DNA of 64,000 nucleotides from Macrostomum lignano (taxonomy: Eukaryota), in the NCBI GenBank assembly GCA_002269645.1, contig NIVC01001761.1, positions 124,001 to 188,000 on the forward strand, written 5' to 3'. A model generated the notes under the pieces. That model searched no databases. It worked only from the letters and a program-made list of their open reading frames with translations, and was not told the DNA's origin. Numbering within the stretch: position 1 is the first letter of the stretch; every line of letters starts with the position of its first letter. Shown piece by piece: positions 1-64,000 of the stretch. The position numbers and the translations under genes are program-made.

Positions 1-372
1 AGTGAAGGCTGACAGCCTCAAAATCTCACCCAGTGAAGGCTGACAGCCTCAAAATCTCACCCAGCGAAGGCTGACAGCCTCAAAATCTCACCTAGTGAAG
101 GCTGACAGCCTCAAAATCTCACCCAGTGAAGGCTGACAGCCTCAAAATCTCACCCAGTGAAGGCTGACAGCCTCAAAATCTCACCCAGTGAAGGCTGACA
201 GCCTCAAAATCTCACCCAGTGAAGGCTGACAGCCACAAAATCTCACCCAGTGAAGGCTGACAGCCTCAAAATCTCACCCAGTGAAGGCTGACAGCCTCAA
301 AATCTCACCCAGTGAAGGCTGACAGCCTCAAAATCTCACCTAGTGAAGGCTGACAGCCTCAAAATCTCACCC
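1..372. repeat. 31-bp minisatellite (AGTGAAGGCTGACAGCCTCAAAATCTCACCC), at least 12 copies, downstream of the Scm stop
   Basis: Direct inspection; truncated by the window start. Confidence 0.95.
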
Positions 373-419
373 TAGAATGCGACAGTCTCCTGAGCACCCT
401 GCACAGACGGGGGAACCCC

Positions 420-7903
<7,484 letters not shown>

Positions 7904-8814
7904 TCACTGCTCAGGTGAGAATAAGCTGATGCAGCTGTTGGGAGTCTGGACTCTCAGGTAGATATTGTCAATGGCATGGCAGACCTCTCCATCAAGAAAG
8001 TTTTGCAGCTTATATTTGGCAATCATTACCCGATGCTTATAATAGTAGTTTAAGTCTGCCAGACCTTGATATTTAGAAGAAAATTTTGGCTATAAATTGC
8101 CAACCAGGTTTGATAGCAAACAGCATTTCCACTAAGCTATGAAAATTGCCTGACCGAAAAAAGAACATCCGGCATACATATCCCCTGACTCAAGTAAAAA
8201 CATTATTAATTAGTAGCTTTCAATATCCATTTACTCATTTTTTAAGTGCTGGCCTATAAAGACAATATAAAAGTTCTTTGATTGATTTCAAAGATGTACA
8301 TAATTGCCTATGAAATTTTGCATGCAAAAAGCAATGTTAAAATATGGTGTTAATATTAAGGTTTGGGCTTAGTCTTAAACAATGATTAATAATATCATAG
8401 AAACACTGCAAAATAGATAAATCAAATCTTATACCAATGCTAAACTTCTTATCCTAAGTTAGGTTTTCTTAAGCTAAGTTTAGACCTTAGGCTTAAGGTA
8501 ATGAAAAAATTGTTTTAATTTTAATGTCAATACATAAAACAAATACTAGGCCTATCTAAATTAAGTAATAACTAACTTCCAGTAGTCTTTATCATCAATT
8601 TTAGCTTATAACTAAACTTAATTTTAACAAATCAATATATTTAAATAAAATATCTTTTAATAGTCATTAAAAATAGGCTAGTCATTTGCTTTTTATATAT
8701 AGTGACCAGGCTATATATAATTTTATATATTAAAATATATAAAATTATATTTTATATAATTTCCATTTTTATAAGTGTTTATTTTTGTTTTTCAAAGGTA
8801 TGTATATGCAAATT

Positions 8815-9082
8815 CATACATATGCGCAACTGCTGGCCAACCTGGCTGATCTGGCCACCGTAAATTGTGGTGGACCAGGGGTAAGTCACAAATATGCCTA
8901 GCCTAAAGAATACAGACGTAGTTTTAATTAGATGACGAGGCATTTAGGCCTTAAAAGACAGTTATAGTTACTCCTGCCGTTTACTCAAAATTGCATTAGG
9001 GTTTCTTTTACAGGTAAGTCGCATTTTTGGTCAAAAAGTAAGTCACATGGCCAGTGTAAATCAGGGGGGTTGCACATGTATG
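8815..9082. mobile_element. Short MITE-like copy of the same hAT family as 5422-7556
   Basis: Both ends homologous to the ends of 5422-7556 (GCGCAACTGCTGGCC...GGGGTAAGTC and ATAGTTACTCCTGCCGTTTAC...GTTGCACATGTATG). Degenerate TSD TGCAAATT/TGCAATTT. Confidence 0.8.
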
Positions 9083-10463
9083 TGCAATTTGTACACCAAG
9101 TATCATATAGTACAAATCATAGCAAGCCTTGCTAGCAAAATACAAAAAGTTAAAGAAAACTAGAAAAATTTTTGCATCAAGAGTAAATTTGCTTATATAT
9201 TAAAGTCTTCTAAATTGCAGATTAAATACTAATATCATTTTGGCTTTTATTTATTTTTAAAAGCCTTCTTTGATCCAATGTTAATTACATATATATAATA
9301 TAGCCCTGGCTGGCATTCTTGAATCATTTTTAATCAGCTTGATTGTGTTGATAGGCCTAGACTTAATGGTTAATGGTCTTAGCAAGAACTAATTAGTGTG
9401 TAAGAGCATAAGTCTGAGTGCTCAGACTTCCCTTGCCTCTAACTGAAATATTTTAAAATATGTTATTGTTCTTCTATGGCTCTAATGTTCTTCACTTTTA
9501 TGGCTCTATGTCTATTTCAAATATCAATGTGAGAGCCAAATAACTGAGGCAGCAGATTCAACTGACTTTTCCTGATGATGCAAACACTTGATAGTAACTT
9601 ACAGACCATTGTATTTGATGGTCACAATCTCGAGATGTTATCTTACAAAATATAATGTCTAAGATGGAATTCCAAATAAGAAGCTCGTTTTGTTCAAATT
9701 CCAAGGGATTTCTAAGTGTTTGGGTGAACTGAGGGTTCAGTCTATTGTGGAACGTGAGTTGGTTGTTGTTTTGGTTTTAGTGAGTCAATTTATCAGTTTT
9801 AGTATTTGGGTTAAGACTCTAACTGTGTCAATCAAAAGTAATCAGAGTAGGCATGTTAGAATAGCAAGAAGGAAAAAGAGAGGATGAAAGGGAGGCGAGG
9901 TGAGGCGAGACGAGCTTCTTGCTTGTTTAACATGGGTTTTTATAGTACTTTTCAGTCTTAATCGCATTGAATGGTACATAACTGCTTTTCATTAGTTGAG
10001 GTTGAGGTTGTGTCCTCAGCTTTTGCTAGTTGGAGCGCATTCATTGGTTAAAACACATTCAATCTGTATTAGAACTTTCTAGAGCCAAAATGTGTCACTT
10101 CATAACCAACTCATCCTTTTAGGCCATAGACACTCACAAGCATCAATGTCATGTTAGACAATATATCAGATTTCTATTCTTCAAAAATTTATACTTTTTG
10201 TTTAGCAATTCAGCCTTATACTTTTCAGTTAGCCAACTCCCTTTATCTACCATGCTTTTCCCCACAGACAATTCCAACTGTTATTTTACTACAGATATTT
10301 CAGCTAACCTGTTTGCTATGATAGTATAAATACAAGTTTAACTTGCAGTTTTTACACCAATCTGAAATAAAAAACTTAGAAACTTCAAATTATTAGGAAT
10401 TGTTAGGAATTATTAGAGATTAACAAAAGTTAAAATCAACATAGATTACAATTAATTCTTTCT

Positions 10464-10502
10464 ACCGACGCGTTTCGGACCAACAATGGCCATCTTCAGG
10501 GG
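10464..10502 (-). ncRNA. Minimal hammerhead-ribozyme motif of Penelope-like element type (probably a pseudo-LTR remnant)
   Basis: Minus strand reads CCC-CTGAAGA-T-GGCC-ATTGTT-GGTC-CGAAA-CGCGTC-GGT: catalytic boxes CUGANGA and GAAA, a 4-bp stem II, palindromic ACGCGT stem/loop III and a GUC cleavage triplet. Stem I is weak. Confidence 0.6.
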
Positions 10503-11774
10503 CTCTATAATAAAGAAGGCATATACTCTAGAAATTTCTGGGGTATACTCAAGAAATTTGACATATATGCTGGCCAAGAAAACTGATTTTGTGCTTTTAA
10601 TATATACATTTAATATTTTGATAATTATATACATTAAGGCAGTGACAATTTGTCTGGTACTGGATACAAAAGTGAAGTTATTTGTCCGCTACTGGATGAA
10701 TAACAGTAAAGTTATTTGTCTGGTACCAGCTAAGCTACATGAATTTATATGCCACTCTGCGCATCTTTTCTAGTAAGGTATACTAGCATGATGTCAGAGC
10801 ATCTTCCTGATGATCAGTCAGTAAGCTTACTAAGTTCAAATCTGTAGTGATGACTCTACTTTTTTATTGTAACAACCCCAAGTGTTATTGTAATAACTTT
10901 AAGTCCTTACTTTGACATTGTGTTATACAGCAGCAAATGTCATTATTAATTTGACTGTACTATGACTATTGTTTACTGCGAAACCAAAACATACCAATAT
11001 GTATAGAATGAAATATAATAAAGGTAAAAATCATACAAAACTTTTGGTATTTTACCTTTGGCTTTTGAGGGATTTTGCTGTGATCTATAAATCATGTGTT
11101 GTTGCAGTTCTTTAATTAAGATTAGTTAGGTGCCAATGCAGCAAAGCAATGACATTATAGCTTGCTACTTAACATAGGCCTAGTTGATTGATTAAATAAA
11201 TTTGAGCTTACATGTACATGTAGACAGTAGTTTATAGTTGCTATTATTCCACCTAAGAAACATGGAATGGTTATTCCATTTTTGAGAAACAGCACTATCT
11301 TATCAAAACAAATATTTTCTACTTCTAGTCTAGCCTTTTTTATTTTTTATTTATGTAGTTTTTATGGTGTAAGACCAAGATGGCCACACACCAAGATGGC
11401 CACAGCTGGGGTGGGGGTCATGGAAAATGACAGCTGGTTTACTTTTGGATAGCTTCGGGTGGGGAGATGTGGGGTTGCAATGGGGGGGGTTTAGACAGGC
11501 AGTCAAAATTTTATTAGTTTATTGCAGGGCTAAAGACAAAAATGGTTACGAGTCTTAATTTCCTACTTATAGTAGGCCCCTAAGAGGTGTAAACATATTT
11601 CGTATTAAACAAATCTCTTCTTCATATAAAATCTGGTGTAGCTTTTTTCCAGTTTCTCTTATTGGTCGAGACTAATTTACTTGTTTAAAGGGATAAAAAC
11701 TGGGTAAATTTCATGCCCTGTTCAAAATTCATCTGTCTCATTCACTGACAGCAGTCTAAGCACTTAGATACAAA

Positions 11775-11942
11775 ATGGCAGGCGCATATCCATGTGTAGT
11801 CTGTCTGCAGCCAGTTTGCGATGGACAAGAAGCAATTGAGTGTTCTCAATGCTTGAATTGGCAGCACCGTGCATGTGATAGTTGTGTCACAATCGATCAG
11901 TACTCTGCAATTCTAGTATTCTGCAATGAGAAATGTTGGTGA
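11775..11942 (+). pseudogene. PHD-finger mini-ORF/exon, probably transposon-derived
   Basis: CAAAATGG start; MAGAYPCVVCLQPVCDGQEAIECSQCLNWQHRACDSCVTIDQYSAILVFCNEKCW* has C4-H-C3 spacing. Ends on a TG|GTGAGT donor. Below the ORF-track length cut-off. Confidence 0.65.
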
Positions 11943-12074
11943 GTTTTTCTAGCTTTGCAATCAATGCAATAGACGGGCTCCTGCAGGTAACTTAGCAGTG
12001 TCTCAAGCTGCAAAGAGCTGTAAAAGCTGTGAAGGAGGGAGCAAAGCGCATGTTGTAACGAGATCAAAACGAGT

Positions 12075-12350
12075 TAAAAAAGCCAAAAAATCTGCACTTA
12101 CTTATTTGTACTGTACCCATTGCTATAATTTGCTTGAACTTTGTCAATGTCATCTATCCATGCCACCCATACCTTATTGCCATTTCAGATCATAACAAGT
12201 TAAAAAAGCCAAAAAATCCACACTTACTTATTTGTACTGCACCCATTGCTATAATTTGCTTGAACTTTGTCATCTATCCATGCCACCCGTACCTTATTGC
12301 CATTTCAGATCATGACGAGTTAAAAAAGCCAAAAAATCCGCACTTACTTA
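12075..12350. repeat. About 120-bp tandem duplication (2+ copies)
   Basis: TTAAAAAAGCCAAAAAATC recurs near 12075, 12200 and 12320. Confidence 0.8.
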
Positions 12351-12619
12351 GTTGCTGCACCCAATATAGCCCTGGAGCATATTTAAGAATCACCGTGCAC
12401 ATTTCTTGCCAGATATTACACTTTGTTTAACGCTCAAATTTGGGACAGGGGGGGGGGTTCATTGCCTCGCACTTACAGAGCAAACAGCCTTTACTTGGGC
12501 TAGTCACTGCATGTATGTGTGACTCAGTGCACTTCTGCCTCCGTAATTCATCATCATCCCATCATCCCCATCAAATAAATTTTCTCAGTTCTATAATCTT
12601 TAATGGCATGACACGGCCT

Positions 12620-12823
12620 TCACACATGGGGCTCCAAGGCCTCCATGCTCCTTCCAGTGATTTTTTTAGAATAGTCTTTGGCTCTTAGCAAAGACAGCGC
12701 ACTGCCCCTATCCACCAGAAGGTGGGTGGGCACATTCTTGATTGGATACTCTACAACAATATCTCTCCCGCGTTGCCTTCTAGCTGGCCTCAGCTGGTAC
12801 AAGTCGGGCACTTTTTCAAACAT
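12620..12823 (-). pseudogene. Degenerate retroviral-type aspartic protease fragment (LTR retrotransposon remnant)
   Basis: IVVEYPIKNVPTHLLVDRGSALSLL resembles the (V/L)DTGS active-site motif with T>R; followed by stops. Confidence 0.45.
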
Positions 12824-14174
12824 AGGCTTCTTTCCTATGTTTGCTATCTATCTTTTCTATCTTTCCTTCTTTCCTAAGGGGAGAGAGTGGAGACCAGAGA
12901 TAAATGAGAAGAGAGAACAAAGATGAAAGAGAAGAAAGGTGAGGGAAGATCGACGAGAGAAGATGGGAGAGAGGAGATAGGAAAGAGAAGATAGAGTTTC
13001 AAAGGATCCGAGGGACATAGAGAGAGACAGGAGGCCAGAGATTTTGCCAATACATGTTTTCGAAAGACAAGTTTTTGTTTGAGTATGACTTCAGATTTTA
13101 GAACTAGATATAAGCTGAGCTGAGAGAGAAGATAAAAGTAGAGGCTGAAAGTAGAGAGAGGCTGACAGTGGAGAGGCTGAGAATAGAGAGGTTGAGAGTA
13201 GATAGAGGCTGAGAGTAGAGAGGTTCAGAGTAGAGAGGCTAGTTCACGTTGTTCTCAAGCTAAGAGAACAAGCCAGGTGCTTTTAGTGCAGGGATTGGCA
13301 AACTTTTTACCTCGATTGAGAACCTAGCTCATGACTGCCCTTCTAGTCCGCTTCGTTGGCCCCCAAAGTGAAGCGAGGAGTCCTGATGACAGAGCGGGCC
13401 AGAGGTGAGGAGAGAGGGTAAGGAATAGAGAAGAGAAATACAAGCATAGGATAAAGGAGAGGCAAAGGAATAAAGGAGAAGAGAGTTGATGAGAGGAGAG
13501 ATTAAATACGAGCGGAGAGAGAGGAGAAGGGAGATTAATGGAGAGGAGAAAGGAGGAAAGGGAGAAGAGAATGAAGAGGAAAAGGAAGATGAGAGCAAAG
13601 AGGTGAGAAGAGAGGAGAGGGCAGAGATGAAAGAGAGAAAAGATGAGAGAAGAGGGCAGACATGAGAGAGAGAATAGATGAGAGAGAGGGCAAGAGATGA
13701 GAGGAGAGAGCAGAGATGAGAGAGAGAAAGATGATACAGGAGAGGGCAGAGATGAGAGAAGAGAGAGCAGAGATGAGAGAGAGAGAAAAGATTAGAGACG
13801 AGAGGGCAGAGATGACAAAGAAAAGATAAAAGACGAGAGTGCAGAGATGAGAGACAAGAGGGCACTCCAATTTTTGCTTACTTCTATCATAACTTCCTAA
13901 ATTCCTTTACCCTCTACCTTTAACTTTTAACATATACAAACAACACGTCAGTTTTAGTATATTGGGATAGGTTTGAAACTATTATCCATGATACAAAAAT
14001 CAAATATCTTGTGCTAGTAGTGCTACTAGCTTTAGTAGGTAATAATACCTGCTGTAAAGGGAAGTGTTTTTTTGTTTTACTTAGTCTAATTTCACTAACG
14101 AAATCTGTTTTCTCTGAGACTTGAAGCTATGTCATACCCCATCCCAATCACAGCCAATAGGAAATGAGGAAATA

Positions 14175-15917
14175 CGAGGGATGTTCCATAAGTACTTATA
14201 CTTTTGCATGCTGCTCAGGAACTACGCAACCAATCATTGTAAGTTTTATGTCGCTGGAAAGCGGCTTTACTCATCTTTAATCTGTCGCCAAAATCATTTC
14301 GTTCTGTCAACTATGTCAAAAGTTACAACAAAAAACGTAGTCAAAGGTCACCCATAGACTTACAAGAAATTTAAAGAGCAACAACTACAATGGCAAGCAT
14401 GAAAACAGAGGCGCGTTGTTGATGACAGAAAGTTTGACTTCTTTGTCACTCATCCTCAGTCGGTACCGACACCTTCTCAACGTAGTTTCCACCGGAGTTG
14501 ATGCACTTGGTCCACCTGTTAAACATGCTTTTGATGGCTTCTGCGTACAGCTGTCGGGGGATGACATACAGCAGAATTCTGCGGACTTCCTCCTCGATCT
14601 GGTTCCTGGTCTCGTACACGCGTCCTTTCAGATGGCGCTTCAACTCTGGAAATAAAGCAAAGTCTGCTGGTGCCAGGTCTGGAGAGTAAGGAGGGTGAGG
14701 TAGAAGATGGAGCTTCAGCTTGCTGATTGCCTCGACTGTCTTTTGTGCTGTATGAGGCCTTGCATTGTCATGATGAAGAATGAAAGGTCTGGGATTTTCA
14801 CGACGCTTGTTCTGGATGTCATGATGCAGCTTTGCAGCGTTTCAACGTAGCGCTCAGAGTTTATTGTAGTGTTTGGCTCCAAAAACTCGACAGTTAGAGG
14901 ACCATTGCAGTCGAAAAACAGAGACAGCATGATCTTCTTTCCATGTGCGTCCCTTTGAGCTTTTACCGGAGGATCAGAGCCCTTCAGCATCCAGACCTGG
15001 GAATCACGTTTCGTTGGTGGATCAAAATGGGGAATCCAGGTTTCATCTCCAGTGACTATCATTCGATGGAAGAGATCCCAACCACCGTATTCTTCCATCA
15101 TCCGAATATTGGCCTGACAAATCTGCTGCCTCTGCAGTCTCAAGTCCGAGGTGAGTAGGCGTGGCACCCAACGAGCAGTCAGCTTGACAAAGTCCATGCG
15201 CGACAAGCAGCGATGCACAGTTGTGCTCGGCGTGTCCAGTCTATCTGCAATCTGTCGAATCGTTAGACGACAATCTTCGTCCAGCAGATCAAGAATTCGA
15301 TCGGTGAGAGCATCAGAGCCTGATGTGCAGGGGCGGCCCGACCTCGGCAAATCAGCAACATTGGTCCTTCCTGCTTCGAACTGCTCAACCCAGTTGTAGA
15401 CGGTCATCCTGCTCACCGCATTAGCTCCATGAATGTTGCATAAATCTCTGATCGCTTTTTTCCGAGTTTCCAGAGGGTAAAAATTGCAGCGCGCTGTCCT
15501 TCCCTTGAGTTCACATCCATGGTGATGCAGCAGCAGCCAAGGTGGTGAAACTTTACAAGATTAAGATGCTGTGATCTTAAGATTAAGATGCTGTGAAAGC
15601 TTAGGCCAGTATTTTCCATAGACGAAAAGGGTGCGGCATTCGCTTATGAAGCAAAAAAGAATGCATTATGTAGAATCCGAAATAACTCTGCGTGCTGAAC
15701 TTTGAAGTTTTGATTTTGAAAATTTCTTGTAAGTCTATGGGTGACCTTTGACTACGTTTTTTGTTGTAACTTTTGACATAGTTGACAGAACGAAATGATT
15801 TTGGCGACAGATTAAAGATGAGTAAAGCCGCTTTCCAGCGACATAAAACTTACAATGATTGGTTGCGTAGTTCCTGAGCAGCATGCAAAAGTATAAGTAC
15901 TTATGGAACATCCCTCG
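14175..15917 (-). mobile_element. Mariner (DD34D) DNA transposon with 198-bp perfect terminal inverted repeats and TA TSD
   Basis: TIRs 14175-14372 and 15720-15917 appear identical by eye; TA at 14173-14174 and 15918-15919. Transposase motifs WVPRLL, TGDETW, HHDNARPH, YSPDLAPADF, with 34 residues between the second and third Asp. Confidence 0.95.
14446..15520 (-). pseudogene. Mariner transposase, about 358 aa when two 1-nt deletions are restored
   Basis: MDVNSREGQRAAIFTL... at 15520. Frameshifts near 15420 (CTAATG, expected CTAAATG) and near 14830 (CAAAGCTG, expected CAAAAGCTG). Ends NGGNYVEK-like (NSGGNYVEKVSVPTEDE*). Confidence 0.85.
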
Positions 15918-17101
15918 TATATAGACCTACTCCTATCCAAGTAGCCATTCAGAGCTGTGGCCATCTTGGTGTGTGGCCATCTTGGTCATGCGCCGTTTTT
16001 GTTATATATCTATATCTATACTATGCCAGACAAATAATTTCACTGTTATTTATCTGGTACTAGACAAATAAAATGAAATAACTTCACTTTTATTTATCTG
16101 GTACTGGACGAATAATAGTTACATTATTATTCATCCAATACTAGATGAATAGTCATTGCCCTGCACTAATTAGGATAAAAAAATTAGAAAAAATAAGTTG
16201 GCCTAAAAGTTCAATTAAAAATATAAAACTTAGTGTTCAGAAATACAACAAAAAAGGCATCTCAAAAAGAATTATTTAAAATAGTTTTATCCTAAAAAAC
16301 AAACAAAACAGCCAAAACTTAAAAATAGGCCTAATTGACACTTGATGTCAATGACAATACAATAGGCCTACTCCATACTCCATAGCTCCATATTATACAT
16401 TTGACCATAAATTAAAATGTCAGTGTCAACAAAATGGATGTCACGAAACTGTATATAGACCTAGTCTAGACACTAGACCTAGCTAGTGCAGGACAGCAGC
16501 AGCAGGCTAGGCCTATCTGCATCCTGCGGCCTGCCTGCTGCACTGCACTGTGAGTGTACTGCACTATTATTGGTATTGGCTGTCAAAACATGGAAATGTA
16601 AAATTATGTTGCTACAGTCTAGAGACATTAAATTATGCTTTTTATAGTGAATTAAGGCTTCAGTTAATGTTTGCCTACTTGCATTGCATGGTGGCTTTAA
16701 ATGGTAGCTGGCTTTGAGTCATATTTTGAGTCAGCGGGATGGCTCCTTAAATTGAAAGCAAAACATTTCTAATTTTGATATTTAGATATATTAAAACTTA
16801 CTTAAGAGAATAAAGAAACTTGTACGCTATATATTGTAGTAAAAAAGGCACAATTACTTACTCTCTTAAATAGTTTTGAGTAAAGTTAAAAAGGTGTTAT
16901 AGCTAGTTAATTTTTTCAAATTACATAAACTCTTAGAAAGCTGGGCTAAAGGATGCCAGTACATGAGTTGAGTAATGAAAGGTCCAGTCGTGCAATTGCA
17001 ATTGTAATTTTGCGTAAATCGTATTTAAATTAAAAAATTTACTTGTTCTATAGGGGTTTTGCTCACTTTGTCTATCACAAATGAAGGGAAGATGCAGCTT
17101 G

Positions 17102-17279
17102 CAGGGTTGGACCCAGAAATTTTTTTTTGGGGGGGGGGGCTGGAGAAACAACTACAATCCAATACTAGAAAATAGACCTTGCATAGTTATAGGCCGAAAA
17201 ATTATGGCCCAATTTTTTGGCCATGGCCCATGGCTGAGAGGTGGCATGGACCCCTTGGCCATCCTTGGATCTGCCCCTG
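17102..17279. mobile_element. Degenerate MITE with CAGGG(T/C)..GGA(C/T)C-type inverted ends
   Basis: CAGGGTTGGACCCAG ... TGGATCTGCCCCTG; no clear TSD. Confidence 0.4.
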
Positions 17280-17515
17280 TTGGCCTAAGCCACACTCTCA
17301 AATCTGTTACACAGTATGCAGGAAAATGCCACCCCCTATACCATAAATCCAAATTTATGCCAGACAAACAAATTTACTCATGATCTATACGCTGGACATT
17401 ATTAAAAAAGTGTTTCAACAATTAAGGACATTTTTGCATAATGACAATTGATAATACAAGAGAAGACCCTTTCTTGCATTACTTACATTTTGGTCTTTTG
17501 TATGCCAATAATAGT

Positions 17516-17921
17516 GGTAACTGGTTGTTTTGCCCATAAACCATTTTGGCCATGGACTTTTCGCCCCTTTACCATTTCGCCCACAGACTGTTTTACCCAT
17601 AGACCATTTTGGCCATGGACTGTTTTGCCTCTAATTTAAACCAGGGTTGAAATGAACAAAGTCATAAGCTGAGAATATGCAAGATGAGACAAATGTGCCA
17701 AGAGCACCGATATTTTATTATAAATTAAAACTAAAAAATTAGCATTGAAAAAAGAAAATAAAGATACATGTATAGCTGTATTTCTAAAATATATAATAAT
17801 CATTTTGGCCAAAATGCCCATAGCTGAACTGGTTGATAGATGAAACAGACTATTGGCAAAATGGTCTAGGGGAGAAATGTCCATGGCTAAAACAGTTTGG
17901 GGGCGAAACAACTGGAATTCC
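17516..17921. mobile_element. Degenerate MITE-like element with GTTTCGCCC-type inverted ends and GGCCAAAATG subterminal motifs
   Basis: GGTAACTGGTTGTTTTGCCC ... GGGCGAAACAACTGGAATTCC with internal inverted motifs. Confidence 0.45.
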
Positions 17922-19259
17922 TAATAGCTACACTATACACCGGCTCTAGGGCACTTTTTTCTAGAGGATTATTCTATATCAAATAATTTATCACTTTTTC
18001 TGACCATTTTTTCAGGTCTATTATACACTAGAATTTTTGCATATATGTAAGATTTGGGAGTGGGAGGCCTAAGAAGATAGACAATTTAGTTTGTAGGCCT
18101 AACTTTAAAGTATAATAAAGATCGATATAACTAAAAAAATCTTTAATTTCTTATTTCATCTTATGAATATCTTAAATGTTTTATAGCCCTCTATCTTAAA
18201 TAATTATGATATAAAAATATCATATCATATGGCCTAAGTATATACTTGTAATATATTGATTTAATGATTAGAATATAAATCTAGGCTAGCAATTATAGAT
18301 AGTCAGTAGGCCTAGTCAGTATTATATTGATTGGCCAAATATTTTTTTTGCATAAAATTCTAAAAACTAAAAATTAGTATCATTTTTAATCAATAAAAAT
18401 CACATATTGATCATTGTCCTTGAATTTATTTTAATGATTAAATAAAAATATAATATATTAAATTATCTAATAAGTTTTTTAAATGATCATTTTAAACCTA
18501 CACGATAGGCCTATGGGCTATGGCACTAAGGTGTAGCACTGATTAGAGCACAAGGGGATGGGGTGGTACTGAATCCATTGGCACTTATGGAAAAAATCTG
18601 ACCTAGCAGAATCATTGAATATCTGGAAGGTTGGCAAAGAGTCAAATATGGACACTTGATAAAACTTGGTGAAACATCTATTAGCTAGCTTAAATTAATT
18701 ATGTCTATTTAAGATTGCACAAGACACTGCATGAAGGCACTCTGCATATCATTTACCCAGAGCTAGAGAACAGACCTGGAGCTTACTAAGCTCACCTACT
18801 AGCTCCTCTAAGGTTGGAAATTCAGTTGCCAGCTGGCCCTTGGGGCTCATAAATCCAGTTGCCAATGGCTTTTTTTGGTTGACCATTGGCAACTAGCTAA
18901 ATTCTTGAGAATGGAGATTTCCAAGGCTATGTTTGAAAAGCAGACATTTGTTCTCTTAACTCTAAGATTGCTATCTATGCTGCAAATAATAACAAACTAA
19001 CAATTCCATTATATGATCATATCAATTCATGATCATATCATGATCATATCATATAATCATATCATGATCATGATCATGATCATTAATTGAACCCTCTAAT
19101 GGCACTTTTATTACAATTACAAAATCATTTTTTGAAGTTGCCAGATTAGCCTCTGATACCTAAAATCCAGTTGCCAATGAAATTTTCAAGGGGCCAAAAA
19201 ACCCCATATGGCCCAAAAAACCCAGCCTACTAGAAGAAATTCCAATCAAAATCCTTCAG

Positions 19260-22200
19260 CAGGACCAGCCCCTGCTGTACATTGGCAACATTCCCTCCCG
19301 CTACCAGGCCAGGGACTTGCGCCGTTTCTTTGCCACCTCCGTGGAGTCGGGGGCGTTCGCCTGCTTCCATTTCCGGCATCGACCTCAGCGCATTGCCGCT
19401 GCTGCATCGACTTCAGCAGCCGCGTCGTCTGGCAAGAAGGCGCCACGCCTGCTGTGCTGCTACGCTCGAGCCAGCTCGCCTCAGGCCGCCAATGAGGTGA
19501 GGACCGTCACAACTTGCATGGCCCAGCTGTCACCGAAGGCTGTGGTCCAAATTGTGATTGAGTTGGCGTGCGCCTCCAGTGCTATGAAATGCCCTTTAAA
19601 GTTACAGCCCACATCAGTATAAGTGTGAAAACCCAGGAAATTCTCTAAACACTTTGGAACCCACCTAGTAGAGGTTCGAATTTGCTTCTTGAAACCCTGA
19701 AAGCGATTAAGGACTCACGGATCATCTCTAACGTCAGAATAATACGCTCGTAACCCTCTAATTTTTTGGAGCTCCCGACACTGGAACACCTCTAGTGACC
19801 CCGGAACCCTCTAGTGACCCTGGAACCCTCTAGTGACCCTGAAACCCTCTAGTGACAATAGGACCCCTGTAGTGACCCTGGAACCCCTCTAGTGACCCTG
19901 GAACCCTCTAGTGACCCTGGAACCCTCTAGTGACCCTGGAACCCTCTAGTGACCTTGGAACCCTCTAGTGACCCTGGAACCCTCTAGAGACCCTGGAACC
20001 CCTCTAGTGACCCTGAAACCCTCTAGTGACAATAGGACCCCTGTAGTGACCCTGGAACCCCTCTAGAGACCCTGAAACCCCTTTAATGACCCTGGAACCC
20101 CTGTAGTGACCCTGGAACCCTCTAGTGACCCTGAAACCCTCTAGTGACAATAGGACCCCTATAGTGACCCTGGAACCCCTCTAGTGACCCTGGAACCCTC
20201 TAGTGACCCTGGAACCCTCTAGTGACCCTGGAACCCTCTAGTGACCCTGGAACCCCTCTAGTGACCCTGGAACCCTCTAGTGACCCTGGAACCCTCTAGT
20301 GACCCTGAAACCCTCTAGTGACAATAGGACCCCTGTAGTGACCCTGGAACCCCTCTAGAGACCCTGAAACCCCTTTAATGACCCTGGAACCCCTGTAGTG
20401 ACCCTGGAACCGCTCTAGTGACACCAAAGCATCCCTCTAGTGACCTTGGAGCCCTCTAGTGACTGCGGGTCTCGTAAGGAACCACAGAAACAAACCGGAG
20501 AATCTGAAACCGGAGCCTCTCCATCGCTCTCCATCGCAGGTGATGAGGCTGCACAGCGGCAGCCAGTGGCGCGCCTACTCCGGCGTCAGGGAGCTGCCGC
20601 TCGGCCTGCGCTGCCTCATCTCCGTCTGCGACTCGGCCTCCGCCGCGGTGCCCGCCGGGTTGACCGCCGATCTCCGGAGCCTGACGGGGCCGCAGCTGGC
20701 CAGGGCATTGAAGCGGCACGGCCTGCAGGTTGGTGGCGGCGCCGTCCCGTCTTGAAATTCGATGCTGCAACAGCAGATCTCACCCCTGAGATAGCAGATC
20801 TCACCCCTGCGACAGTAGATTTCACCCCTGCGATAGCAGATCTCACTATATGCATCTGCAGATCTCACCCCTGCAACAGCAGATCTCACCCCCTGCAATC
20901 AGCAGATCTCACCCCCTGCGACAGCAGATCTCACCCCTGAGATAGCAGATCTCACCCCTGCAACAGCAGATCTCACCCCTGCGACAGTAGATTTCACCCC
21001 TGCGATAGCAGATCTCACTATATGCATCTGCAGATCTCACCCCTGCAACAGCAGATCTCACCCCCTGCAATCAGCAGATCTCACCCCCTGCAACAGCAGA
21101 CATCTCACCCCCTGCAATTAGCAGATCTCACCCCCTGCAACAGCAGATCTCACCCCCTGCAATTAGCAGATCTCACCCCCTGCAATCAGCAGATCTCACC
21201 CCCTGCAATTAGCAGATCTCACCCCCTGCAATCAGCAGATCTCACCCCCTGCAATCAGCAGATCTCACCCCCTGCAATCAGCAGATCTCACCCCCTGCAA
21301 TTAGCAGATCTCACCCCCTGCAATCAGCAGATCTCACCCCTGCAACAGCAGATCTCACCCCCTGCAATTAGCAGATCTCACCCCCTGCAATCAGCAGATC
21401 TCACCCCTGCAACAGCAGATCTCACCCCCTGCAATCAGCAGATCTCACACCAGCAACAGCAGATCTCACCCGCTGCGATAGCAGATCTCACCCCTGCAGA
21501 TCTCAGTCCGTGGGATTCTAGACTCCAGTTATTAAGTAAAAAGGAAAAACTCCAGTTAGCCAAGATCTGCTAACTCAGGGGTGAGATCTGCAATCGCAAA
21601 GGCTGAGATCTGCAGTGAAACTCTGCTGTCTACCTATGCAGGTGGGCGCCAGCGGCCGGCCGCAGCCTGTGGAGCTGTGCCCGCCAGCCTGCATGCCGCA
21701 GGGCAACGTTGGCACGCCAACCAGCCACTTCCTTGGCCTGGTGCAGCGCTGCCAGCTTCCTGCAGGCCTCATCGCCAGCCTGGGCCTGGATCTGCGCTCG
21801 GCCGGCAAGCGGCGGGGCAAATTCTCCGCCGTGCCCTTCGACTACGGCGGCGCCGTCCGAAGCTTCTCGACGTCTGCGCCGCCGCGGGTCGATCTTGATG
21901 AGGAAGATTCGAACATGGCCGAAAATCATTTACGGCCAGACACTCCGGACGAGGAGGCCGGACAAGCGGCTGGCGGCACGGATGATGAAGAGGAGGCTGA
22001 AGAGGAAGACGAGCCAGCCGAGGACTGGGAGCGGTTCGAGGCGCTTCACGACGATCCGCACAACGTGGACCGGTGGAAAGAGCGCAAGTGAGTTTATGGT
22101 GATGATGCGCTACTTATGACTACTGCAGTTAGTAGTGTGATGGGAACTCATGCGATTTCTTTATGAAAGTTGAAAATTGATCTGACGTGGTAGAGTGACA

Positions 22201-23971
22201 AGCAGACACCATTGGGACTGACAGGTGAACAATCTAGAGTGACAAGTGAACAACCCGGAGAGTGACAGGTGAACAACCCAGAGAGTGACAGGCGAACAAC
22301 CCAGAGAGTGACAGGTGAACAACCCAGAGAGTGACAGGTGAACAACCCAGAGAGTGACAGGCGAACAACCTAGAGAGTGACAGGCGAACAACCCAGAGAG
22401 TGACAGGCGAACAACCCAGAGAGTGACAGGCGAACAACCTAGAGAGTGACAGGCGAACAACCCAGAGAGTGACAGGCGAACAACCCAGAGAGTGACAGGC
22501 GAACAACCTAGAGAGTGACAGGCGAACAACCTAGAGAGTGACAGGCGAACAACCTAGAGAGTGACAGGCGAACAACCTAGAGAGTGACAGGCCCCCAGCG
22601 GAGTCCATTCCTTACTGCCGCAAATTCCGAAACGCAGATACGAGGAGCCGCTGGAAATCGTGTGGGAGAAGGGCGGGCCCGGCCTGGTGTGGTACACGGA
22701 CGAGCAGTTCTGGCGCCAAGGCGAGAAACTCGAACTATTCGATGACCCAACCAACTACGACTGGGACCTGGACATGTCCGCCTACGAGGCCGCCGGGGAC
22801 GCCGCGCCTGGAGACGCGGACGCGCGCGACCTGCTGGACATGCGGCGCTTCGGCGCGTTCGAGCGGCACACGCGCGGCTTCGGGTCCGACCTGCTCAGGC
22901 GGCAGGTGAGCGACTGGGAGGGGGGATGAGGCTTTGAGCTTGGCTTCTTGGACTGAAGACTGGTGGCGGCCCGAACAAATTGAATAGAGCTCAAAACATT
23001 TTAGTGAGAAGTTGACCCGATTAGAGTTGGAAGTGGACAAACAGTAGGAAATCAGGCTCGGTAGACATTGGAGTGCGCAGTAGGCTTAGAAGTAGACATA
23101 CGGGAGGGAAAAGTACGAGTAGACGCAGTTGAGTGAGAAGTAGACATAGTTAAGTGTGAAGTAGACTCGGTTAAGTGTGAAGTAGACTCGGTTAAGTGAG
23201 AAGTAGACAGTTGAGTGAGAAGTAGACATAGTTAAGTGTGAAGTAGACTCAGTTGAGTGAGAAGTATACTTAGTTGAGTGAGAAGTAGACATAGTTGAGT
23301 GTGAAGTAGACTCAGTTGAGTGAGAAGTAGATACAGTTGTGAGAAGTAGACACATTTCAGTGAGAAGTAGACAGTTGAGTGAGAAGTAGACACAGTTGAG
23401 TGAGAAGTAGACATAGTTAAGTGTGAAGTAGACTCAGTTGAGTGAGAAGTAGACAGTTGAGTGAGAAGTAGACATAGTTAAGTGTGAAGTAGACTCAGTT
23501 GAGTGAGAAGTAGACTTAGTTGAGTGAGAAGTAGACTCAGTTAAGTGAGAAGTAGATAAGGTAGGTTCTGTCTCGCACCCGCAGGGCTGGGCGGGTCCGG
23601 GCTCGGCGGTTGGCGGCAGCGGCAGCGGAGGCGGCGGCCTGACGGAGCCGCTGTCGGCGGAGCCGCGCCCATCGCGCGCCGGCTTCGGCTACCGCGGCCC
23701 CGCACTGCTGCCCCGCGGCCACCCGACCTCCACTGACAAGTTCAATTCCAATGGCCTGACGCGCCGGGAAGCGGCGCTGGTGGCGCGCGCGCGAGCGACC
23801 GGCGCCTACGTGGCTGCGGCGCACGACCGGCCGGCAGTCCGGGCCGCCGTGGACCCCGGAGACAGCCTGCTGGTGCGGGCGAATCCCGACAGGCTGAAGT
23901 ACCGCCCGGCTGCCGAGGCTGCCAGCGCCGCCGCTCATGCTGGAGGCCGCGGCGCCGGCAGTAGCAAATGA
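19260..23971 (+). CDS. GPATCH3: G-patch domain-containing protein 3 (first coding exon/start codon not located)
   Basis: Exons 19260-19496, 20540-20728, 21642-22087, 22638-22905, 23585-23971 with matching phases. Motifs LLYIGNIPSRYQARDLRRFF...CFHFRHRP, MPQGNVGTP, EDWERFEALHDD, WEKGGPGLVWYTD, WDLDMSAY, G-patch FERHTRGFGSDLLRRQGWAGPG...AGFGY follow the order recalled for human GPATCH3. Confidence 0.9.
19790..20460. repeat. 19-20-bp minisatellite CCCTCTAGTGACCCTGGAA, GPATCH3 intron
   Basis: Direct inspection. Confidence 0.95.
20770..21500. repeat. About 22-bp minisatellite GCAGATCTCACCCCCTGCAATCA, GPATCH3 intron
   Basis: Direct inspection. Confidence 0.95.
22190..22590. repeat. 23-bp minisatellite GAGAGTGACAGGCGAACAACCCA, GPATCH3 intron
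   Basis: Direct inspection. Confidence 0.95.
23085..23560. repeat. About 21-bp minisatellite AGTTGAGTGAGAAGTAGAC, GPATCH3 intron
   Basis: Direct inspection. Confidence 0.9.
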
Positions 23972-24042
23972 GTAGTATGCGGCGCAATTTCCGCGCGGAT
24001 TTGTCTGCAGTCTTTCGGTTTTTGTTTTCTGTCCTTCTGTTT

Positions 24043-24500
24043 CCGCCCCTCGGTCTCCGCCCCTCGGTCTCCGCCCCTCGGTCTCCGCCCCTCGGTCTCC
24101 GCCCCTCGGTCTCCGCCCCTCGGTCTCCGCCCCTCGGTCTCCGCCCCTCGGTCTCCGCCCCTCGGTCTCCACCCCTCGGTCTCCGCCCCTCGGTCTCCGC
24201 CCCTCGGTCTCCGCCTCTCGGTCTCCGCCCTTCGGTCTCCGCCCCTCGGTCTCCTCCCTCCCGGTCTCCGCCCCTCGGTCTCCTCCCTCCCGGTCTCCGC
24301 CCCTCTGTCTCCGCCCCTCTGTCTCCACTCCTCTGTCTCCACTCCTCGGTCTCCACTCCTCGGTCTCCGCCCCTCGGTCTCCGCCCCTCTGTCTCCGCCC
24401 CTCGGTCTCCGCCCTCGGTCACCGCCCCCGGTCTCCGCATCTCTGTCTTCGCTTCTCGGTCTCCGCCCCTCGGTCTCCGCCCCTCAGGCTTCACCCCTCG
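24043..24500. repeat. 14-bp minisatellite CCCTCGGTCTCCGC downstream of the GPATCH3 stop
   Basis: Direct inspection. Confidence 0.95.
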
Positions 24501-24879
24501 GTCTCTGCCCTCTGCCTCTCTGCCACCTTATTCAGTGATCAGCTGATGCAGCTATCTTTCTGCGCGATAAATCTTGTAAATACTCGTAAAGTGAGGCATG
24601 TTTGCAGTGTAAAATAAACCCGCACATAACAGATTTACATTTTGCGCTTCCACTGCGCCAATGCTATTGGCTATTCAGCTTGAATATTAATTTCTGCTTA
24701 TTATTTTGACTTTAGTTTTAACTTTTTGATTTTTGAAGTTTTTGTTAACTCTGTGTTAGCGTAAGATTAGAAGTTAGAAATTAATTTCTGTGCAAAGTAG
24801 TCTGAAAATTGTTTAGCTGGCACGAGGCGGACACTTCAAGCAAGTACAAGATGTACTTTCCTGTGTGAAACACTGGCTC

Positions 24880-25140
24880 GAAGAGGGTCGGTTTTTGAGA
24901 AAGATGGGGGCGATTCTCCAGGAGAGTCGGTTTTGAGGAAGAGGGGGCAATTCTCCAGGAGAGTCGGTTTTGAGGAAGAGGGGGCGATTCTCCAGGAGAG
25001 TCGGTTTTTTGAGAAAGAGGGGTGCGATTCTCCAGGAGAGTCGGTTTTTGAGAAAGAGGGGGGCGATTCTCCAGGAGAGTCGGTTTTTGAGAAAGAGGGG
25101 GGCGATTCTCCAGGAGAGTCGGTTTTTGAGAAGGGGGCGA
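24880..25140. repeat. About 38-39-bp minisatellite GCGATTCTCCAGGAGAGTCGGTTTTTGAGAAAGAGGGG
   Basis: Direct inspection, about 6 copies. Confidence 0.9.
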
Positions 25141-26348
25141 TTTTACTCGCACGCATGTACGCACACCAGTACCAGCCTGGAAGTCCGTGGTAACCATGGT
25201 TACAAACGTATACAATCTGACTTTATAACTTGTTATTATGTTGATGCTTTATACTATACTCATATTCATATCTGTGCTGTAGTACTATTGTGACGCGAAA
25301 CGGTGGCAAGAGGAGCAGTCATGCCTGGAGAGGGCCATGCTGACTGCTCCAAGATCTCTACGCAGGAGGGGGGAGGGACAGCGGACGGGCAGGCACAAGA
25401 CTGCCTGCAATTCCGAGTGTCGTGCCATCTGCGGAGATGCTCAGAGTCAGTACAGAACTTGACCACCGAGGCGGGGATGGGGGCCCCTGGGCTTGGCTCC
25501 AGAAGCGCGCTGGCAGAGCCAGCAGGTCAGCACACTCGTCGCCGAGGAAACCAGCGTGGTCCGGGATCCATTTGGCCGACCAATACTTGTCAGTGTCGAG
25601 TCACACGGGCGATAAAAATTACGTGCAAGCTGTTTGATGGCGTTCCTCATGAACGAGCCTTCAGCACTGATGAGGATTCTGAACTTTTTTCAAGCTAAGC
25701 TACACTCCTACACAGGAGTAGCTGGAGTCTTTCTTGCACACACGACCCCATAAGTAGAGCAAGGTGCCGACTCTCCAAGGTCAAGTTGTTTAAAATTTAA
25801 AAGGCTTGTTTAGGTCACACGCTTAGACCGTCGAAAGTATTAGTAAACATTTCTTGTTAGAATGCCAAATCTCGTCTCGACTTTCGTCTCAAAAATTTAA
25901 TTCGTCACGAGGTAATGCGAAGAGCCACCTTAACCGCTTGCTGCATGGGGAGGCCGCAGTTCGCGATAAAGCTGGCCCGGTCAAGGTATCTGCTTATCTT
26001 AGCAGCAAAATATCACCTGATATTCTGAAGTATCATTAGGAAATCGCCAAAAATGAAAGAATAAATTTCTACTGCGTGCTCTGGCAACCAAGACAGGTTG
26101 ATAAGCCAGGCCTGAGTGCAGAGCTGGCTTCAGGTGGAATGTCTCCAAAACTGTCAGAGCTTGAGCTGCAGTTTTCCGCTGTTTCACTGCCTGCCTTATC
26201 GCTGCAGTCGGGGCTGCTTTCGACTTTCTCAAAAAAATTCAAGATAAAAGGCGAGCCACCAGGCCTAGCAGCAGCTGGGAGTGCGACCGATTGCCCATAG
26301 TTGGTCGAATTTCTACTCTTCGAAATTTCCAGCGCTCTACGAATTCAA

Positions 26349-27104
26349 ATGCGATTTTTACTGCCGAATCTGGCGCTGAGCGCCCTGGCGGTGGGCCTTG
26401 CGATGGCGGTCTTGATGCCTGCGCCCGCTGCCGCGTTCAGCTTCAGACTGTTCCGCCGGTCCGCCAACTTCAGCACCAACGCGACCGTCGCCGTGAAGAA
26501 TGCAACCAACGTCACTTATGGTGGCTACGCCCGAACTGTGCAGTTCCTTGTGCGAAAGGTGGACGACTCGACTCCGTACTACAGGTGATTCGCGCTTGTT
26601 CGCCTTCAGTAGTTGCAAAGTGAGTACGTGTTATCATAAGCGCAATACATTAATCAATTTTCCCAACATATACCGGCATTTAACAGGAGTATGGCCTTCC
26701 AAGTGCCGGAGGAGCTCAACTACATGATGGGCGACAACCTGTACAGGGACTTCGCCAGTGCTTTGGGGCGCCACTGCAACGTCACTAACATCACTCGGAT
26801 TGTGCGCAACAACCTGCAGCTGCTGCAGACTGACGATGACGTCTGGAGGATCCAAGACGGCGACCGTATCGAGATCTGGACAAACAGCAGCGGGCCGGCG
26901 ACCAGGGCGGAAACCGCTAGCGCCTTCGCCAAGGCACCCCGTAGGAAGGGCTGCCCGCCAATGGGACCTCCAGGTCGTCCCGGACGCCCTGGTGGTCGTC
27001 CCGGTCGTCCCGGACGTCCCGGTCGTCCAGGAGGTCGCATGGAAGAGATGACGATCGGAGAGGAGCCCATTGTGGTGCCCGACTGGGACGAAATGGACGA
27101 CTGA
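26349..27104 (+). CDS. Orphan secreted protein, 217 aa: signal peptide, N-glycosylation sequons, small globular domain, C-terminal (P)GRP repeats and acidic tail
   Basis: Exons 26349-26584 and 26687-27104 (AG|GTGATT ... TAACAG|G), 654 nt in frame, GC-rich codon-like composition. Hydrophobic N-terminus MRFLLPNLALSALAVGLAMAVLMPAPAAA. Confidence 0.7.
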
Positions 27105-28384
27105 GTGGCGCTTAAGCTGAGAAGCTTCACCGAGCCATGTGGGCAAACTGATTGACTAATCGTACATATAGGCTGATAAGACAGTTCAATTTTACTCCTT
27201 AAGTCTTAACAAAATCTAATTGACTGGAGTGTTCCGCCAATAAATACACGATCTACTTCTCAGTGTATTACGCTACTTAAGATGAAGTTATAAGTACCGA
27301 TTTGTGAAACAGATTTGCAAGCAAATAGCGCGTAGCGAGCGAGATCGTGGGCGACGAGCCTTTTTAGTGCTTTTGTAATGAGAAAAAAGTGAAAATAAAA
27401 CGAACATTCGCCGAGTCAATAAAACCTTGATTGACTGACGGAAGGAACTGGCGATCAGCAGTTTTGAGATAAAAACTGCAATTCAATATTTTGCAAATGA
27501 GCAAGCTATTCATAATATGAGGTTAGAGAATTCGTGCCCGAGCAGAATTCTGCTCCGAGTCAGAGCATGCAAGCCAGGCCATTCTGCTCCGAGTCAGAGC
27601 ATGCAAGCCAGGCCATTCTGCTCCGAGTCAGAGCATGCAAGCCAGGCCATCATCTCACTAACCAGTGCTGGGTGCAAATACGCTATGAGGCAATGCGTGC
27701 CTTCAGATTTCTTAGACAGCAAGCTAGGCTAGTAAAAACGCGGTGGGTTTAGCCTACTTTTAGAGATAGGCAGGTGCCCCCGAATGTGCGAGCTCCACAG
27801 ACACTGAGTGAGCTGCAGCACAATGGCGGACTCATTGTGCCTGTTGTGAGGCCAGGTCGGGACAGGGCCTCTTCAGCCAGCAGAGAATGCCTTCATTCTT
27901 CCTTCCATTGTATTTTTTCATCGAACGCGTCATCTCAGCAGCAATGGGCCGTCGAACCGCCGCGAGCGCACCGAACACAAGGAGCGAAAAAACACGACAG
28001 ACAGTCATCAACTGGGGCTTTACTTTCAAGTTCGCTGCCCAGACTGAAAACTGAAGGCTTTCGGAAGCAACGAAAAGCAAAAAGAGAAAAGCATAGCGAG
28101 TGCGCCTCCAGCACAGAGCCGCAGCAGAAAGCGGGCGCACTCGAGCAAAAAAAATTGTCTGAACCTCTGGAGCCCGCGCCCGGCCCTATTAATTGGCTTC
28201 TTGTGAACAGCCCCTTTCTGTTAAAAAGCTAGAGAGCGCCATCAGTGAGAGGAGGCAGTTCGCAACCCAGACAGTTTGAACACCACAGAAGCACCGCCCG
28301 CACGTTTAAAACAATTATTAACCGGTTAAACGGAAAGAAACTCGGCGCACTCTAAGCGGCATCCCACGAGAGCAATCCGCCGGA

Positions 28385-31300
28385 ATGAGCAGCCTGTGGT
28401 CCGCCTACCCGTCGGTGACGCAGCTTCGCCAGCTGCTTGATGACAAAGCTGAGGACGTTGACAGTCGTCAGAATGACCGGACGCTGCTGCACCGGGCCGC
28501 GACAGACAACAAACTTGAGGTGATCCGTCTGTTGAAGGAGCACGGCGCCGATCTGAACGCCTTAAACAGCGCAGGCAAGTCGGCTCTCAACCTGGGCCTC
28601 GAGAAGCGCCACTTTGAGACCGTGGAGCTGCTGCTAGAGCTGGGAGCCGATCCTAACACTGCCACTGTGAACACGGAGTCGACCCTGCACCAAGCGGCCG
28701 CAATCAAAGACTCCAGGTTCATCAGCCGACTGCTCGCACATGGAGCCAAATGCAATGCGCCGGATCGGTTGAACGACTGGCCAATCCATCGGGCCTCCCT
28801 AGAGGAGTACCTGGAGACGGTGGGCGTCCTCCTACATGAACACTCTGAGCACATCAACGTCATTGGCAACCGCGGACTCACCCCGCTGCACATCGCGGCC
28901 ACAAACAGCAACGCGGAACTGTTTGCCGTACTTGTTGAGCACGGAGCCGACATTGCTGTTAAAGACTTGCAAGGACGGACGCCGCTTGATCTGGTGATCA
29001 TGAACCAGGACAACGCAATCCTCGATACCTACGGGTATCTGCTGGCGAACAAGGTAGTCAAGTGTCCGGAAGCCGGAAGTTTCCGCACGGTTTTCAGCAC
29101 GGACTCAGCTAGAAAGTTTTTAGACACTCTGACCAAGATTGACAACGAGTACAGGCGCACTTTCGTCCCAACGGACACAGACATTGAGTACTTCCAAAAC
29201 CGGCTGGATGAAGCAACCAACGAAATGCTGTTGAGCTATATTGAGTCAGACGAACGAATCGACATCAACGAGTTTGTACAGATCATAATCCGAGCTGTAA
29301 GCAACGGCTTGGTAGACGAAATCATCTCCAAGGACCTGGTGCCCAAGATAGCAGAGAGCATCTTTCGACATGTGCTCGTAACTGAGAATGAGATTTTGCT
29401 GCAGGAACTCATGAATCTAGGAGTTCTGTGGGGCAAGATCGTTCAATTCTTGGAAAGTAACATAGTCGAGGTGTACGAGAAGACGCTTATTGCAAAGCGG
29501 GTGGGGATCCGAGGCCTGGTCTGGCGCGAGTGCCTTAAAGACGAAGATGATGAAGACGAAGACGAAGACCAGAAGCAACAAACGAAAATCCTCGGTTCCG
29601 GCGAAAGCTTGCAAGAAGTGACGCAACGAGTCTCCTACGACAAGCTGCACATGCTAGTGTCCAAAACCACGAAACTGTGGCAGCTGAGGCACACCGACTT
29701 CATTGACGAACAGACGGATCGTTGCAACTTGGACTCGCCGATAGAAGTAATGAAGGACCCAGTCCGTACCCTGGCTATGTGGAGCGTGCTCACAGGCCGG
29801 TTTAAGTTAACGCCACACCTTCTGCGCCAAGAGCCGTACGATCTCATCCCACAGGCGCTTCTCATGGCTAAACTGCTTCGCTGCCTCAGCATCCTGCGAA
29901 GCATCGAGGACGTTTATAGAAACAAGGCAATAAATATGGCCAACACGTGCGAGGGGATCGCTATTCAAGCTCTGCGACGCATTAAGGAATTCGACACGTC
30001 GCAGAACAACATTCTCACCATGGAGTACCTGAGGCTTCCGCTCCGATCCTACGGTGACTACGACGCCATCGACCTGGCCGCCAGGGGCGAGTCCAGCAGC
30101 TTCGTCACCATCGATGTGGTACAGGACACGTTAGACATGTTCTGGTACTCCGACTTCTTCTTCGTCCGCAGCAACGTCTGGAAGATGGAGGGCGCCATTC
30201 TCATGGGTTTCGTGCCGCCGCTCATGCTGCTCCTACCGCTGATCATGGAACGCTTCCGTAAAGAGTCGCCAACCTTTAAGAATCCTGAGATCTTGCAGGA
30301 CAGCAAGTTCGTGCAGGTGAAAAGCGCGTTGCACAGCCACAACGAGCATCACGGGCACGAGATGACAGGCGCAGAGGAGCGGCTCCTGCCGCAGCCACCT
30401 GAAGCGGAAGTGCCGCCCAAGAAGCCATCGTATGTGCGGCGAGTATTCAAAGAGTTAAACGCCTTCTATGATATCCCCTGCGTAAAATTTCGGTTCCACG
30501 TGACGGCGCACGTGATGTTTGTTCTGCTTCTGTCGTTCGTCGTGATGCGCCTATTCAACAAGAGGATGAGTGTGTCGGAGTGCATCTGCTACGTGTGTCT
30601 GCTGGGCTTTCTGGTGGAAGAAATTAACGAGATCTTCAAGAGCAAAAAGGACGAATCGCTCGCCTCCTACTTCTCGGATGGCTGGAACCTGATCGATCTG
30701 ACGGCTATACTTTGTGGCATCATAAGCTTTGCGTTGAGGCTGGATGACGAAATTTCAGGAAAGTCTGAGCATGCTGAGAGTGTTCGATACTGGGCTCTGG
30801 TGCTGCTGTCAACAACCTGCCTGGTGTACTGGATTCGACTGCTATTCGTTTCGGTGATCTTGGAAAGCCTCGGCCCCAAGCTGAAGATGATGGCGCTCAT
30901 GGTGAAGAAAGACTTCCTGCCATTCTTGTATATCCTGTTCATCCTGATGATCGGCTTCGGAGTTGTGTTCCAGGCGCTGCTGTACCCACCGACCAACTTT
31001 GGCACATCATCTCTGAGCCCAGGGGATACCGACAACGGCACAGAGGCGCAGGAGATCGCTGTGCGGATGTTCAGAACGACCTTCTTTATGATCGTCGGCG
31101 AGTACGGCCTGGATGACAAGACGAATCTCTGCAGTTCTCCGGATGCCAAAGAAGACTGCGTTCACGAGACAGGATCTCTGCTGGTTACTAACATCTTCAT
31201 GGTCATCTACATCGTGATAGTCCAGATTCTTCTGCTCAACGTCATCGTGGCGATGTTTAGCGAGACAATTGACGCCGTGAATCGCGAGTCAACCGCCATG

Positions 31301-31747
31301 TGGCAGTTCGAGAAGTACGACCTCACCCAAGAGTTCTTCATGCGCTCCAAGCTGCCGCCACCGTTCAACGTGCTGCTGGAGCTGCGCCGCCTCATCGCGT
31401 GGATCATCAGGCGCTTCCGGCGAAACAAGAGTAGCGACGGCAAGCGAACAGCACCGCGCAGCACCGAGAAGAGCGAAGTCGAGGTGTTCCTCTACTACTT
31501 GTACTACCAGGCCATCAGCTGCAGGGGCCAGCGCTCCACCTTCCGAGGCGTCGTGATCGACGAGGAAGATCTGGACGAGGGCAACAAGATAATCTTTGAG
31601 CAGATCAAGGACATTCAAAAGGAGCTGAAGCGCCTGCGGAAACTGGAGACGCTCGTCCAGAAGATGAGCAACAGCAGTTCAGGACCGAGCAGGCAGCTGC
31701 CCCCGCATCGGCAGCTGGCTGCCCTGGCTGAAAACCAGGACACCTGA
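28385..31747 (+). CDS. TRPM: Intronless TRPM-like cation channel with about 5-6 N-terminal ankyrin repeats (1120 aa)
   Basis: Single ORF. Ankyrin repeats (RTLLHRAA..., LTPLHIAA...GADIAVKDLQGRTPLDL). TRPM MHR4-like segment DPVRTLAMWSVLTGR...AIDLAARGESSSFVTIDVVQDTLDMFWY. S1 IPCVKF, S3 YFSDGWNLIDL, S4-S5 WIRLL...LGPKLKMM, pore FFMIVGEY, S6 ILLLNVIVAMFS, TRP box WQFEKY...LPPPF, C-terminal coiled coil. Confidence 0.9.
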   Translation: MSSLWSAYPSVTQLRQLLDDKAEDVDSRQNDRTLLHRAATDNKLEVIRLLKEHGADLNALNSAGKSALNLGLEKRHFETVELLLELGADPNTATVNTESTLHQAAAIKDSRFISRLLAHGAKCNAPDRLNDWPIHRASLEEYLETVGVLLHEHSEHINVIGNRGLTPLHIAATNSNAELFAVLVEHGADIAVKDLQGRTPLDLVIMNQDNAILDTYGYLLANKVVKCPEAGSFRTVFSTDSARKFLDTLTKIDNEYRRTFVPTDTDIEYFQNRLDEATNEMLLSYIESDERIDINEFVQIIIRAVSNGLVDEIISKDLVPKIAESIFRHVLVTENEILLQELMNLGVLWGKIVQFLESNIVEVYEKTLIAKRVGIRGLVWRECLKDEDDEDEDEDQKQQTKILGSGESLQEVTQRVSYDKLHMLVSKTTKLWQLRHTDFIDEQTDRCNLDSPIEVMKDPVRTLAMWSVLTGRFKLTPHLLRQEPYDLIPQALLMAKLLRCLSILRSIEDVYRNKAINMANTCEGIAIQALRRIKEFDTSQNNILTMEYLRLPLRSYGDYDAIDLAARGESSSFVTIDVVQDTLDMFWYSDFFFVRSNVWKMEGAILMGFVPPLMLLLPLIMERFRKESPTFKNPEILQDSKFVQVKSALHSHNEHHGHEMTGAEERLLPQPPEAEVPPKKPSYVRRVFKELNAFYDIPCVKFRFHVTAHVMFVLLLSFVVMRLFNKRMSVSECICYVCLLGFLVEEINEIFKSKKDESLASYFSDGWNLIDLTAILCGIISFALRLDDEISGKSEHAESVRYWALVLLSTTCLVYWIRLLFVSVILESLGPKLKMMALMVKKDFLPFLYILFILMIGFGVVFQALLYPPTNFGTSSLSPGDTDNGTEAQEIAVRMFRTTFFMIVGEYGLDDKTNLCSSPDAKEDCVHETGSLLVTNIFMVIYIVIVQILLLNVIVAMFSETIDAVNRESTAMWQFEKYDLTQEFFMRSKLPPPFNVLLELRRLIAWIIRRFRRNKSSDGKRTAPRSTEKSEVEVFLYYLYYQAISCRGQRSTFRGVVIDEEDLDEGNKIIFEQIKDIQKELKRLRKLETLVQKMSNSSSGPSRQLPPHRQLAALAENQDT

Positions 31748-32254
31748 GACAAAGACGTTCAGCACAAAGACCTGCAGGACGTCAGGTGAAAGAATCAAGA
31801 GTTCCTTCGGGCCTGAGTAGTGCGGAGTTTTCTGCTCTTTTTAAAACAAACAGTTTAACGACATGCCGTTGTGGCTTTTCAACTTTTGGGCCACTTTTCC
31901 CGTCTCTTAGCCACTTATTCAAGTTCTCGTAGGTTTTTAGTTGCAACTGTGCAAGGCGATGTACGATTAGAAAACGCACTAAAAGTACTTTTTGTTATAC
32001 TTCATTAATCTCGATTAGATTTAAAATTGATCTTTTTAACGGGAGTTTATGTAATGTAAAAGCGTTAATGCAACAGTTGAAAAGTGTATCCAATATGCCA
32101 TGTTATGCCATGCTAGACAGAATGTAAGGGCCCCGCTTACTCACTGATCATCAGCTCTAGACTTATCGCTACATCCTCTGATATCCAGATTTTAGATTTT
32201 TTCGTAAAAATAAAAACGAGAGACTACTACTTTCTTCACTACTACGCACTTCAC

Positions 32255-33619
32255 TCACTCGACCATCCAGTTCGAAATACAGCACTGAGACGGCAGTTCG
32301 TTTCTCTCGAATTTTATTCCCTGACTGACTGACTGACTGACTGACTGACTGACTGACTGACTGACTGACTGACTGACTGACTGACTGACTGACTGACTGA
32401 CTGACTGACTGACTGACTGACTGACTGACTGACTGACTGACTGACTGACTGACTGACTGACTGACTGACTGACTGACTGACTGACTGACTGACTGACTGA
32501 CTGACTGACTGACTGACTGACTGACTGACTGACTGACTGACTGACTGACTGACTGACTGACTGACTGACTGACTGACTGACTGACTGACTGACTGACTGA
32601 CTGACTGACTGACTGACTGACTGACTGACTGACTGACTGACTGACTGACTGACTGACTGACTGACTGACTGACTGACTGACTGACTGACTGACTGACTGA
32701 CTGACTGACTGACTGACTTGAGTGAGCGGTATGTCGACACGGCAGCGTTTTGCTGAGGACCAGCGCTCACAGCAGACGGCGGCACGAACCCGGAGTTGGA
32801 GAAGAAGTCGCGGCTTGACGGAGACGCCGAAGTGACGCCGACCTCAACGAATCCATTCGGGTCAAACGAGTTCGTGGCAGAAGGTGTGAAGTACTCAAAG
32901 TAAGATGAAGCCACCCTGAAGAAGTACAGGCCCCATCCACCAGTCCAGCCGTCCAAAAAAGCAGCGCCCCGATCCCCCGTGGAGTCGCAGTTGTAGGATT
33001 CGAGCAGCGGTGCCTCTACTCGGACAGTCCGCTTGAGCCTGACCAGCCACGTGAGTCCCTGCTGCACGCTCGCGAGCTCCACGTTCTCCAGCCACATCTT
33101 GGACGACACTCCGTCGAGCTTGGCTCCCTCGCTGCTCCACTCCACATTCTCCGACATCCACTGCTGCGTCTGGCCGCACACCAAGTTGCTCCTGCTGGCG
33201 TCCGCATCGTTGCTCATCACCCAGGCGGCCCTCAGCTTCGAGCCCACACCCAGCATGAGCTTCCTGCTCAAGGTGAGGAACTTGGCATTGGCGAATGCGG
33301 CACAGCGGCGGGGCTGCGAGCTCTCTGCAGCAGCGAGTCCATCGATGAGGTGGCACACTGCGGTGTATTGGAAGAGCGAGCACTGGCGAGTGTCCGAGTC
33401 GAACTGGGCCACCAGCAGTTTGCTCGAGCCAGCCTTCATGAGGCACTCGCTGATGCCTCTCTGATTCTGAGTCGCTCGCACTGCCAGATTCTCAGCCAGG
33501 CACTGCGGGCTGCTCAGGCGGTGCCAGGAGCTCGACAGTCTCTCGCAGTGGACCAGCTGGGCCAGGCAGGCCGCTGCAAGCAGAACGGAGACTGGAGTAG
33601 CGATGAAGCTGGTTGCCAT
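32255..33619 (-). CDS. Secreted protein with PAN/apple-like domain and LamG/concanavalin-like domain; 3' end uncertain, interrupted by a (GTCA)99 array
   Basis: Likely ATG at 33619 (MATSFIATPVSVLLAAACLAQLVHC, signal-like). Cys pattern C..SECL...FDSDTRQCSLF resembles PAN/apple; GAKLDGVSSKMWL, TWLVRLK and VEVGVT resemble LamG-type beta-sandwiches. Donor-like CAA|GTCAGT at the array start; the terminal exon could not be resolved. Confidence 0.6.
   Translation of the reverse strand: MATSFIATPVSVLLAAACLAQLVHCERLSSSWHRLSSPQCLAENLAVRATQNQRGISECLMKAGSSKLLVAQFDSDTRQCSLFQYTAVCHLIDGLAAAESSQPRRCAAFANAKFLTLSRKLMLGVGSKLRAAWVMSNDADASRSNLVCGQTQQWMSENVEWSSEGAKLDGVSSKMWLENVELASVQQGLTWLVRLKRTVRVEAPLLESYNCDSTGDRGAAFLDGWTGGWGLYFFRVASSYFEYFTPSATNSFDPNGFVEVGVTSASPSSRDFFSNSGFVPPSAVSAGPQQNAAVSTYRSLKSVSQSVSQSVSQSVSQSVSQSVSQSVSQSVSQSVSQSVSQSVSQSVSQSVSQSVSQSVSQSVSQSVSQSVSQSVSQSVSQSVSQSVSQSVSQSVSQSVSQSVSQSVSQSVSQSVSQSVSQSVSQSVSQSVSQGIKFERNELPSQCCISNWMVE
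32321..32718. repeat. Perfect (CTGA)99 microsatellite
   Basis: Counted from the line coordinates; no interruptions seen. Confidence 0.97.
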
Positions 33620-35829
33620 GCTGGCTGCAGTGCGGTATTGCGGATGCGAGAGCTCGGGATGAGGCAGTCGGCAGAAATCCTGCATGCAGTAAAATTTATC
33701 TCTGCTCCCATTGTTGAGTTTAATCGCCCCTAGCAACCAGCTGTTGTCCAAGCCGTCAGCTCAGACTGCAGCCACCTCAGCCCCTCCGACGTCCCACGCT
33801 GGTCATGAATTACGAAATTTGCCAAATGGGGGAAGGCGGGCGCCGCTCCGCATGCTGCATGTGGCGCGGAGCTGCGAAGCTGTTGGGCTTGCCGCCGGCA
33901 GGCAGGAGGAAATTTAATCGCCCTACCAGCAGCTTTTCAAGTCATCGGCCCCACCTCAGAGACTGTTAACTTTCCCAAGCTGGGAAAGCCGTTGCGCTGC
34001 CTCATCAACACACCTGCTGGGCTCTCCGCATGCAGAGATGCCTACAAGCCGCGTGCACATCAAGGTGGGGCTGTTGCTGCGGCTCAGGCGGGGATGGGCG
34101 CAGATGAGGCTGGGCAATCAGCAGCAGAGACCGTCAGCGGGAAGCCGCGTGGCCGATGTGGGCGGCCCGGGAGTCGCCTTCCCGCGCTGCCTCCTGAGCG
34201 CATTGTGAAAAAATGTACTTCTTTACTGTGCAGGGCAGTTTTTTTTCCAACTGACTGAATTGATAGAAACTCTGCATAATCCCCAGTTAGTATTGGCGCC
34301 CTCTAAGACTCTAATTTGGCGTAATATTTCAGTTTGCAATGCATCCCCATTGCGGCCGCTACTCTACTCCATCAAGCAGCCCAGAGAAGTGGAATGGTGC
34401 GGATTTTCATTCCAGCTCATCTATATGCGAGCTCGTGCGCCTGGCGACAGTCTTTTGAATTGAACTCCATATCTTTATTTGTATGGTGAAGGCTTGCTTG
34501 CGATGCACTGGCATTTTGGACTTGTCACCTGGCACTTGAGCTCAGCTTGTCATACATGTGACTTATGCTCTTGCCAGATATGACAGTGTGCCCTTGTGCC
34601 ACTTCTTAGTGCGAGTTTATGCGATAGCACAATCCTGGTAATGTACATGAATGGTGCTGCCAAGCAGCTGTATGTTATGACAGTACGCCTATAGTACGAC
34701 TTTCTTTGTTTTGCAAAATCGTTGACCTTTATTCGCCTGATTTTCGGCAAAAACACGGGTACGCTAGGCCTGTCGGTACGCCCCACACAAAGGCCTATTC
34801 TCAGCCGGGTCCCAGTTGTAGAGAATTCTTTGCCTGAGCCACTCCATCAGTTCAGCCAGCAGACGGCCATGCAGAGCGGCATCGGAGGGCAGGCCGATCA
34901 GTGACGGCCGCGGACCCTCCTGGCAACGGGATGAGATCGACCCGGTCAGGAGACAACTTGGACCGAGCTGGAGAAGACCCGGACACCTCCCGGACACGAG
35001 CAGAGAATGTACCGCTGACGGGGAGGGACTGAAAGCACTGGGAGGGACAGAAGCCTAGCGAGAGCGTTTAGAATCCCCACTCCGCTATCCCTGCGAGGGC
35101 CCCCTAGCAACTGTATGGCTGGTTTAGTGTTTCTGGGCTACCCTTCATCAGGGGCTGCGTCTCAGTCAAAACACTGCGAATGCGTACCGTTGTGAAGGCG
35201 CTCCCTCAGCCTCAAATGAGAAATGATTTTGAGAATATTATCTTTTCCACTCTTCAGGCTCTTGGCTGCATGCTGGTAGGGAGAGTTGGCTGACCAGGTG
35301 CATTGCCCTTGAACAGCATGAGCTGCACGCGGTCGCCTCTCAAGCGCGCTCTCTCAATCTGGGAAGACAAGCGCGCCAAACGAGAGTTCGCCCTGCAGCT
35401 CCTGCTCAACTGATTTTTTCCATTAGGAAATTTTCCATGTTTTATTCGTTTAATAATAGTTAGTACTCGCCTCAGAGTACACCACGAGTCTGCGACATCT
35501 AATTATCGTGAATGACAGATTGACAATTGTCATATTGACATATTGAATAACAATAAAACGCTTGTTCAGGTAAAACTCTATTATACAGTTATAATAATAT
35601 TACAAGGCTTTTACATAGAAATTTCATTATACTAGATTGAATATGGAAGCAACACAGCACACACGTGCATACTTAATTTGATTCTTAAAGTTGTGAAAAC
35701 TTGGCGTGGGATTGAGGACTAGCAGGGACTCCATATTTACAGGATTTGCCACTCAGAGCAATTGTTAATGGATGAATCATGCCAACTATAGTAATGACAA
35801 GCATGCATGAGTGACTTCAAAATGACCCT

Positions 35830-37270
35830 TAGTCAATCCCCAGTCACTCCAGCACTGCCCAGTCACTCCAGCACTGCCCAGTCACTCCAGCACTGCCCAG
35901 TCACTCCAGCACTGCCCAGTCACTCCAGCACTGCCCAGTCACTCCAGCACTGCCCAGTCACTCCAGCACTGCCCAGTCACTTCAGCACTGCCCAGTCACT
36001 CCAGCACTCAACCAGTCACTCCAGCACTCAACCAGTCACTCCAGCACTCAACCAGTCACTCCAGCATCAACCAGTCACTCCAGCACTCAATTAGTCACTC
36101 CAGCACTCAATCAGTCACTCCAGCACTCAATCAGTCACTCCAGCACTCAATCAGTCACTCCAGCACTCAACCAGTCACTCCAGCACTCAACCAGTCACTC
36201 CAGCACTCCCCAGTCACTCCAGCACTGCCCAGTCACTCCAGCACTGCCAAATCACTCCAGCACTCAACCAGTCACTCCAGCACTGCCCAGTCACTCCAGC
36301 ACTGCCCAGTCACTCCAGCACTGCCCAGTCACTTCAGCACTGCCCAGTCACTCCAGCACTCAACCAGTCACTCCAGCACTCAACCAGTCACTCCAGCATC
36401 AACCAGTCACTCCAGCACTCAATTAGTCACTCCAGCACTCAATCAGTCACTCCAGCACTCAATAAGTCACTCCAGCACTCCCCAGTCACTCCAGCACTCA
36501 ACCAGTCACTCCAGCACTGCCCAGTCACTCCAGCACTGCCAAATCACTCCAGCAGTGCCCAGTCACTCCAGCACTGCCCAGTCACTCCAGCACTGCCCAG
36601 TCACTCCAGCACTTCCCAGTCACTCCAGCACTCCCCAGTCACTCCAGCACTCAACCAGTCACTCCAGCACTCAACCAGTCACTCCAGCACTCAACCAGTC
36701 ACTCCAGCACTCAACCAGTCACTCCAGCACTGCCCAGTCACTCCAGCACTGCCCAATCACTCCAGCAGTGCCCAGTCACTCCAGCACTCCCCAGTCACTC
36801 CAGCACTGCCCAGTCACTCCAGCAGTGCCCAGTCACTCCAGCACTGCCCAGTCACTCCAGCACTGCCCAGTCACTCCAGCACTTCCCAGTCACTCCAGCA
36901 CTGCCCAGTCACTCCAGCACTGCCCAGTCACTCCAGCACTGCCCAGTCACTCCAGCACTGCCCAGTCACTCCAGCACTGCCCAATCACTCCAGCAGTGCC
37001 CAGTCACTCCAGCACTCCCCAGTCACTCCAGCACTGCCCAGTCACTTCAGCACTGCCCAGTCACTCCAGCACTCAACCAGTCACTCCAGCACTCAACCAG
37101 TCACTCCAGCACTCAACCAGTCACTCCAGCACTCAACCAGTCACTCCAGCACTCAATTAGTCACTCCAGCACTCAATCAGTCACTCCAGCACTCAATCAG
37201 TCACTCCAGCACTCAATCAGTCACTCCAGCACTCAACCAGTCACTCCAGCACTCCCCAGTCACTCCAGCA
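35830..37270. repeat. 19-bp minisatellite CAGTCACTCCAGCACTGCC, about 75 copies, beginning across the SNX19 stop codon
   Basis: The minus strand of the first unit reads CTG GAG TGA CTG. Confidence 0.95.
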
Positions 37271-40200
37271 GCCGCAGCGCCAGCAGGCACTCGAAGCCGC
37301 AGGCTGCCAGGAGTCGCCGGTTGTCGCACTCGGAGCCGAGGACTTGGCGAGCCTCATCGGCCAGTCGGCCCGTCCAGTCCGGCCCGAGCTGCCACCGGCA
37401 CAGCAAGCTGAGCAGCCTGGGCGGCGGCGGCGGCTTTGGCGGCTGAGGCGGGGCTTCGAGCTCATCAGCGACAGCATGGAGCTGCTGCTGGCGAGTCGCC
37501 AGGATCAGCCAGTCCAGCAGCCTCCGGAGCCGCTCAGGGGCGAGCAGCCGGCGGCTGCCCAGGTGGACGGCCCTGGAATTAAAGTTCACGGAATTCACCA
37601 ATTCTTTACAAAGTTCACTCATCTCACAGGTCACTAATCCCACGGGTCACTAATCTGACAGGCCACTAATCCCACAGGCCACTAATCCCACAGGCCACTA
37701 ATCCCACAGGTCACTAATCTGACAGGTTACTAATCCCACAGGTCACTAATCCCACGGGTCACTAATCCCACAGGTCACTAATCCCACAGGTCACTAATCC
37801 CACAGGTCACTAATCCCACAGGTCACTAATCCCACAGGTCACTAATCTCACAGCCGGAGTCACAGGTCACTAATCCCACGGGTCACTAATCTCACAGCCG
37901 GAGTCACAGGTCACTAATCCCACAGGTCACTAATCTCACAGCCGGAGTCACAGGTCACTAATCCCACAGGTCACTAATCTCACAGCCGGAGTCACAGGTC
38001 ACTAATCTCACAGCCGGAGTCACAGGTCACTAATCCCACAGGTCACTAATCTCACAGCCGGAGTCACAGGTCACTAATCTCACAGCCGGAGTCACAGGTC
38101 ACTAATCTCACAGCCGGAGTCACAGGTCACTAATCCCACAGGTCACTAATCTCACAGCCGGAGTCACAGGTCACTAATCCCACAGGTCACTAATCTCACA
38201 GCCGGAGTCACAGGTCACTAATCCCACAGGTCACTAATCCCACGGGTCACTAATCCCACAGGTCACTAATCCCACAGGTCACTAATCCCACAGGTCACTA
38301 ATCCCACAGGTCACTAATCCCACAGGTCACTAATCCCACAGGTCACTAATCTTACAGGTCACTAATCCCACAGGTCACTAATCCCACAGGTCACTAATCC
38401 CACAGGTCACTAATCCCACAGGTCACTAATCCCACAGGTCACTAATCTTACAGGTCACTAATCCCACAGGTCACTAATCCCACAGGTCACTAATCCCACA
38501 GGTCACTAATCTTACAGGTCACTAATCCCACAGGTCACTAATCCCACAGGTCACTAATCCGAAAATTAAGGTACGCACACAAAGAGAGACAGAAGTGTAA
38601 AATATTGATTCTAATTTTGTGCCAAGATTTTGTTCATACAGATCCGGGCCACTCAAAAATCAGATTTGATTGGAGTAACAGGATCAAGAGAAGGCCGTAC
38701 CAGTGGATGCAGTGCAAGCGATGAGCTGCAATGACTTACCTGGCAACCGCTAGAGCAGTCAGCCGGCACAGCGGTCCCTGAAGCACCGCTGGCCACCAGG
38801 TGGGGCGGTAGCGTTCCGTGAGCAGCAGGGCCAGCTGGTGGGCTGCTGCCTCCAGGTCGTGCAGGGTTTCGACCTCCGCGTCAGCGGCTCCGGAGCGCGG
38901 CAGCGGGGGTGGAGGTAGAGGAGCGTCTTAAAGAATTGAAATGGGCTGGGTCAAGACATGTTTCAAGAAGTGGGTCGAGAGCTAGTTAAAGACATGTTTC
39001 AAGAAGTGGGTCGAGAGCTGGTTAAAGACATGTTTCAAGAAGTGGGTCGAGAGCTGGTTAAAGACATGTTTCAAGAAGTGGGTCGAGAGCTGGGTCAAGA
39101 CATTTTTCAAGAAGTGGGTCGAGAGCTGGTTAAAGACATGCTTCAAGAAGTGGGTCGAGAGCTGGGTCAAGACATTTTTCAAGAAGTGGGTCGAGAGCTG
39201 GGTCAAGACATTTTTCAAGAAGTGGGTCGAGAGCTGGTTAAAGACATGCTTCAAGAAGTGGGTCGAGAGCTGGGTCAAGACATTTTTCAAGAAGTGGGTC
39301 GAGAGCTGGGTCAAGACATTTTTCAAGAAGTGGGTCGAGAGCTGGGTCAAGACATGTTTCAAGAGGTGGGTCGAGAGCTGGTTAAAGACATGTTTCAAGA
39401 AGTGGGTCGAGAGCTGGGTCAAGACATGCTTCAAGCGGGTCGATTTATGTAGACTCACAGCGGTCTCGGTCAGCTGCCAGGGCGGCTAGCTTCCTTTCCT
39501 CATCAGCGATCAGCTGAGCAGCCTGTGGGATCTTAAAGGGAAAGCCAAGAGACTGTGAAATTGCAGGAAAACATTTACAGCATACTCTACCAAACTTAAA
39601 ACCTACATCACCAAAACTACAGCCGACTCTACCAAATCTATAGCCTACTCTACCAAATCTACAGCCGACTCTACCAAATCTACAGCCGACACTACCAAAT
39701 CTACAGCCGACTCTACCAAATCTACAGCCGACTCTACCAAATCTACAGCCGACTCTACCAAATCTACAGCCGACTCTACCAAATCTACAGCCGACTCTAC
39801 CAAATCTACAACCTAATCTGTCAAATCTACAGAAACTCTACAAAAAGCCTACTTTACCTAATCTGAAGCGTACTCTACCAGATATCCAAAGTTCTATGCC
39901 GAATCTGTCCCACATTCAAACAAATTGTTTCTAATTAGTTTAAACTAGAAAACAAATACCTAATACTCATGGCTCATGTTACCACAATGCGCAGAGAACT
40001 GACTCTGAGCGCAGAGAAGGCGAGCCAGAGATTATAATCAGTTTTATGACTAGCAATAAAAATTGAAGCCAATAAAAGACAAAAACTGAGCAGGTTTGCT
40101 CAGCTGGCAGACTGTTGGGGCTCAGCAACTTGAGTAAAATTAGAGTACAAACGCAAAACCGCCTGCGGCTGCGAGCAGACTGACAATAAAAAAGGCCATG

Positions 40201-43200
40201 TCAGACACTTCATCCCAAACGCGGCTCACCTGCAGGCTGAACTCAAATTCCACACAAGGCTGCCGAGGCTGCTCATCCTTGGCTTCCGAGCTCAGGGGCG
40301 GCCCGGCTGCGTTTTCCAACTGACCACCGCTTGAGAACAGCCTCGGCAGAAGGTCGGCCACGTCAGAGAGCACCTGGGCAGGGCCCGACCGGAAATAATT
40401 GTTCTTTAAATGCGTCAAATAGCACATAAAAAATGAATTGGGGGGAATCCCAAAATAACTGTCGAAACGACACGAAATTTGTGAGAATCGACAATTGGTG
40501 GCACAGCTTGGCACAAATATAACTATGCCAAGCTGTGCCAATTGGCACATGTGACACAATTAAGAATCAAATTTTTAATTGTGCACTGCTGTGCCACAAC
40601 TGTGCCAGTTGTCTCAGCTATTTTTGAGTGCTTATAATTGTGCACAACTGTGCCATAAATGTACCATTTGGCACCATACGAGTAAATGTGCAGCTAGAAG
40701 CAGTTAACTAGCGCGTACTGTGCCATTTGGCGTAAATTCTCCAGACGAGTGAATTTGCAGTTTAAAGCAGTTGAACTAAGCGCATAATGTTCTATCTGAT
40801 GCTGTTACAGTTGACCCGTTAGTCAACTACGAGTTATGAAGTGTATGAAGTAGCTAACATTTTGCGAGAAGTCCTTCTCATGTTTAAATGAGGGAAGACA
40901 AATTGAAAAGAGTTGTCAATGTAAATTAAACTTTAAAATAATGTCGAGCGCGAACATAAACAGATTAAAACAGTTGGAAAAAGGGATGTTGCATAAATAC
41001 GTATATATTTAATGGGAAGTAGCAAATAGGACAAAAAACATGTATAAAACAGGAAAAAGGGGAGGCTGCGGAATTAAAAAATGCATACTAGAAGTTAACG
41101 GAAAGAAACATAACAGACAGCGGACATTGGACAGGAAACAAAAAACAACGTAATTAAAAAGCGCGGTGCATGAAAATTGTGGTGCCAGCCAAAGAGTTTA
41201 CACTTCTAATACATTTGAAACTAAAACATGCAATGTAACAAATTAACTACTGAGTCGACTACACGTGGCACAGGATTTTAATGTAACAACATGTATACAT
41301 CTAATGTATTAATTTAAAAAGCACAAACAAACAACTAGATAAAAAACAAGCAATTAGTGAAACCAACTCCAATACCTCTGTTCCCTATACTTTTCTAGTT
41401 AGACAACAAGTCTGATTCCTGGTGCTATTGTAATTTACGAGTCTGGAACTAACTATAGTAATGTAGTTGGTTACTTTATGTGGGAAAGAGCATATTTCCA
41501 GGGGAAAACAAAACCAGAAACATGAGGGAGACAGACCAAGCTAGACGGGTCCCGCATCTGCCAAACAAGTTTAGTTTTGCTAGATGCAACAGCAGATATC
41601 CCGCGCTCAGTCCTCGCGAGTGCATTAGCCGCCTCCGACTGCACAGTGTCAGTGACATTGGCAGCCGCACCTTGACGAAGTTTCTTTACAGGCAAACGTC
41701 CGGATTGCTTTTCACGCCGACTGACGGTGATGGAGCATCGGACGTAGGCCTTTTCAATCGCTTTCATTGGTTGGGATGTCGATTCCAGCCAGGTAGCAGG
41801 CGTGGCCGACCAGGCTCAGTAGCGCGACCGCTCAACGACGTTACCAAAATCTCATCGTCGCTGAAGCACCCCCGCACCATCTCGCGGAGAAGTGCATTGA
41901 GGTTGGCTGGAGTCGTTGGTTCTTGATATATCCTTACTGGCCGTGACCCTGGTCCGAGCGACGTTAGACGTAAAGGCGAAACCGATTGGCTGCAGAGGTG
42001 TTTTTTAAGGATTGAAGAGCGTTTGAGAGTAACAATAGGATATTTGCGCGATCATAAATGAAGGACTATTAATTTCTTACCGTAGTATAATTTCTTTCCA
42101 TTGTCGTCGACCAGCATGTTGTCAACTGTGACGGCTGGGTCCACGAGCTGATCTAGATGGACGGCGAGATGCTGCGTGATCTGCTGCTTTAGTTCTTTTG
42201 TAATGGCGTCAATCAAACGCAGTTGCGCCATTTTCGAGCGTCTGAGCAGATCATGCCGCAAGTTGGGAGTGAAAACCTGCCGGTCATCTGCCAAAATCGA
42301 AGCTACTGACGTCGCAGCCTCAGTGCAAGTTGCACCGGGTGTGCGTCAAACAGTTTTGTTAGGTAATTAGTAATAAAAAAGGTTATTTGAGCCAAGTGTG
42401 CCAAGAAGGACAAAGACATATAACTGTGCCAAATGTCATTGCTGTGACACAACTGGTACAATTGTAGCAAGTGTGCCAAGTGTGCCAGTCTGTTTTAATA
42501 ACCAATTAGCTATAAAAAGGATATTCGTGCCAAGTGTGCCAAGAAGGACAGTCCAAGACAGTTATATAACTGTGCTAAATGGTATAGCTGTGGCACAACT
42601 GGCACAATTGTAGCAAGTGTGCCAAGTGTGCCAATTGGTTTCATTGGCCAATTAGCAGTAAAAATACTATTTGTGTCAAGTGTGCCAAATAGGACATACA
42701 TCGACATTTACAAACTGTGCCAAATGGCATAGCTACGGCACAATTGGTACAATTGTATCAAGTGTGCCAAATATGACATACAAAGACATTTATAACTCTG
42801 TCAAAGGGCATATTTGTGGCACAACTGGCACACTTACTGTTTTTGAAAGGACAAATATTTTCGGTCGGGGGATTGGGGAGCTCAGGACTGAAAACACAGT
42901 GAGAGCCTCACTGATCGGGAATAAGCACCAGAAACACAGTGAGAGCCTCACTGACCCGGAATAAGGCCCAGAAACACAGTGAGAGCCTCACTGACCCGGA
43001 ATAAGCACCAGAAATACAGTGAGAGCCTCACTGACCCGGAATAAGGCCCAGAAACACAGTGAGAGCCTCACTGACCCGGAATAAGCACCAGAAATACAGT
43101 GAGAGCCTCACTGATCAGGAATAAGCCCCAAAAACACAGTGAGAGCCTCACTGACCCGGAATAAGCACCAGAAATACAGTGAGAGCCTCACTGATCAGTA

Positions 43201-43775
43201 ATAAGCCCCAAAAACACAGTGACAGCCTCACTGATCGGGAATAAGGCCCAGAAACACAGTGAGAGCCTCACTGACCCGGAATAAGCACCAGAAATACAGT
43301 GAGAGCCTCACTGATCAGGAATAAGCCCCAAAAACACAGTGAGAGCCTCACTGACCCGGAATAAGCACCAGAAATACAGTGAGAGCCTCACTGATCAGGA
43401 ATAAGCCCCAAAAACACAGTGAGAGCCTCACTGACCCGGAATAAGCACCAGAAACCCAACTGGATGCAGTGATCCGGGATGGCGGCTCACCCTCTCCAGC
43501 TTCGGCCTGAAGCCACCCGCCGAGTCGCCAACCGCCGCACTGGCCGGCAGCGGGTCGCTATCGTCTGTGTAGTCAAGAAATGCCTTCAGCTCTGCTGAGG
43601 TGCACACCTCCGGAGTGGCGATTAGAGCCTATCAGATGGGCGGATAGCGCACGCGATATTTGCTACTGTCAGTAGGCAAGTGTGCTGAGCAAATGAGAAA
43701 CTTTTTAACTGTAAGCATTACATTTATCTCGATTGGGACAGATTTACAGACAGACAGACAGACAGACAGACACTA

Positions 43776-43819
<44 letters not shown>

Positions 43820-46684
43820 GGACAGACAGACATACAGAAGCTACATACAGTGCAGCCCCAGACCTGCAGGAAGTCGGTCAGCAGGCCGATTCTCCTGGCG
43901 ATGCGAGTCTCGTGCATCTCTCCGACCACCAGACGGGATTTGAAGTCGGGGCCGCGCACCGACTGCAGGCGGTCCCGATAGCCCCTGTGGGCGCACAGGT
44001 CTTTGTAGAGCCCGGCGAACTGCTTGTAGCGACGCTTCACAACCCGCTGACGGGAGACGGCGGACTTGGACGCCGGTGGCTGCTGCTGCCTGCTGCGATC
44101 CACGTCGGAGTACCAGGCGAGATACTGCGGCGGGGGAGGAGCGGAGAGCGGATGAAAACAGAATTTAACTGCTGTACGAGCTAAACAATTGTTTCAAATG
44201 TACTTTTCGATAAGGTGCAGCTGCACTAATCAAAGCGTTATTGTGTACTTTTCGATGAGTACAGCTGCACTAATCAAAGTGCTAATGTATACTTATCGAT
44301 GAGTACAGCTGCACTAATCAAAGTGCTAATGTATACTTATCGATGAGTACAGCTGCACTAATCAAAGTGCTAATGTATACTTATCGATGAGTACAGCTGC
44401 ACTAATCAAAGTGCTAATGTATACTTATCGATGAGTACAGCTGCACTAATCAAAGTGCTAATGTATACTTATCGATGAGTACAGCTGCACTAATCAAAGT
44501 GCTAATGTATACTTATCGATGAGTACAGCTGCACTAATCAAAGTGCTAATGTATACTTATCGATGAGTACAGCTGCACTAATCAAAGTGCTAATGTATAC
44601 TTATCGATGAGTACAGCTGCACTAATCAACGCGTTCATGTGTACTTAATGTGTAAAAAACCTCTGGCATGCCTACCTTGATAATATACAAGGTGTACGCC
44701 TTGCCCTTCCTGTCAATCACTTTCTCGGTGCCAACAATGACGATGTTCTCAAATGGTCGATGCCTGAGGGCGGCATGAGCGGCAGCGGCAGCTTCAACGC
44801 CGGAAATGTTGCCCACAGAAGCGCCTGAGGAGTGCGGGTGGCTTGCGTTGCCAAGGACAACTCCCACATTTGCACACTGCCTGTCTGCCCCACCTTTCAC
44901 TCACTGGCACTGGACTTGAGGCGGACCTCCGCACTCACAGCCGCATGCGCGGTTTCCCCAGAGGTGCCACTGGTGCTGGAAGACTTTGTTCTCCGCCTGT
45001 GGCTGGCCGATGAGAACAGCTGACTCATCGATCCCTCGTCATTGTCGCAGCCTTGGACACGTCCAGCCGGGCCGTCAGGATCTTCAGTGCGGTGCAGCGC
45101 AGACAGCGAGGGGATGCTGCCGCGGACCGGCATCCCGAGCGGCGCTGCCTGCGCCTTGACGTGGAAGACGGGGTGGGGAGGGTGAATTGCAGAGCTCAGT
45201 GTGCAGCATCTGCCTGCAGTTCATGGCCGCAGCCACAGCTGCAGCATCTGCCTGCAGTTCATGGCCCCAGCCACAGCTGCATCATCTGCCTGCAGTTCAT
45301 GGCCCCAGCCACAGCTGCGGAATTTGCCTGCAGTTCATGGCCCTAGCCACAGCTCAGTGTGCAGCACCTGCCTGCAGTTCATGGCCCCAGCCACAGCTCA
45401 GTGTGCAGCACCTGCCTGCAGTTCATGGCCCCAGCCACAGCTCAGTGTGCAGCACCTGCCTGCAGTTCATGGCCCCAGCCACAGCTGCAGCATCTGCCTG
45501 CAGTCCATGGCCCCAGCCACAGCTGCAGCATCTGCTCACCTCAATCCACCTGTCACCGGCCGCTCCATCTTCAGCGCAGCCGTCCCAGCCGCAGTCGCCA
45601 GGCAGGTCGAACACAACGGCAGGTCTGTCGCCGAGTTCCGGCGGTCGCAGCGGGCAGCAGGAGGGCAGCTGTGCGGCGCGCGCCAGGGCAGGTCGGCACA
45701 GCCGGTAGCACAGCGAGTGCAGCAGCAGCTGCCGCAGGGGACCGCAGGCGGCCTCCTGCGGCGGCAGCAGGTGGGTGAGGCCGGTGTTCACGGCAGCTGC
45801 GAGGTGAAGAAGGGGTCGGGGCTCGGCCTGTACGGGAGCCACTCGAGCAAAAAATGCGGCCATTGGCTTGGGGTGGGAAACCCTGGCGGCATGCCTTTGC
45901 GACACCATCCATTTCTGCTCATCTCACCGAATCCTGAGCATTTAAGAGCACGCCAGATAATCCCGTAAACCAGATAATCTCACTAACCAGATAACCCAAT
46001 AATCCCATAAACCAGTTAATCCAATAAAGCCGATAATTCCACAAACAAGACAATCCCATAAACCCGATAATCCCATAAACCCGATAATCCCATAAACCCG
46101 ATAATCTCACCAGTCAGCAGCCCCGCCGACTCCTCCGAGCAGAGGTCGGGCCAGCAGTCGGCCAGCAGCCGCCCGCCGCTCTCCCCTTCGCCCTCATCGA
46201 TGGCGCGGAAGCGAGCCGCCAGGAAGCGACACGCCAGCCGCAGCAGGCGAGCCGCCAGCGCGGGCCGCCCGCAGGCCTCCAGCCGGGCCAGCAGGCCGTC
46301 AGCTGCGCAGTCGACGGCCCGGCGGGCTTCGCCGAGTGTCCGGGCCAGCTCCGGACTGTCCGGCCCTGCGGACAGCGGGCGCAGCCAGGAGGCCAGGCAG
46401 GCCTCAAGAATCTCCGACTTCAACGACTCGACGGACCGACGCAGCTCGGCCTCGCGGTGGCGGCGCAGCACGGAGGACGGCGGCGCCTCTGCGTTGGAGA
46501 TGAGGCAGCGGAGCAGCCGCTCCCAGGACTGGCCTTCATCGGCGAGGGCGAAAGCGACAGCGGCTGCCAGCAGGGTGATGGCGGCGAGGAAGATGGGCGA
46601 GCCCTGCCAGAGCAGCCGCAGCGCCGAAGCCACCGACATCAGCCCGCAGGCCTTCAAGAGAAGCTGCTGGTCCTTATTCATCAT
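37260..46684 (-). CDS. SNX19: Sorting nexin 19-like (N-terminal TM, PXA, PX, PXC; no RGS seen), 10 exons, about 769 aa
   Basis: Exons (minus): 46684-46111, 45796-45557, 45144-44905, 44824-44676, 44124-43864, 43628-43491, 40373-40230, 39522-39459, 38926-38740, 37572-37260, phase-consistent; the exon 2/3 junction is tentative. PX: FENIVIVGTE...YTLYIIKY...VKRRYKQFAGL...VRGP...RIARRIGLLTDFLQALIATPEVCTSAELKAFL. Confidence 0.82.
37625..38560. repeat. 16-bp minisatellite ACAGGTCACTAATCCC with a longer GCCGGAGTC-containing variant, SNX19 last intron
   Basis: Direct inspection. Confidence 0.95.
38950..39435. repeat. 36-bp minisatellite AAGACATGTTTCAAGAAGTGGGTCGAGAGCTGGTTA, SNX19 intron
   Basis: Direct inspection. 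Confidence 0.95.
39605..39815. repeat. 21-bp minisatellite CTACAGCCGACTCTACCAAAT, SNX19 intron
   Basis: Direct inspection. Confidence 0.9.
40384..42869. mobile_element. DNA transposon (CCC...GGG ends, 2-bp GG TSD, TGTGCCA subterminal repeats; CMC/EnSpm-like by inference) in an SNX19 intron
   Basis: Imperfect 24-bp TIR CCCGACCGGAAATAATTGTTCTTT / CCCGACCGAAAATATTTGTCCTTT (3 mismatches). Dense TGTGCCA/TGGCACA motifs at about 40490-40730 and 42380-42830. Internal minus-strand coding remnants. Confidence 0.72.
41660..41960 (-). pseudogene. Degenerate BEN-domain-like coding remnant inside the 40384-42869 element
   Basis: Manual translation: EPTPANLNALLREMVRGCFSDDEILVTSLSGRATEPGRPRLLP, then a shifted frame WLESTSQPMKAIEKAYVRCSITVSRREK. 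This resembles the BEN pattern (L..LF..E.L..S.LSG....K..LDP ... I..KCR) by eye only. Confidence 0.4.
42885..43455. repeat. 40-bp minisatellite with an internal hairpin CAGTGAG-AGC-CTCACTG, SNX19 intron
   Basis: Direct inspection, about 14 copies. Confidence 0.95.
44210..44628. repeat. 44-bp minisatellite CGATGAGTACAGCTGCACTAATCAAAGTGCTAATGTATACTTAT, SNX19 intron
   Basis: Direct inspection. Confidence 0.95.
45190..45535. repeat. 37/44-bp minisatellite GCAGCATCTGCCTGCAGTTCATGGCCCCAGCCACAGCT, SNX19 intron
   Basis: Direct inspection. Confidence 0.9.
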
Positions 46685-46724
46685 GGCATCCGCATTGCCG
46701 CAGGTTGCACTGCAAGAACGTCCG

Positions 46725-48660
46725 GATTCTGTAGGGGTTGATTGGCGATTCTGTAGGGGCTGATTGGCGATTCTGTAGGGGCTGAGTGGCGATTCTGTAG
46801 GGACTGATTGGCGATTCTGTAGGGGCTGATTGGCGATTCTGTAGGGGCTGAGTGGCGATTCTGTAGGGGCTGAGTGGCGATTCTGTAGGGGCTGAGTGGC
46901 GATTCTGTAGGGACTGAATGGCGATTCTGTAGGGGCTGAGTGGCGATTCTGTAGGGGCTGAGTGGCGATTCTGTAGGGGCTGAGTGGCGATTCTGTAGGG
47001 GCTGAATGGCGATTCTGTAGGGACTGATTGGCGATTCTGTAGGGGTTGATTGGCGATTCTGTAGGGGCTGATTGGCGATTCTGTAGGGGCTGAGTGGCGA
47101 TTCTGTAGGGACTGAGTGGCGATTCTGTAGGGACTGATTGGCGATTCTGTAGGGGCTGAGTGGCGATTCTGTAGGGACTGAATGGCGATTCTGTAGGGGC
47201 TGAGTGGCGATTCTGTAGGGGCTGAGTGGCGATTCTGTAGGGACTGAGTGGCGATTCTGTAGGGGCTGAATGGCGATTCTGTAGGGGCTGAATGGCGATT
47301 CTGTAGGGGGTGATTGGCGATTCTGTAGGGGCTGAGTGGCGATTCTGTAGGGACTGATTGGCGATTCTGTAGGGGGTGATTGGCGATTCTGTAGGGGTTG
47401 ATTGGCGATTCTGTAGGGGCTGATTGGCGATTCTGTAGGGGCTGAGTGGCGATTCTGTAGGGACTGAGTGGCGATTCTGTAGGGGCTGATTGGCGATTCT
47501 GTAGGGGCTGAGTGGCGATTCTGTAGGGGCTGATTGGCGATTCTGTAGGGGCTGAGTGGCAATTCTGTAGGGGCTGAGTGGCGATTCTGTAGGGGCTGAG
47601 TGGCGATTCTGTAGGGGCTGAGTGGCGATTCTGTAGGGGGTGATTGGCGATTCTGTAGGGGCTGAGTGGCGATTCTGTAGGGGCTGAATGGCGATTCTGT
47701 AGGGGCTGAGTGGCGATTCTGTAGGGACTGATTGGCGATTCTGTAGGGGCTGATTGGCGATTCTGTAGGGGCTGATTGGTGATTCTGTAGTTGCTGAGTG
47801 GCGATTCTGTAGGGGCTGAGTGGCGATTCTGTAGGGATTGATTGGCGATTCTGTAGGGGCTGATTGGCGATTCTGTAGGGGCTGAGTGGCGATTCTGTAG
47901 GGACTGAGTGGCGATTCTGTAGGGACTGATTGGCGATTCTGTAGGGGCTGATTGGCGATTCTGTAGGGGCTGAGTGGCGATTCTGTAGGGGCTGAGTGGC
48001 GATTCTGTAGGGACTGATTGGCGATTCTGTAGGGGCTGATTGGCGATTCTGTAGGGGCTGAGTGGCGATTCTGTAGGGGCTGAGTGGCGATTCTGTAGGG
48101 ACTGAATGGCGATTCTGTAGGGGCTGAGTGGCGATTCTGTAGGGGCTGAATGGCGATTCTGTAGGGGCTGAATGGCGATTCTGTAGGGGCTGATTGGTGA
48201 TTCTGTAGGGGCTGAGTGGCGATTCTGTAGGGGCTGAGTGGCGATTCTGTAGGGGCTGAGTGGCGATTCTGTAGGGGCTGAGTGGCGATTCTGTAGGGGC
48301 TGAGTGGCGATTCTGTAGGAGCTGAGTGGCGATTCTGTAGGGGCTGAGTGGCGATTCTGTAGGGGCTGAGTGGCGATTCTGTAGGGGCTGAGTGGCGATT
48401 CTGTAGGGACTGATTGGCGATTCTGTAGGGGTTGATTGGCGATTCTGTAGGGGCTGATTGGCGATTCTGTAGGGGCTGAGTGGCGATTCTGTAGGGACTG
48501 AGTGGCGATTCTGTAGGGACTGATTGGCGATTCTGTAGGGGCTGATTGGCGATTCTGTAGGGACTGAATGGCGATTCTGTAGGGGCTGAGTGGCGATTCT
48601 GTAGGGGCTGATTGGCGATTCTGTAGGGGCTTATTGGCGATTCTGTAGGGGCTGAGTCGT
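46725..48660. repeat. 22-bp minisatellite GATTCTGTAGGGGCTGATTGGC, about 88 copies; sense (minus) unit contains CCCCTACAG|AATC
   Basis: Direct inspection; accounts for the 919/711/293-aa track ORFs. Confidence 0.97.
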
Positions 48661-49116
48661 AATTCTGTAAGTTCTGAGCAAAGTTTAAATGACCAATTGC
48701 AGAATCCATGAACCATTCCAATTGACTCGCAGGGCTGGTGGCTTGCAGACAGCAGCAGATGTATAGAAATACCAAATAATGATTTTACTGTAGTTGTATT
48801 TAAAATCATCTAATTAAAAATTTAAATACATATTTATGGAAAGAACAGTCTGTACAATTGATTTCTGACTCAGATAATCTTTAACCGAAATTATACATCT
48901 GTATTAAACAATTACGAGCGTATATAAAAGAGAATCACACAGCTATCAGTTTGCAATATCAATGTAGAAATGACCAATCAATAAAAAGTCAGAGCAATCG
49001 ATACAAGTTGATGTAGTGATAATATTTCTAAACTAAATAATTAGAGTAGTGCTTGGAATATGCAAAAGTTTTCATAATAACCAACACTCACAGTTTGACA
49101 CACCAGCTTGTTTAGC

Positions 49117-49118
<2 letters not shown>

Positions 49119-49167
<49 letters not shown>

Positions 49168-49188
49168 GTCTGTCTGTCTATCTTTCTA

Positions 49189-49247
<59 letters not shown>

Positions 49248-49268
49248 GTCTGTCTGTCTATCTTTCTA

Positions 49269-49335
<67 letters not shown>

Positions 49336-49356
49336 GTCTGTCTGTCTATCTTTCTA

Positions 49357-49439
<83 letters not shown>

Positions 49440-49468
49440 GTCTGTCTGTCTGTCTGTCTATCTTTCTA

Positions 49469-49543
<75 letters not shown>

Positions 49544-49592
49544 GTCTGTCTATCTGTCTGTCTGTCTGTCTGACTGCCTGTCTATCTTTCTA

Positions 49593-49643
<51 letters not shown>

Positions 49644-49682
49644 GTCTGTCTATCTGTCTGTCTGTCTGTCTGTCTGTCTGAC
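49119..49682. repeat. (TCTG)n/(TCTA)n compound microsatellite
   Basis: Direct inspection; a related (GACA)n tract lies at about 43745-43830. Confidence 0.97.
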
Positions 49683-49850
49683 TGCCAAGACTGGTTCCTG
49701 TCCTCTACAGCTCATTAGCTAGCCTATTTAGACCAAGGCTAGAGCTGGGCTGATCAGGATTTCTACTCTGCAACACACTCGCACTACACTACTATCCAGT
49801 TATCAGTAGACAAACTTTGACAAAGACTAAAAGGCAAGGCTGTGACACAG

Positions 49851-52800
49851 TCAGTAGCACATGCCAGCACAGGCTGGACAGTCAGTGTCGGCAACTGCGG
49901 CAGCCTCGCTGCCCTGGCGGCACTCCGCATGGAAGTAGTGGCCGCAGTTGAACAGCAGCAGGTGCGCCTCGCCGGCGTCAGGCGGGGCCTCCCCCATCCG
50001 CCTGGCAACCAGCAGGGGAGTTCGGCAGCGAACGCACAGATTGCTGCTGGGACTCACAGACATTGGGCGGCGGGCGAACGCGATCTGGGAATTTATAAAT
50101 TGTACGGGATTTGGGCTGTTGCCTATGTCACTGAGACCTATTCTCTAATCTCACTGAGACCTATTCTCTGATCTCACTGAGACCTATTCTCTAATCTCAC
50201 TGAGACCTATTCTCTAATCTCACTGAGACCTATTCTCTGATCTCACTGAGACCTATTCTCTAATCTCACTGAGACATATTCTCTTATCTCACTGAGACCT
50301 ATTCTCTAATCTCACTGAGACCTATTCTCTAATCTGACTAGTCCAAACATCCGTGATTCCCCGTACGAGCGTGAAAGCCCACCTGCTTGTGAATGAGGTT
50401 CTGGCAGTCCTGAGACTGGATGGTGGCGCAGCCCTGGGTGAGAGCGGTGCCAACCCGGTAGTCGCTGAGCAGCTTCACAATGGAGTTTCTGAGGCCGGGC
50501 ACCACCATGCCGGGCTGGATCTTGTGGATGAGGATGGCCGGGTCCACCTCGCTGCCAGAGTTCTCCAGCAGGGTGGTGATCAGCCTGGGCCTGTCGCTGG
50601 CGGCCTCGGCGGCGGCCATCCACAGCTCCGGGTCCGCTTCGTCGCGGCAGAATTGCACCTGAGAGACGCGAGTTCGAAAGCGATTTTCGAATTCTTCGAA
50701 GAATATGAAAAAAGGTAAGGAAATTCACCCACCACTCGGTCGAACTGCTGCTCATCCAGAAGCAGGTTCAGGGCGTCCCGCCGCCGGCCCATCCTGGCCA
50801 GGATGTACACGGTCTCCTCCGTGAGCTGCCGGTCAGCGCACAGCGCCAGCGCCAGCTCGTACTTGAAGCCGCTCGACGAGCGCAGGAACGGCAGCAGCTT
50901 CTGCCTGGCGTGGTCGGCGTACAGCTCCACCATCTTGTCCGCGTGCTTCTCCACCCTGGCCGGGTCCTTCAAGTGCACAGCGTCCAGATAGTCGCAGAGC
51001 AGGCCGGAATTCGATGACAGCTCGGAGATGATGGAGCTGATGGAGAAGCCAGCCTGCCATTGAGAACAGGTACAATTACAGCCATATTTACAGTCACAAT
51101 TACAGCCATATTTACAGTCACAATTACAGCCATATTTACAGTCACAATTACAGCCATATTTACAGTCACAATTACAGCCATATTTACAGTAACAATTACA
51201 GCCATATTTACAGTCACAACTACAGCCATATTTACAGTCACAATTACAGCCATATTTACAGTCACAATTACAGCCATATTTACAGTCACAATTACAGCCA
51301 TATTTACAGTAACAACTACAGCCATATTTACAGTCACAATTACAGCCATATTTACAGTCACAACTACAGCCATATTTACAGTCACAATTACAGCCATATT
51401 TACAGTCACAATTACAGCCGTATTTACAGTCACAATTACAGCCATATTTACAGTCACAATTACAGCCATATTTACAGTCACAATTACAGCCATATTTACA
51501 GTCACAACTACAGCCAAATCTCCAATTTCTCCGCTCCCCTACAATTACAGCCAAATTACAGCCAAATTACAGCCAAATTACAGCCAAATTACAGCCAAAT
51601 TACAGGCACAACTACAGCCAATTTCATCTGAGCGACCTGATCATCCAGCAGCATCTGCAGGGTCCGCTCCCGGTTGATGTTGAACAGCAGTGGCAGTTTG
51701 TTCACCACGTGGCTGTGCAGGCGGTGCCGCCGCACCAGAGCGAATGCGTCGCAGCTGCGCAGCTTGAGCAGGATGCTCAGCGTCTTCTCGTGCTCACCGA
51801 CAGCTCGTACAGCCGGGCCAGACAGCGGTTCAGAATTTGGTCGTTCGGCTGCCGGCTCAGGTCCTCAGCCACCACCTGGGCGGTTCGGGACAGCAAAAAA
51901 GTAGGGAAAAGCTTAGTCAATGCTGTCAGTTGATTGCTTAATCATTTAGATTTCAGCTCACCCGAGTCACAGCTCGAACGCTAAACAGGTTGCTAGGCCA
52001 GGAGTTAATAAGCTCGAGGAACTGCTCTCTGTCGGTTTTGAACACTTCGTTTAGCACCAAGTCGTACACGCTGGTGTCCAGCTGGGGCTTGGATTTCGGC
52101 AGGTGTCTACAGGTGAGTTTTGAATACAGCATTATTAACACCACACCACTCCCAATGTGTACACTGTGGCCCAACCCACTCCTAATGTGGTTCTGTCTCA
52201 GCCACCCCACACTCCCAATGCCCCAGCCACCCCGCTCCCAATGCCCCAGCCACCCCACTCCCAATGCCCCAGCCACCCCGCTCCCAATGCCCCAGCCACC
52301 CCACTCCCAATGCCCCAGCCAGCCCACTCCCAATGCCCCAGCCACCCCACTCCCAATGCCCCAGCCAGCCCACTCCCAATGCCCCAGCCACCCCGCTCCC
52401 AATGCCCCAGCCAGCCCACTCCCAATGCCCCAGCCACCCCACTCCCAATGCCCCAGCCACCCCGCTCCCAATGCCCCAGCCACCCCACTCCCAATGCCCC
52501 AGCCAGCCCACTCCCAATGCCCCAGCCAGCCCACTCCCAATGCCCCAGCCACCCCGCTCCCAATGCCCCAGCCACCCCACTCCCAATGCCCAGCCAGCCC
52601 ACTCCCAATGCCCCAGCCACCCCACTCCCAATGCCCCAGCCACCCCACTCCCAATGCCCCAGCCAGCCCACTCCCAATGCCCCAGCCACCCCACTCCCAA
52701 TGCCCCAGCCAGCCCACTCCCAATGCCCCAGCCACCCCGCTCCCAATGCCCCAGCCACCCCACCCAGCTTCAGGACGAACCTGGCCAGCGCACTGGTGCA

Positions 52801-55800
52801 GCCGGCCTGGTGAAATTGGTACGCCATGGCCTCCCATTCCTCCTTGCCGGATAGGACAGTCTGGCAGAGCTCAGCGGCCTGGCCGAACTGCCCGACAGAC
52901 AGCAGGTGATCAATGTACTTCCGGCCGACGCTGGCCGCAGTGAACTCCCCTATCGAGCCGCCTTGTTGGACATCGTCGAGGGCCTGTTTGAATTTGCCGC
53001 GCGACAGCAGCCACTGCAGATGGTCGGACCTGTCCCGCTGCTGGGCGCAGATGATGTCCTTGGGGCACACAATAAAGTACATGCCCTCTGAGCGAAGTTG
53101 CTCAAACCGAAAGTTTGCTGGGCTGTAGCGCTCGAAACCGCGCACCTGGAATTGCCAGGTCAGCCCTGGTTACCAACTGCCTCGCTTTGCAGAAGCGAGA
53201 AGTTTGAAGTGATAAGCTTAAAGCAGACTGTTGGACGCAACAAGGACTGCAGCCTACTAGACCCGGCCACTGCAATCTACTAGACCCGGCCACTGCAACC
53301 TACTAGACCCGGCCACTGCAGCCTACTAGACCCGGCCACTGCAGCCTACTAGACCCGGCCACTGCAGCCTACTAGACCCGGCCATTGCAGCCTACTAGAC
53401 CCGGCCACTGCAGCCTACTAGACCCGGCCACTGGAGCCTACGAGACCCGGCCACTGCAACCTACTAGACCTGGCTACTGCAACCTACTAGACCCGGCCAC
53501 TGCAGTCTACTAGACCCCTCGGTCACCTTGAGCTCCTCAATCGCGAGCTCCACGTAGGTGTCGATGCCGGGCTCCACCAGGTGCAGCTGCGGCTTCTCCT
53601 TTTCCTTCTGGCTGAGCAGCAGCAGCTCCTTGCCGAAGCCGCAGATGCCGCAGACGGTCATCGGGAAGCTGAAGCTGGCCACGATCTGGCCGACTCTTCG
53701 GCCGCTGTTCGGGTCCGGGGCGATGCGGCAGATGTACACGCTGCGGCGGAAGGCGGCGATGAAGTTCGCCTCATCGGAGGCCTGCAATGGAGGGCCCGGG
53801 GCGTCCGAAACTCAAAGGAAGGCGTAAAGATATAGGTCAAAGGATGGGTTAGAGAATGGGTCAAAGGATGGGTTAGAGATTGGGTCAAATGATGGGTTAG
53901 AGATTGGGTCAAAGGATGGGTTAGAGATTGGGTCAAAGGATGGGTTAGAGAATGGGTCAAAGGATGGGTTAGAGATTGGGTCAAAGGATGGGTTAGAGAT
54001 TGGGTCAAAGGATGGGTTAGAGAATGGGTCAAAGGATGGGTTAGAGATTGGGTCAAAGGATGGGTTAGAGAATGGGTCAAAGGATGGGTCAAAGGATGGG
54101 TCAGAGGATGGGTCAGAGGATGGATTAGAGAATGGGTCAAAAAATGGGTCAGAGGATGGGTCAGAGGATGGGTTAGAGAATGGGTCAAAAAATGGGTCAG
54201 AGGATGGGTCAGAGGATGGGTTAGAGAATGGGTCAAAGGATGGGTTAGAGAATGGGTCAAAGGATGGGTTAGAGAATGGGACAAAGGATGGGTCAAAGGA
54301 TGGGTCAGAGGATGGATTAGAGAATGGATTAGAGAATGGGTCAAAAAATGGGTCAGAGGATGGGTCAGAGGATGGGTTAGAGAATGGGTCAAAGGATGGG
54401 TTAGAGAATGGGTCAAAGGATGGGTTAGAGAATGGGACAAAGGATGGGTCAAAGGATGGGTCAGAGGATGGATTAGAGAATGGATTAGAGAATGGGTCAA
54501 AAAATGGGTCAGAGGATGGGTCAGAGGATGGGTTAGAGAATGGGTCAAAGGATGGGTCAGAGGATAGATTAGAGAATGGGTCAGAGAATGGGTCAGAGGA
54601 TGGATTAGAGAATGGGTCAAAAAATGGGTCAGAGGATGGGTCAGAGGATGGGTTAGAGAATGGTCAAAGGATGGGTCAGAGGATGGATTAGAGAATGGGT
54701 CAAAGGATGGGTCAGAGGATGGATTAGAGAATGGGTCAAAGGATGGGTCAGAGGATGGGTCAAATAATGAGTCGAAAAATGGGTCAGAGGATGGATTAGA
54801 GAATGGGTCAAAGGATGGGTCAGAGGATGGGTCAGAGAATGGGTCAAATAATGAGTCGAAAAATGGGTCAGAGGATGGGTCAGAGGATGGGTTAGAGAAT
54901 GGGTCAGAGAATGGGTCAGAGGATGGATTAGAGAATGGGTCAAAGGATGGGTCAGAGGATGGGTCAGAGGATGGGTCAGAGAATGGGTCAAATAATGAGT
55001 CGAAAAATGGGTCAGAGGATGGGTCAATGAATGGGTTAGAGAATGGGTCAAAGGATGGGTCAGAGGATGGGTCAAAGGATGGGTCAATAATAACAATAAT
55101 AATTGATTACACCTGTCCCAATGGGCAGATGTGCAACGACAGCTCAGCCTGGGGGGTCGCCACACACACACACACACACACACACCCTAAATTACCCCAG
55201 CTAATGCTGGCACCCATTTTACAGCTGGGTGAACTGAAGCAATGCAGAGTTGAATGTCTTGCTCAAGGACACAAATTGTTCCGAGTGGGTCAAGAATCGA
55301 ACCCCAGACCTTTCAGTCGTGAGTCGACGCTCTGACCACTAGGCTAAAACCCCTAACTATGGGTTAATGGATGGGACACATGATGGGTTAAAGGATGGGT
55401 CAGGGGATGGGTCACATGATGGGTTAAAGGATGGGTCAGGGGATGGGTCATTAAATGTGAAAATGTCCCTCAAACCTGAATGAAAGCGGCTGTCCTGTCG
55501 GTCTCGGTGGCCGGCCTGGGCAGAGAGGTGAGGCTGCGCCGCTCCACCAGGCAGTAGGCCCGGACGCCCTCCTCGGTGCCCCACACCACCAGGCTGTTGG
55601 CCCACACAATGCAGCGAATGGCGCCGCAGTTCGGCCTGGCCTCCGCCAGCACGCGGTGCTGCTTCTTGATGAAGCCGGGCTCCACCAGGATCAGCCGGTC
55701 GTCGCCAGTGACGTATGACTGCGTGGCGGCGAAGTTCGGCGAGATGGCCACGGCGTACACCTGTTAATGAATTCGTAAAATTTCATACAACTGACGTAGC

Positions 55801-56583
55801 TAGTGTCTCAGAGTACTTTTAATGCCTGGGTCTACTTTTTCTTTCACTACTAAACCAGGCTACTGCAGCCATACTTTTACTTTCATTGTCTGGAGTGCAA
55901 TTTTAGTCCACATGTACTTTTAGTGTGTACTTTCATTACCTGGAGTACACTTTTAAGTGTACTTTCAGTGCCGCCCGAGTGAATCATGAACTCATTTCAC
56001 ACTAAAGAAGACAGTAAACTCCATAAGCTCAAAACTTTACAAGCTTTTTGAGTTTTCTAAAGTGTATAGCTTATTGCTAAAATGCCCCCCTCTACTGTCT
56101 AGTGGCTGATGTCAGGATGCACTTTGCGTGCACAGCATTGGCAGAGGACAATGTGGCTTTGAGAACCCACTCAGCCCTCACCGGCTTGTCCAGCTTCAGA
56201 GTGGAATAAGTCTTCTTGTTGAAAAGGTTGTGGATGATGACTCTCTCGTCCATGGAGCAGCTGGCCAGGTACTCGCCCTTCTCGTCCACGGAGATCTGAT
56301 TGACTGTGGTGCTATGGCCGGACAAAGACCTGCCCTGGATATTGTTGCCCATGTGGTCAAGAATGTAGATGTTGCCCCAGTTGGTGCCAACGCAGATGAA
56401 CTTGCTGTGCACGGCTAAACAGGTGATGAAGTCTTTGTCCAGGATGCGCGGCAGATCTGTGTTGCCCTGCCCGACCCGGTGGTACTTGAGCCGCGGCTCC
56501 AGCTCCTCGTACTCCGCCTCGCTGTCGCAGCCAGCCTCGGGTGGCTCCTCGGTGGCCTCGCGGCTTTCCTCGAGCTTCTCCAT
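49851..56583 (-). CDS. VPS41: Vacuolar protein sorting 41 (HOPS subunit; WD40, clathrin repeat, RING-H2), 9 exons, about 840 aa
   Basis: Exons (minus): 56583-56182, 55760-55476, 53781-53527, 53145-52781, 52106-51962, 51875-51637, 51053-50733, 50658-50383, 50084-49851. Motifs EPRLKYHRV, ITCLAVHSKFICVGTNWGNIYILDHMGN, YFIVCPKDII...RDRSDHLQWLL, VDPAILIHKI, C-terminal CVRC...CGHYFHAEC...CPAC. One base is missing in exon 6 (near 51797). Confidence 0.93.
50130..50335. repeat. 23-bp minisatellite CTCACTGAGACCTATTCTCTAAT, VPS41 last intron
   Basis: Direct inspection. Confidence 0.9.
51070..51620. repeat. 24-bp minisatellite CAATTACAGCCATATTTACAGTCA plus a 12-bp AAATTACAGCC-type tail, VPS41 intron
   Basis: Direct inspection. 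Confidence 0.95.
52200..52762. repeat. 23-bp C-rich minisatellite CCCCACTCCCAATGCCCCAGCCA (G-rich on the VPS41 sense strand)
   Basis: Direct inspection. Confidence 0.95.
53250..53517. repeat. 23-bp minisatellite CTACTAGACCCGGCCACTGCAGC, VPS41 intron
   Basis: Direct inspection. Confidence 0.9.
53835..55085. repeat. 12-bp GGG-periodic array (GGGTTAGAGAAT/GGGTCAAAGGAT), VPS41 intron; resumes at about 55365-55450 after the SINE
   Basis: Direct inspection. Confidence 0.95.
55087..55352 (-). mobile_element. tRNA-derived SINE with CORE/Meta-like central domain and TG/TTA simple-repeat tail
   Basis: Minus-strand head with A box TAGCCTAGTGGTC and B box GGTTCGATTC. Central part CCCATTTTACAGCTGGGTGAACTGAAGCAATGCAGAGTTGAATGTCTTGCTCAAGGACAC (+ strand) resembles the MIR/CORE segment. 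Confidence 0.8.
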
Positions 56584-56649
56584 GAAGACCAAAAAAGAAG
56601 CGCAGTGCAAAGTGCGATTTGTAAGTGCATTCATGCAGTTAAATGCAGT

Positions 56650-57087
56650 GCACCTGCATCCCTGCCTACCCTGACCTGCATCCCTGCCTACTCTGACCTG
56701 CATCCCTGCCTACTCTGACCTGCATCCCTGCCTACTCTGACCTGCATCCCTGCCTACCCTGACCTGCATCCCTGCCTACTCTGACCTGCATCCCTGCCTA
56801 CCCTGACCTGCATCCCTGCCTACTCTGACCTGCATCCCTGCCTACCCTGACCTGCATCCCTGCCTACCCTGACCTGCATCCCTGCCTACTCTGACCTGCA
56901 TCCCTGCCTACCCTGACCTGCATCCCTGCCTACTCTGACCTGCATCCCTGCCTACCCTGACCTGCATCCCTGCCTACCCTGACCTGCATCCCTGCCTACC
57001 CTGACCTGCATCCCTGCCTACTCTGACCTGCATCCCTGCCTACCCTGACCTGCATCCCTGCCTACCCTGACCTGCATCCCTGCCTAC
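56650..57087. repeat. 22-bp minisatellite TGACCTGCATCCCTGCCTACCC upstream of the VPS41 ATG
   Basis: Direct inspection. Confidence 0.95.
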
Positions 57088-57109
57088 TTGCATAATTACA
57101 GATCGATGA

Positions 57110-58280
57110 CCCGCAACCTTTCAACCCAGTCTCTCTCACCTGCAACCCTTCAACCCAGTCTCACTCACCAGCAACCCATCAACCCAGTTTCTCTCACCTG
57201 CAACCCTTCAACCCAGGCTCTCACCTGCAACCCTTCAACCCAGTCTCGCTCACCTGCAACCCATCAACCCAGTCTCTCACCTGCAACCCTTCAACCCAGG
57301 CTCTCACCTGCAACCCTTTAACCCAGTCTCTCTCACCTGCAACCCTTTAACCCATTCTCTCTCACCTGCAACCCATCAACCCAGTCTCTCACCTGCAACC
57401 CTTCAACCCAGTCTCTCTCACCTGCAACCCTTCAACCCAGTCTCTCACCTGCAACCCTTTAACCCGGTCTCTCTTGCCTGCAACCCATCAACCCAGTCTC
57501 TCACCTGCAACCCTTCAACCCAGGCTCTCACCTGCAACCCTTCAACCCAGTCTCTCACCTGCAACCCTTCAAGCCAATTTCTCTCACCTGCAACCCTTCA
57601 ACCCAGGCTCTCACCTGCAACCCTTCAACCCAGTCTCTCTCACCTGCAACCCATCAACCCAGTCTCTCACCTGCAACCCTTCAACCCAGGCTCTCACCTG
57701 CAACCCTTCAACCCAGTCTCTCTCACCCGCATCTCTTCGACCCAGTCTCTCACCTGAAACCCTTCAACCCAGTCTCTCTCACCCGCATCTCTTCAACCCA
57801 GTCTCTCTCACCTGCAACCCTTTAACCCAGTCTCTCTCACCTGCAAACCTTTAACCCATTCTCTCTCACCTGCAACCTATCAACCCAGTCTCTCACCTGC
57901 AACCCTTCAACCCAGTCTCTCTCACCTGCAACCCTTTAACCCAGTCTCTCTCACCTGCAACCCTTTAACCCATTCTCTCTCACCAGCAACTCTTCAACCC
58001 AGTCTCTCCCACCTGCAACCCTTCAACCCAGTCTCTCACCTGCAACCCTTTAACCCATTCTCTCTCACCTGCAACCCATCAACCCAGTCTCTCCCACCTG
58101 CAACCCTTCAACCCAGTCTCTCACCTGCAACCCTTTAACCCGGTCTCTCTCACCTGCAACCCTTCAACCCAGTCTCTCACCTGCAACCCTTCAACCCAGT
58201 CTCTCACCTGCAACCCTTCAACCCAGTCTCTCACCTGCAACCCTTCAACCCAGTTTCTCTCACCTGCAACCCTTCAACCC
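57110..58280. repeat. About 27-bp minisatellite CAACCCTTCAACCCAGTCTCTCACCTG; minus unit contains CAG|GTGAGA
   Basis: Direct inspection, about 40 copies. Confidence 0.95.
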
Positions 58281-58769
58281 GTTTATTTATTTAAGTCCAT
58301 GCAAATGGAATTTCTAAGACACGGTGCCATTTCCACCAATCAGCACATCTAATCAACATTAAAAGTATTGAAAATGAGATCTAAATGATAAAGCCCAGCT
58401 CAGCGAGTAATAAAGCAGGCCATAAAGCCGCAGCCTTAGCCATACAAAATGCACAAATGAACAGCTTATTTATTAGAAAGCGAGCAGGAGACTTTGCTTG
58501 TAATAAAAAAACACTAAAGATAGTGGTAATAGAAGCCGATTAATGCCAGGAAATTCAAGATAAAACACGAGTTGAAATGATAAAGAAATGCTTAATTCAA
58601 ACCGAACTATATATAAATCGTGTAGGGGGGGATTGCCAATGCTTTAAATTTCTGTTACTGAAATCGTTACTGAGCAGCAACAAGGTCATCTTCAAAGAGT
58701 TAAAAGGCAGTATAAACGGACACTTTTTGTACTGCAAAATATACAGCGGGTCTGTTGACCTCCGGGCCC

Positions 58770-61700
58770 TCAGCCGCTGCATTCTCGCTGAGACGCGCCA
58801 GCGGCCGACATGGCAAACCGGTTGACCTCCTGGTAGAACTCCTGGCGCTCCTCCAGCAGCAGGCGGCGCTGAGACTCCAGGTGCTCGCGCTCCCTGTCCA
58901 TCAGCGACTCCAGCTCATGGAAGTGGCGCAGCTTAGCTTCAATCTTCTTTGCCTGAGCCTCCACTAGAGAGCCCACCAGGCTCTTGATCCTGGACTCCTC
59001 AGCCTGTGCCAGCTGCTTGGCGCTTGCCGCCGCTGCGGCCAGGGCTGAGGCCGGCTCAGCCTTCTTGGCCTCTTCATCCGCTGCCTCTCTGGGACTCATG
59101 GCGGGATCTGCTGCCACCTTGGGACTCTTGGCGGGATCCGCTGCCGCCTTGGGACTCTTGGCGGGATCTGCTGCCGCCTTGGGACTCTTGGCGGGATCCG
59201 CTGCCGCTTTGGGACTCTTGGCGGTATCTGCTGCCGCCTTGGGACTCTTGGCGGGATCCGCTGCCTCTTTGGGACTCTTGGCGGGATCTGCTGCCGCCTT
59301 GGGACTCTTGGCGGGATCCGCTGCCTCTTTGGGACTCTTGGTGGGATCCGCTGAATCCTTGGGACTCTTGGCGGGATCCGCTGCCTCTTTGGGACTCTTG
59401 GCGGGATCCGCTGCCTCTTTGTCGCCGACGCTCTGCTGGTGAGCCTTGAGCACGCAGCTGGGAATCTCGTCCCTCATCTTGGCGTACTCGTCCAGAGCAG
59501 CCTTGGTGGCGGCGCTGGCAATCCTGGGATCAACAGTGGCAGCCAGGAAGGCCACGGTGCACATGATGGGGTTGCCGGCCTTGCTGAAGGGAATCGGCTG
59601 GTGGATCAGCGGGCCCAGCGCCTCTTCGGCGCCCTCTAAAAACGGATCCTCGATCGGCAGCTTCAGGAAGTGCAGCACGCACTCCTCCTGGGTGCGGGAC
59701 CCCACGTGCTCGGCCACTCGGTTCCAGTCGTCTTTGAATAGCTCAAGGCCCTCCAGCAGGCTCAGCGTCTCCTGGTCAGTCCAGTCCGACTTGCGGCTGG
59801 CCGGCGGCTTGTCCGGCAGCTTCGAGCTCGCCTCGGACTTCTGGATGTCGCTAGCGGCGTCCTTTGAGCTGTCCTTGGCAGACGGATGAGCGGCGCCGTT
59901 CACTTTTTCGCTGGCGCCGGACGGCGGCGCGGGTTTCAGCGGCGCCAGACAAGCCGGGCTGTCCGATAGGGCGCGGAAATTCGACGCAGATGGCGGGCCA
60001 AGAGCGGCGAGCTTGGACTCCTTGTCCACCTGTCGGTGTCCATGCAGGGGTGAACGAGGTGGATGCAGTGAGTCACGCGAGCTACGATGAGCTTACGGCT
60101 GAGGGAAACCCCGGACTAAGACTCAAACTCCTACTGTGGGGTCGAACAAAGACTCAAACGCCTACTGTGGGGTCGGACAAAGACTCAAACTCTACTGTTG
60201 GGTCGGATAAAAACTCAAACTCTACTGTTGGGCCGGACAAAGACTCAAGCTCTACTGTGGGGTCGGACAAAGACTCAAACTCTACTGTGGGGTCGGACAA
60301 AGACTCAAACTCTACTGTTGGGTCGGATAAAAACTCAAACTCTACTGTTGGGTCGGACAAAGACTCAAGCTTTACTGTGGGGTCGGACAAAGACTCAAAC
60401 TCTACTGTGGGGTCGGACAAAGACTGAAACTCTACTGTGGGGTCAGACAAAGACTCAAACTCTACTATAGGTCAGACAAAGACTCAAACCCTACTGTGGG
60501 GTTTAGACAAAGACTCAAACTCTACTGTGGGGTTGGACAAAGACTCAAACTCTACTGTTGGGTCGGATAAAAACTCAAACTCTACTGTTGGGTCGGACAA
60601 AGACTCAAGCTTTACTGTGGGGTCGGACAAAGACTCAAACTCTACTGTGGGGTCGGACAAAGACTTAAACTCTACTGTGGGGTCGGACAAAGACTCAAAC
60701 TCTACTGTGGGGTCGGACAAAGACTCAAACTCTACTGTGGGGTCAGACAAAGACTCAAACTCTACTGTGGGGTTTAGACAAAGACTCAAACTCAAAGCAA
60801 AAACTCAAGTCCAGCCTCACCTGATAGTTGATGAGGCCCCACTGTTCCAGGAAAGCGTGCACCCTGAGGATGCCGCACACGTCGCCATGCAAATTCCGCC
60901 TGCAGGCAGTGAAGGTGAGGTACTCCTGCGGGTTGAGCCTGTAGGTGTCAATCATGAAGTTGCGGCAGGCCAGGTAGGCCTCAGGAGTTTTGGTCGGTCG
61001 GCCTTCGAGGAAGAACTCCGGAAGGCTGCGCCTCTCCAGCGCGTGGATGGAGTTGTAGTCGAACCAGGTGGCGTAGGAGGGCACGATGATGGCGTGCGCC
61101 TGCTCAGTCACCGTCACGTCGTCTGCTGCCGCTTTCTGCAGTTTAGAGCGCGTATTCAATGAAGCTAATTAATGCTGGGAATCCAATTCTTGGGATTCGT
61201 AATGAATGTTAAGAAATAATTGGCCTAAGAATTGAACTGTATGGTGGGATAACTGTTTATTTGAATCGGATGCTGGAAATTATCTGTTGATATTCGAATT
61301 GGATGACGGGAATTCCTCTGATGGAATTTGGATTGGATGCCGGGAATTCGCAAGGATCAGATTGGATGCCGGGAATTCCCCTGCTAAATTCAGATTGGAT
61401 GCCGGGAATTCCCCTGCTGGATTCAGATTGGATGCCGGGAATTCCCCTGCTGGAATCAGATTGGATGCCGGGAATTCCCTTGCTAGAATCGGATTGGATG
61501 CCGGGAATTCCCCTGCTGGAATCGGATTGGATGCCGGGAATTCCCCTGCTGGAATCAGATTGGATGCCGGGAATTCCCCTGCTGGAATCGGATTGGATGC
61601 CGGGAATTCCCCTGCTGGAATCGGATTGGATGTCGGGAATTACCCTGCTGGAATCGGATTGGATGCCGGGAATTCCCCTGCTGGAATCGGACTGGATGCC

Positions 61701-62137
61701 GGGAATTCCCCTGCTGGAATCGGATTGGATGCCGGGAATTCCCCTGCTGGAATCGGACTGGATGCCGGGAATTCCCCTGCTGGAATCGGATTGGATGCCG
61801 GGAATTCCTTTGTTGAGAGTCGGATCCAATTAACAACCAATCAGGAATTCACCTGTCCATTAAAATCGTCCTGATCGCCATTCCCGCTGTCCCTGTCGCT
61901 GCCTGCGCTCCCAGCCGAAGTGCCACCAGCGGCCTCGGCTGCAGCTCCATCGCTGCTGCAGCTGCGAGAGTCAGCTTCCTCCAGCCGCTGAATCAGCTGG
62001 CGAGTCCTCTTGTTCTCACTTCTGGTCAGCAGTTTCCGACTGCTCAAATCTGAGGCTCTGGCTGCCCCATTCAATGCAGCAGACGGGGCTGGCGATTTCT
62101 CGGGCGATGGGGATCTGGCTCGCTTGTGAAGCTTCAT
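58770..62137 (-). CDS. SMARCC2: SWI/SNF core subunit SMARCC1/2 (BAF155/170, Moira/Swi3): SWIRM, SANT, coiled coil; further 5' exons may lie upstream
   Basis: Exons (minus): 62137-61853, 61135-60821, 60029-58770, all phase 0. SWIRM: [33 protein letters not shown]...[29 protein letters not shown]...[19 protein letters not shown]: [47 protein letters not shown]. Coiled coil: [17 protein letters not shown]. Confidence 0.93.
59095..59420 (-). repeat. Coding 30-bp repeat in SMARCC encoding 11 x (A)KSPKxAADP
   Basis: In frame within the 60029-58770 exon; no convincing splice sites bracket it. Confidence 0.9.
60110..60790. repeat. 30-bp minisatellite GACTCAAACTCTACTGTGGGGTCGGACAAA, SMARCC intron
   Basis: Direct inspection. 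Confidence 0.95.
61300..61810. repeat. 33-bp minisatellite GGGAATTCCCCTGCTGGAATCGGATTGGATGCC, SMARCC intron
   Basis: Direct inspection. Confidence 0.95.
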
Positions 62138-63086
62138 CTGGCTGCAGCATTGGGTGAGGATGTGGTTTGTATGGCTCCAACAAATACAGACAAAACAGAC
62201 AGAGTAAGATTAGTTATAGTATCTTCAAGTATATGGTGTGTTTGCTCTTGAAGTCAAAATATACTAAGCAAAAAGCTATCCAAATTTACCCATGCTCAAA
62301 TCAGTCATTCGCAGATTTTCTTTGACAACAGTAGGAGTTATGTGCCCTCTGCCGCAGGAATTTCCGTGGGAAAACCACGGGCCTACAGTGTGTGAACATA
62401 GGAGCCTATGTAAATGCATTGGTGCGCTCTGCCACAGGAATTACCATGAAAAAGCCATGGGCCCGCATCGGGCGGGCGCCTATGTGGGAGAACTCTGCAG
62501 AGAAAGCCATGGAAATAGCGTGGGGCCTAATGAGAGAACATAGCCGCTGTTGTTTTAATACATGCCATGGACTCTGCTCCTGGACTCAAAGTACATTGTT
62601 TTAAGCCGACAATACACGTTTGTAAATTGCAGTAAGTTTTCCTAAGTTTGAAAAATCTCACTTCCATGCCTCTCATCTCAACAAGAGTTCCCTAAACATT
62701 TGTGTGCTGACTATACGATCATTCCATTGAAACAAAAATAAAATCGTAGCAATTTGGCTGCGTAAAATGTGTCCTGTAGGAAGTTTTGATTTTTTAATAA
62801 ACATTTCAGTGAGAGTCTTTTTAGATGGTGACTGCGTTTGGTCATGGGTGCCTCTGCACTTGAGTAAATTGGACTGAATGTTTTGTGAAAGTGAACTTTT
62901 AAAGCGCCGTTTATTGCTTTGTTTTTGTTGATATTGCTGGTTTTTATTGAATTCGGCGGCGGGAGAGTGGGGTGGCGGTCTTTAAAACTAACTGGTACAC
63001 TGGGCGGGGAATGTTATCAGTTTTATTACTTTTGTTCAATAACGATAAGAAAATAATTAGTGTATACACATATGTAACGTGTAAAC

Positions 63087-63744
63087 TAGGGGTCACTGAA
63101 ACTAGGGCTTTTTCCGGGATCCCGGGATTCACAGGGTCGGGATTCAATCCCGGAAAGTTTATGCTATGTTTTTATTATGTCTGATATAATAGCATTTAGC
63201 AAGACAGTTAGGTAAAATATCGAACATGCATGCATCCATGTCCACTCTCCGCTGCCCACTTTGTAAAATCTTTGATGTTGAGTTCAGTCTTGTTTAAATA
63301 ATTTAACCTTGATTTTAAATTTTGAACTCATCGTGCATGTCGTGACAACCTTGACAACGTGAATGCCCACTGCCCAGACAGTAGTAGGTTGTGATTGTGA
63401 ATGTAATATATACATTCATATTGCTTTGCACAGTGATACATGTACATTACATAATCCAATATATGTCATACATAATATATATATGCATATTACAATATTG
63501 ATATTGCGAGTAGTAACATACTACTATAATATTTAATATACTACGAGTATAATAACATCATTATTATAATTTTATATATTACATTACCAGCCTAGCATTA
63601 CCCCTTTAGCTCCTACCATAACTGTAAGCGTTATAAAAATGTCAGTCGCAGCATTTTTATGACATTATAACTATGTTGTGACAAGGATGGTACTGGAAAA
63701 TATAACTCCCGGGATGGACAGAATACGGGATTTTGTGACCCCTA
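63087..63744. mobile_element. hAT-type MITE (TIR TAGGGGTCAC, 8-bp TSD GTGTAAAC)
   Basis: TSD at 63079-63086 and 63745-63752; subterminal CGGGAT motifs at both ends. Confidence 0.85.
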
Positions 63745-64000
63745 GTGTAAACATATCTGTGTGTGTGCATATGGGGCAAATTGCCTGGTGATTTGGATAT
63801 AAGGAAGGACTGAAAACTTTCTATTGCCCCAATAAAGTCAGATTTTTTTAAACTCTACCGTTTGGAATTCTGTTGAAAAACAATAATGAGCAGGACACGT
63901 TGCCCATCCTATGTGCATGAGGTTTGCACAACCTGCAATATAAGCAGACTCGGTGGGTTCAAACCGTATGAGCACACTGCTCGTGAGACCTGCTGCATCA

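What the first reader, a model, noticed from the sequence alone, without database searches (positions are those of the whole stretch)
28385..31747. Ankyrin-TRPM chimeric ion channel
Seen: about 5-6 ankyrin repeats (aa about 30-205) directly precede MHR3/4-like helices, a TRPM-type six-TM core, TRP box and coiled coil. No SLOG/MHR1-2 region and no C-terminal NUDT9H or kinase domain are apparent. Established: ankyrin repeats characterise TRPA/C/N/V, whereas canonical TRPMs have MHR1-4 and no ankyrins. Inference: domain swapping produced a non-canonical TRPM with a different gating or sensor module. The pore/S6 is divergent (RTTFFMIVGEY; LLLNVIVAMFS). I cannot confirm whether such fusions are already catalogued in flatworms or other lophotrochozoans.
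Basis: partly seen in the sequence, partly recalled or inferred. Interest (0 to 1): 0.78.

Follow-up and report, generated by a model that had tools for sequence, protein, structure and literature searches.

The report
Flatworm ankyrin-TRPM-like channel, known clade
This is a real, intact gene of the free-living flatworm Macrostomum lignano for an ion channel with ankyrin repeats in front of a TRPM-type core, but it is not a new chimera: the same architecture is already known from parasitic flatworms as TRPM_MCLZ, the target of the drug meclonazepam.

Summary
Window 28385-31747 (+) is one uninterrupted 1120-codon ORF of Macrostomum lignano (contig NIVC01001761.1). It encodes six ankyrin repeats, a helical linker, an MHR4-type domain, six TM helices, a TRP helix and a C-terminal coiled-coil-like helix. 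There is no SLOG/MHR1-2, NUDIX or kinase domain. The TM core is TRPM-type: the 60 best PDB sequence hits are all TRPM1-8.

One detail is wrong. The pore and S6 are not divergent; they match the TRPM consensus.

The fusion is neither unique nor new:
- All SLOG-less relatives form one clade (NJ bootstrap 100%).
- That clade includes trematode, cestode and monogenean proteins.
- Those parasite proteins carry the residue fingerprints published for TRPM_MCLZ (Smp_333650), the meclonazepam-activated 'TRPM-like' channel. It was described in 2023-2026 as lacking SLOG and having N-terminal ankyrin repeats.
- Trees built from the ankyrin/linker part and from the core agree, so the fusion arose once, before Macrostomum and the parasites diverged.

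The possibly new points are modest. The clade exists in a free-living flatworm, and there it has radiated into at least ten paralogue clusters. The window gene is one intronless member.

Most likely function: a tetrameric, Ca2+-permeable non-selective cation channel, gated through its S1-S4/TRP pocket. The native stimulus is unknown.

The parts
28385..31747 (+). Complete intronless coding sequence (1120 aa plus stop) of an ankyrin-TRPM-like (TRPM_MCLZ-clade) channel of Macrostomum lignano
   Evidence: Single ORF. Upstream in-frame stops. Identical public gene product on NIVC01001761.1.
28385..29059 (+). N-terminal ankyrin repeat domain, aa 1-225: an N-terminal cap plus six repeats
   Evidence: Pfam Ank, Ank_2, Ank_3, Ank_4 and Ank_5, E 1e-18 to 4e-25. 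Ankyrin-1 and DARPin PDB hits. Six helix pairs at 33-aa spacing in the AF2 model.
29060..29704 (+). All-helical linker domain, aa 226-440, in the position of MHR3. It contains an acidic low-confidence loop (DEDDEDEDED, aa 386-395).
   Evidence: AF2 helices. The linker alone against canonical MHR3 is not significant (hhalign E 0.036). It aligns colinearly but weakly when anchored by MHR4. The linker length of 195-240 aa is conserved in 14 of the 16 clade members measured; the two unidentified MetaClust proteins have 119-131 aa.
29705..30469 (+). MHR4-type and pre-S1 region, aa 441-695, including a disordered loop at aa 655-682
   Evidence: PF25508 TRPM2-like, aa 381-574. phmmer to TRPM3/7/4 starts at aa 441-458. 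hhalign Prob 99.7, E 1.5e-25.
30476..31264 (+). Six-TM channel domain S1-S6, aa 698-960. Candidate Ca2+ site: E746, E749, N768, D771. S4 pocket residue F821.
   Evidence: Ion_trans E 9e-18. The top 60 PDB hits for aa 667-1030 are all TRPM1-8, E 4e-28 to 1e-18, and the alignment to human TRPM2 places E746/E749/N768/D771 on E843/Q846/N869/D872. Residue positions checked.
31046..31120 (+). Pore helix and selectivity-filter region, aa 888-912 (…FFMIVGEYGLDD…)
   Evidence: AF2 helix 888-904. Matches the TRPM consensus YxxIxGExxLD. Aligned to the filter of the TRPM2 chanzyme.
31265..31342 (+). TRP helix, aa 961-986, with TRP box WQFEKY (aa 973-978); followed by the PPPFN motif at aa 991-995
31577..31675 (+). 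C-terminal long amphipathic helix, aa 1065-1097; a putative tetramerisation coiled coil
   Evidence: AF2 helix. The roughly heptad spacing of I/L/V/M was read from the sequence. There is no Pfam TRPM_tetra hit, so this part is inferred.

Best explanation
The gene encodes a functional subunit of a tetrameric TRPM-like cation channel. It belongs to the flatworm 'ankyrin-TRPM-like' clade, whose parasite members are the meclonazepam target TRPM_MCLZ. It is one of at least ten diverged paralogue clusters produced by a Macrostomum-specific radiation of that clade.

Shown:
- A canonical six-repeat ankyrin domain takes the place of the SLOG/MHR1-2 nucleotide-binding module.
- The ankyrin-core fusion is a single old event, shared with trematodes, cestodes and a monogenean.

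Inferred:
- The channel is non-selective and Ca2+-permeable. It has a Glu in the filter, as (from my own knowledge of those channels) TRPM3/7 do. Sm.TRPM_MCLZ conducts Ca2+ with a linear I-V relation reversing near 0 mV.
- It is gated through the S1-S4/TRP cavity, where MCLZ, PZQ and icilin act in relatives.
- Gating may depend on intracellular Ca2+, because the four VSLD Ca2+-site positions are E/E/N/D.
- It cannot use SLOG- or NUDT9H-dependent ADP-ribose gating.
- The ankyrin domain probably supplies inter-subunit or partner contacts.

The native stimulus is unknown. With Phe at the key S4 position (F821, as in cestodes) it is predicted to be poorly sensitive to meclonazepam.
For: Architecture.

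TRPM-type core:
- phmmer against PDB: aa 441-1021 aligns to TRPM3/7/4/2 at E~1e-33.
- TM core alone: the top 60 hits are all TRPM.
- Foldseek top hits are TRPM2/5/4/3/8/7, with TM-score 0.69 relative to an N-truncated TRPM4.

Clade:
- An exhaustive HMMER search of 1.84 billion representatives gave 1554 hits. The best 9 besides the query itself, and 13 of the best 17, are Ank-bearing and SLOG-less. The others among the best 17 are short or N-terminally truncated, and all 17 lack SLOG.
- NJ tree of 89 cores (503 columns): SLOG-less clade 100%, M. lignano radiation 100%, parasite subclade 100%.
- The tree of the ankyrin+linker part has the same branching order, with the deep splits at 98.5-100% and some nodes inside the M. 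lignano radiation at only 36-68%.
- 0 of 71 clade-type cores has SLOG.

The parasite subclade is TRPM_MCLZ:
- S3 residues are I-D in trematodes and L-E in Hymenolepis.
- The S4 residue is F in cestodes, Y in a fasciolid and H in O. viverrini copy 2.
- TRP residues are R-T in trematodes and K-S in cestodes.
- These match the published I892L, D893E, H946F/Y and R1120K/T1121S variants.
- The S3-to-S4 spacing is identical (54 residues).
- O. viverrini models carry two TM domains, matching the published exon 3a/3b (PMC12861061).

Published function of Sm.TRPM_MCLZ: PMC10788528.

Low intron content is a family trait: none here, about 100 and about 820 nt in two paralogues, and 3 exons in schistosomes (PMC11731825).
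Against: - No expression or functional data exist for this gene or any M. lignano paralogue.
- S. mansoni TRPM_MCLZ itself was never retrieved. The word-indexed searches failed, so identification of the parasite subclade rests on published residue fingerprints, protein length and exon duplication, not on an accession match.
- The trees are neighbour-joining with a simple distance, not maximum likelihood, and have no outgroup.
- Homology of the aa 226-440 linker to MHR3 is not established.
- The coiled coil gets no Pfam support.
- Ion selectivity, Ca2+ dependence and the pocket-gating mechanism are extrapolated from relatives that share only about 30% identity in the core.
Confidence: 0.85

Rival explanations
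1. The ankyrin-TRPM-like clade is an old, separate TRP family. On this view it is sister to TRPM, or to TRPM+TRPS, and kept ancestral ankyrin repeats. It would not be a flatworm TRPM that swapped SLOG for ankyrins.
For: The midpoint root of the NJ tree falls on the long stem between the SLOG-less clade and all SLOG-bearing TRPMs. The published flatworm TRP tree places TRPM_MCLZ 'next to' the other TRPMs and proposes the label 'TRPM-like' (PMC12861061). Himmel et al. infer that ankyrins were lost before the TRPM-TRPS split (PMC7306681), so an ankyrin-bearing sister lineage is conceivable.
Against: Among 1.84 billion representatives, every identified SLOG-less member is a flatworm protein. The only others are four unidentified Logan or MetaClust sequences nested inside the flatworm clade. 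The best-scoring SLOG-bearing relatives are flatworm TRPMs from S. rodhaini and M. lignano, which fits an origin inside Platyhelminthes followed by fast divergence. Midpoint rooting is unreliable with a long stem.
Confidence: 0.12
2. The protein is an artefact or a dead copy. Either an ankyrin gene and a 5'-truncated TRPM were fused by mis-assembly or mis-annotation, or this is an intronless processed pseudogene.
For: The gene has no introns. The M. lignano assembly is repeat-rich and polyploid, and some public models of paralogues are clearly mis-merged, for example the 2903-3003 aa integrase fusions.
Against: The 3363-nt ORF is uninterrupted. The same Ank-linker-core order and linker length are found in independently assembled genomes of three parasitic classes. 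The N-terminal and core trees are congruent. Near-invariant functional residues are retained: GP(K/R)L in the S4-S5 linker, N768/D771, the S6 LLLN…AMFS motif, the TRP-box Trp and the PPP motif. Paralogues have only tiny introns, so low intron content is normal for this family.
Confidence: 0.03
3. The TM core really belongs to an ankyrin-bearing TRP family (TRPC, TRPN, TRPA or TRPV), and the TRPM resemblance is superficial.
For: NOMPC (5vkq) is rank 3 in Foldseek and scores E 3e-42 in the full-length PDB phmmer search.
Against: The NOMPC matches come from the ankyrin repeats: the best stretch is query aa 56-208. With the ankyrins removed, the first 60 PDB hits are exclusively TRPM1-8. PF25508 (a TRPM-specific domain) and MHR4 homology are present. 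The TRP box, S6 and pore motifs match the TRPM consensus.
Confidence: 0.01

Closest known systems
TRPM_MCLZ (Schistosoma mansoni Smp_333650 and its orthologues in 'all parasitic flatworms'); the 'TRPM-like' clade of Rohr et al. 2026 (PMC12861061), Park et al. 2023/24 (PMC10788528) and Sprague et al. 2024 (PMC11731825)
   Same: - N-terminal ankyrin repeats.
- No SLOG/MHR1-2, no NUDIX and no kinase domain.
- TRPM-type VSLD, pore and TRP helix.
- Few or no introns.
- Same clade in both the core tree and the N-terminal tree (bootstrap 100%).
- Conserved linker length between the ankyrins and MHR4.
   Different: - Only about 23-27% identity to the aligned clade members outside M. lignano over the core.
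- Shorter (1120 vs 1380 aa).
- Belongs to a Macrostomum-specific radiation of at least 10 paralogue clusters, whereas the parasite literature describes one TRPM_MCLZ per species.
- The S4 pocket residue is Phe (the cestode-like, MCLZ-insensitive state) and the TRP residues are R-S.
- Comes from a free-living flatworm, a group not sampled in the TRPM_MCLZ papers I could read.
- No functional data.
Canonical TRPM channels (TRPM1-8, nvTRPM2, choanoflagellate TRPM2 chanzyme)
   Same: - MHR4, S1-S6, pore helix and filter, S6 gate motif, TRP box and post-TRP PPP motif.
- The four VSLD Ca2+-site positions are occupied by E/E/N/D.
- A long C-terminal helix.
- Best sequence and structure matches in the PDB.
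   Different: - Lacks the SLOG/MHR1-2 domain that defines TRPM N-termini and carries a canonical ankyrin repeat domain instead.
- No NUDT9H or kinase domain.
- MHR3 homology is not demonstrable by sequence.
Flatworm TRPMs with ankyrins N-terminal to SLOG (M. lignano P0025; Clonorchis/Opisthorchis 'TRPM2' P0129)
   Same: Flatworm TRPM-family channels with N-terminal ankyrin repeats.
   Different: They retain LSDAT/SLOG and a full TRPM2-like domain, and they fall in the SLOG-bearing flatworm TRPM group of the tree. Their ankyrin block shows no special similarity to this one (E 2e-4).
TRPN/NOMPC, TRPA, TRPC and TRPV (the ankyrin-bearing TRP families)
   Same: An N-terminal ankyrin repeat domain ahead of a six-TM TRP core.
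   Different: The core is not of these families: none appears among the best 60 PDB hits once the ankyrins are removed. This protein has six repeats, against the far longer NOMPC array (29 repeats by my recollection of the published structure, not checked here).

Membership tests
TRP channel superfamily, group 1 | Six TM helices with a pore loop between S5 and S6, followed by a TRP helix | tested here: met
   Ion_trans at aa 710-968. AF2 shows S1-S6, a pore helix and a TRP helix. The WQFEKY TRP box is at aa 973-978.
TRPM (melastatin) family | TM core, S6 and TRP region closest to TRPMs by sequence and by fold | tested here: met
   The top 60 PDB phmmer hits of aa 667-1030 are all TRPM1-8, E 4e-28 to 1e-18. 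Foldseek top hits are TRPM.
TRPM (melastatin) family | N-terminal SLOG/LSDAT (MHR1-2) domain | tested here: not met
   No PF18139 hit at E<=1. No hit with a SLOG HMM built from canonical TRPMs in the hit set, which matches 83 of the 190 proteins then on file. The AF2 N-terminus is an ankyrin solenoid.
TRPM (melastatin) family | MHR3 and MHR4 helical domains preceding S1 | tested here: inconclusive
   MHR4 is met: PF25508 at 29.3 bits against a cutoff of 27, and hhalign E 1.5e-25. MHR3 is not shown: the linker alone gives E 0.036.
TRPM (melastatin) family | C-terminal tetramerisation coiled coil | tested here: inconclusive
   AF2 shows a 33-residue helix at aa 1065-1097 with approximate heptad spacing, but there is no Pfam TRPM_tetra hit.
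Flatworm TRPM_MCLZ / 'TRPM-like' clade | N-terminal ankyrin repeats, no SLOG, and a TRPM-type core (architecture as published) | tested here: met
   compared with the descriptions in PMC11731825 and PMC12861061.
Flatworm TRPM_MCLZ / 'TRPM-like' clade | Groups phylogenetically with TRPM_MCLZ orthologues to the exclusion of SLOG-bearing TRPMs | tested here: met
   NJ bootstrap is 100% for the SLOG-less clade in the core tree. The N-terminal tree, built from clade members only, repeats its internal branching. The parasite members were identified as TRPM_MCLZ by five published residue positions, the S3-S4 spacing and the Opisthorchis exon-3 duplication. Caveat: Sm.TRPM_MCLZ itself is not in the tree.
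Flatworm TRPM_MCLZ / 'TRPM-like' clade | One-to-one orthology with Smp_333650 | tested here: not met
   The window protein lies in an M. lignano-specific radiation (11 sequences in the tree; at least 10 clusters at 50% identity). That radiation is sister to the subclade holding the parasite proteins and four unidentified sequences, so the window protein is a co-orthologue or paralogue, not the orthologue.
Flatworm TRPM_MCLZ / 'TRPM-like' clade | Activation by meclonazepam, which depends on His at the S4 pocket position (H946) | not testable with these tools
   The sequence has Phe at the equivalent position (F821). The published H946F mutation lowers potency more than 40-fold (PMC12861061), so low sensitivity is predicted.
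TRPS (soromelastatin) | [quoted passage not shown] | tested here: not met
   The protein has no SLOG or NUDIX and does have ankyrins. The definition is from PMC7306681. Phylogenetic placement relative to TRPS was not tested because no labelled TRPS sequences were available.

The most novel reading that the evidence does not exclude
The ankyrin-TRPM-like clade may be an ancient TRP lineage that branched off before SLOG replaced ankyrins in the TRPM/TRPS stem. That would make it a living intermediate between ankyrin-bearing TRPs and TRPMs, rather than a flatworm-specific domain swap. Its tenfold radiation in free-living Macrostomum, against one copy in parasites, could mark it as an environmental sensory receptor family that parasites pruned.
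Probability: 0.1. Interest if true: 0.6.

Novelty: new member of a known kind. Interest (0 to 1): 0.3.

Why it matters
TRPM_MCLZ is a validated anthelmintic target whose native activator and physiological role are unknown. So far it has been studied only in parasites.

Two points follow from this gene. First, the same ankyrin-for-SLOG architecture exists, and has multiplied, in Macrostomum lignano, a free-living flatworm used as a laboratory model. That offers a non-parasitic system in which to ask what these channels sense. Second, it dates the fusion to before the split of Macrostomorpha and Neodermata.

It does not overturn the TRP classification, because the architecture has been in the literature since 2023.

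Tried and rejected
1. Word-indexed homologue searches were nearly useless. The C-terminal 906 aa found only the query itself. A 10-sequence clade profile found only 4 M. lignano proteins. The Dicrocoelium core found 7 parasite proteins but no Schistosoma. As a result I never retrieved Sm.TRPM_MCLZ and could not make an accession-level match.

2. The supplementary FASTA files of the two TRPM_MCLZ papers are not held. I therefore had no labelled TRPC, TRPA, TRPML or TRPP outgroups and could not root the tree.

3. A stand-alone profile comparison of the aa 205-440 linker with canonical MHR3 was not significant. Only an MHR4-anchored alignment extends weakly into it.

4. I tested whether the ankyrin block of the Ank+SLOG flatworm TRPMs (P0025) is specially related to this one, as a stepwise-origin idea. 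The similarity was only generic ankyrin similarity (E 2e-4), so I dropped it.

5. I looked for a second TRPM-like copy in the window by tblastn and found none.

6. The origin of the Logan and MetaClust members (P0010, P0012, P0017, P0035) could not be determined. Only a run accession, DRR639838, was available.

7. I rejected the 'pore/S6 divergent' claim after comparing with the consensus of the 59-sequence alignment (TRPM and TRPM-like proteins).


Full report
**What is there**

Window 28385-31747 (+) is one ATG-to-stop ORF of 1120 codons, with in-frame stops immediately upstream. An exact-sequence look-up places it on Macrostomum lignano contig NIVC01001761.1 (assembly GCA_002269645.1). The public gene model there is this same uninterrupted ORF. 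The window is therefore from a free-living flatworm, and the gene has no introns.

**Domain anatomy**

- Pfam finds ankyrin families over aa 14-205 (E 1e-18 to 4e-25). It also finds the TRPM-specific PF25508 'TRPM2-like' domain at aa 381-574, just above its cutoff, and Ion_trans at aa 710-968.
- No LSDAT/SLOG, NUDIX or alpha-kinase domain appears even at E<=1.
- A SLOG HMM that I built iteratively from canonical TRPMs in the hit set recognises 83 of the 190 proteins then on file but not this one.
- An AlphaFold2 model made with a 59-sequence alignment is confident (pLDDT 81.7, pTM 0.80). It shows:
  - an N-terminal cap plus six ankyrin helix pairs at 33-residue spacing (aa 34-225);
  - an all-helical region (aa 226-655);
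  - S1-S6 (aa 698-960) with a pore helix (aa 888-904);
  - a TRP helix continuous with S6 (to aa 986);
  - two further C-terminal helices, the last of 33 residues (aa 1065-1097) with roughly heptad hydrophobic spacing.

**Is the core TRPM?**

Yes.
- The full protein aligns from aa 441 to aa 1021 with TRPM3, TRPM7, TRPM4 and TRPM2 structures at E about 1e-33.
- With the ankyrins removed (aa 667-1030), the 60 best distinct PDB sequences are all TRPM1-8 or TRPM2-like channels, at E 4e-28 to 1e-18.
- Foldseek of the model returns TRPM2, TRPM5, TRPM4, TRPM3, TRPM8 and TRPM7. NOMPC intrudes at rank 3 only because of its ankyrins.
- A profile-profile comparison of the pre-S1 region with canonical TRPMs is highly significant (E 1.5e-25), but it is confident only over MHR4, about aa 454-599.
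- The aa 205-440 linker alone is not significantly similar to MHR3 (E 0.036). 'MHR3-like' therefore remains an inference from position and helicity.

Against the consensus of the 59-sequence alignment of TRPM and TRPM-like proteins:
- S6 LLLNVIVAMFS matches LLLNLLIAMFS at 8 of 11 positions, and the differences are conservative.
- FFMIVGEYGLDD fits YxxIxGExxLDxI.
- WQFEKY fits WxFQRY.

**Relatives**

The word-indexed protein search found only the protein itself. An exhaustive HMMER scan of 1.84 billion representatives, using aa 215-1120 as query, gave 1554 hits.
- The best 9 hits besides the query itself, and 13 of the best 17, carry ankyrins. All 17 lack SLOG. The four without a detected ankyrin block are short or N-terminally truncated.
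- Ten of the 50%-identity representatives are M. lignano proteins at 29-52% identity.
- Others come from Opisthorchis, Dicrocoelium, Schistocephalus and Fasciolopsis. A later search added Paragonimus, Hymenolepis, Echinostoma and the monogenean Protopolystoma.
- Almost everything below these hits is SLOG-bearing canonical TRPM or a fragment.
- The best-scoring canonical relatives are flatworm TRPMs. Next come lophotrochozoan 'TRPM2' proteins.

**Phylogeny**

I built a neighbour-joining tree of 89 cores (503 trimmed columns, 100 bootstraps).
- It recovers all SLOG-less sequences as one clade (100%).
- Inside that clade, an M. lignano-only radiation (100%) is sister to a group that holds the trematode+cestode subclade (100%), two Logan sequences and two MetaClust sequences.
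- The window protein pairs with P0002 (79%).
- A tree built only from the ankyrin+linker part has the same branching order. The deep splits have 98.5-100% support, and some nodes inside the M. lignano radiation have only 36-68%.
- The distance from the last ankyrin to MHR4 is 195-240 residues in 14 of the 16 members measured. The two MetaClust proteins have 119-131.
- Of 71 proteins whose core scores better with the clade profile than with the canonical profile, none has SLOG. All that are not N-terminal fragments have ankyrins.

The fusion is therefore a single event that predates the split of Macrostomorpha and Neodermata. It is not a feature of this locus.

**Comparison with the literature**

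Himmel et al. (PMC7306681) describe TRPM and TRPS as ankyrin-free. A 2026 survey of metazoan TRPM evolution does not mention flatworms.

The parasitology literature already has this architecture:
- TRPM_MCLZ (Smp_333650; 1380 aa; three exons) is the schistosome channel activated by meclonazepam.
- It 'lacks the NH2-terminal MHR1/2 or SLOG domain' and has ankyrin repeats instead (PMC11731825; PMC10788528).

I could not retrieve the S. mansoni sequence itself. The parasite subclade of my tree nevertheless carries the published fingerprints (compared):
- S3 is I-D in trematodes and L-E in Hymenolepis (published I892L/D893E).
- The S4 residue is Phe in cestodes, Tyr in a fasciolid and His in the second O. 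viverrini copy (published H946F/Y; Fh Y994; Eg F952).
- TRP residues are R-T in trematodes and K-S in cestodes (published R1120K/T1121S).
- The S3-to-S4 spacing is identical, at 54 residues.
- O. viverrini gene models contain two tandem TM domains, as expected from the published alternative exons 3a and 3b.

No paper in the searchable library links TRPM_MCLZ with Macrostomum or planarians. The presence of the clade in a free-living flatworm, and its expansion there, may therefore be unreported.

**Likely mechanism**

Shown: the parts list above.

Inferred:
- Subunits tetramerise like TRPMs.
- The filter VGEY carries a Glu. Sm.TRPM_MCLZ passes Ca2+ and has a linear I-V relation reversing near 0 mV (PMC10788528). 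A Ca2+-permeable non-selective cation channel is therefore the best guess.
- The alignment to human TRPM2 puts E746, E749, N768 and D771 on E843, Q846, N869 and D872. By my knowledge of TRPM2/4/5/8 structures these are the VSLD Ca2+ site, so Ca2+-dependent gating is plausible.
- Without SLOG and NUDT9H, ADP-ribose gating is excluded.
- The S4 pocket residue is F821. The published H946F mutant loses more than 40-fold in potency, so meclonazepam sensitivity should be low.
- The role of the ankyrin domain and the native stimulus are unknown.

**Gene structure**

The gene is intronless. Two paralogues have only about 100 and about 820 nt of introns, and schistosome TRPM_MCLZ has three exons against 36 for TRPM_PZQ. 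Low intron content is a trait of the clade, not a sign of a processed pseudogene. The intact ORF and the conserved functional residues argue the same way.

**What stays open**

The tree has no outgroup. I cannot say whether ankyrins replaced SLOG within flatworm TRPMs or whether the clade is an older ankyrin-retaining sister of TRPM. The restriction of all identified members to flatworms, and the fact that flatworm TRPMs are the closest canonical relatives, favour the first option.

**Verdict**

The gene is a new (free-living, paralogous) member of a known kind. Interest is low to moderate.

Noticed in passing
window 32321-32718: A perfect (CTGA) microsatellite of 99.5 copies lies about 570 nt downstream of the channel gene. 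It creates a spurious 498-aa minus-strand ORF (32255-33751) full of SVSQ repeats.
   Followed up: partly
window 20000-25132 and 35839-39832: Dense blocks of different minisatellite arrays (periods 14-39 bp, up to 74 copies, e.g. 35839-37270) flank the gene region. They account for the strong local swings in GC content and GC skew.
   Followed up: no
window 58770-60029 (-) and 50580-51554 (-): Two long ORFs look like exons of ordinary host genes. One has Myb/SANT plus SWIRM-associated regions 1 and 3 (SMARCC/BAF155-like). The other has a Vps41 TPR-like region.
   Followed up: no
window 26691-27104 (+): A 137-aa ORF ends in a (GRPGRP)n collagen-like stretch, encoded by a short 30-bp tandem repeat at 26969-27037. 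Its significance is unknown.
   Followed up: no
proteins P0025 (M. lignano) and P0129 (Clonorchis/Opisthorchis), not in the window: A second flatworm TRPM lineage carries ankyrin repeats N-terminal to a retained SLOG domain: Pfam on P0025 gives Ank_2 + LSDAT_euk + TRPM2-like + Ion_trans, and my own Ank and SLOG HMMs find the same order in P0129. It sits among the SLOG-bearing flatworm TRPMs in the tree.
   Followed up: partly
proteins P0008/P0170 (Opisthorchis viverrini) and P0168/P0169 (M. lignano), not in the window: Some public gene models of clade members are mis-merged. The O. viverrini models contain two tandem TM domains (S4 RTLN, then RTLH), consistent with alternative exons 3a/3b being read through. 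Two M. lignano UniProt models of about 2900-3000 aa join an integrase to two channel units.
   Followed up: partly
locus L002 (Logan run DRR639838), 1298-4516: An unidentified organism encodes a 1072-aa ankyrin-TRPM-like protein as one uninterrupted ORF. In the tree it is sister to the parasite TRPM_MCLZ subclade, so it may come from another free-living flatworm.
   Followed up: no
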